64,000 bases of DNA from Cetorhinus maximus (lineage: Eukaryota): positions 39,432,001-39,496,000 of the forward strand of contig NC_135895.1 in assembly GCF_964194155.1 (NCBI RefSeq), read 5' to 3'. Within the stretch, counting starts at the first letter, position 1, and each line of letters begins with the position of its first letter. Made by a program: the position numbers and the translations under genes. Shown here in pieces: positions 1 through 64,000 of the stretch. The notes under the pieces are model-generated. The model had not been told where the DNA came from. It did no database searches and was given only the letters and a program-made list of their open reading frames with translations.

Positions 1-3000
1 ATTGGTTGCAGAATCAATTACAGCTGCGAGGAAAGATAATATACTAAATGAAGCATCAAATGAGGGCATCTGGGTTGAGCTCAGAAATAAAAAAGGGGCA
101 GCCACACTGCTCACAGTGTACAATAGACCCCCAAATAGTGGAAGAGAGTTGGAAGAGCAAATATGTAGGCAGATTTCAGAGTGCAAAAACAATAGGGCAG
201 TAGTAATTGGAGACTTCAACGAGCCTAACATCAATTGGGATATAAACAGTATGAAGGGCACACTCGAGGTCACAAAATTCTTGAACTGCATTTAAGAGAA
301 CTTTTTTTAGCCAGCATGTAACAAGCCCAATAAGAGGGGGTGCAATTCTAGATTTGATCTTAGGAAATGAAGCTGGGCAAGTGGATGAAGAAGTAGCAGA
401 TCATCATTTTTGAGATAGTGACCATAATACAGTTAGATTTAGCATTATTATGGAAAGGGACAAAAATAGAACAAGAGTAAAAGTTCGAAGTTGGGGGGAA
501 GACAAATTTTACAAAGCTGAGGGATGAACTGGCAAAAGTGGTCTGGATACAGCTACTAGAAGGGAAAACGGTGTCAAATCAATGGGAGGCATTCAAAAGT
601 AAGATTCTACGGGCACAGTGTAGAATGTCCCCACAAAGAAAAAGGATGCCACTGCCAAATCTAGAGCCCCCTGGTTATTCTGAACAATACAGGCGAAGAT
701 AAAGCAGAAAATGAAAGCTTATGACCAGTCACAAAAAGCTAAATAATGTAGAAAGCCTAGAGAGTATAGAAAGTACAGGGGTGAAGTAAAAAAGGAAATT
801 AGGAAATCAAAGAGAATATGAAAAAATATAGGCAGGTAAAATCAAAGAAAACCCAAAGATGTTTTACCAATACATTAAGAGCAAGAGAATAACTCAGGAA
901 AGGATAGGGCCTATTAGAGTGTATGTAGCAACTTATGTGTTAATGCTGAAGATGTGGGCAGGGTTTTCAATGAGTATCAGGAACTGAACTGGACCAGCCA
1001 TTTAAATACTGTGGCTACAAGAGCAGGTCAGAGGCTAGGAATCCTGCGACAAGTAACTCACCTCCTGACTCCCCAAAGCCTGTCCACCATCTACAAGGCA
1101 CAAGTCAGGAGTGTGATGGAATATTCCCCACTTGCCTGGATGAGGGCTGCTCCCACAATTCTCAAGCAGCTTGACAAAGCAGCCCACTTGATTGGCACCA
1201 CATCCACAAATATTCACTCCCTCCACCACCGATGTAGCAGCAGTGCATACCATCTACAAGATACACTGCAGTAATTAACCAAGGCTCCTTAGACAGCACC
1301 TTCTAAACCCATGACCACCAGAAGGACAAGGGCAAAAGATAGATGAGAACACCACCACTTGGAAGCTCCCCGCCAAGTCACTCACCATCCTGACTTGGAA
1401 ATATATCGCTGTTCCTTAACTGTCGCTGGGTCAAAATCCTGGAACTCCCTTCCTAACAGCATTGTGGGTGTACCTACACCACATGGACTGAGCAGTTCAA
1501 GAAGGCTGCTCATCACCACCTTCTCAAGGGCAATTAGGGATGGGCAATAAATGCTGGCCCAGGCAGCAAAGCCCACATGCCATGAATGAATAAAAAAAAC
1601 TTTGTCTCTATCTTCAAAAAGGAGAGGGATGATGCAGACATTCTAGTTAAAGAGGAGGAGTGTGAAATATTAGGTACAATAAGCATAATCAGAGAGGAAA
1701 TACTGGAGGGACTGACATCCTTGAAAGTGGATAAATCACCAGGGTTGGATGGATTGTATCCCAGGTTGTTAAAGGAAGCCAGGGAGGAAATAGCAGATGC
1801 TCCGAGGATTATTTGCTAATCCTCACTAGATACAAGTGAGGTACCAGAGGATTGGAGCTCTGCAAACATTGTACCATTATTTAAAAAGGGTGCAAGGAAT
1901 AGGCCAGAAAATTATAGGCCAGTCAGTCTGACTTCAGTGGTGAGCAAATTATTGGAATCAATTCTGAGACACAAGATAAACGGTCACTTGGAAAAGCATG
2001 GATCAGGGCTGGTTAGTCTGGTTTTGTTAGGGGAAGATGGTGTCTTACTAATTTTTTGAGGAAGTAACAAGGAGGATTGATGAGGGCAGTGCAGTGGATA
2101 TTGTCTACATGGATTTTAGTAAGGCATTTGACAAGGTTCCGCACAGCAGACTGGTCAGAAAAGTGAGATCCCATGGGATACAGGGGGAGGTGACGAGTTA
2201 GATCCAAAATTGCCTCGGCGACAGGAAACAAAGAGTAATAGTCGATGGATGTTTTTGCGAATGGAAAGGGGACTCCAGTGGTGTTCCACAAGGCCCAGTA
2301 TTCGGGCCATACTGTTTGTTGTATATATTAGTGATGTGAACTTAAGTGTGGGAGGTATGATTGGGAAATTTGCAGATGACGCAAAACTTGGCCATGTAGT
2401 TGATAGTCAAGAAGATAGCTGTTGTTTCCAGAATCATATCAATGGTTTGGTTGAGTGGGCGGAAAAGTGGCAAAATGGAATTCAATCCGGAAAAGTGTGA
2501 GGTAATGCATTTGGGGAGGGCAAACAAAGCAATGAATGGGAGATATTGAGAGGGGTTGAGGAAATGAGACACCTTGGGGTGCATGTTCGCTGATTCCTGA
2601 AGGCGGTAGAACAGGTGGGTAAGATGGTAAAGAAAGAATATGGAGTGTTTTGCTTTTTTGGATGAGGTATTGAATACAAAAGCAGGGATGTAATGCTGGA
2701 ACTGTACAAAATGCTGGTATAGCCACAGCTGGAATTGTGTGTACAGTTCTGGTCACCACATTACAGGAAGGGCATAATTGCTCTGGACAGCGTACAGAGG
2801 AGGTTTACAAGAATGTTGCCACGGCTTGAAAATTGTTCTCCTTAGAACAGAGTAGAGTGAGGGGGTGACCTAATTGAGGTGTACAAAATTATGAGGGTAG
2901 AAAAGGAAGACCTGGTTTCCCTAGCTGAGGGGTCAATTACCAGGGGGCATAGATTTAAGGTGATTGGTAGAAGAATTAAAGGGGACATGAGGAAAAACTT

Positions 3001-3120
3001 ATTCACCCAAAGTGTGGTGGGCTTCTGGAATTCCCTGCCTAAATTAATGGTTGAGGCTGAAAGATGGGGCGAATGTTTTTAAAAAGTACTCAGCAAGTTG
3101 TCATGATCTAGAATGCAGTA
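1..3120 (+). mobile_element. Decayed CR1-clade LINE (APE endonuclease + RT), interrupted by a nested LINE fragment
   Basis: ORF fragments: YNRPPNS/VIGDFN (endonuclease, 2..295), KSPGLDGLYPRLLKE (1586..1819), KFADDAK (2210..2500), TRGHRFK...FWNSLP (CR1 3' end, 2879..3082). Many stops and frameshifts. Confidence 0.9.
977..1599 (+). mobile_element. 5'-truncated 3' fragment of a second CR1-like LINE family, nested in the first LINE
   Basis: IYKAQVRSVMEYSPLAW peptide; ends GGGCAATAAATGCTGG...CCCACATGCCATGAATGAATAAAAAAAA. Splits the host frame between 'VFNEY' and 'FVSIF'. Same family as 6770-9790. Confidence 0.85.
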
Positions 3121-3559
3121 CCTTAATGGAAGTAGAATCAACAGCAGCTTTCAAAAGGGAATTGCATATATACTTAGTAGGGGAGTAGGTCTACTTGAAT
3201 AACTCTTTCAAAGAGCTGGGACAGGCAGTTAAATGGCCTTCTCTGCTGTTCTATCATTCAATCTGTGCCCCAGACAACAATCAGTCCAGGTCCCTCTTAA
3301 CAGCTTGTAGAATCACCACATACCCAGAAAGTAGTGACTCTTTGGAATGGTTGATGACCTGTGGGATAAAGAAGGAATACCTATCATTTGGCCGATTCCT
3401 ACTTCTGTGTAGTTTAAGCTCCTCTCCTCCCCAGTCTATTAAACTGAAATAACCTATTAGACCAGCAACCCAACTCTTTATTTACTTTACATACCTCCTC
3501 TGAGTGTACATTACTTGAAGGCAAATAAATTCAGTTATTTAAGCCTGAGTAACAAAGAT

Positions 3560-4170
3560 TCTTTAAGCTAGGAATCATTTTTATAGTTGTCTTCTGAACC
3601 TTATCTATGGCCACGAATGTGAAGGGGCCAAAACCATGCACAGTACCCCAGATGTGGTCGGATCAATGATCTCTATAATGACAGATTGGTGTCCTTTGGT
3701 TTGTATTGAATGGTTCTCTTTAATACAGCCCAATATCCTCCTTGCTGTGGCTATGGCTTCTCTGCATTGGTTGTGAACTTTAAGCATGATGTGTACAATA
3801 GCACCAAGATCCTTTTCTCCCTCAGTCACTTTCGATATTATTCCTTGTAAATATTAGGAATATTCTGTGTTGGTCTTATCCACATGAATTACACTGCATT
3901 TATGCAGGTTAAATGCCATTTATCATTGTTTGGCCCATTCACCCAGTGCACCAATTTATTTTGCAGTAGACTGTAGTGAATCTGTAGTGACTCTGCAGTC
4001 CTAACTATTGCATAAACTTTAATGTCACCATCAAATTTACTGACCATATCCCCAACAGCACAGTCCAGGTCATTTAAGAAACAGTGAACAGCAGTAGGCC
4101 TAACACCAATACTGGGTTGACACCACTGGTAACCTGCCTCTGGGCTGATCCACAAACATTGGTTAAAACA
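3560..4170 (-). mobile_element. Old CR1 LINE RT fragment
   Basis: EKDLGAIV, RRILGCI, FLNDLD...VSKFDGD remnants in minus-strand ORFs 3605..3829 and 3889..4185. Confidence 0.75.
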
Positions 4171-6256
4171 AGGGAACGTATACAATAATTAAATTGAGTG
4201 ATTGAGGAATAACAGTCTTGAAGAAAATTTTGTAAAAAAAGTAATCTAAAGAAATAATTATTTTAGCTTCAATTAGAATCAAAGAATGGTTACAACACAG
4301 AAGGGGGGCCATTCGGTCCATTGTGTCCATACCAGCTCTCCGAGAAAGTTAATCCTGAAGTTAAAATCAACCTTCATCACAGACAAGCATTCAGTTACCA
4401 GCTGAGGTAGGAGCTACAATTAGCCACAAAGGATTCAAACGTAACACAAAAGATAAGTGTAATTAGAAACCTGGAGAATTTGTTTCAAGACTCAGCTCAA
4501 AGTTGGAAAGTTTCGTAAATCATCCATAGTTAGTTGGCAAACTGAATTTGGTAGCCCTTGTTCCGGCTTTGAAAAGCAGTATCACTCTCCAATCAGATTC
4601 GAAAGGTTTGGCTCTACAACTCATCAGTGAAGTTCAGTAGAGGCGCGGAAAATAACAAAGATGTACCAGGAAATGGTACATTACTGTGAAATGTGTTGAA
4701 AGGTTATGCAAAGGAGCTGCTAAATTACCCAAATTCAATGCAATAGTTCATTAACATGCATAGCTCTATAAATGCAAATACAATACATGTATCTTACACA
4801 TCCCATGGTGTTGCTCATAGTACACTGATGGACACTGCTTAAAGTCAGCAATATTGTGCCTTGTTGCACATAAAGCAACAGGGGAATCTGTATGTAACTT
4901 GGCCTAAGATCTTACTGCTGTAAATAAGGATTTTGAGGGTATTTTGTTTTGAAGAGGCTTCTGCAGAAATAAGTAGGAAAATTCCTTTTGTCCCCCCACC
5001 TAGAACAGCAATGTGGGACAGTGAAATATGATGGACACTTATTATTTTAAATAGTAGTTGACCACTGGTTTTATCATTAAAGCATTGGGGAACTACTCGT
5101 TGAAGATGTGATTAGAAATTGAATGTCGCAGACATCACATTTACAGGTTGCTGCAATGAAGTAAGGGGGATGTATGTGAATATTTTAAAGCCAACCCATT
5201 TGAATGGATATTACCCTATTGTTGTGAGCATTTAGAGATGAATGGACGTCTTAGGATAGATCCAGAAGTGCTAGAAACAGTTCATTGAGATGCCGGACAA
5301 GTGTCAAGTTTTTCAATTTCAATCTGCTGATGCCACCAGGAAATCTGGATCTAGACCCGCAAACTTCCTGTGTTTTCTGATCTTGTTCACAGCCTCATCA
5401 AATTGCAGGATACATATTTTGATTTCTTCTGTTCCTAGTTAGCTCTGAATGAAATAGAAAGTAAAGCCCAGGAACAGTGCTCCTGGTTTACCAGTTCCTC
5501 AACAGTTAGTCATCAGGATAGTGGCTGGAACCTCATGGACCTGATCAAACCCCACATATAATACAGGTACAAATCTCTGTTAGTGTCAGTAGAGACTGCT
5601 GAGTGTTTTGACGTTTTTAACTTCACAAATTGAGGAGCTAGCACAAGTTAAAAATGCCTTTGTCACTATTATTTCTCATAAACTTGTATCATAATGTACT
5701 GTCCAAATTACACTAGAGTGTTCAATGTACCATCTTGCAAAGTGTAAAAAATTAGAGGGCTTCAGTTGAATGTAGTTACTTAAATACTGGACATATATAG
5801 GCACTCTAGTTTGTGGAATGCAAATGGGGTACTCAAAGGAAGCAAGGGAAGAAAGAAGGAGCTAAGTCACATGAATACAAGTGGCTTTCATGGCCTGAAG
5901 ACATCACAAAGTACTTCACAATGTGCAGTCACTGTCTTTTTGCAGGCAAACATAACAGGCAATCTGAGTACTCTTACAGGAGGGGGAAGGAAAGAATGAG
6001 AAAGGAGGAAAATAATTAATCTTCAGGCCAAAACATCATTCCAGCCCCAGAAAATGTGGTTGGCTCTCAGTCCTATCTGAAGTATATCTGCAAGCCACCA
6101 TCAAGATTTTGTCTCATTAGTGCTATGAATGAGAGTAGGCTCAGTCTCAAGGGCTACAACTGCCAAACTCATGCATCATAAGGTGGTGGGAGAACCAATT
6201 TGAGGAAGTGACTCAGCTGACTTCATTCTCACTTACGTACCTGTCATAGACACACC

Positions 6257-6680
6257 TGTTTACGTTACTTGGTGTAGCGTTCCCAGCCTCTGACCTGCTC
6301 TTATAGCCACAGTATTTATGCAGTTGGTCCAGTTCAGTTTTAGGTCAATGGTAATCCCCAGGATGTTGATGGTAGGGGATTCAGCAACACTAGTGCAATT
6401 GAACGTCAAGGGGGAAAATGGTGAGAGGCGGTTGGAGGTGGTCACTGCCTGGCACTTAAGTGGCAGGCAACATTCACGCCACACATCAGTCCAAGCCTGA
6501 ATGTTATGCAGCAAGACCTGGACATGGACTGCTTCAGTATCTTAAGAGTCATGAATGGTACTGAACACTGTGCAATCGTCAGCAAAATTCCCCACTTCTG
6601 ACCTTATGATGGAAGAAATATTCTAAGTAGCTGAATATCATTGTGCCTCGGAGGCTACCTGAGGAATTCCTGCTGTGATG
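6257..6680 (-). mobile_element. CR1-like LINE RT fragment, inverted relative to the adjacent copy
   Basis: ESPTINILGITIDLKLNW...RAGQRLG peptide; reverse complement resembles 8810-9230. Confidence 0.8.
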
Positions 6681-6769
6681 TCGTTGACATTAGTTTTTCC
6701 AGCAATTTTTGTTTTTGTTTCAGATTTCCAGCATCCGCAGTATTTTGCTTTTATGTTGTAAACATCTAT

Positions 6770-9700
6770 CATTTCCTTTAGAGAAGCAAATCGGCTGTCC
6801 TTACCTGTTCTGGCCTACATGTGACTCCAGACTCTCAGCAATGTGGTTGACTCTTAACTGCTCTCTGAAATGGCAGAGCAAGCCACTCAATTGTATCAAA
6901 CCACTACAAAGTCTCAAAAACGGAATGAAACCTGGCAGACCACCCACATCGACCTAGGCACCAGAAATGACAACAGCAAATTCAGCCCTATCGACCCTGC
7001 AAAGTCCTCCTTACTAAGGTCTGCGGGTTAGTGCCAAAAGTGCAACAGCCTGACATAGTCATCCTCACGGAATCAGATCTTACAGATACTGTCCCAGACA
7101 TCACCAACGTCATCGTTGGGTATGTCCTCTCCCACAGGCAGAGCAGACCCAGCAGAAGAGGTGACACTGTGGTGTATAGTAGGGAGATAGTTGCCCTGGG
7201 GGTCCTCAACATCAACTCCAGAACCCATGAAATCTCATGGCATCAGGTCAAACATGGGCAAGAAAACCTCCTGCTGAATACCATGTACCACCCTCCCTCA
7301 GCTAACGAATCAGTGCTCCTCCATGTTGAACAACACTTGGAGGAAGCACTGAGGGTGGCAAGGGTGCAGAATGTACTCTGGGTAGGGGACTTCAATGTCC
7401 ATCACCAACAGTGGCTTGGCAGCACCACTACTGACTGAGCTGGACATGTCCTAAATGACATAGCTGCTAGACTGGTTCCCCGTGGCAGGTGGTGGGGGAA
7501 CCAACAAGAGGGAACAACATACTTGACCTCATCCTCGCCAACCTGCCTGCTGCAGATGCATCTGTCCATGACAGTTTCGGTAGGAGTGAACACCACACAG
7601 TCATTGTAGAGACAAAGTCCCGCCTTCACACTGAGGATACCCTCCATCGTGTGGTGTGGAACTAACACTGTGATAAATGGGATAGATTTCGAACAGATCT
7701 AGTACGCAAGATTGGGCATCCATGAGGCACTGTGGGCCATCAGCAAACAGCAGAATTGTACTCGAACACAATCTGTAATCTCATGGCCCAACATATCCCC
7801 CACTCTACCATTACCATCAAACCAGGAGAACAACCCTGGTTCAATGAAGAGTGCAGGAGGGCATGCCAGGAGCAGCACCAGGCATACGTAGAAATGAGGT
7901 GTCAACCTGGAGAAGCTATAACACAGGGCTACTTGCATGCCAAACAGCGTAAGCAGCAAGTGATCCACAGAGCTAAGCGATCCCACAATCAACGGGTCGA
8001 ATCTAAGCTCTGCAGTCCTGTCATATCCAGTCGTGAATGGTGGTCGACAATTAAACAACTCACTGGAGGAGGGGGCTCCACAAATATCCCCCTCTTCAAT
8101 GGTGAGAGCCCAGCACACCTGTGCAAAAGATAAGGCTAAAGCATTTGCTACAATCTTCAGCCAGAAGTGCTGAGTGGATGATCCATCTCGGCCTCCTCCG
8201 GAGGTCCCCAACATCACAGATGCCAGTCTTCAACAAATTCAATTCATTCTACATGATATCAAGAAACAGTTGAAGGCACTGGATAGTGCAAGGGCAATGG
8301 ACCCTGACAATACTCCGGCAATAGTGCTGAAGACTTGTGATCCAGAACTTGCTGCGCCCCTAGCCAAGCTGTTCCAGTACAGCTACAACACTGGTATCTA
8401 CCCAGCTATGTGGAAAATTGTCCAGGTACGTCCTGTACACAAAAAGCAGGACAAATCCAACCCAACCAATTACCACCACATCAGTCTACTCTCGATCATC
8501 AGTAAAGTAATGGAAGGGGTCATCAACAGTGCTATCAAGTGGCACTTGCTTAGCAATAAGCTATTCACTGACACCCAGTTTGGGTACCGCCAGGACCACT
8601 CAGCTCTTGATGGTTCAAACATGGGCAAAGAGCTGCACTCTTGAGGTGAGTGAGAGTCAACGCTGCATTTGACCAACTGTGGCATCAAGGAGCCCTAGTA
8701 AACTTGCAGTCAATGGGAAGGCTCTCCGCTGATTGGAGTCATACCTAGCACAAAGGAAGGCGGTTGTAGTTGTTGGAGGTCAGTCATCTCAGCTCCAGAC
8801 CATCGCTGCAGGAGTTCCTCAGGGTAGTGTCCTCGGCCCAACTATCTTAAGCTGCTTCATTAATGGCCTTCCTTCCATCATAAGGTCAGAAGTGGGGATC
8901 TTCGCTGATGATTGCACCCAATGTTAAGCACCATTTGCTTCTCCTCAGATACTGAAGCAGCCCTTGTCCAAATACAGCAAGGCCTGAAAAACATCCAGGC
9001 TTGGGCTGACAAGTAACATTCACGCCACACAAGTTCCAGGCAATGACCACCTCCAACAAGACAGAATTTAACCATCGCCCCTTAACGTTCAATGGCATCA
9101 CCATCACTGAATCACCCACTATCAACATCCTGGGGGTTACCATTGACCAGAAATTTAACTGGATTAGCCATATAACTGCTGTGGCTACCAGAGCAGGTCA
9201 GAGGCTAGGAATCCTGCAATGAGTAACCTACTTCCTGATTCCACAAAGCCCGTCCACCACCTACAAGGCACAAGTCAGGAGTGTGGTGGAATACTCCTCA
9301 CTAGCCTGGATGAGTGCAGCTCCAACACTCAAGAAGTTCGACACCATCCAGGACAAAACAGCCCACATGATTGGCACCAAATCCACAAACATTCACTCCC
9401 TTCACCACCGACACATAGTCGCAGCTGTGTGTACCATCTACACGATGCACTGCAGTAATTCACCAAGGCTCCTTAGGCAGCACCTTCCAAACCCACGACC
9501 ACTACCATTTGGAAGGACAAGGGCAGCAGATAGATGGGAACGCCACCATCTGGAAGTTTCCCTCCAAGTCACTCACCTTCTTGACTTGGAAACATATCGC
9601 CTCTCCTTCACTGCCGCTGGGTCAAAATCCTCAAACACCCTTCCTAACAGCACTGTGGGAGTACCTATACCACAAGGTGCAGCAGTTCAAGAAAGCAGCT

Positions 9701-9790
9701 CACCATCACCTTCTCAAGGGCAACTAGGGATGGCAATAAATGCTGGCCTAGCCAGCAAAGCCCGCATCCCATGAATGGATAAAAAAAACC
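6770..9790 (+). mobile_element. Near full-length decayed CR1-like LINE (APE + RT)
   Basis: PDIVILTES, VLWVGDFN (APE); PWFNEEC; KQDKSNPTNYHHISLLS; GVPQGSVLGP; IFADDC (RT); 3' tail ending in an A-run at about 9781-9788. Confidence 0.92.
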
Positions 9791-10100
9791 CACTTTGCTG
9801 ATGATGGAGAATAGAATAATGGGACGCTATTTAGCCAGATTGGATATGTCCTTTTTGTGGACAGGACGTACCTGGGCAGTTTTCCACAACATTGGGTAGA
9901 TGTCAGTGTTGTAGCTGTCTTGGAACAACTTAGCTATGGACATAGGTAGTTCAGGAGCATAAGTCTTCAGCATGACGGCCACAATGTTGTTAGGGCCTGT
10001 AGCCTTTGCTGATTACGATGCACTTAGCAGTTTGTTGATATCACACGGTGTGAACTGAATTGGCTTTAGACTGGCATCTGTGATGTTGGGGACTTCTGAA
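9791..10100 (-). mobile_element. Inverted fragment of the same LINE family
   Basis: Reverse complement resembles 8200-8510 (tether and RT start). Confidence 0.7.
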
Positions 10101-11459
10101 GGAGAAAGAAGGTGAAGGGTAGGTCATGTCCAACTAATCCAGTTGACCTTTGAGGAGGTCACTGACATGGTGGATAAATGCATGTCTATTGCTTGGATGT
10201 TGTCTACATGGTCTTCTACAATGTATCTGATAAGGGTGCATACAATAGATTATCAAAAATTAGAGTGCACAAAATTGGAGGTAATAAACTGATGCTGGTT
10301 GGTAATTGATTCGGGGCTAGAAGACCGAGAGAAGGGTGAAGGGTTCATTCTTCAATCGGCAGTATGTAGCAAGTGGAGTTTCCCTGGTATCTGTACCGAG
10401 GTCTCAGTTTTTCACTGTATATCAAAGTTTTGAATGAAGGAATAGGAATTTTGTCGATGATACTCATTTTGGAGGTGCTATAAATCACTTAGATTGGAGG
10501 AGGAAGTTACAAAGGGGCAGACAGACTGAGCTAGTGGGCAAAATTATGGCAGACAGGATTCAATGTGAGGAGTACATGGTCTTTCACTTTAGATCTGAAC
10601 AAGACAAATCATGATATTTTCTTCATTCTGAGAGGCTAGCAGTTGTGAAAGAGCAACGGAATTTAGGTATCTATGCCTACAAATGCCCAAGAACAATTCT
10701 GCACCAATTAGGGAGTTTCTTCTGCATAAGAAGTTGACTTGATAAAATATTATATTTAGCATTATTTTAAACATAGACAAAAATAAACGATGTTGCCAGG
10801 AACTGCTTTTCTTAAAAAAAATGTCATCTTCATTCAATAACACAGGGTCTCTCTCAGAAATCACTTCTAGAAAACTGTACCTGCATCCTCAACCCTATGC
10901 CAAACACGCAACTCCATTTCCACTGTTGACACCATCTTTTTCTAGAACACAGCTTTCCCCTCTATTATCATCCCCTGCTTGAAAATGTTAACCTTGATCT
11001 CTGCTGTTCTCTTTAGCTGCTGCCCATCTTCAAGTTCCTTTTTCCTTTAAGAGGTGCTCAAGCATATCACTGCCACCCAGCTCAGTATCATCTTTCATCA
11101 CTCTGCCAGACTCATTTCAGTCAGTTTCCACCTTGCCTTAACCATTCTGATCTGTGTCACTAATAATATTATTTAAGATTCCAACTAAGGCACATTATTC
11201 CTCCATCCAACGTGGTGCATCACTCCAACGTCTTCCATGATTTCTTTTGTGAAGTTTTAATCTATGCCACCACCCTCACTTGGTTCCACTTCAACCTACC
11301 CCAATGTAGCCAACACATCATAACTTCTAAACCGCCCTAGGCCACCACCTCATGTGTAACTCAATGTTCTGGTCTGGATCTCTATCTATTCTACATCCAC
11401 GTGAATGTGCAGTTTACAAATGCATGCTGGCAATACACACAAGCTCCAATTATCAGTAA

Positions 11460-11673
11460 TACAAAAGCAACATACTGCAGGTGCTGGAAATCTAAAATGA
11501 AAACAGAAAATGCTGGAAATGCTCAGCAGGTCAGGCAGTATCTGCAGAGAGAGAAACAGAGTTAATGTTTCAGGTCAGATCTGGTAAAGGTCATCGACCT
11601 AAAATGTTAACTCCATTTCTTTCTCAGCATATGTTGCCTGACCTAAGTATTTCCAGCATTTTCTGTTTTTATC
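11460..11673. mobile_element. Palindromic element made of two inverted Penelope-like 3' ends
   Basis: AAAACAGAAAATGCTGGAAAT...TCAGGCAG...GAGTTAATGTTTCAGGTC pairs with GACCTAAAATGTTAACTC...TGCCTGACC...ATTTCCAGCATTTTCTGTTTT. Confidence 0.75.
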
Positions 11674-14375
11674 TCTAATTATCAGTCACTGCCCTCAATT
11701 TCACCGCCCAATGCTGTCTGACTACTGATTGACTGGTGTCAAAGCCGTGGATGAGAAAGCATATTTTCAAATAATATAAGCAAGGCCAAGGCCATGCTTT
11801 CAACTTCCACATAGAAATCCATCCACTCCTTGCTGCATATTCAAAATGAGCCCAACAGTATATAATGTCAGTATACTGACCTACCAAGTGTTACTTTAAA
11901 ATGCATATGATACCCATCACAAAGACCACCCATCTTTATCACAGTATTCCCCATTTTGCCTTTACCACACTACCCACCATCATTGCTTAAACTGTATACT
12001 CACCTCCAGGCTCAATTCTCCAGCTTATCCAAAACAGCACGACCATGATCCTATTCCTCATTAAGTTCTAACTCACTGTCACGGTCATCCTGTCAATTCA
12101 CCAAGGCTCCCTCCTCCTTACAAAGCATTTAAATCAAAATGCTCATTCTTTAAAGATAATTTTCTCCATGGACCTGTCCCACTGTACCTCAAACCACTTC
12201 CAGCACTATATGAATCTTTTACTTATTCAATTCTAGTCTTCTTGATATTCACCTTTCTTCATTCTAAAATTGGTGCAAAAAGGATGTACTTCTCCAAAAC
12301 CACCTCAGCTCTACTCACGACTGTCACGATGGCTTGGATCCACTAATATTACCTTTATTCAAGCCCTCAGTGACAACCCTGTGCAGTGTGTGACCGACCT
12401 TGGTCGGTCAACTAATTTAAGTGATAGAAGCAGCTGCAGCAACCTTGCACCTGCCTATTGCCAGCTCCTGGATCTATCAAGCCTTTATTTTCTTCAGCCT
12501 GCCTGCACTGCTGGGTGATCTAAACTTGGATAGCTCTGTCTCTTTTATCTGGTTTCACACAGTATCAGTTTCCCCAGAAACCTGAAGTTTCAGTTTTCCT
12601 TCCCGTTAGGCTCTGACTTTAAAAATACAAGCTTTGAAACAAGGATCAGTGCATCTAACAGAACATTCAACAAGACACCTATTCAGATAACAACTGCACA
12701 TCCTCCCTCGCTGGTCTCGCAGACCACGGATTCCATCACACTACAGAAACTGTCCCAAACCCTCTGCTTTGCTACTCCTCTCCTATATTAAATATGCATG
12801 ATAAATCAGGGATTTATATAGGTGTATGTAAAATATACAAACATATTCACATTCTAAGAGGATCAATCAGGAGATGGCTGTTCTGAAAGGCTACTCTGTT
12901 TCCTAATCTCACTACATCCCAGTTGCAGTTCATACACAATGCTGCTACTTCATGGTGAGAATTGCCCATAGCAATGTTTGCTGCTACACCAGGGCAACAT
13001 TATCAGGTGGGGCAACTAGAAACAGTACTGCAAAATGAATAAGAGTGCTTCTGTGTACTTAGATGTGAAGAGACCCTCTTCATACTTGTGTGAGTGGGCT
13101 AAAAGGGAAAGAATACCTCAGTGAAATGTGAGCATAGCGACAATAAGAGACTAGTGATGGAATGATTAAGAATGAGTTAGAAAAGGTTGATTGCTTTTTA
13201 AACCAGCAAAACAGGTTACAGTGGATCTAAATGGGACTGACAATTGAGGTACGTTTTGAGTAAGTATACTCTGTTATCTGTAGATTAAACCAAATTGTTT
13301 GAATTTTCCTAACAAAAATTTTATTGGATTAAAAAAAATATTGGTTCTGGACTGGAAAAAAAACAGCCTGCATTTTAGAATCTACAAGTTGTAAATTATC
13401 TATTGGCAAGAGGAGGATCTAATATTCGAAAAACATTCTGGAAATGTAATTGGTTTGTGTTTTGACAGGGCAAATGAAACTAAATTTTCAGCCTCTGGCC
13501 CTCATATGAATGCAAGCTGTTGCCAAAAATCATGAGATGTATAATGAAATTAATTAAATTTGGTTTCAATTGAAATTAATATGTTGATGTAATAGAAATG
13601 GAAAATAATGCAAGTGGCTAAAACTCCTAATAAGTGCAAAGATTTTTGCGAATATAACTTAAACCCAATCCAAGCAAATGCAAACGTTGCCAATGAATTA
13701 TGACACCCTAAAAAAACATCTAATAACATTAGTTTGCACGATTTAGGATCATTCGCACATGAGGAAAGTGTAGCCTTGGGTGTGAGATAATGGCAGCTGT
13801 GGGTGGGTGGCTAAGCAAACAGAAAAGAGCTGGCAGCCTTATTTCAAGCGTGTTATCCACGTTATTTCACACTTATGGGGGGGAAAACCCGAAATTTGAA
13901 GTGGAGCTTCATGCTTTTCCAGTAACAAACACAATAAGAAGTCCTAACAAGCGAGTTGTGGACACATTCAGCCTCAAAAGAAAACCATTATTCAAAAGTA
14001 ATTACTACATTGAACAGTTTCAACCTTTCGTACTTTTTTAACCGAACAAAAACATAATCCACATTTGTGGTGCATAAATAAGCCGTGGACTAACAAACAC
14101 AAAATGCAAGTTTAGGCCACAAAACAAGTGTCACGGCATTCAAAAATAAAAACCTGACAAATAACCATAAACCTTTCCCACACGAGGAACAGGTTACAGA
14201 ACAAAAAAATATGCAGTGAACATCTTACATTTGGTTCTGGACTCTGAGAACAGTAAATGGTAAGAAAGAGCGTAAAGCGGCTGCTGAAGCCACGATGATG
14301 ATAATAACAACAAACACTGGGGCCAAAATGGCGACAAAGCAGGCTGCAGGGCAATAACATTGGCTGCCTACCTAC

Positions 14376-14650
14376 CTCCACAGGGGGAAATACTCAGCGT
14401 CAACCCCCCTCAACTCGACTGCTTTCCTCTTTTTCTTCTTCTCCTCCTCCTCTCACTCGAGTCGTGCGCGTCAACCCAATATATTTCCGATAGATTGCTG
14501 TTTTTATGTATATGTGCGTGTGTGTATATATATATATAGATATATATATGATCAGCCTCTCCAAAGCTGCTACCGCTGCGCCGCAATTTTTCCTCCTCCT
14601 ACCTCTCCGGGTGCTCGTGCTCGACACTCCTCCCGCTCGCTCACTCACTC
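14376..14650 (-). other. GPBP1L1: Probable non-coding first exon of a minus-strand gene running off the left edge (likely GPBP1L1)
   Basis: Minus-strand donor GAG|GTAGGT at 14376/14375, within a CpG island. Gene name rests only on vertebrate synteny GPBP1L1-TMEM69-IPP; no coding exon was seen in the window. TSS approximate. Confidence 0.45.
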
Positions 14651-14810
14651 GCGCGCGCGCGCTCGCGGGGATTCCACCAAAACACGGAAGGAGGCGTCAG
14701 CGAGCGGGGCGGGGGAGTCACGTGCCGCTCGGTCCTCTGACGTCACAATCAGCGAGCATTGTTGTGCTGTGTCCATCAGCCCTCCCCATTCCCTCGGCGG
14801 GCAATGCTCA
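14600..14810. promoter_or_regulatory. CpG-island housekeeping promoter
   Basis: (CG)n run at about 14650; GC box GGGGCGGGG 14706-14714; E-box GTCACGTG 14717-14724; full CRE TGACGTCA 14738-14745; YY1-like AAAATGGCG at about 14325. Confidence 0.8.
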
Positions 14811-15676
14811 ATTTGCCCATTTGTTTCACTCTGTGGAACAATGCGAGGGGCTAGAAAATTTGTAGTACCCCCCTCGAGCTGTCTGCCTAACATGGAATAT
14901 ATACTGCGAATATTAAGAGTATTTAAATTGTACTGAGGCACCTCATAGAGGAACATGCTGTATGCAGAAAAGTTGAATTCCATTGCACTTTCTGTAATTT
15001 TTCAATTTGAAATGCTTTTTGTCCTCAGGCTGGATGCCTGACATGCAATGTATATTCTAAACATAAAGAGTCTTACAATTGCATAGAGTGAAGAGTGGAA
15101 CATACACGTCGAATTTTATTGTACTTACTGTAATTTTCAAATGTTTTGTAATGTACTTTTACAAATTTTTGAATAAAGTATATTTTGGGGGAAAAGATTT
15201 GTTTCACTCTAGTCTGCCACGGCTGCCTGAAAACAAGATTTGGCGGGATGTGGTGCGAGTGGGAACTACACCTGTTATTTTTAAAAAACATTTTCTCAAT
15301 TCCCTCCGCACCAAACTTGTGTTTTCCCACTTTATTGAATGGAGGTGGCAAGGATGAGTTCTGATTAAGGATTGTCGACTTGAAATGTTAACTAATTTCT
15401 CTCCACAGACGCTGCCTGACTTGCTCCAGCATTTTCTGTTTTTATTTTTGACAGGGAGCAGTGAAGGCTGTGTGCATGGGGCTGCATCATATCTTGATAG
15501 ATCAGGTGGTCTTTTTCATACCTGAATTAAGTTGTGGATGAGCGAAATTTTTCTCCAATTTATTATCAAAGAACAGCCATTGTTTCCCAACCTACCTAAA
15601 GTTCTGCTCCTTTGTCACAAAGCATTCCATTTCCTGTCTAATAAAAAGCCATCAACCCGAAAAGTTAACTTTGGCT

Positions 15677-15719
15677 TCAGTTCTGCCGAAGGGCCATGAA
15701 GGCTCGAAACGTTAACTGA
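15677..15719 (+). ncRNA. Minimal type-I hammerhead ribozyme-like motif in a Penelope-derived repeat
   Basis: Stem I TCAGTT/AACTGA; core CTGCCGA (A6>C variant) plus an extra A; stem II GGGCC/GGCTC; GAAA; palindromic loopless stem III ACGT; putative GUU cleavage triplet. Confidence 0.65.
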
Positions 15720-16729
15720 TTTCTTCTCCGCCGATGCTGCCAGACCTGCTGAGTTTTTCCAGATAATTCTGTTTTTGTTTTGAAAAGTTAACTCTTGTTT
15801 CTCTCCACAGTTGCTACCTGATCTGCTGAGTATTTCCAACATTTTGTTTTTGCGAGGGGTAACTTTGTTGGTCTGTATTTCAAACCTTGTATGCTATCCA
15901 TCACCAGAACGATTCCACCTTTGCAACATTGCTTCACTTTCATCACAAGTTTATATTTCTGATTTTGCTAACCTTGTATTTATCATGGGTTAGATTTCTC
16001 ATGGATTACATTTCTAAGCGCCTCTCATCTACTACCTGTGAACTTGTTGATTTACAATGGATCTTTGTTCCCCAACACATTGAAATTAAAATTTTAATCT
16101 GCAAATTCCTCCACAGACACATACTAGCCCATATCCCTCTCCAACTTTATGTTCCTATAAGACCATAAGCAGAAGTAGGCCTTTCGGCCCATCGAGTCTG
16201 CTCCACCATTCAATGAGATCATGGCTGATCTGATAATCCTCAACTCCACTTTCCTGCCTTTTCCCCATTACCCTTGATTCCCTTATTGATTAAAAATCTA
16301 TCTATCTCAGCCTCCTTCCTGTTTTTCAAGTCCTCTCTTCTGTTCTGTTATTCCTTTTCACTCCGCTGTACTTTGAATGAGCTAAAAGTCTGTAGGGATA
16401 GTACTAGTCTCCCTCTGTAACTCCAACATTCTGTTGACTTTTTGCCAGTTACAGTGGAACACCAGTGGAAACCTGTGGAATTTTAGACCCACTTTCTTTT
16501 AAGTCTTTCATTGACCTGGACCAAGGCTTAACTTTGAGCCAGGCTGACTCCGTGTTAAACGGAAGATTGGCCAAGACAGTGGCTCTAAAAGGGCTGTTAC
16601 TTTGCTGCTAAAGGAGTTTTGTTTCGTTCCTTGAAGAAATTATTTTCCAGTAAGTATGGCAGAGGCAAGAAGGAATATGGGTAATCAAACCAATGACCAC
16701 CTTGGAGAACCTGATGCAGATGGTTAAAA

Positions 16730-17030
16730 CTCACTCACTTTTCCAGAACCGCTTTATCCAGTACAGAGTCACAGGGAGTAGGAGCCTATCCCGACAGGCA
16801 GTGGGTGCAGTACATCCAAGACTGGATGCCAGCCCATCACAGGGCGCACACACACACACTAAGGGGCAATTTAACCATAGCCAATCCATCTAACCAGCAC
16901 GTCTGCACGGTGGGAGGAAATCAGAGCACCCAATGGAAACCACACAGGGAGAACTTGCAAACTCCACACAGACACCCGAGGTGAAAATCGAACCCGGGTC
17001 CCTGGAAATGTGAGGCCACCGTGTCACCCA
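16730..17030 (-). mobile_element. V-SINE (HE1/DANA-like tRNA-derived SINE)
   Basis: Minus strand reads GGGACCCGGGTTCGATT (B box), V-domain GTGTGGAGTTTGCAAGTTCTCCC, and tail GGATAAAGCGGTT...(GAGT)n. Confidence 0.8.
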
Positions 17031-17935
17031 TGGTTAAAGTTGCTTGGATGTAACTTGTGGAGAAAATGAATGGAATATGCCAGGTTAGAGGAGTAAATCA
17101 GTGTTTTGGCACACATTATTTTACCTGAGACATAGTTCGCATGGCACAAACCAAAATTGTGAGCTGCAGCACCTTCAAATTTTTCCATTCTTCTTTCAAT
17201 CTAGCAATCAATCTACCCTGAAATCATTGTAGCATGTTTTTCTTTCTCAATTTGTTTTTGAACATAATTCAGTGTTTTAACTGATATTTAATAACATTCA
17301 AAGCGCCTGCAGTTTTTTGGCACTTGTTACCAGAAGTGGAATGGTCATAACCATTTAACCACTCAATAGAAGCGGTGATACTTTATCAGCAGAAAGAAAG
17401 TTTGTTGAATTACATTAATGTTTAGCTTTCAAAGGTTCAATGATTTAATCATAATTTTGTTTTATCTGTCAAAAATGTTTCTCATTGTACAAAACAGGAA
17501 ATAACTTTACACATGATAGTGATAACATTATTCTCCCACCTTTCACTACTAAAATAATTAAAAATAATCCTGCATATTATTACAAGTAATGTACAGGGGT
17601 GGGATTATGATGAAAATAATCTAGGTTCTAAAATGTGGTTTATTTGACATTGGATTGTAATCTCAAAATAATCCAACCTGTCATGTATTCTCTCACTATA
17701 AATTATTGATTTCCCCTTTGTTTTGAAACTATTATATCCTTGTGCTGATTGTGTTAATTTAAATAAAGGTTTTGTTTGTAGGCAAGGATTTGTTTTGCAC
17801 AATTTTCCAACAGCTGATAAAACCACTGCACCTTCAGACAGGGAAGTTTACAACACTACCTGGTTTGGCCTGTTCATGACTCCAGTGCTTTAATAAAATG
17901 CTAATTAACTCAGTTGAGTGCCACTCAATTGCCAC

Positions 17936-18259
17936 TAGGGTTGTGAGGTTTCATCACATGACTTGCCCTCCTGCTTCAGCCGTTAGTTGGCCAACACAAC
18001 CATTTTTGGGATGTTCTGCCTTCCTATGCCAACTGGAAAGCAAAAAGGGACATTACCCATTTGGATAATGTTTGACTATCAGCCAAACAGCATTTTTTCC
18101 TTCATTTTCAATATTTTTATATCTGGTAAAGGGAAATGTTAAAAGTTTTTTTTTAAAAATCTCGATTATTTTTCCCCAGGGTTGCACACAGCGGGGTCCT
18201 GGAGATTGATCTTCAATTCCTGGAGACTCCTGGCCAATCCCGGAAGGTTTGTAACCCTA
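17936..18259. mobile_element. Non-autonomous hAT-like DNA transposon (MITE)
   Basis: Terminal inverted repeats TAGGGTT / AACCCTA; 8-bp TSD ATTGCCAC (17928-17935) and AGTGCCAC (18260-18267), 7/8 match. Confidence 0.65.
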
Positions 18260-18669
18260 AGTGCCACCCATGTTGAGGGGGATTGACAGACGAGGGAAGA
18301 AGTGGGCTGCATCAAATGACCACGTTTCTTGTTGTGCTTATTTTTCGCGTTATGGGGCTTCAGAAAATGGGTGAAGTTTTGACCCCAGTTGTGTGATTTT
18401 CCAACAACTCCATACACTGCTGCTGGTTTACCATTTCCTCTGGTGCTTATGAGTTCAGCACAGTCAATCTGAAACCAGACACCATTAGAAAAACAATACT
18501 GACAATCCACAATGAAAATAAAAACGAAGGGCTCGTACAGTGGTAACCAGCGCAGAGGGGGGTGGGGGGAATCCTTTCAATATTTCGGGTTGGCGACCTT
18601 TATACTGAAAGACCTGGTTTGTATTCCCAGCAGTTTAAACTAAAACGAGAATGGGATATTTTTCAGATC

Positions 18670-18854
18670 ATTCTGCGCTTCCTCGGGAACTGAGAGCAGC
18701 CGCTTCCCTCCTGTTTCCTGGCCCGGAAGTGAATGGCGGTGACCCGGAAAGAAACGCCGCTTTCGAGGTTGCATTGATTTCTCTCCCCCCGTGGGCCGGG
18801 AATTCGGTTTGGGGGAATTTTGTTGCTGGATTTCTGTCGACTTTCTCGCTGGAG
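18670..18854 (+). promoter_or_regulatory. TMEM69: TMEM69 promoter and non-coding exon 1
   Basis: CpG-rich; ETS/GABP site CCGGAAGT 18723-18730 followed by YY1-like ATGGCGG; strong donor GAG|GTAAGC at 18854/18855. Confidence 0.7.
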
Positions 18855-19447
18855 GTAAGCGCGTGATGTTCTCTAACCTTGGAGCTGCTGCTCGGGGAGG
18901 GATCAGTCACATCCAAAAATAACTTGTTTTTTTTTAAATAACCTTGTCAAACACCCCAAGGCCTTCCACAGGTACAGTATCAAACAAACCAATGGGCGCA
19001 CAACCACACAGGGAGGTGTTAGGGCAGATAACCAAAAGCTTAGGTCAAAGATGTACATTTTAAAGTAGCGTCTTGGTAAAGTTCATGGTCGAGTCACGTC
19101 CATTGGGGTTCGGATTGTTCTTGGCCAAGTGGTATTTTTCACATTCAAACCGTATTCATTATTGGGGTTAGTGCTGTCATTATTTTAATAAAGGGTGTCT
19201 CAATGTGATGGTTGTCATTCTGTAAAGACAATCCCACTCTATAGGCAGTATTTAATGGAGGTGACGGGGGTCTCGCTCGCCCGCCGGCTGGAGAGCCTGT
19301 AGAAGCCCCGCCCCTCCCGTTGCCTCTTTTAGGGCGGGCGGGCCCACCAAATTAAGTGCCACTCAAAAACCACGGGCCGAGAGCTGCCGGCCTATTTATT
19401 ATACGTTGGTAGTTCTTCTGAACAGCACTGCCACCAGGGAGGTAGTA

Positions 19448-19813
19448 TAAAAACAAAAAGCTAAAAGCTACTGCGGATGCTGGAAATCCAAAACAAAAAC
19501 AATTACCTGGAAAAACTCAGCAGGTCTTCCATTCTTAATTAGCACTTTTCTTAGACAAATATCACCACCTTCAACACCTCTTTGATCCTTTTGTCTGTGA
19601 CATCTTTTGATTATCTGCTCCTATCACTGCTTGCTTATCTCCACAATCACCACACCCTCAACTTCTCTCTCCCCCCGCCCCCCCACCTTAAACCAGCTTA
19701 TATTTCACCTTTCTCCTAACTATGCTTCAGTTCTGCCGAAGGGTCGTGAAGACTCGAAACGTTAACTGATTTCTTCTCCACCGATGCTGCCAGACCTGCT
19801 GAGTTTTTCCAGG
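19448..19813 (+). mobile_element. Penelope-like pseudo-LTR fragment with an inverted 5' piece and a hammerhead motif (19727-19769)
   Basis: 19448-19527 is an inverted copy of the 3' end. Body matches 26620-27060 and 32650-33155. Motif TCAGTT-CTGCCGA-A-GGGTC-GTGAA-GACTC-GAAAC-GTT-AACTGA. Confidence 0.8.
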
Positions 19814-21136
19814 GAAGTAGTATGACTGTTGCCAGTACGATACCCAGCTGAGGCCTAGTATCATTGCTAGATCCCAAGCCATAGGTGAATGATGGGAGGA
19901 GGAGGGGGGAGATGTAGAGTGAGATTGCAGGGGATAGGGGGTCAGCAGCAAGGCCAGGTGGCTGGCTGTCTGCCCCCTACCCCCTGATATCAGGTCCCTC
20001 AATCACTTTGAACAAGGGACCCCCATGGGAGCCTGCAGACTTATGCTACCAGCATAGCGAGTCTCCTGTTGTATTTATACCAGTAGCGACAAGATGAAGC
20101 CTGTGAGGATCCTGAATTTTGATGGACACCGAATTTTGGACATTCTTCCTCCTGAGTTATTTTTAAAAGTTTGAATATTAATTTGGGGCTGTGAATGTCT
20201 CATTCTTCAAGAAACCACGGTTCAAGATGGAGAGGGAAGAGATACTTTGTATATCTAAGAAAGAACTGCTGTTGCCAAGCTAAAGACTTTTGCTGATAGG
20301 CCAGGTGTTTTTAACCAAAGAGAAGTATACTTTGAACAACTTAGTCTTTAAAACTCTCAGGCAGAGTGTGGTGTGCCTTGGAAGCAAGCTGCAAGGAAAA
20401 CACTCTTGTCTTTCCCTCCCTCTACCCACCTTTGTGTTAAACTTTCTTCAGAAATGTCTCATTGGAATAAATAATGTTTTTTTTTAAAGTCTGCAAAGTT
20501 GTGATAAGTCAGAGACATCAAGGACAGTTTCACCAGAAAAATCCATCTTAGAGAACTTCCAGATCTATTGTGATCAGAATTCTGCAAGATCAACATTATC
20601 AAAATCTCCTCGAATTTTATCCTCTTAAAATAAACGTTCCCATACTTCAGCCTCTGCAGGAACTGTTTGTTTTGTCCTATTTTGTGTTTGTGTGCGAGTA
20701 TATGGGGGTTCGAATATCTTTTTTAAAAATAAGGGAAAATCATTACACTTCTAAACTACAACTTGTATGGTAACCAGTTTCATAACTTGTTTTAAAAAAG
20801 TTTATTTTATAATAAATCAATTTTTTTTGTTTACTGAGAGAAGACTGGTTAGAGTCTTTTTAACTGTGGAGAAGTGGGGCTAGAATTAACTGCACCCTCC
20901 CATCTTGGTCTGTAATAGCCCTTAAATGGGCAATAATTGCCACTTAAGGTCATTAATTGGTGGCAGGGCAGGAAAGTCATGCACAGGCCTCCCAGCCACA
21001 GATTTAATCAGGGTGGAGGTGGGAGTAATGGGGTTCCTACCCACCACCCTTTCTGTCTGATTAAATGCACCTCTAACCACCAAAATGTAATTAAATCCCA
21101 CCAAAGTATGTAAATGGGTCTGTAATCCAGGTCAAT

Positions 21137-24100
21137 ATACATCAGGTCTGACAGCATTTGTGGAGAGAAAGACAGAGTTAACGTTTCGAGTCTGTATGAC
21201 TTCAGAGCTAAAGGGAAATAGAAATGTGGTGAAATATATACCGTTTAAGGGAGGTGGAACAGGTGAAGCTGGATAGAAGGCCAGTGATAGGTGGAGGCAA
21301 AGGAGAGATTGCAAAAGATATCATAAACAAAAGGTCAAAGGGTTGTTAATAGTGGTGGTACTGGCTAAAGGAGGTGGTAATGGTGGCATTAAGAGTGGAA
21401 AGCAGAATGTGATAATGGCCAGACCAGGGTAAGCATTCTGGAAACTGACAAATGGCCCTCGTGGGGGTGGGGTGGGGAGAGGGGACGGTGGTGGGAAAAA
21501 AGATCGAAAATAGGCTAAAATCTGGGGATAAAACAATGAATAGAAATGGAAATAAATTTTTAAAATAATGAAAATAAGTGGGAATAAATAAGTAAAAATT
21601 AAACAATAAAAATGAATATAGAAAAAAGGGGATCAAAAAGGGGTGGGGATGGAGAGAGAGTTCATGGTCTGAAGTTGTTGAACTCAATGTAAAGTGCCTA
21701 ATCGGAAGATGAGGTGCTGTTCCTCCAGTTTGCGTTAAGCTTCACTGGAACATTGCAGCAGGCCAAGGACAGACATGTGGGCATGAGAGCAGGATGGTGT
21801 GTTGAAATCGCAATCAACAGGAAGGTCTGGGTCATGCTTGCAGACAGACCGAAGGTGTTCTGCAAGGCAGTCATCCAGTCTTGCTTTTGGTGTCTCCAAT
21901 GTAGAGGAGAATGCGTTGGGAGCAAAGAATGCAGTAGACCAAATTGAGGGAAGTGCAAATTGAAAGGAGTGTTTGGGCCCTTGGACGGTGAGGAGGGGTG
22001 AAGGGGCAGGTGTTGCACTTTCTGCGATTGCATAGGAAGGTGCAGTGGGAGGGAGTTGAGGTGTTCGGGGTGATGGAGGAGTGGATCAGGGTGTCCCGGA
22101 GGGAACGGTCCCTACGGAACACCAAGTGGGGGTGGGTGGGGGGAAGAAGATGTGTTTGGTGGTGGCATCATGCTGGAGTTGACGGAAATGGCGGACGATG
22201 ATCCTTTGAATGCAGAGGCTGGTGGGGTGAAAAGTGAGGACAAGGGGGACACTATAATGGTTCTGGGAGGGAGAGGAAGGTGTGAGGGCAGAGGAGCAGG
22301 AGATGGGTCGGATAAGGTTGAGGGCCTTGTCAACCACCGTGGGTGGGAAACCTTGGTGAAGGAAGACATGTCAGAAGCACTGGTTTGGAAAGTGGCGTCA
22401 TCGGGACAGAAGCGAAGGAACTGAGAGAATGGGATGGAGTCTTTACAGGGAGCAAGGTGTGAGGATCGGTAGTCGAGGTAGCTGTGGGAGTCTGTGGACT
22501 CATAATGAATATTGGTGGACAGTCTATCACCAGAAATTGAGACAGAGAGGTCAAGGAAGGGAAGTGTCGGAGATGAACCATGCGAAGGCGATAGAGGAGT
22601 GGAAATTGGAAGCAAGATTGATAAATTTTTCCAGGTCCAGGCAAGAGCATGAAGCACACCAAAGCAGTCATTGATGTACTGAGAAAAGAGTTGTGGGAGG
22701 GGACCCGAGTAGGATTGGAAAAAGGAATGTTCGACATACCCCATAAAGAGACAGGCATAACTGGGGCCCACGTGGGTACTCATAGCCACAGCTTTTATTT
22801 GGAGGAAGTGAGACAAGTTTAAGGAGAAATTGTTCAGTGAGAGAACAAGTTCAGCCAGACAGAGGAGCGTGGTGGTGGATGGGGATTGTTCGGGCCTATG
22901 TTCAAGGAAGAAGCAGAGAGCCCTCAGACTATCCTGGTGGGGGATGGAGGTATAGAGGGATTGGACGTCCATGGTGAAGAGGTGCCGGTTAGGGCCAGGG
23001 AACTGGAAATTGTTGATATGATGTAGGGCATCAGAGGAATCGCTGTTGTAGATGGGAAGAGACTGGACAAGGGGAGAGAGAACGGAGTCAAGATAGGAAG
23101 AAATGAGTTCCGTGGGGCAGGAACAGGTTGATATGATCGGTCTACCGGGACAGTCCTGTTTGTGGATTTTGGGGAGGAGGTAGAAGCGGGCTGTCAGGTT
23201 GGGAGACTGAGGTTGGAAGCTGTGGTGGGAAGGCCCCCAGAGGAGATGAGCTTAGTGACAGCCCTAGAAACAACGGCTTGATGCTCGGTGGTAGGGTCAT
23301 GGTCCAGGGGCAGGTAGGAGGAAGTGTCTGAGAGTTGGCACTCAGCCTCTGCGAGGTAGACGTCGGTATGCCAGACAGCAACAGCACCACCCTTGTCGGC
23401 AGGTTTGATAAAGTTAGGGTTTGACCTGAGAGAACGGAGTGCGGCAAGTTCAGAAGGAGACAGTTTAGAGTGGGTGAGAGGAGCAGAGAAATTGAGACGG
23501 CCAATGGCACGTCAACAGTTTTCAATGAAAAGATCAATGGCAGATAAGAGGCCAGAGAGGTCCAGTGGAGGGAGAATACTGGAAGCGGGTCAAAGGATCC
23601 GTTGAATGGGGGGAGGACTCCTGCCCAAAGAAGTGAGCACAGAGACGAAGGTGGCGGAAGAAGAGTTCAGCATCGTGCAGAGCCCGGAATTCATTGAGGC
23701 GAGGGTGTAAGGGTATGAAACTGAGTCCTTTGCTGAGTACAGAATGTTCAGTATCAGAGAGGGGAAGGTCAGGAGGTATGGTGAATACACAGCAAGGGCT
23801 GGGATTAGAAGACGGGATGGGGTCAGAGGGACAGGCAGGGGTAGAGGGTCCTGGATGGACATTGGTATCAATGAGTTGTTGGAGCTTGCGTTCCTTAGCA
23901 CCTGAAAGAAAGAGACAAAGTTACTTGTTAAGGCGTCGGATGAGACGAAGAATAAAATGAAACTGGGGGCAAGGACAGCTTTGAGATAGGGTGAGTCGGT
24001 GCTCCTGGAGGGAGAGTTCGAGTGTGTTCATATGGCGGTGCATGGCACTGAGTGTGGATCTCAGGATGCGACAAGAACAGCAGTCCGAGGAACGCTGCAT

Positions 24101-24390
24101 GTCCCAGAGATACCTGTAATTCTAGATGGATTCAAAACATGAGGGATGGAACTTCAGTTGGAATCGACGTGGGGTAAGTCGGAGACGGAGACAGTCACTG
24201 AGGAAGGAAATATGGCTGTGAAAGCGAGTTTTAGTAAACACCTTGTCAAAAACCAGGAGGGAAATGGAAAGCAATGAAGGTGAACAGGGCAAAAGAGACA
24301 AGCGGAAATCCTGTCGGAGAGAAGAGCAGTACTTCTTCAAGGTCAGCATTCCTGGAAGAGAGTGGCAGTGAATTAAACATCAAGATAAAG
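21137..24390 (-). mobile_element. Near full-length Penelope-like retroelement (RT + GIY-YIG endonuclease), inactivated
   Basis: RT motifs MDVQSLYTSIP, AMSTHVGPSYACLFMG, QYINDC (degenerate YIDD), FLDLSV; GIY-YIG NLVYCILCSQRILLYIG. Frameshifted across ORFs from 21698 to 24349. Confidence 0.92.
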
Positions 24391-25388
24391 GCAAAATACT
24401 GTGGATGCTGGAAATCTGAAACAAAAACAAAAAATGCTGGAAAAATTCAGTTCTGACAGCATCTGTGGAAAGACAGAGTTAACGTTTCAATTCTGTATGA
24501 CTTCTTAAGAGCTAAAGGGAATTGAAATGTATTGAAATATGTACTGCTTAAGGGGGGTGGAATATGTGAAGCTGGATAGAAGGCCAGTGATAGGTGGAGG
24601 CAAAGGAGAGATTGGAAAAGATGTCATAAACAAAAGGTCAAAGGGTTGTTAATAGTGGTGGTACTGGCTAAAGGAGGTGGTAATGGTGGCATTAAGAGTG
24701 GAAAGCAGAATGTGATAATGGCCGGACCAGGGTAAGCACTCTGGAAAGTAACAGATGGCCCTCGTGGGGGTGGGGGAGCAGGGGACTGTGGTGGGGGAGA
24801 AAAGATCAAAAATAGGCTAAAAGCTGGGGATAAAAAACTGAATAAAAATGGAAATAAATTTTTAAAAATAATTATTATGAAAATAAGTGGGGGAAAAATA
24901 AACAATAAAAATGATTATAGGAAAAGGGGCTGGGAATGGAGAGAGAGTTCATGATCTGAAGTTGTTGAACTCTGTTTTTTTGCCCCTTTCTCCCCCCTCC
25001 TCCACCCCACCCCCACTAGGGCCATCTGTCATTTTCCAGAGTGCTTACCATGGTCTGGCCATTATCACATTCTGCTTTCCACTCTTAATGACACCATTAG
25101 CACCTCCTTTAGCCAGCACCACCACTATTAACAACCCTTTGACCTTTTGTTTATGACATCCTTTGCAATCTCTCCTTTGCCTCCACCTATCCAGCTTCAC
25201 CTGTTCTATCCCCCTTAAACAGTATATATTTCACCACATTTCTACTTCCCTTTAACTCTGAAGCCATACGGACTCGAAACGTTAACTCTTGTCTTTCTCT
25301 CCGCAGATACTGTCAGACGTGCTGAGTTTTTCCAGCATTTTTTGTTTTTGTTTCAGATTTCCAGCATTCCCAGTATTTTGCCTTTATT
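24391..25388. mobile_element. Tandem pseudo-LTR (minus, 24391-24970) plus inverted pseudo-LTR (plus, about 24975-25388) upstream of the Penelope ORF
   Basis: 24460-24970 repeats 21145-21685 in the same orientation, and 24975-25388 is its reverse complement. This is the classical Penelope direct + inverted pLTR arrangement. Confidence 0.85.
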
Positions 25389-25639
25389 AATATATCAGCC
25401 TTGTCAACCATGGCCAAAGTTCTAATAATTTGAGATGTTTACAGAAGCTTGATGAAGTTTATTCAACACAATTGCTGTATAGTCCCTAAATCTTGTGAAG
25501 AGAGGTATCTATCCACATTTCAATGATTTTAAGTTATTCTTGTGTTTCCAGGGATGAATGGAAAGAGGGAAAATAAAAGTAACAGGTTGGTGCTTGGGTT
25601 GGGGATCCTTATTGGAAAACTACTTTCAGGACCCCAGAA

Positions 25640-26000
25640 TTGTGGTAATGTTACAGGACGAGTAATGCAGAGACTAATGCTCTGGGGACATAGGTTCAAA
25701 TCCCACCACAGCAGCAGCTTCAGGAAATTAAGTGTAAGTTATTAATCTGGAATAAAATGCTGGTTTCATGTATAATGATCATGCAACTATTGGATTGTTG
25801 TAAAAACCCATCTGTTTCAGTAATGCCCTTTAAAGAAAGAAATCTGCTGTGTTTACTTGGTCATGCCTACATGTGATTCCAGACATACAACAATGTGGTT
25901 GATCCTTACCTGCCCTCTGATATGGCCCAGGAAGACACTGTTGCGTCGCCACCTCCTGCTCAAGGCAAGAGATTGGCAATGTTCACATCCTGAGAACGAT
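25640..26000 (+). mobile_element. tRNA-derived SINE sharing LINE-derived body and tail
   Basis: GGTTCAAATCCCACCAC B box; body similar to 35620-35915. Confidence 0.65.
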
Positions 26001-26617
26001 TTTTTAAAAAGTGGTCTGCATCTTCAGCATTGACCTGCTCTCTTTATCCATCAGCTGCTGAAGCCAGCTCAATTTTGCCAATTCTTTTATACTTTTTCTA
26101 ACTACCCACATATTATCCATTGTCATATGTATGTCTTTAGTTTTGCTCACCATGCCTCTTTTTGCTTCATGCAGATATCGTTTCTGCCGTTTAACTATCT
26201 CCATTGAAGTACTTTCCAGGTCATTCTATTTATATTTCTGTATAAGGGATCATTGTATACTCCTTGTATATTTTCCTTTCCCTTTCTGTTCCTTTTTAAA
26301 TGCAGTCCACCAGTAATATATTCCAGTTCTGAGGAAAGGTTAATATCCAAAACATCATTTTTGTTCTCTCTACAGGTGCTGCTCAACATACTCGGTGTTT
26401 TAGATTTTCAACAACTGCAGTGTTTTAGATTTTGTTCAATGTTTTTAGTACTTAACTGATTACTGAATGAGCATTGGGTGTATTGCATGTTTCTGCTGCT
26501 AGAGAGCAGGTCAATGCTGAAGATGCAGACCACTTTTTAAAAAATCGTTCTCAGGATGTGAACATTGCCAATCCCTTGCCTCGAGCAGGAGATGGCGACA
26601 CAACAGTGTCTTCCTGG

Positions 26618-27060
26618 ACAAAACAAAAATTAAAAAAATAATATCCATCCATTGTTTTATCTCTACCTTTTAGCCTTTTTCGATTCCTTCACCCCACCCC
26701 ACCCCCCACTAGGGCTATCTGTACCTTTCTTGTCCTGCTTTCTACCCTTAATTAGCATATTCCTTAGATAATATCACCACCATCAACACCTCTTTGTCCT
26801 TTTGTCTATGACATCTTTGGGTCATCTCCGCCTATCACTGGCCCTCTATCCAGCACTACTTGTCCCACCACACCCCCCCCCCCAAACCAGCTTATATTTT
26901 ACCTCTCTTCTATTTTTGCTTGGTTCTGTTGACGAGTCATGCGGACTCAAAACATTAACTGTGTTCCTCTCCGCAGATGCTGCCAGACCTGCTGAGTTTT
27001 TCCAGTTTTTTTTATTTTTGTTTTGGATTTCCAGCATCCGCAGTTTTTTGCTTTTATCTT
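26618..27060 (+). mobile_element. Penelope-like 3' fragment with 13-bp TSD
   Basis: TSD AGTGTCTTCCTGG at 26605-26617 and 27061-27073; degenerate hammerhead at 26921-26961 (stem II GAGTC/GACTC). Confidence 0.85.
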
Positions 27061-27394
27061 AGTGTCTTCCTGGGCCATTTCAGAGAGCAGTTAAGGATCA
27101 ACCACATTGTTGTAGGTCTGCAATCACATGTAGGCACGACCAAGTAAACACAGCAGATTTCCTTCTTTAAAGGGCATTACTGAACCAGATGGGTTTTTAC
27201 AACAATCCAATAGTTGCATGATCATTATACATGAAACCAGCATAGAAGCTGCAAGCTAGCAGGTGATGGAAAGAAAATTACTCCCATTACCCTTTGGCTA
27301 CAGTTTTCCTGTTAGCACCTTGCACATGTTTTGGCCTCTGTGTGCAAACTAGCTGAGAGATTGAGATTATAAATGACCAGATACTCAGTTTTAA

Positions 27395-27632
27395 TGATGA
27401 TGGTTGAGGGATAAACGTTGGCCAAGTCACCACCAAAACTTCCCTGCTCTTCTATTCTTTGAATGCTGCCATGAGTTCTGGTGTATCCACCCGAGAGGGC
27501 AGGTGGGGCAGTGGTTTCATGTTTAATCTAAATGTCGTTACTCCTTCAGGACTGCACCTAGATTGTGTGCTCAAGTCTCTAGTGTGAGGCTTGAACCCAC
27601 AATTTGCTTACTCAAGAGGCAACTGAGCCAAG
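27395..27632 (-). mobile_element. Deu-domain SINE (SacSINE1-like), degraded
   Basis: Minus strand GGTTCAAGCCTCACACTAGAGACTTGAGCACACAATCTAGG...GCCAACGTTTATCCCTCAACC resembles the Deu-SINE consensus as recalled. Confidence 0.6.
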
Positions 27633-28531
27633 GGAGAATTGCAGTTCAAACCAGGAAATATAAATGAGCATATGAGACCAGTAGCTACTGTTTAAATGCA
27701 CAGAGTACTGTAGGAGTTCTCAAGTTATCAGTCTTAGTGCACAACACAGATGAGTCATGCGCAAATTTAATGTTTGCAACAGTGATCCAGCGGTCCTTTC
27801 GTATTGTTTTGGGCTTTACAACTGTGAATTGAATCCAGTTGGGAATAGAGATTTTTTTGTCATTCAGCATCTTAAACGTATGGCAGGAATAATAATGCCA
27901 TTAGGGACAATGGACATCATAAAAGCATCATGTGAGTTTTCTGAAGTGCTACCCTAGGCTAATATTTACATCTCTTTTGACATCTGCTGTCACCACCCAG
28001 GCATGTTTCTGCACTTTGTGGAGATGCTTTCATTTAAAGAATGAGGGAGACATTATAATGTTGGTAAATTGACTTTTGGTAGAATTTCAGTTAAGATATG
28101 CTTGTAGTTATTTTGTAATGTCGCTTGAATGGTCCTTTGTGCCTTTCCCGTCAGGGGAGTTCAGTACAAAATAGCTATTCCCAACCGGCATCAAAATAGC
28201 AATTTCAAGTAAAGCATAAGTTAAGAATTGGAACAGAGAAACAGTAAATACACAGGCAGTTAATTATAAGGCTGAGAATTATAGAACAACAGGGAATATA
28301 CTTCCTTGCCAAGTCGCGACTGCAATAAAAATATCTAAATTAAAACAGTGTTGTTGGGCCAAACATGACTAAATTTAGATTAATGATTATTTTCAGGGAT
28401 AAGAGGCCACCGGGCTATATCTACTTGATGTAATTCAATTTCTAAAAATGCTCTTACACCCTAACTGTACTGATAGTCGATTATATAGACTTAAGATTTA
28501 TTTTGTTTTTTTCAGGTGTCCTGCCCTTAAG

Positions 28532-28576
28532 ATGTTTGCATTTTTGATGAGGCGATGCTTTAAAATAACTAGCAAA
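28532..28576 (+). CDS. TMEM69: TMEM69 first coding exon (MFAFLMRRCFKITSK); exon starts at 28516
   Basis: Polypyrimidine tract and CAG acceptor ending 28515; ATG at 28532; phase-0 donor AAA|GTAAGT. Peptide resembles a mitochondrial presequence. Matches the short-then-long exon layout of mammalian TMEM69. Confidence 0.8.
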
Positions 28577-28899
28577 GTAAGTGTTGAACATGCTTAAAGA
28601 ATACATTTGTTGGAACTACACAAACTAGATTTGAGTGTATTATACTGTGCAGTGCTTTAACTTTTCCACTAAACATTGCAATTGTAAAAATAAAAGTAAA
28701 GAGAATATAGCCCAAGGGAGCTTAAGTCAATGTAAAAGTAGTATTGGAAGTCATCTGGGTTCCTATGATAAATCCATTTTGATAAATACATGTTGAAAAG
28801 ATAAATATGAATCTGTATTTTAATTCTAACTGCTGGTGGGTCAAAATCAAGACACTCAACAATGTAAAAGTATATGGTTCGTTCTTTTCAGGGGTCTTT

Positions 28900-29350
28900 T
28901 ATTCTTTAATGGGATGTTTTGTTGCCCGTCACTAATTGTGTGGCTTGGAGGGAACTTGCAGGTGTGGTGTTCCCATGCAACTGCTGCCCTTGTCCTTCTA
29001 GATGGTAGAGGTCGTGGGTTTGGAAGGTGCTGTCAAAGGAGCCTTGGTGAGTTGCTGCAGTGCATCTTGTAGATGGTACACACTGCTGCCGCTGTGCGTC
29101 AGTGGCGGAGGGATTGAATGTTTAAGGTGGTGGATGGGGTTCCGATCAAGCAGGCTGCTTTGTCCTGGATGGTGTTGAGCTTCATGAGTGTTGTTATAAC
29201 CAGACAAGTGTAGAGTATTCCATCACACTCCTGACTTGTGTCTTGTAGATGGTGGACAGGCTTTGAGGAGTCAGGTGAGTTAGTCACCTTAGAATTTTCA
29301 GTTTCTGACTAGCTCTTGGAGCTACAGTACATGGCTGGCTGGCTTCTGGT
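28900..29350 (-). mobile_element. 3' fragment of CR1-like LINE (6770-9790 family)
   Basis: KLNTIQDKAACLIGTPSTTLNI peptide on the minus strand. Confidence 0.8.
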
Positions 29351-29679
29351 CAGTGCTTAATATGGTACAAAAGATTTCAACCAATAAAAATATGCTAATA
29401 TTGGGATGGGGTGGGGAGAAAGATAAGCAGTTAAAAATAGTTGCAACTGCATGAACTTCCAAAGTCACTGGTATAGTGAGAAATAGTTCTTCAGACCAAA
29501 TCACAGGGCAGAAGTTTCTGTATTAAGTGCACAACACAGAGGTGTAGAATGAAAGGACTTTGTTGTAATTTTTATTGCTCCCCTATTACCCGAAGGAGAA
29601 TTTCCTCATAGTACAAGCTCTGGGTCCAGTGTATGCCATACATATGAATTGTATTGATAATTGTTACTCTATACTCTAG

Positions 29680-30393
29680 GTTCAAAAATTATCACAGGTT
29701 CCAAATGAATCAAGAAACATCATGTCCTATAACTTACTGACCTCTTCTTGTCTGCAAAGAAGATTTATGACACATCAAAACATCAAGTACTTGCAAAGAT
29801 CTGCATCTTTCTGGACTCAGACAAGCTGTTTTCATGTGTCCTGTCAAGCATCCAAGATAAAGAAAATGGAGGAACCAGAGAAACGTGAATTAGACTTAAT
29901 AAGATATGATTACAAAGAACTGAAGAACAGTCCCAAACCTGCCCTCTACCTCAGCTATGGTGGATTAATTCCTTTTGTATCAGCTCCCCTCATAATGGCC
30001 ATAACAGAGACATATTTCCCTGAACTAGCTTTTGCCCAAATTGCATATGGAGCAACGATTCTTTCTTTCATTGGAGGAGCACGTTGGGGATTTTCAATTC
30101 CAGAAAGCAGCCCTGCAAAACCTGACTGGTTGAATCTGGGAAATAGTGTGGTCCCTTCCTTGCTAGCCTGGGGAGCCCTACTCTTCCATGATAATCTCAC
30201 TGAAGCAGCAATTCTGATTATCATGGGTCTCGGTATAGCATTGCACTATGACTTAGCCTTACTCCCAGGTTATCCAAGCTGGTTCAAAGCTCTTCGTACA
30301 GTGCTGACTGTGGTAGCCACATTCTCTTTAGTTGCCACATTAGTGATCAAAAATACATACCCTGAGAAAAAGCTAGTGTCAGATAGAAAATAA
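29680..30393 (+). CDS. TMEM69: Transmembrane protein 69 (DUF3429), main coding exon; full protein 252 aa
   Basis: SPKPALYLSYGGLIPF, QIAYGATILSFIGGARWGF, GYPSWFKALRTVLT are DUF3429/TMEM69 signatures. TAG acceptor at 29678-29679 is in frame with the ORF; stop TAA at 30393; AATAAA at 30809. Confidence 0.95.
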   Translation, partial: VQKLSQVPNESRNIMSYNLLTSSCLQRRFMTHQNIKYLQRSASFWTQTSCFHVSCQASKIKKMEEPEKRELDLIRYDYKELKNSPKPALYLSYGGLIPFVSAPLIMAITETYFPELAFAQIAYGATILSFIGGARWGFSIPESSPAKPDWLNLGNSVVPSLLAWGALLFHDNLTEAAILIIMGLGIALHYDLALLPGYPSWFKALRTVLTVVATFSLVATLVIKNTYPEKKLVSDRK

Positions 30394-31069
30394 AATCATC
30401 AAGGTTTTTTTTCGTTTTTCAAATTGGGTAGCAGCAGAGAGCACTTTTTTTTAAACTGACTCAAATAAAACTGATGTACAGTTTTTAGTGCAAACTCAAA
30501 AAATGTTTACTAGCCTTAACTTCAACTCGGGTATCTAATGTTTAAACAGACGATGCAATCAATAATGTCAATACTGCAAAATACAATACTTTGTAAAATT
30601 CCTTCTATAACAAGTGATGATTGACAACTAATTCATGACTGTGTTATATTTCAGAGGGCGTCTTATCACCTTTTGAAAATCTAACCATTGAAAGATCTCT
30701 AATTAACTTATACATTATTCCTTTTGTGTTTTTTTTAAACTGATCATATATAAGTATTGTCAATGTTGTGATCTAGCAAAGAAAAAGAAAACACAATAGT
30801 GAATCCTGAATAAAGGTCTTTATGTCAAAGTTTATCTGTTGGTTTCTTTATTACTGGCTACAATCTTACACAAGGTTAAAAGGATTTATTGCTAGCTGTT
30901 TTAGGCAAACTGGATCAATGTAAATTACAGCATGGCGAATGTTAGCATTTCAGGACATGGTACAGGTGCATTTAGTCGCAGAAATCCTTTGTGTGCATGG
31001 ATTGATTGTTTGCAATATACCTGGACATGAACCAATCAAGCAGGTAACTATATTGCTGAAAAAAGAGAT

Positions 31070-31107
31070 GCTATCAAAGCCTTTTGTCTTACACTCATCA
31101 GGATAGC
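31070..31107 (-). ncRNA. Second-family minimal hammerhead ribozyme-like motif
   Basis: Minus strand GCTATC-CTGATGA-GT-GTAAG-AC-AAAA-GGC-TTT-GATAGC: perfect 6-bp stem I, intact CUGAUGA, GAAA read as AAAA. Confidence 0.55.
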
Positions 31108-32319
31108 TCATAAGAAATTACCAACTGTAATGGGGGAACAACAATTTATAATCATGAGAAGAGAGTGCTGTTTTGTGGAGGCGTTACTCAAGTTCTGTAC
31201 TAACAAACAACTATTTATATTGACAATCAATTAAATAAAACCATTTAATTGAATTCCAAGCACCTAAGAGATTGACATCCTGAAATTATCAGCTTGTTTG
31301 GGGTGACAATGTAGGTCAGGTCAGGGCCATGATTAATTATTGTCACTTTGCCAGACAACTCTGGGCCCATGAGTTTCCTATTGTCTTATATATAATTGGC
31401 AATATCAGCTCAGCGAGTCAGTTTGAAATTAGCATTCATTCTGAACGAAGCAGAGACTGTGCTGGCATTTTATATAAGAAATGAGTGGCTATGTTTTAAG
31501 GAACACTGTTACATTGCAAGGTAACAGAGGAGAAGCATCTTGTATGTTTTTACATTTCAAAGTTTAAAGATACTCTAAAGATACTTTTTGTACTGAAGAC
31601 CTTCATTCACCTTTTTAATAGTAAATAGCTTCGTCTGTCAGTTTATACTCTGAGCCTCAGTCTGGTAGAGTCTGCCCCATTGAAGACAAGGGGGGCATGT
31701 GATGGCATCTGATTATAATCCAATAAATAAGAACATAGGGGCATGGGGTTGCCGTTCAATTCGCAGGATTTGCTACACTTTAATTGGGTAGATAAGGATA
31801 AACACTCTGGTTTGTTGAGGATACCAGCATATTTATTGAAGTGGTCATTGATGTTGAATTTAAGTATATCCAGCGTAAAAATCCCAAAAGTCCTTGTAGA
31901 AGGAATTTTACAAAGTATTATACTTCGCAGTATTGACATTATTGATTGCATCGTCTGTTTAAACATTAGATACCCAAGCTGAAGTTAAGGCTAGTAAACG
32001 TTTTGAGTTTACACTAAAAACTTGACTTGGTCGCAATAAAATGCTCACTCTGCAGTGTGTATGGTGAATCAGGCAGTCTTTGGATGACAGTATTAAGTAT
32101 ATACGGTATTAAGAAACCAAAATCTGTTTTGGGTAATATAATTTTTACAATTAATCCACCTGACGGAGAAATGAACAAAATTGTTGAACCAGTAGGTCAT
32201 GTTATACATTCAACCTCATCTTTCCTATTTAGGCCACTGCTCAATGTTCCCTGGAGACAAGTGATCTAGATATGCAAATTCAGATAACTAGCTGCTTTAA
32301 AACTGATGAAGTTAATTGA

Positions 32320-33155
32320 CAGACTGGGTGACCGCTTTGCAGAACACCTTCGGTCTGTCCGCAAGCATGACCCAGACTTCCCTGTCGCTTGCCATTTCAA
32401 CACACCACCCTGCCCTCATGCCCACATGTCCATCCGCAAGCATGACCCAGACTTCCCTGTCACTTGCCATTTCAACACACCACCCTGCCCTCATGCCCAC
32501 ATGTCCATCCTTGGCCTGCTGCAATGTTCCAGTGAAGCTCAACGCAAACTGGAGGAACAGCACCTCATCTGCTGACTCAGCACTTTACAGCCTTCCAGAC
32601 TTAATATTGAGTTCAACAATTTCAGATCATGAACTCTCTCCTCCATCCCCACCCCCTTTCCGGTCCCCCTTTTTCCAATAATTTATAATTTAAAAAAAAT
32701 ATTTTTCTTTTCCCACCTATTTTTAAATTTATTTCGATCTATTGTTTTAACTCCACCTTTTAGCCCATTTCGATCCCTTCCCCCCCACCCCACCCCCACT
32801 AGGGCCATCTGCCACTAGCTTGTCCTGCTTGCTACCCTTAATGTCCCCGTTAGCACATTCCTTAGATAATATCACCACCGTCAAGATCCCTTTGTCCTTT
32901 TGTCTATGACATCTTTGGCAGTCCCTTCTTTGCCTCCACCTATCACTGGCCCCCTATCCAGCTCTACCTATCCCACCCCCCTCTACCAGCTTATACTTCA
33001 CCTCATTTCTCTATTTCTTTAGTTCTGATGAAGAGCCATACAGACTCAATGTCAACTGTATTCCTCTCCACAGATGCTGTCAGACCTGCTGAGTTTTTCT
33101 AGGTATTTTTGTTTTTGTTTCAGATTTCCAGCATCCGCAGTATTTTGCTTTTATC
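32320..33155 (+). mobile_element. 5'-truncated Penelope-like element (GIY-YIG C-terminus + pLTR) with 8-bp TSD
   Basis: RLGDRFAEHLRSVRKHDPDFPVACHFN; TSD TTAATTGA at 32312-32319 and 33156-33163; hammerhead remnant AGTT-CTGATGA-A-GAGCC..GACTC-AAT-GTC-AACT at 33021-33057. Confidence 0.9.
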
Positions 33156-34862
33156 TTAATTGAAGAGCAACTGTACCTGCTTGGATTGTGGGGTTCAGGT
33201 CAGAAGAGCACAACATTTAGTGGATTTTATTTTTAAGATTATTTTGCAACACAAGCTTCTTTGTCCAGCCTGTGAAGTTCCTTTCTTTGAATTTGCCAAA
33301 GTCGGCTTTGTGCACATGTGCAATGTACTTAAAGCTCTCAAGAGTGCAGTACTAACAAAGGTTGTTGCTTCCAATTGGGGAACCATCTTTACCATCTGGC
33401 CTGGATATTTTAAAGAGCTGCAGCATCTCTCTGGTTCTCTCTACGACATCATTATTTGAAAATATGCACCCACCAGCAGAGTACAACAATGCTGTCAAAA
33501 TGGTCATCAGGCATTTGTGCAGTATTTGGAAGGCCCTGATCTCTCTAGCAACCGTTGACAACCAAAGTTGTTCGACATATATATATCAGGTCTACACAAA
33601 ACCTATAAATATAATGCAAAAGTTAGTACAACAAATTGTGTATACATATCTTAATGATGATTAAGAAATATTATTCAAATATTGCCATGGTATTGGAACA
33701 GGAGATTTCATTTATTATACAAACTTTAATTTATATAGCACATTTAGAGTAATAAAAATATCCAAGGCACTTCAGAGGAGCTATATCAGATAATATATGA
33801 TACCCAGCCACAGCGATATTAGGTCAAAAGACTAAAAGTTTGGTAAAGATGTAGTTTCAAGAAGTGATTTAAAAGGAGAGGGTGGAGAGGTTTAAAAAGG
33901 AATTCCAGAGTTTAGGGCTTAGTCAAATGAAGGCATAGCTCCAGTTGTGGAAGGATGAAAAGCTGAAGATATTGTCCCAGCTGATGTGAAATATTGTCAA
34001 TTCAAAATATCTGAATAATAAGCATCTCATTTTTCATTGTTGTATAGAGATAAGCAAAACAATTAATTATGCTTGAATACATTTATTAAGAAAATATACA
34101 TAAAAGAAACCATCAGTATATATCAATCCACACATAGAGAAAAGTACAGCTTTATTTGGTACATAAAGCCCCGAGTAATAAACCACTGCTCAGCTATCTA
34201 ATATTGCTAGCACTTATGCCGAAATACCGGTAATATGCAAAACCACCTTCAGGTATAGTGCAGACTCTGGACATCACTTAAAAAAGGCAATAAGTCAGCT
34301 AAGTCACTCCGTACCATCAGAAATATTCACTTGGCTACATTCAAGGAAAACCACAATGAACATATCCACAACCCTAATTGAGGTTTTGTACAACAAGTTG
34401 TACGATGTTTCAAGTTCTTATTTTTCTAAACTGCACTTTATTGAAATAAAAACACAGCTTTTAAGAAAACAGCTGTTTGATGTTTTGGTTAATTGTATTT
34501 GCTTTTAGAATTTTAAAACCCTGCCATTAACTTGGATAATAACTGACTGTCAACTGAAAATCTGTTACTGTGGGAGTTCTGATCACTGTGGCATGTGTTG
34601 AAATTCACTTCTTTCATTAAATCAAATTTATTTCAAATGAAATTATAGAAACGTCTACACATTTCATTTAGTAAGTAACACAATCTTATTTTTTTTTTGT
34701 ATATTAGTATTAATGTTGCCAGCTCTTCGCTGAGTCCTCAACTTGAAACCCAATGGTAGCTTCCTTTAGCACAATGGAAATAGGTGATGATAGTTCAATT
34801 TGACATACTGATTTTCTCCATCTAGGAGTAATTTTGATAAAGTATCAAAAGGCAATCAACTG

Positions 34863-35087
34863 CTAAAGCACAGCTACTCCCCCATCACAGCGGCTGGTTA
34901 TCATGTTCCCGATTTCCATCCATGTGTCAGTATGAGGATCATACACTTCAACAGAGTCGAGAGTAACAGGAGCTGAGGAATCCCTACCTGATGTTCGACC
35001 TCCTACTGCATAAAGAAGGCCATTAACAGCAATAACCGAAACACCTGCTCTTGCCATTTTCATAGGTGAAACCTCAAACCACTTCTC
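34863..35087 (-). CDS. IPP: IPP last coding exon (EKWFEVSPM...DGGVAVL*)
   Basis: Kelch repeat; CAG acceptor; 225 nt; stop TAG; minus-strand AATAAA candidates at 34627, 34437 and 34082. Confidence 0.93.
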   Translation of the reverse strand, partial: EKWFEVSPMKMARAGVSVIAVNGLLYAVGGRTSGRDSSAPVTLDSVEVYDPHTDTWMEIGNMITSRCDGGVAVL

Positions 35088-35616
35088 CTGGAAAAGGAGG
35101 GCGGGGTTGGGAGGGAAAAAAGTATAAAAGAAATCTGAATTCACCAAATCACGCCTTATCACGTATCACGCCAAGTTGCCTTGACTGATACGATCCACCA
35201 TGTCACCTTGTAGGGCTGAGCAATGCACGACCGTAATGGTACGGATCTCACTAATTTCCAAGTCCATTTAATATCATTCATCTTCAACAGAAACAACACA
35301 AAACAAGATGCAAATTTAGCCCAATGTTCTTGATCTCAAACTATTGTTATGCAGAAGTGCCAAGTGGAGGGCAGAGCAGACCAGTAATCAGTGTGTTGTA
35401 TGCAGAATTTTCACTTCATTCAAACAGATCAAACCTTTGGCCTAGTGGTAGGATTCCCACTTGAGTCAGAATTTAGAGGGTTGTGACCTTACTCCTTACT
35501 TTCCAGGCAAATAAAGCTCCAGCTTTGAATTCTGGGTTAATATGCAGCAAGATATTCAGGTCTAGTGGAGTGGGAATAGCTGGCCCCCAACCAATACCCC
35601 CACAACCAACCCCCTT

Positions 35617-35916
35617 GGTGATGGCGTAGTGGTATTGTCACTGGACTGGTAATCTGGAAACCCAGGGGGAATGCTCTGATGGATGGTGGAATTTGAATCC
35701 AATAAAAATCTGGAACTAAAAGTCTAAAGACTGTGAAACCTTCGCCGATTACTCCTAAATTCCATTAGGGGAAGAAATCTGCCGACCTTACCTGGTCTGG
35801 CCTACATGTGACTCCAGACCCACAGCAATGTGGTTGACTCTTAAAATGCCCTCTGAACAAGGGCAATTGGGGATGAGCAATAAATGCTGGCTGAGCCAGT
35901 GACACCCACATCCCAT
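35617..35916 (+). mobile_element. tRNA-derived SINE with LINE-derived body and tail
   Basis: A-box-like TGGCGTAGTGGT head; tail CAAGGGCAATTGGGGATGAGCAATAAATGCTGG matches the LINE 3' end at 9715-9775. Confidence 0.8.
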
Positions 35917-36972
35917 AAACGATTACGGTTGTGGTAGGTTCTCTTGTATAGGATTTATCAGCATATAAATATGAATCCTCCACTACTTCACAAGGGAAGA
36001 GTTTAAAGAGATGAAAACAGTACTGACTGAATCAAACTTTTTATTTATGTGAAAGGAACAATGCATAATATTTTTTAAAAATTAAACATTGAATTGGATT
36101 GTCCTATGACATAAGATGTTCCATCATTAGAGGCTAGACAAAACAACAGTACAGAATATTCCAACACACCAACGAAAATCTCCCATTCTCTGCTGCAAAA
36201 GAACAACTGGAGAGACCTGCATGTGAAAAATGCTCAATTCCCAGCAGCAAGGTGTTTTTCCAGGTCTCTGCAGCCACTAAGCTGCTAAGGGATTTCTGCA
36301 GCTTCCTAAATGGATGGAGAGGGGCTTAACCTTTCAGTCTGTGTAGGCGTAGCCTATTTATTACAATGAATCAGGAGCGAGCATTCTTGGGTTCTTGCCT
36401 CACTTGCCTGAGATTGGCACGTAAAGAAAGCTGATGACAGAGCTTGTGCTGGAATCCTTAATAGATTTGTAGGGGTCATGGGGGGCAGACAAAGAAAGAT
36501 GAGATAACGGTAAACTCAGTTTGAATAACTGTATCAACACCACACCATCCCCCAAGATGGTGGCCTTCTCATCAGTGAAATCTGGCTACCTTTATTCAAG
36601 AAACACATTACCATCTATTCTGCACAGTTGATCAATCGGCAGCAAGAACGTTAACATGTACCGACCTATTACAAACACAATCGCCTAACTAATCAGCAGT
36701 AAGATCCAGAACATATTCCCACCCTCCACTCTATATCACTTGTTCCATTCAATCATCCAGATGACGGGCAAAGTATGCTGCCTGAAATGTCAATCCCTGC
36801 CAGTTCTTGGAAGGAACTCTTTTATGGTAACAACTGCTCTTTTCAGAGCAAATTGTACATGGTACAATTGTAAAATTGTCTTACCCAATTATTCCTCTCA
36901 CTTTGAAAACCTTTAAACAACTTTTTATAATGCTAATAAGTTATAGCAAAATTGTAAGCAAACTACACCCAC

Positions 36973-37193
36973 CTCCTGAAGTGAATACTTCTCTGCTGTC
37001 CGCAGAGCATTCTGAGTTTCATTCCACCCTCCAACAGCATAAACACAGTCGTTCAGAGCAGCTACTCCAACATAGGCTCTTTTTGTCTTCATATCATCTA
37101 ATGTTGTCCAACGCTTTGTGATAGGATTGAACATTTCAGCTGAACGGAGTTCTGACCCTGAGTCACTCAAACCTCCAACAATATAAATTAAAC
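36973..37193 (-). CDS. IPP: IPP coding exon 7 (kelch)
   Basis: LIYIVGGLSDSGSELRSAEMFNP...EKYSLQE; AG/GT boundaries; 221 nt. Confidence 0.92.
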
Positions 37194-37609
37194 CTGTGAA
37201 ACAATTACAGATATTTCTGACTTGTATTGTTAATTATTTGTTTCAATTTTGAAGTTTGGCAAATCTATGGAAATGTTTTTTGGCAGAAGTTTTAAAGTCT
37301 TGAAACATGAACTTCCTAGCTGTTATCAGCAATGCTTGCTGGAAAGCAAACATGTATGGATTGGTCTCGATTTGCTCTAATTACATTCATGTTTGGGAAA
37401 GCTTATTGACAAACATTACCCAGGTGCACACATGAAAAATGGCCATTTGAGTGAGATATTGGAGGGCTGCTGTATGACCCCAATTAGATTCAGGACAGGA
37501 AGCAGAAAACAAGGCAAAAGAAATAATAATTTAAGCCACTATATCTTATTCAATCCTCAATCCAATACAATAAAGTTAGTGCAACAACAAAAACAGGAGT
37601 ATTAACTAA

Positions 37610-38890
37610 CAAAATTTGACATATGATATTCGGGCAAATGAACAGAAGTGTTGTCAAAGGAGAAAAGTGAGGAAATTCTAGAGCTTAGGGCCTTGGCAGC
37701 TGAAGGCACAGCCACCAATACTGGTGCAATTAAAATTGGGGATGCCCAAAGGGCCAGAATTGGCAAAGTGCAGGTATCTCACAGAGTTGTAGGGCTAGAT
37801 GAGATTACAGAGATAGGGAGGGGGGTAAGGCCATGAAGGAATTTTAAAACAAGGATGAGAACTTTAAAATCGAGTTGTTGTTCACCTGGGAGTCCATGTG
37901 GGTCAGCAAGCACAGTGATGATGGATAAACAGTGCAAGTAAGAACATATGCAGCAGAGTCTTGCATTGCTTCATGTTTACAGAGGGTAAAATATGGGAGG
38001 CTGATCAGGAGTGTGTTGGAATAGTCACATCTAGAGGTAACAAAGACATGGATGAGGGTTTCAGCAGCAGATGAGCTGAAACAGGGATGGAGTCAGGCAA
38101 TGTTACCAAGGAGGAAATAGGCAGTCTTAGCAATGGTGTGATATGTAGCTGGAAGCTCATCTAAAGCCCAAACATGACACCAAGGTTGTGAATAGTCTAG
38201 TTTGGGCTCAGACAGTTGCAGGGAGAGGAGCGGAGTGAGACGCTAGAGATCAGAGTTTGTGACAGGGACCGAAGACAATGGCTTTGGTCTTTCCAATATT
38301 TAGTTGGAAAAAATATCTGCTCATGTAGTACTGGATGTTGGATAAACAGTCTGACAGTTTAGGGACAGTGGAGGGGTCAAGAGATGTGGTGCTGAGGTAG
38401 AGCTGGATGTCGTTAGAGTACATGTGAAAACAGGCGGTAGTTTACGGATGATTTTGCTGAGCAGCAGCTTTTGATGAGAAAAATGATGGGGCCAAGAATA
38501 GATCTTCTGACTACATGAGATGTACATGTAAGTCCCTGACTACTTTGGTATGTTGCTCTTAAACTGTATTGGAAGTGGCACCACTAAGATACTGTAAAAG
38601 CACCAAACTAACTGTTTTGCCTCAAATGTGGGAGCTGGAAGAGAATACATTGCAGATAATTCTCTGGTTAGATAAAAATGGAACGAGCTGAGTGCAGTTC
38701 CATCCAACCTGATAATGGGTGGAGAGACACTGGAGGAAGATGGTTTGGTCACCCATGTCAAAGGTTACAGACAGGTTGGGAAGAGTGAGGAGGGATTGTT
38801 TACCTTTGTCAAAGTCACATAGGATGTATTTCGAGACTTTGATAAGAGTCGTTTCAGTACTGTGGCAAGGGCGGAAGCCAGATTGCTCAG
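37610..38890 (-). mobile_element. L2-clade LINE fragments
   Basis: QSGFRPCHSTETTLIKV peptide (38622..38927) and L2-type 3' region. Confidence 0.7.
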
Positions 38891-39018
38891 GTTCATAAAA
38901 TAGTACCTTTGTGCACAACAGTGACATCTATCACAAACAATCTTAATAACTATATGGTACGATAAACTTAAGTGAAAAAATAAATCAATGAGTCATATTC
39001 CGGTGGGTGGTGTCATAC

Positions 39019-39141
39019 CTTGCATTTCACAACACCCAAAGAAGTAACGAGGGACGACCATGTTACCAATAACTTCCCACTTATTGTCAGAGGGGTCAAA
39101 TCTTTCCATAGTCTTCCCAATGTCTGCTCCTACCCAGCCTC
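39019..39141 (-). CDS. IPP: IPP coding exon 6 (kelch)
   Basis: GWVGADIGKTMERFDPSDNKWEVIGNM...FGCCEMQ; AG/GT boundaries; 123 nt. Confidence 0.92.
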
Positions 39142-39883
39142 CTGAAAATAATCAAAAGATGTGCACTGATTGTTAATAGTAAGGGCTCTGAATCCTCATG
39201 CAATCTCACAAAACTGCCCTTCTGGCTCACAAGTTAATTTGAAAAATTAAAATTTGTTACATTTGTTTATTTATTTGCTAAATCTGTACATTAATTCCCA
39301 ATGTTTTCCCCCTCCACCTCATGCAATCTGAAGGGGCCATCACTTCCATGTAACTGCTCTTCTGTATGTCCCCACTACAATGGTTTTGTTTAAGTCAGAC
39401 TCATAAAAGAGAACTTAGTGGTATGAAACTAAATACACTTGTAAATAAAATCAGAAAAGTGCTTCAAGTATACAACAGGCCAGCTTGTTCAACTTACTGT
39501 TTGCCTCAGGCAAACATATTTGGCGATCTGTGGTGAATAGCTTGACAATTAAACAACTAAGTCACCGGAGGACTTCCTACGTTTCTATCATTCAAAAGTT
39601 GGTAACTATGTGGTCTAATACCAGCCAAGCCAATTACCTCCTTCAGCCCGCTGTCTATTTTGCACGGTTGGTACATTGGACTGCCAGGTGATGCTGAAAG
39701 AGGGACCTCTCTCAGTGTCCAAAACATAAGAAACCTTTTCTACTATAGTACAGAAATGCTATTTAACAATACCAAAGGCCATTACATGATCGAAACATTT
39801 TTTCTAGCAGTCCTCTGGGGCTAGATACTACTTATAAACCATAAATACTAGATATATGAAATATATTTTACAGATATTCCTAC

Positions 39884-40021
39884 CCAGAGCATAAATAGCA
39901 GCATGACAGGCACACACAGCAAGTCCACATCGTGGAGAATTCATAGAGGCCACAGCTGCCCATTGTTTAGTAACTGGATCATATCGTTCAGCACAGTCAA
40001 AAATCATGGAATCACTTTCAC
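39884..40021 (-). CDS. IPP: IPP coding exon 5 (kelch)
   Basis: ESDSMIFDCAERYDPVTKQWAAVASMNSPRCGLAVCACHAAIYAL; AG/GT boundaries; 138 nt. Confidence 0.92.
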
Positions 40022-41410
40022 CTTAAAACAAAATTGTAATTTTATCTTAAAAATGTAACAAACTATATTTATCTTCAACCTTGTCAAGACATCACAAACA
40101 TAACTAATTGCCATGCTGATTGGAAATTTTAAATTCTTTTTGAACTTATTGTGGTCAGTAAAATTAAAAATGTAATCTGTCCTATAATTGAGTTAATTCC
40201 ATCAATCCTTTCTGTAAAATTAAACAATTCTTCAGATTGTTCACTTTTTGTGATTGTGAATAAGTCCCTAACTACTTTTGCGTATTGCTATTAAACTACA
40301 ATAGAAGTGGCACCACTAAGATACTGTAAAAGCACCAAACTGACTGTTTTGCTCAAGTACTTCAAATTCCCTGAATTACCCTAAATTTTCTCAACTACCC
40401 AAAATCCAGTCAACTTTCTGAGTCATGAGCTTTTTTTGTGAATTTAGCAACTTACTGGAATTTTTCTAAAATTTATCTAATTCCCTCCTCACCTTGCCAT
40501 CTAAATTAAATAAACCTCATGTTGATCAGGAACAAAAACCAATCATAGCAAGAAGAAAAAAAATCATACTTATCTATAAAAATGAGGAGTCCTAGATTTA
40601 AGAGAGAAACTGTAGATCATTGAGGGAAGATACTGAGGCACAATTTGCTAAATCTCCTTGAAAGACCAGGTATGGTGACGGAAAAGATCTTGAATACAGA
40701 TAAACAATCCAAGCAAAGCATCCCTGTACATTCATATAGCAAAACTTAAAAGTTTTAGGATGAAGAAATAATCAATCCTCAAATTAAGGCTTATGAGCAG
40801 AGAAATAAAAGTGTAATCAGAGGACAGAGGAGTTAGGCTTGAGCCATATGTCCATCAATAATAACTCTAGCATGCAAAGTATTTTTGGAGGAAGCTCTGA
40901 GCTGGACATCACCTAACATAGCGGTGAGACACAACTAAACCAGCCAGCAGCAGAAACAGATAAGATTTAAAGATGAGAAATCACTAGCAGAAGCAGTCAC
41001 TAATAGAAGGATTAAAAGCTTGCCAACTAGCCTGAGGAGGTACAAAATACTTCAAATCTTAGGTCTTAATGACTTAGAATTAGTACTTAGGGAGGAGTAT
41101 GGGACATATAAATGAAAGCCCAAGCATATTTGTATTTCTCAGTTTGCTTATCCTGAAGCCCTGTTCAATACAGTAGTATTAACTTTAAAAAAAAAGCATT
41201 ATTCCCTCATTCCCATCTACATCCTCAAAAATTAGAAACAAGTAGATAATAAAGGAGACAAAATGTCCGTCCACACATCAAAGGTGATGGGGACCCTGCT
41301 CTGAAGCTCTCAATGACAGACAGCAGGCAAGTCACAAACCACATTTATATCCTATAAGCAGATAAGCTATTTGAGGAAACAATTGTTTACACCATAGTAA
41401 CTTTACTTAC

Positions 41411-41578
41411 CACCTATTACGTAGATCATCCCTTCGAGGACTGCAACACCCAGCCCACTTCGGGCCTGGTGGAGGGACGATACCGTGGTCCAGTACTGAC
41501 TGAATGAATCAAACCGTTCGACACAACTGAGAGTTCTGCTATCACTCCAGCGACCCCCCTGAAGCCGTGTGTACCCAC
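41411..41578 (-). CDS. IPP: IPP coding exon 4 (kelch)
   Basis: GYTRLQGGRWSDSRTLSCVERFD...MIYVIG; AG/GT boundaries; 168 nt. Confidence 0.95.
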
Positions 41579-42849
41579 CTTGTAAAAAGAAATGATAAAA
41601 CATGGCTTCAGTAGTGCCCAATCAGATGCTGTACTGTGATGCAAATATACTATATATTTTATATATATATATATATATGATAAATTCTAATTCATTAATT
41701 CATCAACTGTAACCTTACACTGGCGTTCTATTAAGGATGCAGAAAAAAATGCAATTTCCTTTGAAAGCATGGCTTGGAACTTGCAGGGCTCTTGATAGTG
41801 AATGGTCAGTGTTCGTTGCCATTATCTCGTTGAATCTGACTTCCTTTTCAGGATTTAGCACAAGCACAAAATAAATCAAAATTCCTGAAGTTGCAGTCCT
41901 TCATTCAGTGTTCTCCCACAAGCTACACAACAGAAATCTCCCTCCAGTAAAACCCCCAACCATATAGCCGACAATCAATGAAATCAATTGATCTGTTGAG
42001 AATTTCCCTTTTTGCTCTCATATCACTGTTAGAAACTGTATAAAAAGTTAAGCTTTCTTCATGGGGTGTAACTGGGTTTTTAATGGGAATCTACTACTAA
42101 ACAGCCTATCTGGCGCTTAAAATATAGTGGAATGTTATTAAATTTCCCCATTGTGATTACTAGATTTTTAAAAACTAGGTTTTTAAAATAATTAATATTT
42201 TAAAGTTTGTTCACGATATTTCAAGTTCTACCTTAACCCCATCAGTATGTCCTAATCTTTATCTTGCACTCTGTAAAATTTTTTAAAAGTTGCATGATTA
42301 ATTGTGTTTTTCATTTCCTGATATGCCACCTGTGAGAATTGTTTAACGTGATTGGCTACTTAGGCAGTTTGATGACTTCACTGCAGCGCAAAGTTGGGAA
42401 CCCCAGTAATAAACGTTATAATCAATTGCATGAAGAAAAGTAAAGTTCTTATCACAGAGACTGCTAGGTCTTTCAGAACAGCTTTCTTTGAGATCAGCGG
42501 TGATTGCTGTCACTTCACCATGGGCTGCAAATTACAGGTCTATTTTTTTTATTTACCTAAAACTCCAACCAAAGCTTCACTGAAAGAAAGCTTAAAAAAT
42601 ACAACCGCTAGTTTTGTTGCTGAAAGGGATTAGAATCTCTTGGATGCAAATCAATGGCTAGAATCCTAATAAAACAGGGGCACAAGTGACATGGTGCACT
42701 GATCGTGTACAGTTAATAAATAACAAAAAGGGCATCTACCCTCAGAAGTTCAAGCTGCAACACCTTTAATTTAAGAAGGGTTTTGGAATTCAGCGAAGAA
42801 AACTCAATGTTGCATTCAATTTACATTTCAGTAAAGGACTGACATGCTG

Positions 42850-43230
42850 GGTCTCTTTTCTCTTGAAAAAAGGACTGACAGATAACCTAATCGAGGTCTT
42901 TAAAATTATGAAAGGTTTTGATAGAATGAATAGAGAGAGAATGTTGCTTGTGGGGGAGAGCACAACTTGATGCCATGAATATCAAATAAGCACCAAGAAA
43001 TCCAATAAGGAATTCTGAAAAAAATTCTTTACCCAGCACAGGGAGTGGTTGATGCAAATCGTATAGATACAGTAAGGGGAAGCTAGACAAGCCTATGAGA
43101 GAGAAGGGAATAGAGAGTTACAATGATAGATTTAGATGAGGAAAGATGGAGGTGGCTGCAGTGGAGCATAAATGCCATCATAGACTGGTTAGGCCAAATA
43201 GCCTGTTTCTGTGCCATATAGCCTATGTAA
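42850..43230 (+). mobile_element. CR1 3' end fragment
   Basis: DNLIEVFKIMKGFDR-like reading; terminal GGCCAAATAGCCTGTTTCTGTG. Confidence 0.7.
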
Positions 43231-44281
43231 TGCAATTTGCTTCATGGTCATACAATTTTCAATAAATTTTACATTCTACCCTCCACAAACTTGAGGTTAT
43301 GCAAAACTTTGCTGCGTATGTCCTAACACCCTTGCTGGCCTACAATGACTCCAGGTTAAGCAACATTTTGATTATAAAATTTCCATCTTTTTCAACTCAT
43401 TTGATGGCCTCACCCCTCTATATCTCTGTAATCCCTTCCAGCCCTACAACCCCCGAGATGTATACGCTTCTGCAATTCTGATCTCTTGAACATCCCCATC
43501 ACTGGCGGCTGTGCCTTCAACTGCCTAGGTCATAAGCTCTAGAATTCGCTCCCCAACCGCTTCCATCTCTTTACCTTTCTTTCCTCCTTTAAGACTCTGT
43601 AACCCTATCTGATGGAAGATAGAAAGTTTTTTTAAAAATGTCAAATGAAAATAAGGTTGTACTTTCAAGAAGTAACGTCATTCATGATCAACTACACCGC
43701 CAACATCATTAAGGTTGTCACATAAAGAATGGCGACTTGGGCTAGATAAACATTACAAGTTAGCATCTTTGGGGAAGCAGGGGAAAGAAACTGTGAATGA
43801 GATTCTCAACCATTGTACTCTCTCCCATTTAGGATCATGTGGATTTTTGTTTAGAAAACTGTTGGAAATATTGTCTCAAATGTTGGAAATCAAACAATGC
43901 AGCAGACCTGTATCATGAACAACTTAAGGAGATCCAGGAAAGAAACAAATAGCATATGGTCATGTTCAATAATGGATACAAAAAGAACAATGTACAAAAC
44001 ATGCTAAACTACAGAGTCACTATATAATGTACTAGTTTTCAGCTGCTGTGTTTCAGGTCAATGCATTTGATCCTACCTGTCTTACTTTTCCGTTATACAA
44101 ACATTTTATATAATCGTATGTCCCAATTATTGAGCAAGAGGTTGACCATCAATGTTACCCCAACTTGTAAATGTGTATAACCTACCAACTGGGTTGTAAC
44201 ATGATGATGCACTAGATCTCATTGGTTGTTTCAAATATATTTAGATCTAATTACGAAAGTACAATAAAAAGAGAAGGTAAC

Positions 44282-44437
44282 CTATAGCATAGAGGTACTT
44301 CCTGGCCTTCCTTCGGGGACGAATCTTTGATGCAGGTGACAGTTTGCAGAACTTGGTCTCTTTCTGAGGTTTACTGACCTCCCTGTATTCCTCCAGCAAC
44401 TTCTGCAGAGCAACACGTAGACTAAAATCAGGAATAC
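44282..44437 (-). CDS. IPP: IPP coding exon 3
   Basis: IPDFSLRVALQKLL...RPRRKARKYLYAI; AG/GT boundaries; 156 nt. Confidence 0.93.
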   Translation of the reverse strand, partial: VFLILVYVLLCRSCWRNTGRSVNLRKRPSSANCHLHQRFVPEGRPGSTSML

Positions 44438-44999
44438 CTGGAGGTAGGAAACACATTCTATTCTATTTACCCCAAAAAAGACAGATGTGCAACATCATAG
44501 AGAACATTCTATACCACAATATATAAAGCATCAAAGCCATCAATAATACAAGCTAAAATTTGTGTTGGAAATAAATAGACGTAGGCTGGCATGGGGCGAC
44601 TTTGGAAATTGAGCATATTATTAGCTTGTTGCAATAGTTAAACTACCATAATAAAGATATCTAGAAAAATCAACTAATAGGGTAGGATGAAGTAGATCTT
44701 AATGTGAAATAGATATGCTAGAGGTTTTTGATTCCCTGCTTACAAGTTTTCATTACTTTTAGAGCATTTAATTCGATTAAAATTATAGTTTGCACAACTC
44801 CATGACAGCACAAATTGTATGTGGATCCTTATTTTCTCATGGGTAGTCTTTAATGGTATGATGGTACATGGCACTGATGGACAGATCATTTGGCACCCAT
44901 ATATGTCATACTATGAATTTCCTTCTCAAGGGCAATTAGAAACTAATGCTAGCCTTGCCAGTGATGCTCATATCCATGAACAAATGAAAAAGCAAGGTA

Positions 45000-45452
45000 C
45001 AGCAAGTAATTAAGAAGACAAACAGAATGCTATCCTTTATTATGAGTGGATTGGTCATAAAAGATGTTATGCTTCAGTTATAGAGGGCATTGGTCCGACT
45101 GCACCTCAAATACTGTGTGCAGTTTTGGTCTCCAATGAGCGGATTGGCTTAGGAGGAAAGGTTGGACAGACTGGGCTTGTTTCCACTGGAGTTTAGAAGA
45201 GTGAAGGTGATTTGATTGAAGTATACAAGATCCTGAACGGCCTTGACAAGGTAGACGTCGAAAGGATTTTTCCTCTTGTGGATGAGTCCAGAACTAGGGG
45301 TCACTGTTTTAAAATTAGGGTATGCCCTTTTAGGACAGAGATGAGGAGAATTTTTTTCTCTCAAAGGGTTGTGTGACTTTGGAACTCTCCACCTCAGAAG
45401 GTGGTGGAGGCAGGGTCATTGAATATTTTTAAGGCAGAGGTAGATAGATTCC
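45000..45452 (+). mobile_element. CR1 3' fragment
   Basis: YRALVRLHLKYCVQFWSP, DLIEVYKIL, SRTRGH, QRVV*LWNS remnants. Confidence 0.75.
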
Positions 45453-45701
45453 CTTGCCTAACAAGAGAGAACCCATGCCCCCAGTAGTCAAATAGCTTGG
45501 TTGACAGACACTCTGCAAGTACACATTACAAGCGGACACTAATTACAACAACGACTGCCATATCATTGATTAAGTAGAGAAATGCAGCAGCCAATTTGAT
45601 CACAGCGAAGTCCCACTTTTATATAAAAGTAACATTCTGAGAAAATACTAAGTGTTACTAAGTTAGGCTGACAATGTGGTATACTCAAAACTCTATCATA
45701 C

Positions 45702-46133
45702 CTTCAATGTACTTGAACAACCTCCGTGAAGATAGTAGAGGGAAGCGAACAGGATCCAGAACTTCAATCACGTACTTTTTCCTTTTGCCCATGTCTTTCA
45801 GAACCCATTCCATAGCAGCTGTGAAAACTTGATATTCATCCTCGATGTGGAGTTCTTCACTCTTTAAAATCTTAACCAGTTGATCTTTTTCTAATCCCAT
45901 AAATTCCTCAGTTTTACAAACTTCCAGAAAGTGCACATAAATATAGCTTTCACTGAACTCTATAAGATCGTGGCATGCAATTTGCTCTGCAAATTGATAA
46001 ATTCCTACACAGTTTGAGGGATCAACTTGCCCTTTTAAAAAATCACTGCACATGTTCACAATCTCAGTTAACTGCAACATATCCGCTGCAAGGATCACCT
46101 CTTGTACGTTTTTTATGCTGACATTGATGATAC
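45702..46133 (-). CDS. IPP: IPP coding exon 2 (BTB end + BACK)
   Basis: NVQEVILAADMLQL...EDEYQVFTAAMEW...PVRFPLL; AG/GT boundaries; 432 nt. Confidence 0.95.
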
Positions 46134-46459
46134 CTGTTTGATATGGAGGAGAAGAAAGAAAATGTATTTTAAAGCCCATCTCAGAGGACCACTTGTTTCA
46201 TTGTGAGGTTAGAGTGGTGATGTCATGACTGAACTTGTCAGTGTTCAGTCTGATGGGGCTTTAAATTAAAGACTGCAGTACCAGCTACTCTCCAATAAAA
46301 GCAGTTTCAACAACATAACAGACACTGAATACCAGTCATCAGTATATTGTGGGTTTCTCGTCATTCATTCATTTGGTCTATCAGTCAGCTCAGCTCCCAC
46401 TGTGAATGGTCCATTATTAGTTATTTTGTTCCTGTCTAATGGGACTGTCTAAATTTATT

Positions 46460-47580
46460 TTCATTTGTTCTTGGGAAAGATTGCTTTTATTGCTCATCCC
46501 TAGCTGACCAGAGAAGGTGATGATGGTGCTCCCACGATTGTGTTCGGAACGGGAATTCTTGGATTTAGAACCAGTGATGAAGAAGCAACAATATATGTCC
46601 AAATTAGGATCGTGACTTGGAGGCATCATGCTCTTATGACATTATTGTTCGTCACTTTCAGTGATATAGGACACAGGGACGAGAAATGCTGTTAAAAAAA
46701 CCTGATGAGTTACTGCAGAGTTTGCTATAGATATTGCATAATGTAGTTAGAGTGCACTAATGATGCAGGAGTTATATAATGGAATCCACTTCCAGGAACA
46801 CCAATGAATCAAATTGCTCCGTCCTTGTGCTACTGACCCTATTCAGTATTGTTGCAACTGTACCCATTTGGGCAAGTAACAAGTCATCAAACGGGCTCCA
46901 GACTGGAGCCTGCTAAGTGGCAGGGGGTCAGGTATTGAGCCAGCACCAACCCAGCCTCTGCCCTGTTCATGGTGTTGATATTGCTGGTCCAGTTAAGTAC
47001 CTGGACAATAAACGTACACGGTTGGGGGCCTTAGTTATGTTACTGCCATTGAAAGTTAGTGTGTGGAGGGTTGTGCTTTATCTTGTCATTGCCTGACACT
47101 TACTTACATAGGACAAATGTTATCTGACATTTGTTAGCCAAGTCCAGATGCCATTCAAATCCTGCTGCAAGCTGACATGCACTGCATTATTATTGAAGTT
47201 GTAAATGGAGTGGAATAATAACATATTTGTACAGCGTCTTTAATGTAGTAAAGCAACTCAAGGTGCTTCACAGGAGCGTTAGAAAACAAAAGGTGACACT
47301 GAGCCACATAAGTAGATATTAGGGCAGCTGGCCAAAAACTTGGTGAAAGAGGTAGGTTTTAAGGAGTATCTTAAAGAAGGAAAGTGAGGTAGAGAGACAG
47401 AGAGAGTTAGGAAGGGAATTCCAGAGTTTAGGGCCATCCCATTTCTGACTTCATGACACAGGGAAGGTCATTGAAGATGCAGCTGACAATGATTAGGTTC
47501 AGGATGTTGACCTGAGGAACTTCTGCAAAGATGTCCTGCGGTTGTGATGACCAGCTTCCAACAACCCCAGCCATCTGTCT
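46460..47580 (-). mobile_element. Old CR1-like LINE 3' part with a nested L2-derived fragment (about 47220-47435)
   Basis: Degenerate reverse complement of the 8780-9780 region; the inserted block matches L2-type tails at 33730-33950. Confidence 0.55.
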
Positions 47581-47894
47581 TTATGTCAGGCATGGCTCCT
47601 TGGTCTTCACTTTAACCTCCACTCCCACCCGCACCACCCCACCCCTCCATCTCCCCCCCACCTACCCCCCCCCCCCCCCCCCCACCCACCCCCAACCCTC
47701 AGCCCTACAATTTACTTTTGCTGAGGCTTCTTAATGCCTATTTGAATGTTCCCTTGATGTGAAGGACAACTAACTTCACCTGTCTTCTGACGTTCAGCTC
47801 TTGCATCCATTTCTTAGGACATTTTCATATGTTAAAGGTTCTATATGAACACAAGCTGTTGTTTCTGTATTTCTGGATCAGCGCTGGAACAAGG

Positions 47895-48690
47895 TCTAGA
47901 GCCAAGTGGTTTCGGCAGAACGCAAAGATAAGCCCCAACTTCTTTTCTCTACAACAAACTGTCTTCTTAAACCGTTCTCTCCTTTCACCTCCACCTTCAC
48001 TCTAACTATAAGTGCCAGGAGTTCAAATACTTCTTTGTTACCAAGATTGAGGCCATCCAATCAGCTGCCTCTGCTGCTTCCCTCCCTTCCATCAGGACAA
48101 TGGGCTAAGCTTTCTCTAAAGGTTCTCTCCTGCCCTAGCCCTGAACTCACATCGTTCTCTAGTTTCTCTCCTATCCCCCCTCATGTCCTCTCTAAGTTCA
48201 TGTTCATCAGACTCAACTTCTGCTCCTTCAACCCTATTCCAACTAAATTGCTGACTACACAATTTCCCTTCATGGTCCCCATGTCAGTTAATGTCACCTC
48301 TTCAGGCTCTTGTACCTCTTTTCTTTATATCTGCCTTCGTGACATCTGAAATCACAGTGTTAGTTTTCCCATATATGCTGACGACACTCAGCCCTACCAC
48401 AAATCATCTCACTCGACCTCTCCGCTGTTGCTAAATTATCAGACTGCTTGTCCAACATTCAATTCAGTACTGGATGAGCAGAAATTTCCTCCAACTAAAC
48501 ATCAGAAAGGCTGAAGCCATTGTTTTCGCTGCCCGCCACGAACTCCATTCCCTGGGTACTGACTCCATCTCTCTCACTGGCAACTATCTGAAGCTGAACC
48601 ACACTCTTCACTACCTTGGTATCACATCTGACACCAAGATGAGTTTCCGACCTCATTACTAAAACCGCCTATTTGCACTTCTGTAACAGT
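47895..48690 (+). mobile_element. L2-clade LINE fragments
   Basis: NPIPTKLL, YADDTQ, WMSRNFLQLNIRKAEAIVF peptides. Confidence 0.75.
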
Positions 48691-49941
48691 GTTTGGAAGG
48701 TATAAATAATCCGTTTAGATCTGGTATGTAATTTTAAGCTGACTCTTCTTGCTTTGTTACCCCTACTTGGCTAAATATAAAACACAGGTCTTTCTAAAAT
48801 ATTTACTAGACAGATTTTTTTCAAATTAATTAATTTAGTGCTACTCACATTTTTAAAAGGCCACAAAAAGATCTTGAAAATCTGATTACAGATATAAATA
48901 ATGTATTATTAAAACATGATGAGTAAAATTTTCTATGTCTCCTTTCAAACAGCAGGATCTGATAGAAAACTAAATGTATTTAAACATAATGCCAACTTAG
49001 TGCATTTCTACACACACGAAGCTTCTTGTTGAAGAACTGGGAAAAAAAAACATTCATAACTTAAAATTGTGTATAAAATGTGTCTAAAGCACAGTAAGTA
49101 CACAATTAGATTCAATCAGTAAGTAGCAAACCAATGTGTTTTTTGAAACCATGGACCAGTGATTTCTGACCCTTTTGTCTGATGGTTCTGCAGCCTTTAT
49201 TTCAGGATACACAGTGCGGATTGTAAGAAAACACACAACAGTCAGTATAGCACACAGTGTTCCCAAATTAACAGAATAAATACACACCGTTCTGCAAGGA
49301 ACAAATTCTGCTATATCTGTGACATCCATTTTTTTCAATCCAACCTAACTCACTAAGACACTCAATGATAAGTTCAAATATTGAGCATGACACGTGCCCC
49401 AAAGTTGAAATATTATCTATACATCATTACATCAATAACAACTTTACTGACTACTCAAAATAATTGAACTTTTTGTATTTGAGGGCAGCGCAATCAAATA
49501 ACACTGGGGCACCTTCCTGAAAAGCATTCAACATTTATTATGACCATTAATTGTCACATCAGCAGCAATGCAAAGTCCTCTCTTGCATTTTGACCTTATG
49601 TCCCCTCATTAAACTTGGAAACTAGGAGAAAGGGTGTTGTGTCAAGGGCTAGCTTATCTAAACGAAAAGGTGCATTTATATAGTTCCTTTAATGCAGAAA
49701 GTGCCAGGGAGCTTCGCGGAGAATAGATAGACATAAAAAGAGGTGGAGACAAACAAGGAGATATTAGATAACCGAAAGCTTGGTCCAAAAAGTGAATTTC
49801 AAGTCTGAAGGAAAGATTTCACTTGAGACCTGAACCTGAACTCTTCCCATTCACAGATGCTTCCCTCCCTCGAGTGTTTTATTCCCAGTTACTTTTCATT
49901 GGGCTTGTAAGAACTCACTGAAGACTCTCCCGGACAATTAC

Positions 49942-50251
49942 CTGTGTAAATAAACTCCAGGAGTAAGCGGAAGGTTTCTGCCTCGATGCCATGGATCTGG
50001 ATGAGTTTTTTGCTGGCTTCCTGCATCCCTCCTGCGAACAACACTGCGAAATACGGGCTGCTAGCGGCCAGGATCAGCTTGTGGACGCTGAAAAGCTGTT
50101 CCTCCACCTGCAGCTGCACATCGCAGAAATCAGCTCGGGCCCTCATGCGGTTTATCTGGGCCAGCAGGGCCCGGGCGTGTTTATCACAGGCCGATCGTCC
50201 CGGTTCCCAGGCCGGGCTCGAGCCCGGCTTCGGATAAACGCAATGGGCCAT
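49942..50251 (-). CDS. IPP: IPP (intracisternal A particle-promoted polypeptide, KLHL27) first coding exon, BTB domain; full CDS 1773 nt, 590 aa
   Basis: MAHCVYPK...DKHARALLAQINRMR...FCDVQLQV...HKLILAASSPYF...LLEFIYTG; donor G|GTAATT. The eight exon lengths sum in frame with consistent phases. Confidence 0.93.
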
Positions 50252-50510
50252 CACCCCGTTACCCAGCAACAATCAACACCCAGACTGGCACCGTCAGGCA
50301 ATCGGAAACTCCTCACACCGCCATCAATCTGCTCAACCCCGGGAGTGGGGAAACAGCCCGCCCTCGCTCTGCTCCGGAACAGTCCGTCATCGGCTAATCC
50401 TCCCTGCCAGGAGCAGTAATCGAACCCCGTATGACAGCTGCCTGAAGCCGCCGGCCGCATTCAATGGTTGGTCCTCAGCAACCGTCCATGACAGCAGCAA
50501 GTGCTGAGTC

Positions 50511-51010
50511 CTCCGGGACAGCGGGAGGCGCTGTGTCCTCCGGGACCGCGGGAGGCGCTGTGTCCTCCGGGACCGCGGGAGGCGCTGTGTCCTCCGGGCC
50601 AGCCGGAGGCGCTGTGTCCTCCGGGACCGCGGGAGGCGCTGAGCCGCTGTATCCTCCGGGACCGTGGGAGGCGCTGTATCCTCCGGGTCAGCGGGAGGCG
50701 CTGTGTCCTCCGGGACCGCGGGAGGCGCTGTATCCTCCGGGACAGTGGGAGGCGCTGTATCCTCCGGGACAGCGGGAGGCGCTGTATCCTCCGGGACAGT
50801 GAGTGTCGCTGTATCCTCCGAGACCGCGAGAGGCGCTGTATCCTCCAGGATAGTGGGAGGCGCTGAGCCGTTGTGTCCTCCGGGCCAGCCGGAGGCGCTG
50901 TATCCACCGGGATAGTGGGTGCTGCCAAATCCTCCGGGCCAGCGGGAGGCGCTGTGTCCTCCGGGCCAGTGGGTGCTGCTATATCCTCCGGGCCAGCGGG
51001 AGGCGCTGTG
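50511..51010. repeat. 27-bp GC-rich minisatellite, 18 units (consensus CTCCGGGAC(A/C)GCGGGAGGCGCTGT(G/A)TC)
   Basis: Units parsed directly; units at 50619 and 50843 carry the same 8-nt insertion. Confidence 0.97.
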
Positions 51011-51877
51011 ATTCTCATTACCAAACTGCACATTGACGCAAAGCAAACAGGGATATATTTAAATGTGAAGAAGAAAATAAGCTGCTGTTGTAAAGACCTA
51101 TTTTGAAACCTGTTAATTTAAGCTGATTTTGTTCAGAACTGACAGGCTCAATTCTCCAATCCACTTTTATTTCTCAAGATATTTTGTTTCCTGATGACAT
51201 TTGAAAAGCAATGGTTCAAATAACATGGATTTTAGTTCTGGGCATTATAAATTAGGCTCTATCGATGGATTTAGCGGCTCCAATAGTAAATAATGCAAAC
51301 TCTTAAAATATGGTACAAAGCGGGTGCTATTTCGGTTAACTGGAGGGGGCAGGTCGCGGGAGGGTGAACCGTGGCAGTTATTGATTCGGATTTTGCTGTC
51401 AGTGGTGAACAAACGGCGCTTTCTGGGGACTTTTTACATCGCAACTTTCTGTATGAGAGCTTTGAAAAAGTGTTGCACCCTATACAGGGAAACTCTTTCG
51501 CGTTATCAACAGTCACAGATTGCAACTCTTTCGAGTACAATCACAGTTCTTGGTTTCCAGGAGTGGGACATGAACCCACAGATTCAAAGGCGAGGGTGCT
51601 ATGGACTGAACCACAGCTGACACTGGGACCCTGTGAAACAGGGCAAGCAATTGTACAACTTCTTTGTTAATCAGATTGGACAATCCTTACTGAAGTGCAC
51701 AAATTCCAAACCAGGAAGTATAATCTAGAATATTTGATTGAATTAAAAATAATGCGCAGTGCAGAAAGCAAAATAAAGAAGGGGAAAGAACGATGAGGTT
51801 TCGAGAGAAACAAAATAGGTTAAAAAAAAAGCTTTTAAAAATCTCTAGCTATCATTTCAATTTCAAGGAATAAGACA

Positions 51878-52690
51878 TGTTATGATCCTTGGCCAGACCC
51901 AGGGTTGTGGGTGAGGTCCTGTTAGGGACCAATAACGTTTTGTTTTAAGTAGACAAAGTTTGAGATTCAAGGCGCTGACTGAGTGAATAAAGCCACAATA
52001 TTCCACAGGTTTGGAACAAACAAAAATGAACTTTACTACATAAATTCAGAATGATAAAACAATTTACAATATCTATCTTATACTCTAACATTCAAGGCAA
52101 GTATGAGGTAAATGTGAATTAACAGTCAAACTGTGGCCTGACACGCCACACAATAAATGGCAGATGCAGTCAAGCCTGATTCCATGGATTTCTCAACAAC
52201 CCACCCAGACATCGAGCCAACCAATCTCATTGAAATTTCATCTTTCTCACGAGGGTTTCCAATCTCCATATTTGAAGATCTCACCTTGGAATGCTCTCCA
52301 AAAGTCACTCCCACTCAGACGGACAATGGCTCATTTCGCAGAGTTTCAGTCTCACCTTCCTAGATTCCATTCCCTTGGATTTCCAAGTACCCTCAAGCAT
52401 CACTTTACAAGCGCAATTTCAGATCTTCAGCCATGCCAAACAGAACATCACTGCTCCGAAGGGGTACCTTTCCTCCAAAGCCCTCAGCACAGCTGCCTTG
52501 TGGATCTTCTGGGCTTCTCTCAAGCCCACTTCACTTAAAGTCTGCCCTCCGCAGCTCTTTCTTCAATTTAAAGTTTATTTCTCTGCTCCTTTCTTTTAAC
52601 TTTTAATGGGACCTGTTCCTGCCCCCTGTCTTTGTCCCTCTCTCTGGGACACTTTTGCTTTGGTGCTCTGCACTCTGTCACATGACTCAG
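51878..52690 (-). mobile_element. Possible solo LTR
   Basis: Begins TGTTATGA and has LTR-like composition; right boundary and TSD not resolved. Confidence 0.3.
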
Positions 52691-53567
52691 GTTTTCACAC
52701 CCTTTTTTTCCTATTCACAGGCATGCAATGCCGTTCCTAAGCCTGAAGAACATAAAAAAGGTAATACTAGGCATGTGCAGCCCATTCCCAGTCTGCACAT
52801 GTGTGAAAGACCCAAGGATCATTGGGACTTGGAGATCCCAACCTTCAAACTCAGCAAGATTTCATCACAAATATTGAGTTTATAAAAGTAAATTTTTAGT
52901 GCCAGAGATGTTTGGCAGCAATTAAGATCTATCACGCCATTAAAATTTCACTTGCACTACAATAGACAAGCACTAATTTTTTTCTGGCGTGTTTATGTGT
53001 TTCCAGTGGTAAGTGCCACAAAGTCACTCCCATGTATTTGAATGCCAAGTGTCACAATAAGCCCGGTCTTTTTGCTTTCTGGACACACTGGATCAAAAGA
53101 ATAGTGTATTCCATTTACCACATTGAATTCTTAAACTCTCAGATCTTCCCAGTTTACATTTGCTTGATTGCAGTCTTCCATTAAAATAACCTCTTGTTCC
53201 CACATATCCTTAATATCTTGTCCTTTATTAATGGTATGGGGAACTATACTACCCCAATCCATTACAGTTACCTTGGATTTCCTGTATTAGAGAGGTTTGC
53301 CAAGAGTACTTTATCCCACAGCTTATAGCACATCATTTTTTTATCCACACTGTCCTTTTTTGAAAGCTCTATATGACTGGATATTGTATTAATTTAATCC
53401 TCAATGTTCAGCCATCTTTCTAATACTTTGACCAGATATAGCTGCTGACTGCCAAAGCATCCTCCAATTGTGGCACCTTATTGTCAAGGCTTCTAGCATG
53501 CATACAATTCCAAGTCTTCAGTTCATGAATGCCTTTCTGGGTTTCTGTGTCCATGTCCATCTCGATC

Positions 53568-55210
53568 ATAAGAAATCGGAGCAGGACTAGGCCATACAAC
53601 CCTTTGAGCCTGTTCCACCATTGAATAAGATCAAGGCTGATCTTCTACCTCAACTCCACCTTTCACACTTAATGACCTCTGTCTTGAATATACTCAACAA
53701 CTCAGCATCCATAGCTCGAAGAGGCACAGAATTTCAAAGATTTAAAACCTTTTGAGTGAAGAAATTCTTCCTCATCTCAGTTCTAAAAGGTTGACCCTTT
53801 GTCTGAAACCGTGATTCCCTTGCTCCAGCTTCCCAGACATGGGAATCATGCTCCCAGCATCTACCCTGTCAAAAACTTTAAGAATTTTATGTTTCAGTGA
53901 GTCACCTCTCAATTTTCTAAAGTCAAAAGAATATTGGTCTAGTCTGCTTAATCTCTCTTCATGGGACAATCACCTCACCCCAGGAACCAGTCCAATGAAC
54001 CTTCGTTGCAATTCCTCTAAGGCAATTATATCCTTTCTTAAGCAAGGCCTAATATAGTACATCGTGCTTCAGTACATAAAAGATCATCAACCTGAAAATT
54101 AACTCTGTTTCTATCGCCACAGCTGATGCCAGGCCTGCAAAGTATTTCTAAACATTTCTATTCCTATTACAGTACTCCATGTTTGATCTCAACAAGGTCC
54201 TATATAATTGTTGTAAGACCTCTTACAGCCACAGGCTAACATACTATTTGATTTCCTAATTGTTTGCTGTACCTCCATGTCAACTTTGAGATTCGTGTAC
54301 AAGGACACTAAGGTCCTTCCAAATACCAGCATTTTCCAGTTCCTCACCATTTAAAAAATATACTATTTTTCTATTTTTCCTACCAATGTGGATAACTTTG
54401 CACTCTCCACATTATGTTCCATCTGCCATGTTCTTGTCTGTAAACAGTTCTAAAAGGTTGACCCTTTGTCTGAAACCGTGATTCCCTTGCTCCAGCTTCC
54501 CAGACATGGGAATCATGCTCCCAGCATCTACCCTGTCAAAAACTTTAAGAATTTTATGTTTCAGTGAGTCACCTCTCAAGTTTCACAGCCTCCTTATGTC
54601 CTTCTCACAGAATACTTTCCCACCTAAGTACCCTCAGCAATGTTGGACACATTATACTCAATACCAGCAACATCCCAGATTATAAATAACTGAGGCCCAA
54701 GCATTGATCTTTGTGGTACCCCACAGGTAACAGCCTGCCAACCTGAAAATGACCCATTTATTCCCATTCTGTTTCTTGTTAGTTAACCAATCCTAAGTCC
54801 AAGCAAACATATTACCCCCATCTCATTGGCCATAATTTTTGTATAATAGCCTTATGCGTGGCACCTGATCAAATGCTTTTTAAAAATTTGAATGTGCTAC
54901 ATCCGTTGGTTCCCTCTTAGCTAACTTGCTAGCTACAATCACTGAAATCAGATTTATTACACAAAATTTCCCTTTCATAAATCCATGTTGACTCTGCCCA
55001 ATCACATTCTGATTTTCTAAGTGCTTTATTATCACATCCCTCATAATAAAGTTAACATTTCCCGATGACTGACATCAGACTAATTGACCCAGGGACTGTT
55101 CTAGAATCTAGAGAATTCGGGAACTTAAAAGCCAATGCATCGACTATCTCTAGATAAAATTCTCAAACATAAGCCATCAGGGCCCGGAGGATTTGTCAGC
55201 TTTCAGTCTC
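53568..55210 (-). mobile_element. Decayed CR1 LINE (3' end to RT) with small insertions
   Basis: MSHEERLSRLDQYSFDFRKLRGD peptide; GVPQ and AFDQVP remnants on the minus strand. Confidence 0.8.
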
Positions 55211-55234
55211 TTTAATCTTTAAACTAGTTCTTGT

Positions 55235-55560
55235 TTATTCTTTCATGGGATGTGGGTGTCACTGGCAAGGCCTGCATTTGTTCCCCATCCTGACTTGCCC
55301 TTGAACTGAGTGGCTTGCTGTGGGCCTAGACTGAGAAAGGTGGAAGATTTCCTTCCTTAAAGGACATTAGTGAACCAGATGGGGTTTTACAACAATCAAT
55401 GATAGTTGTCATGGCCACCATGACTGAGATGAGCTTTATATTCCAAAATTTTTTAATTGAATTCCACCAGCTGCCATGGTGGGGTTTAAACTAATGTCTT
55501 CAGAGCATTTGCCTTGACTTCTGGATTATTTATCCAGTGTCATTACCACTACACCACCAT
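55235..55560 (-). mobile_element. tRNA-derived SINE (35617 family)
   Basis: Minus strand starts GGTGGTGTAGTGGTAATGACACTGG and ends GACACCCACATCCCATGAA. Confidence 0.75.
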
Positions 55561-56231
55561 CTTCCCCTTTTTTCCCATGACCGGGCTCATCCAAATCCGG
55601 TTGTCTCATTTACCTTGTTTAAATGATCCTGAAGAGCCTGAATTACAGTGCTCCATACTAAGCGGTAGGAGCATGTATTTCTGTTATAATTGCAGCATTA
55701 TCTAATGTTACAAAAACGTTACTAAATTGTGATAATCATCGTTAGCTGAAACCTCAATAAGTGTAATATATTAAAATTCTACCTAAAATGCATGCTCACT
55801 CATTCAAATACTGAACTGTATTCAACACTGACTGGGAATGTGATTAAAATTTGGGAAAACAGGAACTAAAATTATAAATATCTGTGGGACATGACCATTT
55901 CTGGAGCTCTAAGGCAGAGGGTGTTTTTGGAGGGAAATATGCTGGGTTTGAATATCAGAGATCAGTGAATATTCTCAGGATATGTTGCTTATCTTTAGAC
56001 ATCAGGGAGTAATGTACAGCTTTCCATTTGAAGGTTAAATTAGTGGGGTCAACTTCAGCATGTAAGGTGAGCCAGAGCTTTCAGGGACAATGTTCAACTT
56101 CTGAAGCAAAATCTTGGTAATTTTCAGTTTCTGGAGCACAGCACAAGTACACTCCATACTATAGTGGTACTATGGCACAGCCGATGGTAAAGGCTGAGTT
56201 GTTCAAATCCCAGAGGGAAACTTGAAACAAA

Positions 56232-56967
56232 TGTCATAAACCATTTTTGCAATTTGTAATTTTAAGATGCAGACTTTGAATTGAGTACGAATAAGAACAC
56301 TGAGTCTCGAGGTTTTTATATAAAACTAAATTAAACGTATTAATTTAACAACAAATTAAACACATACACATGGCTACAAATTACTACTATAATAACTTTA
56401 ACAAATCCTAAAATTAATTACCCCCAGATAAATCTCCACTAAGGCAATAGTAACCCATAGACTTTAAATAGACACCAGGCAAAGCACATTTGACTTTACA
56501 AATTCCAAATGAGTTTCCTTTGCAAGTTGGTTGGAGGCGTACAGGCTGGTTAGGTTTTAAATGCCTCTATCTTACACCTTTCTTTACATACCTAGCTTTC
56601 CCTTTGAATGTAAATTTTCCATTGTATCACTAGGTCTTTTGAACTTCAGCTCAGCTAACAATAAACCCCTTTCATAGCACCAATTTTATTAGTAAGCTGA
56701 AAAAAATAAACACATTGTTTGGCTTCTTCTAGCAAGATTTTACCTGCAGTCTTGAATGATTTATTCAACAAATGCAAATGAACACTTTACCTTACTGTTC
56801 TGCTTACTGTTCACCCAATTAACATCTCAAAACTACTATACGTCAAAGCACCCAGACTAGCTGGCTTTAATCCAATCAAGCCACACACATAGACACAGAC
56901 TCCACCACAAGTCCAATTTAAAAATAATTTCCAATAACATTATACACATGAATATCTCTTGATGACA
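56232..56967 (-). mobile_element. Probable solo LTR
   Basis: TGTCAT...ATGACA inverted termini; internal similarity (reverse complement) to 62811-63400. Confidence 0.5.
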
Positions 56968-59886
56968 ACAGGCACATGAAAAACACTGTATTTCTGAAAT
57001 ACAATTACAATTATACATTCACAAGTCTGTTAGTCAATTCATTTACATGCACACTTGGGAGGACAAATGTGAAGTTATGTTTTAAAATACTCAAGTGCAA
57101 GCCTTGCTGGTGTGAAGACTTGATTGGGAGATGATTACTGGATTATTAAATAAAAACATAACTATATTTACTCTTCTCCTTTATTTTAAATTTTTATTCA
57201 CTGCCCCCAAGAAAAGATGGGGAATTTTTTTAAAAAATCGAATGGTAGGTTTTTAAACAGGTTATGAGTCATTTGGATCCTTGTATTGTGGAAATGATGA
57301 GAGATCTGCCTGATCCAGGAGTGAGCTGAGCTGCATTTGATAATTTTTCCAATCCACTGAAAGTTGATGCAGTGTTAAGAATGGAAGCTGGAAGGTTAAG
57401 AAAAATGAAAGGTTTAATCTGAGAGTGGGGGAAGGGAATTTGACTGATATTGATATCGATCACATGAAATTTGAGATATAATAATTCTCACACATTGGGC
57501 CAGATTTTCGCAGAATCGAGGAGGCTCTGTGAACCTTTAAAAAGGGTGCTTGGGACCCAATTTCAGAAGTTGCACCCCCATTTCCAACAGACCCCATTTT
57601 CACCAGTAGTGGGTAGGGGAAAGGCGGCGGAGCGTGACTCACACAGGAGGAAAACCCAAACTCAGCAAGGCCATTTGAATTCAGTGCTGAGTTCATTGTA
57701 GCAAGGGTCTTATCCCACAGTGTGTGAGTTATGAACTTTTGGAGTAGATGTAAACGCTCATGAAAGACATGAGTTCTGTAGAACTGACAAGCTGTGAATT
57801 ATTTAGATCCCCAGCCCTTTAAAAACTAAAATATAGACTGCCTATATCAGTGAGAGTTGAAAAAAATCTGTTCTAGCAGTTACAACATCTGTTTGTTGTC
57901 CTTTACACAAGGGCTATCAGTATGTCATTAATAATGCATGGACGCTTTCCACGTCCTATAATTATCTCAGCATGAGGATCTTAGGTTCACAGTTTGATTG
58001 ACAGCCCAAAGAGGTTATTAAAGATCAGCTGTCTTCGATGTGAGGTTATGAATACCAGTCTGTTTGTTTCTATGAAGGGATTTGAAAGCTTTGAATGGGC
58101 TTTCATGAAGGGGAATGTTTCTTTACTATAATAAAGGCTATAAAAGGTATTTAGGCCTTTATTCTATTTCATCTCAACATGACTCCTGAGATCTGCCCAT
58201 GGTGGATACTGGGTGAGTTGGCCTGGAAGGTGTAAAGCCATGGGGGTGGCGGGGGGGCAGGGGGGTGGAGGGGAGTACATAGGATAAGATGACATGACGG
58301 CATGAAAGTGGCATGAAGAATGGCTGGGGGCTGATGAGGTGTGAGGGATGAAAGCTAAAGGGCCTAAAATTTAAGGAAACAATGGGGATAAAATCCCAGA
58401 GAACCAAGGCAGCCTGTTTATAAAGCCTGCCTTGGCACTCGGCAGCCCCTGTGGCCACGTCTGAGGGCCATGGGTCCAACTCCATCCCACACTCGCACCC
58501 CTAGAGCAGAAATCGGTCTGATGGGGCATTTTCTCCCGACATACATGCGGCAAGCCAGGAAATATCCTGACTCACGCGAACGGCCTCGGGAGTGAAAATC
58601 CAGCCAAATGTTGAATTCATCCACTCAGCAATAAAGGAACGATACATCTTCTATCGCAATGTCCCTAAACTTTCAATAAACTTGAAACAACAAAAAGATG
58701 ATAGAAGTGAACATTTTTTTATTTTTCTTTAAATTAATTTGACAAATTTCTGACATAACTGGCCGATCAAAATTTTAAGCCTGTTTCTTCAAGTAACTCA
58801 TTGATCAGAAGCATCTTCAGCTCTTTACAGTGCACTGAGTGAAAGAAATATGAATAACATTATTCTGAAATAATAAAGCATGTTGCAAAGCAATTCATTT
58901 AACAGACATAAAATTAAACAAAAGTATCCAGAAAATGTGCTTTGATCTGAGGAGTATAAGCCTCGCTGAAGGTTGTGATTTGATGCTCCTGAACTATTCC
59001 TTTAGCTCATGTCTCTTAGTTGGTGAACTATGATAGTTCTCTATAAATCCTCTGGTGCAGAACTGATTTCATCATGCCTATTGCTCCTGCCCAGCTGAGA
59101 TGGCTTGATCTGTTGATTTTATTGCATCATTCATTTAAAAAGTTAAAATAAAAAACAGCTAAAAAAATCTTTGGTGGCATAACATAATGGAATGCTGCTG
59201 TAACTCTGCCAGATAATGCGTGGAAAATCTGAGCAGCTGATAGCTATATACTTTACCATTCAAATGAATGCATTCTCACAGATTAAAATTTTTCAATAAA
59301 TCAAGGTCAGCCTCACAACATTAACTTAAGTCAACCTGAACACTCAAATTGTTCTCTTTGGCATTAAATGGGTTATCTCCTGTCTATCATGAATACACAG
59401 CAGAGAATGTGCCTCACACTGGTTGGCCAGTGATGTATAACATCATTAGTAGGCTTTGAAAAAATATAGGGCATCATTGATAAGCTGGCAAAAATAGACG
59501 TCTTAATGACCAAGGCTGTGAATAAGCCACTTGAAAAATAGTATAAAAAGACCAAGCAATGAAGATGAAAAATAACTTACAAAGTGGGAAACAGGAACTG
59601 TGCCATTTTTCTGATCCATTCCTGTCAAACATATCAGGAATAAAATGGTAAGAAAACCCCAAAACAATGTCAATCATCGTGAGCTATGAAGATAAAATTC
59701 TCAGTTTCTCAGTTTTCTCAAAATTTTTCAGATCAGAATATATGACTGTTATCGAGGGCCATTGTTAACACTGGTCAGAGCCACCCATTTAAAATAACGG
59801 CCAGAATATTTCAAACAGAAAAATATAAATTCTCTAACAACATGTTTTTGAGAAGTTTAATTGCAATCCACGAGTTAAGTACTTAC

Positions 59887-60142
59887 ACTATTTTGTCCCT
59901 TTTTTCTCCTTTTCCTTCTCTTTCCTATCAGGCAGGTTTTTATGCCTCTTCTGACAGAAAGGTGCTTTCATGAGTTCTGCGTGCTTAGCTTCTGTGGAAA
60001 TCGAAGTTCCTCGATGGCGGACAAGATATTCGACCATATTATTATCATCATCATCCATCATCAGACAGTGACATGGACATGAAATCACATTGAATGTCGT
60101 ACCCCACATATTACCACAGAGGTCCTTGCCATCCTTATACAT
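59887..60142 (-). other. Orphan exon-like segment containing a complete 84-codon ORF
   Basis: TTCTCTGTGTAG|ATG at the 5' end; TAG T|GTAAGT at the 3' end. No recognisable protein family. Confidence 0.35.
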
Positions 60143-60379
60143 CTACACAGAGAATAATTGGATTGTTAACAGGCAGATAATCATCACATTAAACTTACTG
60201 GTATAAACAACATCAATTCCAATTGTTTATGTGCGTTAAAGATGCAATTGCTTGAAGGTGCAGAAGACTGAATGAGATTCATCAGCGACAATATTGTCAT
60301 CACATAGGAATAATTGTAATAACATAAATAGGGACTGTAAGATATCTATTTAACTTTTCTCTTCATCCGCTGAGAGTTC

Positions 60380-60652
60380 TGTAGTATGAGGGTGTTTGAC
60401 ATAGCAAGGGTTAATGTAGGACTGGAGAACAGTACCACCTACATTGTGATGTAAAGAGTCACATGACAAGGGACCTGGGTCAGCCTAAGAGTATGCAGAG
60501 ATCTATGCAGAAGTAAGCATGGAGTTAGCTTATAGTCTGGGCTATAACGTGTATATATGTATATAGTTATATGTTACCAATAAACACTACCGTTCAACCT
60601 TAGAAGCCTCTGAATCTCTTCACGAGACCTACTGAACAGAACGCACCTTTAT
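60380..60652 (+). mobile_element. Probable short solo LTR (Gypsy-like)
   Basis: Starts TGTAGTAT; AATAAA at about 60579 followed by a short U5-like stretch. Confidence 0.4.
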
Positions 60653-62810
60653 AAGTTCCATTCTATGATTTTAAACTAACAAATAAATTTACTGGCAATT
60701 TGTAGGCACATAAGACAGCATGATAAAAGATCATCTAGTCCATTCCTTATACATACCAATTTATCCTATCACAGACTCTAGCAAATCTATTTAATCCTCC
60801 AAGGAAACTTTTAGTTGACACCCAAAGAAAAGCAAATGAAATTTCACAATACCATTCCTACTTTACAACCTACATTATTCAACTCTAAATAGTTACTTTC
60901 AACAATTAGATTTTTATGTTCTGAGCATTACATGAGTCATTTTATTCCTCAAAGTATTTGATCACTAATCTATATTTTGCCCTCCATTCTCATTCTCTAC
61001 CAACTATTTATCCAGCTCTTTTTGAAGGAGTGAATTGTTCTTGTATAATGGTCACGCGACATGCTCTGAAGGGTGATGACTGTCTAATGTAATTATACCC
61101 AATTCTAATGACTGGAAACAGGAATCTGCCAATCTCTCCCTCTTATTCCTGAGCTAGCTATGCTTTTATCTGTGTCTACTGCCCTCCATTTTCACAAAAA
61201 AAGCCAAAATATGGGAAAAGGGCAAAAGTTTCAGCCTCTAAATGGTGATGTGAAATCTATCTCTTTTGTTGAGCAAGAATAGAGTGCAGAATAACACACT
61301 GGGGTGAATGAGCTAACAAACAGTTCAAAAAATGTTCTTTGGAAGTTAATACAAAATCCCAGTGAAGGACACAAACATAATCAGATGTAGCACTTTGTTC
61401 AGCTAAGGGGAAAGAAAACATAAAATAAAGCCAAATGCAATTAATGTTTAATTTCTTATCAAAAGTAGAAAAGGTACAAATAAGCATCTGCATTTATGTA
61501 AAGCCTTATTACATCTCCCAGAAATGTCCCAAAACACTTGGCAAATAATGAACTATTTTGAAATCTAATGTGTTATGTTGGTAAACATGGCAGCCATTTT
61601 GTATGAAGATATCACAAAGAGCAAGGAAATGACTCAAATCCTTTTAAAGTCAGACTGGGAAATTCTGGATGAGATGAGGTCAGATAGCAATCATTAAGCT
61701 GCTTTATTTCACTGACAGAAAGTCAATGTAAACTGTAATAACCGAAGCAAATTTTATTTAACCCATTATCTTCTCCCCTTTTTTTGAAGAGAGAATGATC
61801 ATTGCACATTGTTGCTATTGTTGTGCTGAGTAAAGGCATGTTATATTCATAACTTTAAACATTGGCTGTAATCAGTACAGAATTTTCTGGAACTGCACTT
61901 TCTTTAAAATGGACATTAAAAAGGTTGTTAAGATGGCTACCAAGGGTCAGGTGATTTTTTGCAATTTCTGCACAGATTACCTCAAGTCTCATGAAAAATC
62001 CTAATTGATTGACCGTGGGTGGCATGTCCCCTTGAATGGATCCATCAAGATGAAAACCATCTGTGGAATTTACACCTTCTATTGTTTGTGGACTTACCCA
62101 AAACTCTAAATCTATGGATTCCAAGACTTACTGTCTCCAAGCTCAAAAATTAACATTGAGAGCTGTAGAGAAACCAGTTAAATCATAAGTAGGTGTGAAT
62201 AGCCACCATCCATTCTTCATTGTACAGTAATGGCTTCTAAGTTCAAATCATTATGGGTGAGCAATAGAAGAATTGATCATATGACTGAAACTGACAACAG
62301 ATAATGAATCTTATTACCCCAAGAATCAGAAAAGGGGTGCAGGAACTAGCCAGTCTGTGAACAACAACTGCAGAGACAGCAACAGGTAAGGCAGCAATAT
62401 CTTTGCCTTTCAAAAATCTGGAGACTCTGCAATATCTTCAAGTCTCCCAACCTGTTCCTTTTCAAGTCCATCAGGACAGAAACTTGACCTCCTAGGAAGA
62501 AGACTACAAGGAACTTCACTAAACAACCCAATCTTCAAGGAAATCCTGATATACAACTCTGGCTATTTGAATCCACCTAGTCTACCCATCGATGTGAAAA
62601 TGCATTCTTCACCAGGTCTGCAACATATGCTTCTTTCCTAAGATGAGCCAAACAAGTGAACTACGAACTGTTCCTTTGTGGCGCCCAGAACTGAAATCAA
62701 TACTCCAGTTGAGGAGGAAACAATGTTCTATGCAAGCTTAATGTAGCTTCCTTGCTTTTGTATTCTATGCCCCTATTAATAAAACCTAGGTTGATGTATG
62801 CTTTACTAAC

Positions 62811-63400
62811 TGTCAGGAAGCTATAATAATTTTCACAATGTTATTTGGAATTTATTGCAAAGTAGAGTAATAGTGGGGTCTGTGCTTATGTGTGTGTGTC
62901 TGTATGTGTGGAACTTAATTAAATTAAAGACAGCTGGTCTGAAGGCTTTGATGTAAGAAGAGAAGTTAGGTTTGAAATGCTAAATAGATAAACATGGGCA
63001 AAGTTTTAGAGTGCGAGGTGTAATAGGAACATTTGCATTTTTAAATAAAGCAGGCTAGCTTGAATTCAAAAGAAGGGGTGAAATGTTTCACCTAGCCAGG
63101 AGAAGTTAAGAAACAGTGTGTTTATTTTTCCCAAAGATTACTGGTAAAATTGGTACTATGATAGATTTTTATTCTTAGAGAGGTAAAGTCCAAAGACAAA
63201 GTGAAACAATGGGAATTTGCATTCAAAGAGGAAATCTGTATAAAAGAGATGAGGCTGTGTGCAAGGGAAGACATTCTAAGATCTAACAAGTGTGAAAAGC
63301 CTCCAGCTTCTAAGCCTCAAGTTGCTGTCTGCAAGAACTGAAGTTAAGAAAACTCATTTTGAATTTGACTGTTTAGGGCATCGTGTTACTTTGCTCTTTT
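62811..63400 (+). mobile_element. LTR-like sequence of the 56232 family
   Basis: Starts TGTCAGGA; TATAAAA at about 63239; shares GTGTGTGG...TTAAAG.CAGCT.GTCTG..GCTTTGA with the reverse complement of 56820-56900. Confidence 0.45.
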
Positions 63401-63409
63401 AAAATCTAT

Positions 63410-64000
63410 GGGAAGAATTTTCAAGTTGGTGAGTGGGGGCGGGGCCCACTCGCCGGCGCATAAAATGACATGCGGTGACGTCGTGCGTCATTTAGATTTT
63501 CAGTTCGGCGGGCGTGCAGCCGACTTGACTGCTTGTCTGCTGAACTGTCAAAGGCCTATTAAGGCCATTAAGGAAGTTATTAAAGTAGTTAAGAATGCTG
63601 CCCGTCCAACATTAAGGTTGGCGGGCAGGTGAAGAGCCCAGGCGGCCTGCACATTTTTCATGAAACCTCATCCACAGGGATGAGGTTTCATGATGGGTTT
63701 ATTAATTAAATTAAAAATTTTCAAATATTTGATAAACATGTCCCAGCTCATGTGACAGCATCACATGAGGGACATGTCTAAATAATTTTTCTCTGTCTTT
63801 ATTAAAAACTTTCATTCCGAACTTAATCTGCCTCAGGGATATTTCTGTGCTCTTTCGTGCGCATGCGCGAAAAAGCGCAGGCCCCGACTCAGGGAGTTCC
63901 CCCCCCACCCCCCCACCACCCACACAGGGAGCACTCAAAGCTTCCAGCACGCATCACACTGGGCGGGCCTTAATTGGCCTGCCCATATAAAATGGCAGCA
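63410..64000. mobile_element. GC-rich interspersed repeat (non-autonomous DNA-transposon-like), truncated by the window edge
   Basis: CpG-rich with TTAAT-centred internal palindromes; similar character to blocks at 19250-19440, 20920-21100 and 58170-58600. Confidence 0.35.

Follow-up and report, generated by a model that had tools for sequence, protein, structure and literature searches.

The main lineage of a Penelope-like retrotransposon in Cetorhinus maximus appears to have exchanged adenine 6 (A6) of its hammerhead core for U and then for C, with the stems and the remaining core letters preserved. In our leading interpretation, to which we give about an even chance of being right, the result is a ribozyme of damped activity for which occasional cutting is still necessary. 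The role of the hammerhead in Penelope-like elements (PLEs) is an open question, as it cuts poorly in vitro and its cutting was dispensable for insertion in the sole reconstituted system. Once A6 was lost, the element described here went on to make tens of thousands of insertions, with the other catalytic letters fixed. Its ordered natural variants, together with an intact frame from the C6 phase, make selection for slow, protein-assisted, or metal-dependent cutting testable, and descriptors fixing CUGANGA can overlook most of the young hammerheads that a vertebrate genome contains.

Hammerheads in the ends of a Penelope-like element

All seven hammerhead motifs listed in a preliminary description, as well as a motif at 11.59 kb, are present at their coordinates in the window, i.e., the whole 64-kb stretch of DNA analysed (Table 1). 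Five of the seven are decayed fragments, and the AGGTC/GACCT copy at 11.59 kb is a degraded representative of an older family, which carries A6 in 92/100 among the matches listed (390 genome matches). Only the copies at 15677 and 19727, which read CUGCCGA, are complete except for C6. The former is a short piece of a pLTR end from the most derived subfamily, while the latter sits within a pLTR fragment (19534-19812) and has an inverted tail piece at 19464-19530 (−); the numbering of their cleavage positions, 15713 and 19763, was correct. A profile search of the window yielded 16 pLTR-end matches, part of them partial. With position 6 left free, the full hammerhead descriptor matches twice in the window and not once in 100/100 first-order Markov controls; as the reversed-pattern genome controls also gave 0 matches in every pattern search, the window motifs are not due to chance. 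At E<=10, an Rfam scan of the window gave no match to any hammerhead family. Taken singly, each copy in the window is most probably an inert fragment.

Table 1. Hammerhead motifs, element remnants, and host exon in the window.
Feature	Position	Strand	Details
Minimal type-I hammerhead, core CUGCCGA (C6)	15677..15719	+	Stem II GGGCC/GGCUC, 6-bp stem I
Minimal type-I hammerhead, core CUGCCGA (C6)	19727..19769	+	Stem II GGGUC/GACUC
Full-length decayed Penelope-like element, pLTR-RT/GIY-YIG frame-pLTR	21140..24972	−	Hammerheads ~3.3 kb apart
Decayed hammerhead, upstream pLTR of 21140..24972 element	24475..24515	−	G5>U, stem II broken
Decayed hammerhead, downstream pLTR of 21140..24972 element	21175..21210	−	~5 nt of core/stem II deleted
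Inverted 5'-truncated pLTR partner of 21140..24972 element	24976..25390	+	Holds hammerhead 25254-25290 (+), ~5 nt of core/stem II missing
pLTR fragment	26635..27061	+	Hammerhead 26921-26961, U6 class, G12>A and G16.2>A
3' fragment: endonuclease end and pLTR	32321..33158	+	Hammerhead 33021-33057, CUGAUGA, broken GAAAC
Head-to-head pair of decayed ends, older AGGUC/GACCU family	11462..11685	.	Profile matches
Additional decayed pLTR end with hammerhead remnant, absent from first list	15356..15452	+	Profile search
Additional decayed pLTR end with hammerhead remnant, absent from first list	26322..26426	+	Profile search
Host gene exon, DUF3429	29680..30393	+	Domain confirmed

As proposed, the motifs are dispersed in Penelope-like ends: they are minimal type-I hammerheads in the pLTRs of what is, judged by its sequence, a Neptune-like, EN+ Penelope retrotransposon. 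One C6 copy (L037) contains a stop-free frame of 925 codons with matches to RT (RVT_1, E 6e-6) and, at its C-terminus, GIY-YIG (E 6e-4), both slightly below Pfam's cut-offs, with visible YIDD and DKG motifs; querying the PDB with the protein sequence of the element returned nothing useful. The RT-EN linker of this protein harbours a C-x4-C-x2-C zinc finger, which fits the CX2-5CxxC finger that defines the Neptune/Nematis clade. Moreover, the layout is that of EN+ PLEs, with tandem or partial tandem copies, pLTRs, an inverted 5'-truncated partner (21.1-25.4 kb of the window), and a two-step tail. The tandem hammerheads of L031 are 3,306 bp apart, and the frameshifted RT and GIY-YIG frame of the full-length window element runs from 24361 to 21687. 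Non-LTR retrozymes (PMC7229834; bioRxiv 10.64898/2026.07.22.740005) similarly place type-I hammerheads in PLE-linked animal repeats, but these are short non-coding tandem units, whereas the hammerheads here form the ends of a coding 3.3-kb element, whose copies extend upstream into the PLE UTR and frame.

Among 101 C6 copies, 3' ends cluster in two peaks, 64-71 and 107-116 nt past the cut site; insertions end 64-116 nt beyond an uncut hammerhead. This pattern resembles Poseidon of Anolis carolinensis (Frangieh 2024, PMC11167929), where reverse transcription starts at two sites downstream of the hammerhead on an uncut RNA template. However, the Poseidon ORF starts inside the hammerhead, whereas the C6 family frame begins ~180 nt downstream of it and encodes the Neptune-type linker zinc finger. 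Copies starting at the cut site, considered as fossils of cleaved RNA, are not in excess (135 genome-wide matches; non-A6 copies examined), and plain inserts starting <=2 nt from the cut site account for ~7/30 loci, at or below a rough background. This lack fits the absence of cleavage equally well as slow cleavage. It agrees with a serious, if rather improbable, alternative: that the motif no longer cuts and is kept as a protein-recognised RNA structure or through overlap with splicing, transcription, or RT-priming signals, position 6 being free since catalysis alone needs it. Insertion in vitro, which did not require cleavage (PMC11167929), points the same way.

Position 6 across the genome

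Counts in the 4-Gb Cetorhinus maximus genome are exact matches to one pattern, which undercounts old A6 copies. Position 6 is A in 13,310 matches, U in 29,185 (G or U in 29,908 minus G in 723), C in 10,343, and G in 723; thus, instead of being confined to A, it is U or C in 39,528/53,561 pattern matches. The G6 matches, considered as a further subfamily, amount to ~5% of the A6 count and lie in old backgrounds, and we read them as decay. A subfamily with a C-G pair in stem II adds 5,896 matches, with C6 in 98/100 and U or C in 99/100 among the matches listed, giving ~16,000 C6 and 29,000 U6 exact-pattern copies in total. In the GGGUC-RUGARG background, 11,173 matches are non-C6, with U6 in 100/100 among the matches listed. 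The preliminary description had suggested that a subfamily spread with a non-canonical core, and this holds: the 41-nt motif at 19728-19768 occurs exactly 264 times in the genome, and the 15677 form belongs to the subfamily of ~5,900 copies. Its recurrent A6>C variant is indeed abundant, but U6 is the commonest form and C6 derives from it.

In Cervera and De la Pena 2014 (PMC4209133), the min-HHR of metazoan PLEs is likewise of type I, with a palindromic 15.2-16.2 in place of a stem III loop, an extra nucleotide between 9 and 10.1, and G10.1-C11.1; it shares the pLTR location, ~3.3-kb tandem spacing, many single truncated copies, and a GUU/GUC cut site. The extra A before stem II, initially called unusual, is therefore a published hallmark, as is the loopless ACGT palindrome, rightly assigned to stem III. 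The published consensus, in contrast, is CUGANGAH, with A6 in every alignment row examined and U3-A8 as the sole core change in those rows, versus U6 and C6 here. Neither the supplement rows examined nor a text search of that file contained cartilaginous fish, and the descriptor fixed the core, so that U6 and C6 families would be missed.

An identical A6C change occurs in the Bcep176 phage hammerhead, which is slow in Mg2+ and active in Mn2+ (Perreault 2011, PMC3088659; Naghdi 2020, PMC7151607). That case is a single phage sequence, called a rare variation, whereas here a vertebrate retrotransposon carries tens of thousands of copies in a dimer-type architecture. C6 could accordingly render cleavage Mn2+-dependent, with metal supply controlling the processing of element RNA: A6C, natural in Bcep176 and engineered in a second hammerhead, favours Mn2+, by >10,000-fold at 300 uM in one case (PMC7151607). 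We give this explanation the least credence of those weighed here; the lineage went through a larger U6 phase, on whose metal preference we found no literature report, and the authors themselves doubt its biological relevance, as Mg2+ far exceeds Mn2+ (PMC7151607).

Order of change and conservation of core and stems

A tree of 56 copies, built from upstream sequence only and rooted by copy age with A6 taken as ancestral, yields the ladder A6A7, A6U7, U6, C6U7, C6C7, and C6C7 with C-G, with 22/53 inner branches unresolved and small class samples (2-14). Median non-CpG divergence from the class consensus is 0.060 for A6A7 (n=6), 0.039 for old U6 (n=14), and 0.013-0.024 for the C6 classes.

After A6 was lost, 14 positions changed in the 45-nt motif, but 0/15 among the remaining core positions (P ~0.0009 if randomly placed). 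C3, U4, G5, G8, A9, G12, A13, A14, A15.1-U16.1, and H17 are kept in the class consensuses, partly fixed by copy selection, since most copies were selected by patterns requiring an intact core. This bias is only partly removed by relaxing the pattern: with 11 core positions left free, 87/100 are intact among the matches listed of 5,840 C-G copies, and 9 of the 13 others carry CpG-type changes. Between the first U6 class and the C-G class, UTR divergence amounts to 0.25 per site; at this rate, zero core changes have a P of 0.02, compared to 0.22 at 0.10 and 0.47 at 0.05. Alone, they are weak evidence because the tail past the motif is also conserved (3/61 sites changed) and merely 13/139 four-fold sites (~0.09) changed over the same span. 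Such slow change would suit a decaying vestige, in which drift or hitch-hiking removed A6 and the remainder lacked time to change, as would the two changes at position 6. This explanation is already disfavoured and seems to us very improbable, as the 14 motif changes avoid all 15 core positions, stem II followed a pair-keeping route, and stem I gained pairs.

In stem II, a U-A pair became C-G, with an intermediate U.G form in 54 copies and C-G in 100/100 among the matches listed of the 5,896-copy subfamily; the covariation noted earlier thus holds at the subfamily level. Across 17 chosen rows, pairing reaches 98.8% in stem II, where both sides have changed at 10.1 and 10.4, and 80% in stem I, whose inner four pairs are nearly complete. 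Along the ladder, stem I lengthened from 4-5 bp in the U6 phase to 6 bp solely in the C6C7 classes. Likewise, these are the only classes in which the hammerhead fold coincides with the MFE or comes close to it, with −12 to −13 kcal/mol compared to −3 to −8 in the others. Counting against a damped ribozyme that cuts as a dimer, the active dimer was computed to be 5-13 kcal/mol less stable than the cofold minimum (A6U7, U6, and C6 classes). The extra nucleotide after A9, G10.1-C11.1, and the palindromic ACGU occur in all nine class consensuses.

The more stable stem I and fold of the C6C7 classes, together with the protein assistance of the Anolis ribozyme, would also agree with U6 and C6 cutting about as well as the A6 ancestor, if dimer geometry, a longer stem I, or protein made A6 dispensable. 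We consider this unlikely: A6 changes are slow in two unrelated hammerheads and were unrescued by second changes in a pairwise scan, and the largest phase, U6, had merely 4-5 bp in stem I. A motif kept without cutting would, in turn, match a tail conserved as much as the motif, and also a pyrimidine tract plus YAG that, in every class consensus, terminates within the 5' strand of stem I and resembles the Drosophila virilis intron end (PMC4209133). Against it, the unpaired catalytic letters (G5, G8, A9, G12, A13, A14) and the palindrome are fixed although some lie within CpGs, while loop II, N7, and H17 vary as in working hammerheads, H17 alternating exclusively between U and C.

A possible role of slowed cleavage

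By analogy with studied hammerheads, loss of A6 likely slows cutting: changes in the CUGA turn lead to low activity (PMC9901934), and A6C slows Mg2+ cleavage (PMC7151607, PMC3088659). Further, the PLE hammerhead of Anolis needs protein in order to cut, and its insertion substrate is uncut RNA (PMC11167929). For a damped ribozyme, we infer that the point at which reverse transcription begins lies downstream of the cut. Early cutting would then detach the body of the element from its priming tail, and with a slower core more templates would stay usable. Residual cleavage would occur as a dimer via ACGU, probably helped by protein, and would explain why G5, G8, G12, and GAAA were kept. Two reports count against this damping: Anolis catalytic mutants are unimpaired in insertion in vitro (PMC11167929), and Naiad PLEs reportedly spread without detectable hammerheads.

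More tentatively, a vertebrate retrotransposon lineage common to several related species may have tuned its ribozyme down by exchanging a near-universal base of the catalytic core (A6 to U to C), with a later stabilisation of the stems and with cutting conditional on the element's protein or Mn2+. If so, the genome would hold the full intermediate series, a natural experiment on the purpose of the PLE hammerhead, and censuses fixing A6 would miss most young hammerhead copies in such genomes.

Host gene and further features of the motif

The DUF3429 exon, presumably of a TMEM69-like gene, is confirmed. Near 18.7-18.86 kb, a putative first exon that carries a GTAAG donor makes it plausible that the + strand copies are sense and intronic. 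As the family numbers tens of thousands of copies, this location is probably incidental.

An alternative register restoring CUGA, with CUGAAG inside CUGCUGAAG as the core, was rejected on inspection, as stem II fails and the C6C7 classes lack CUGAAG. A6 might also have been lost to abolish an upstream AUG (A6-U7-G8), which in the older family begins a long frame and in the A6U7 class one of 9 codons. This explanation is weak because a new AUG arose within loop II in later subfamilies.

Loop II could form a pseudoknot with the strand preceding stem I, with one apparent covariation (GAG/CUC to GAA/UUC); this pairing competes with stem I.

Minimal hammerheads of a Penelope-like element

The window motifs are known minimal hammerheads of Penelope-like elements (PLEs), an identity that follows from the reading frame, the layout, the inverted partners and a decayed full-length relative in the window (table). 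The 86 nt around 19727 reach 100% identity at 40 of 40 scored places, and the matching copies, 96-99% alike across their collinear parts, are 5'-truncated and frequently have an inverted piece as partner. In L037, a copy elsewhere in the genome, a 925-codon frame without stop gives RT and GIY-YIG matches a little below Pfam's cut-offs, with a C-x4-C-x2-C protein linker of Neptune/Nematis type and a C6 hammerhead 375 nt past the frame end. A further copy, L031, has a frameshifted frame between two hammerheads spaced 3,306 bp. A complete stop-free frame was found at none of the 24 loci checked (longest, 645 codons). The extra A before stem II, which the preliminary description considered unusual, is a published hallmark of minimal PLE hammerheads, as is the palindrome (PMC4209133).

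All hammerhead-like motifs listed previously lie where they had been placed, and a profile built from window copies yields 16 matches to pseudo-LTR (pLTR) ends, on both strands. With position 6 (canonically A6 in the core CUGNNGA) left free, a descriptor of the full motif matches twice in the window and not once in 100 of 100 Markov controls. Only copies 15677 and 19727 are complete except for C6; the remaining copies have decayed through deletion or CpG-type change, and copy 26921 belongs to U6. An Rfam scan of the window matched no hammerhead family. The repeat sequence would fit an elasmobranch host. The inverted flank of copy 15677 is predicted to draw its hammerhead into a misfold, and the copies in the window are in all likelihood inert fragments.

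Features in the window and at two genomic loci
Feature	Position	Strand	Remark
Decayed full-length relative with inverted partner	24972-21140	-	sequence comparison
Exons of BTB-BACK-Kelch gene	34863-50272	-	presumably IPP-like
Tandem array, 27-nt unit	50431-51013		accompanies the BTB-BACK-Kelch gene
CpG island	14400-15000		candidate first exon
Separate GC-rich stretch	18700-18860		CCGGAAG motifs and GTAAG donor; candidate first exon
CR1/L2-like LINE reverse transcriptase pieces	918-9790		no relation to the hammerheads
Pyrimidine tract with YAG finish in stem I 5' strand	15665-15680, 19715-19730		in every class consensus
Tandem C-G subfamily element (L179)	G000:C1:16023500-16031000		hammerheads 1,984 bp apart; internal deletion, ~440 codons
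Tail-only mini-insert (L227)	G000:C4:151094782		begins approximately at cut site; apparent 13-nt target duplication on flanks

Position 6 across the genome

A single exact pattern in which position 6 was the sole variable gave 13,310 matches for A6, 10,343 for C6 and 29,908 for G6 or U6 together (G6, 723; hence U6, 29,185), counts that are biased to young copies, the true A6 share among all copies being higher than they suggest. Reversed-pattern controls gave no match genome-wide. A further 5,896 copies form the GGGCC/GGCUC subfamily, with C6 in 98 of the first 100 matches listed (tallies from listed rows were counted by eye), bearing out the earlier proposal that a subfamily spread with a non-canonical core. 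In the GGGUC-RUGARG background, each of the first 100 non-C matches listed carries U6. The older AGGUC/GACCU family is canonical at position 6: of its 390 matches, the first 100 listed have A in 92, G in 5 and U in 3. In several copies of this family (L167-L178), the AUG of A6-U7-G8 opens a frame across hammerhead and tail; such a start codon may once have helped to hold position 6. U6 is also present in contigs of three other organisms (20, 55 and 60 contigs, with no A6 among the rows listed), numbers that speak for presence only, as contig depth does not equal copy number.

Literature searches, one of them broad with 20 of 578 matches listed, returned no report of U6 or C6 hammerheads in PLEs or sharks among the matches listed; Lunse et al. 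2017 may bear on this. Judged from sequence, the element is of a known kind and the core variant appears new and very abundant, its catalytic activity being putative.

Order of events and constraint after loss of A6

Classes are named by the letters at positions 6 and 7. A midpoint-rooted tree of 56 copies, out of 67 with an upstream match of at least 560 nt (at most ten per class, hammerhead excluded), forms a ladder that starts from A6A7, passes through A6U7, U6, mixed U6/C6U7 and C6C7, and has the C-G subfamily as its tip. Within one part without resolved branching, rows of U6 and C6U7 are intermixed. The direction A6 to U6 to C6 is indicated because A6 copies have longer end branches, A6 is the general state, and divergence from the class consensus falls along the ladder, from 0.060 (A6A7) over 0.039 (old U6) to 0.013-0.024 (C6 classes), A6U7 being represented by n=2.

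From the oldest U6 class to the C-G class, UTR divergence amounts to 0.25 per site, with changes at 13/139 four-fold sites, 6/287 second codon positions and 3/61 tail sites. Within the 45-nt motif, 14 positions changed (a 15th was dropped as a likely ordering artefact), namely 6, 7 and 17, three each in the loop and stem II, and five at stem I's outer end, while none of the 15 core positions did (P 0.0009 under random placement of the 14 changes). By itself, the absence of core changes is weak evidence if the neutral rate lies near the four-fold or tail rate. Pairing in stem II is retained at 10.2 (A-U to G.U) and at 10.4 (U-A to C-G), the latter accompanied by 54 copies with U.G and by no C.A among the first 100 matches listed, in agreement with the compensatory change described initially. 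Only the C6C7 classes attain 6 bp in stem I and have the hammerhead as, or nearly as, their predicted minimum-energy fold. All classes are subject to selection bias through their core-fixing patterns. When 11 core positions were freed, 87 of the first 100 listed among 5,840 C-G copies were intact; the other 13 carry single changes, nine of them CpG-type. Anchoring on the tail gave 152 in-register copies, 16 of them off-pattern, and no recurrent non-CpG core change occurs among these 16 in a sample that is not random. Together, the sequence comparisons support an ordered history and continued structural constraint of the core variant, beside which a mere vestige seems very unlikely.

Cut site and mechanism

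Changes in the CUGA turn are reported to cause low activity without rescue (PMC9901934), and an A6C hammerhead cleaves at <0.1 per minute (PMC3088659) and prefers Mn2+ (PMC7151607). Changes of A6 would thus be costly by published data. Full compensation of the ribozyme, as might be read from stem I and the predicted fold, appears improbable beside this cost, and a role as Mn2+ sensor, to which the metal preference could point, is the least probable reading.

Among 101 C6 copies, the 3' ends show peaks 64-71 and 107-116 nt beyond the cut site, a pattern that agrees with the pair of internal start sites and the uncut template of an Anolis element (PMC11167929). Cutting at the downstream hammerhead would separate the priming tail from the element; slow cutting would therefore plausibly be favoured. 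A search for copies starting at the cut site matched 135 times. Of 30 loci viewed, approximately 7 hold plain inserts whose start lies no more than 2 nt from that site, and the others represent point changes, fold-backs or inserts inside other repeats. Against ~9,000 copies (our estimate) and upstream breakpoints, which fall within 55 nt in 36 of 101 C6 copies, starts at the cut site show no excess. A structural signal that does not cut would agree with both constraint and missing excess, and is a possible if doubtful alternative. We give roughly even chances to a damped, still selected ribozyme, preferred because of the parting of the tail and the published cost of A6 changes.

In eight of the 101 C6 copies, the end coincides with the outer edge of stem I, 6 nt upstream from C3. 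The YAG in stem I resembles Drosophila virilis Penelope, where an intron end was mapped to helix I; the C6 classes additionally contain a branch-point-like CTAAC. A second acceptor-like CAG, CCG in younger classes, precedes an ATG ~20 nt past the cut site.
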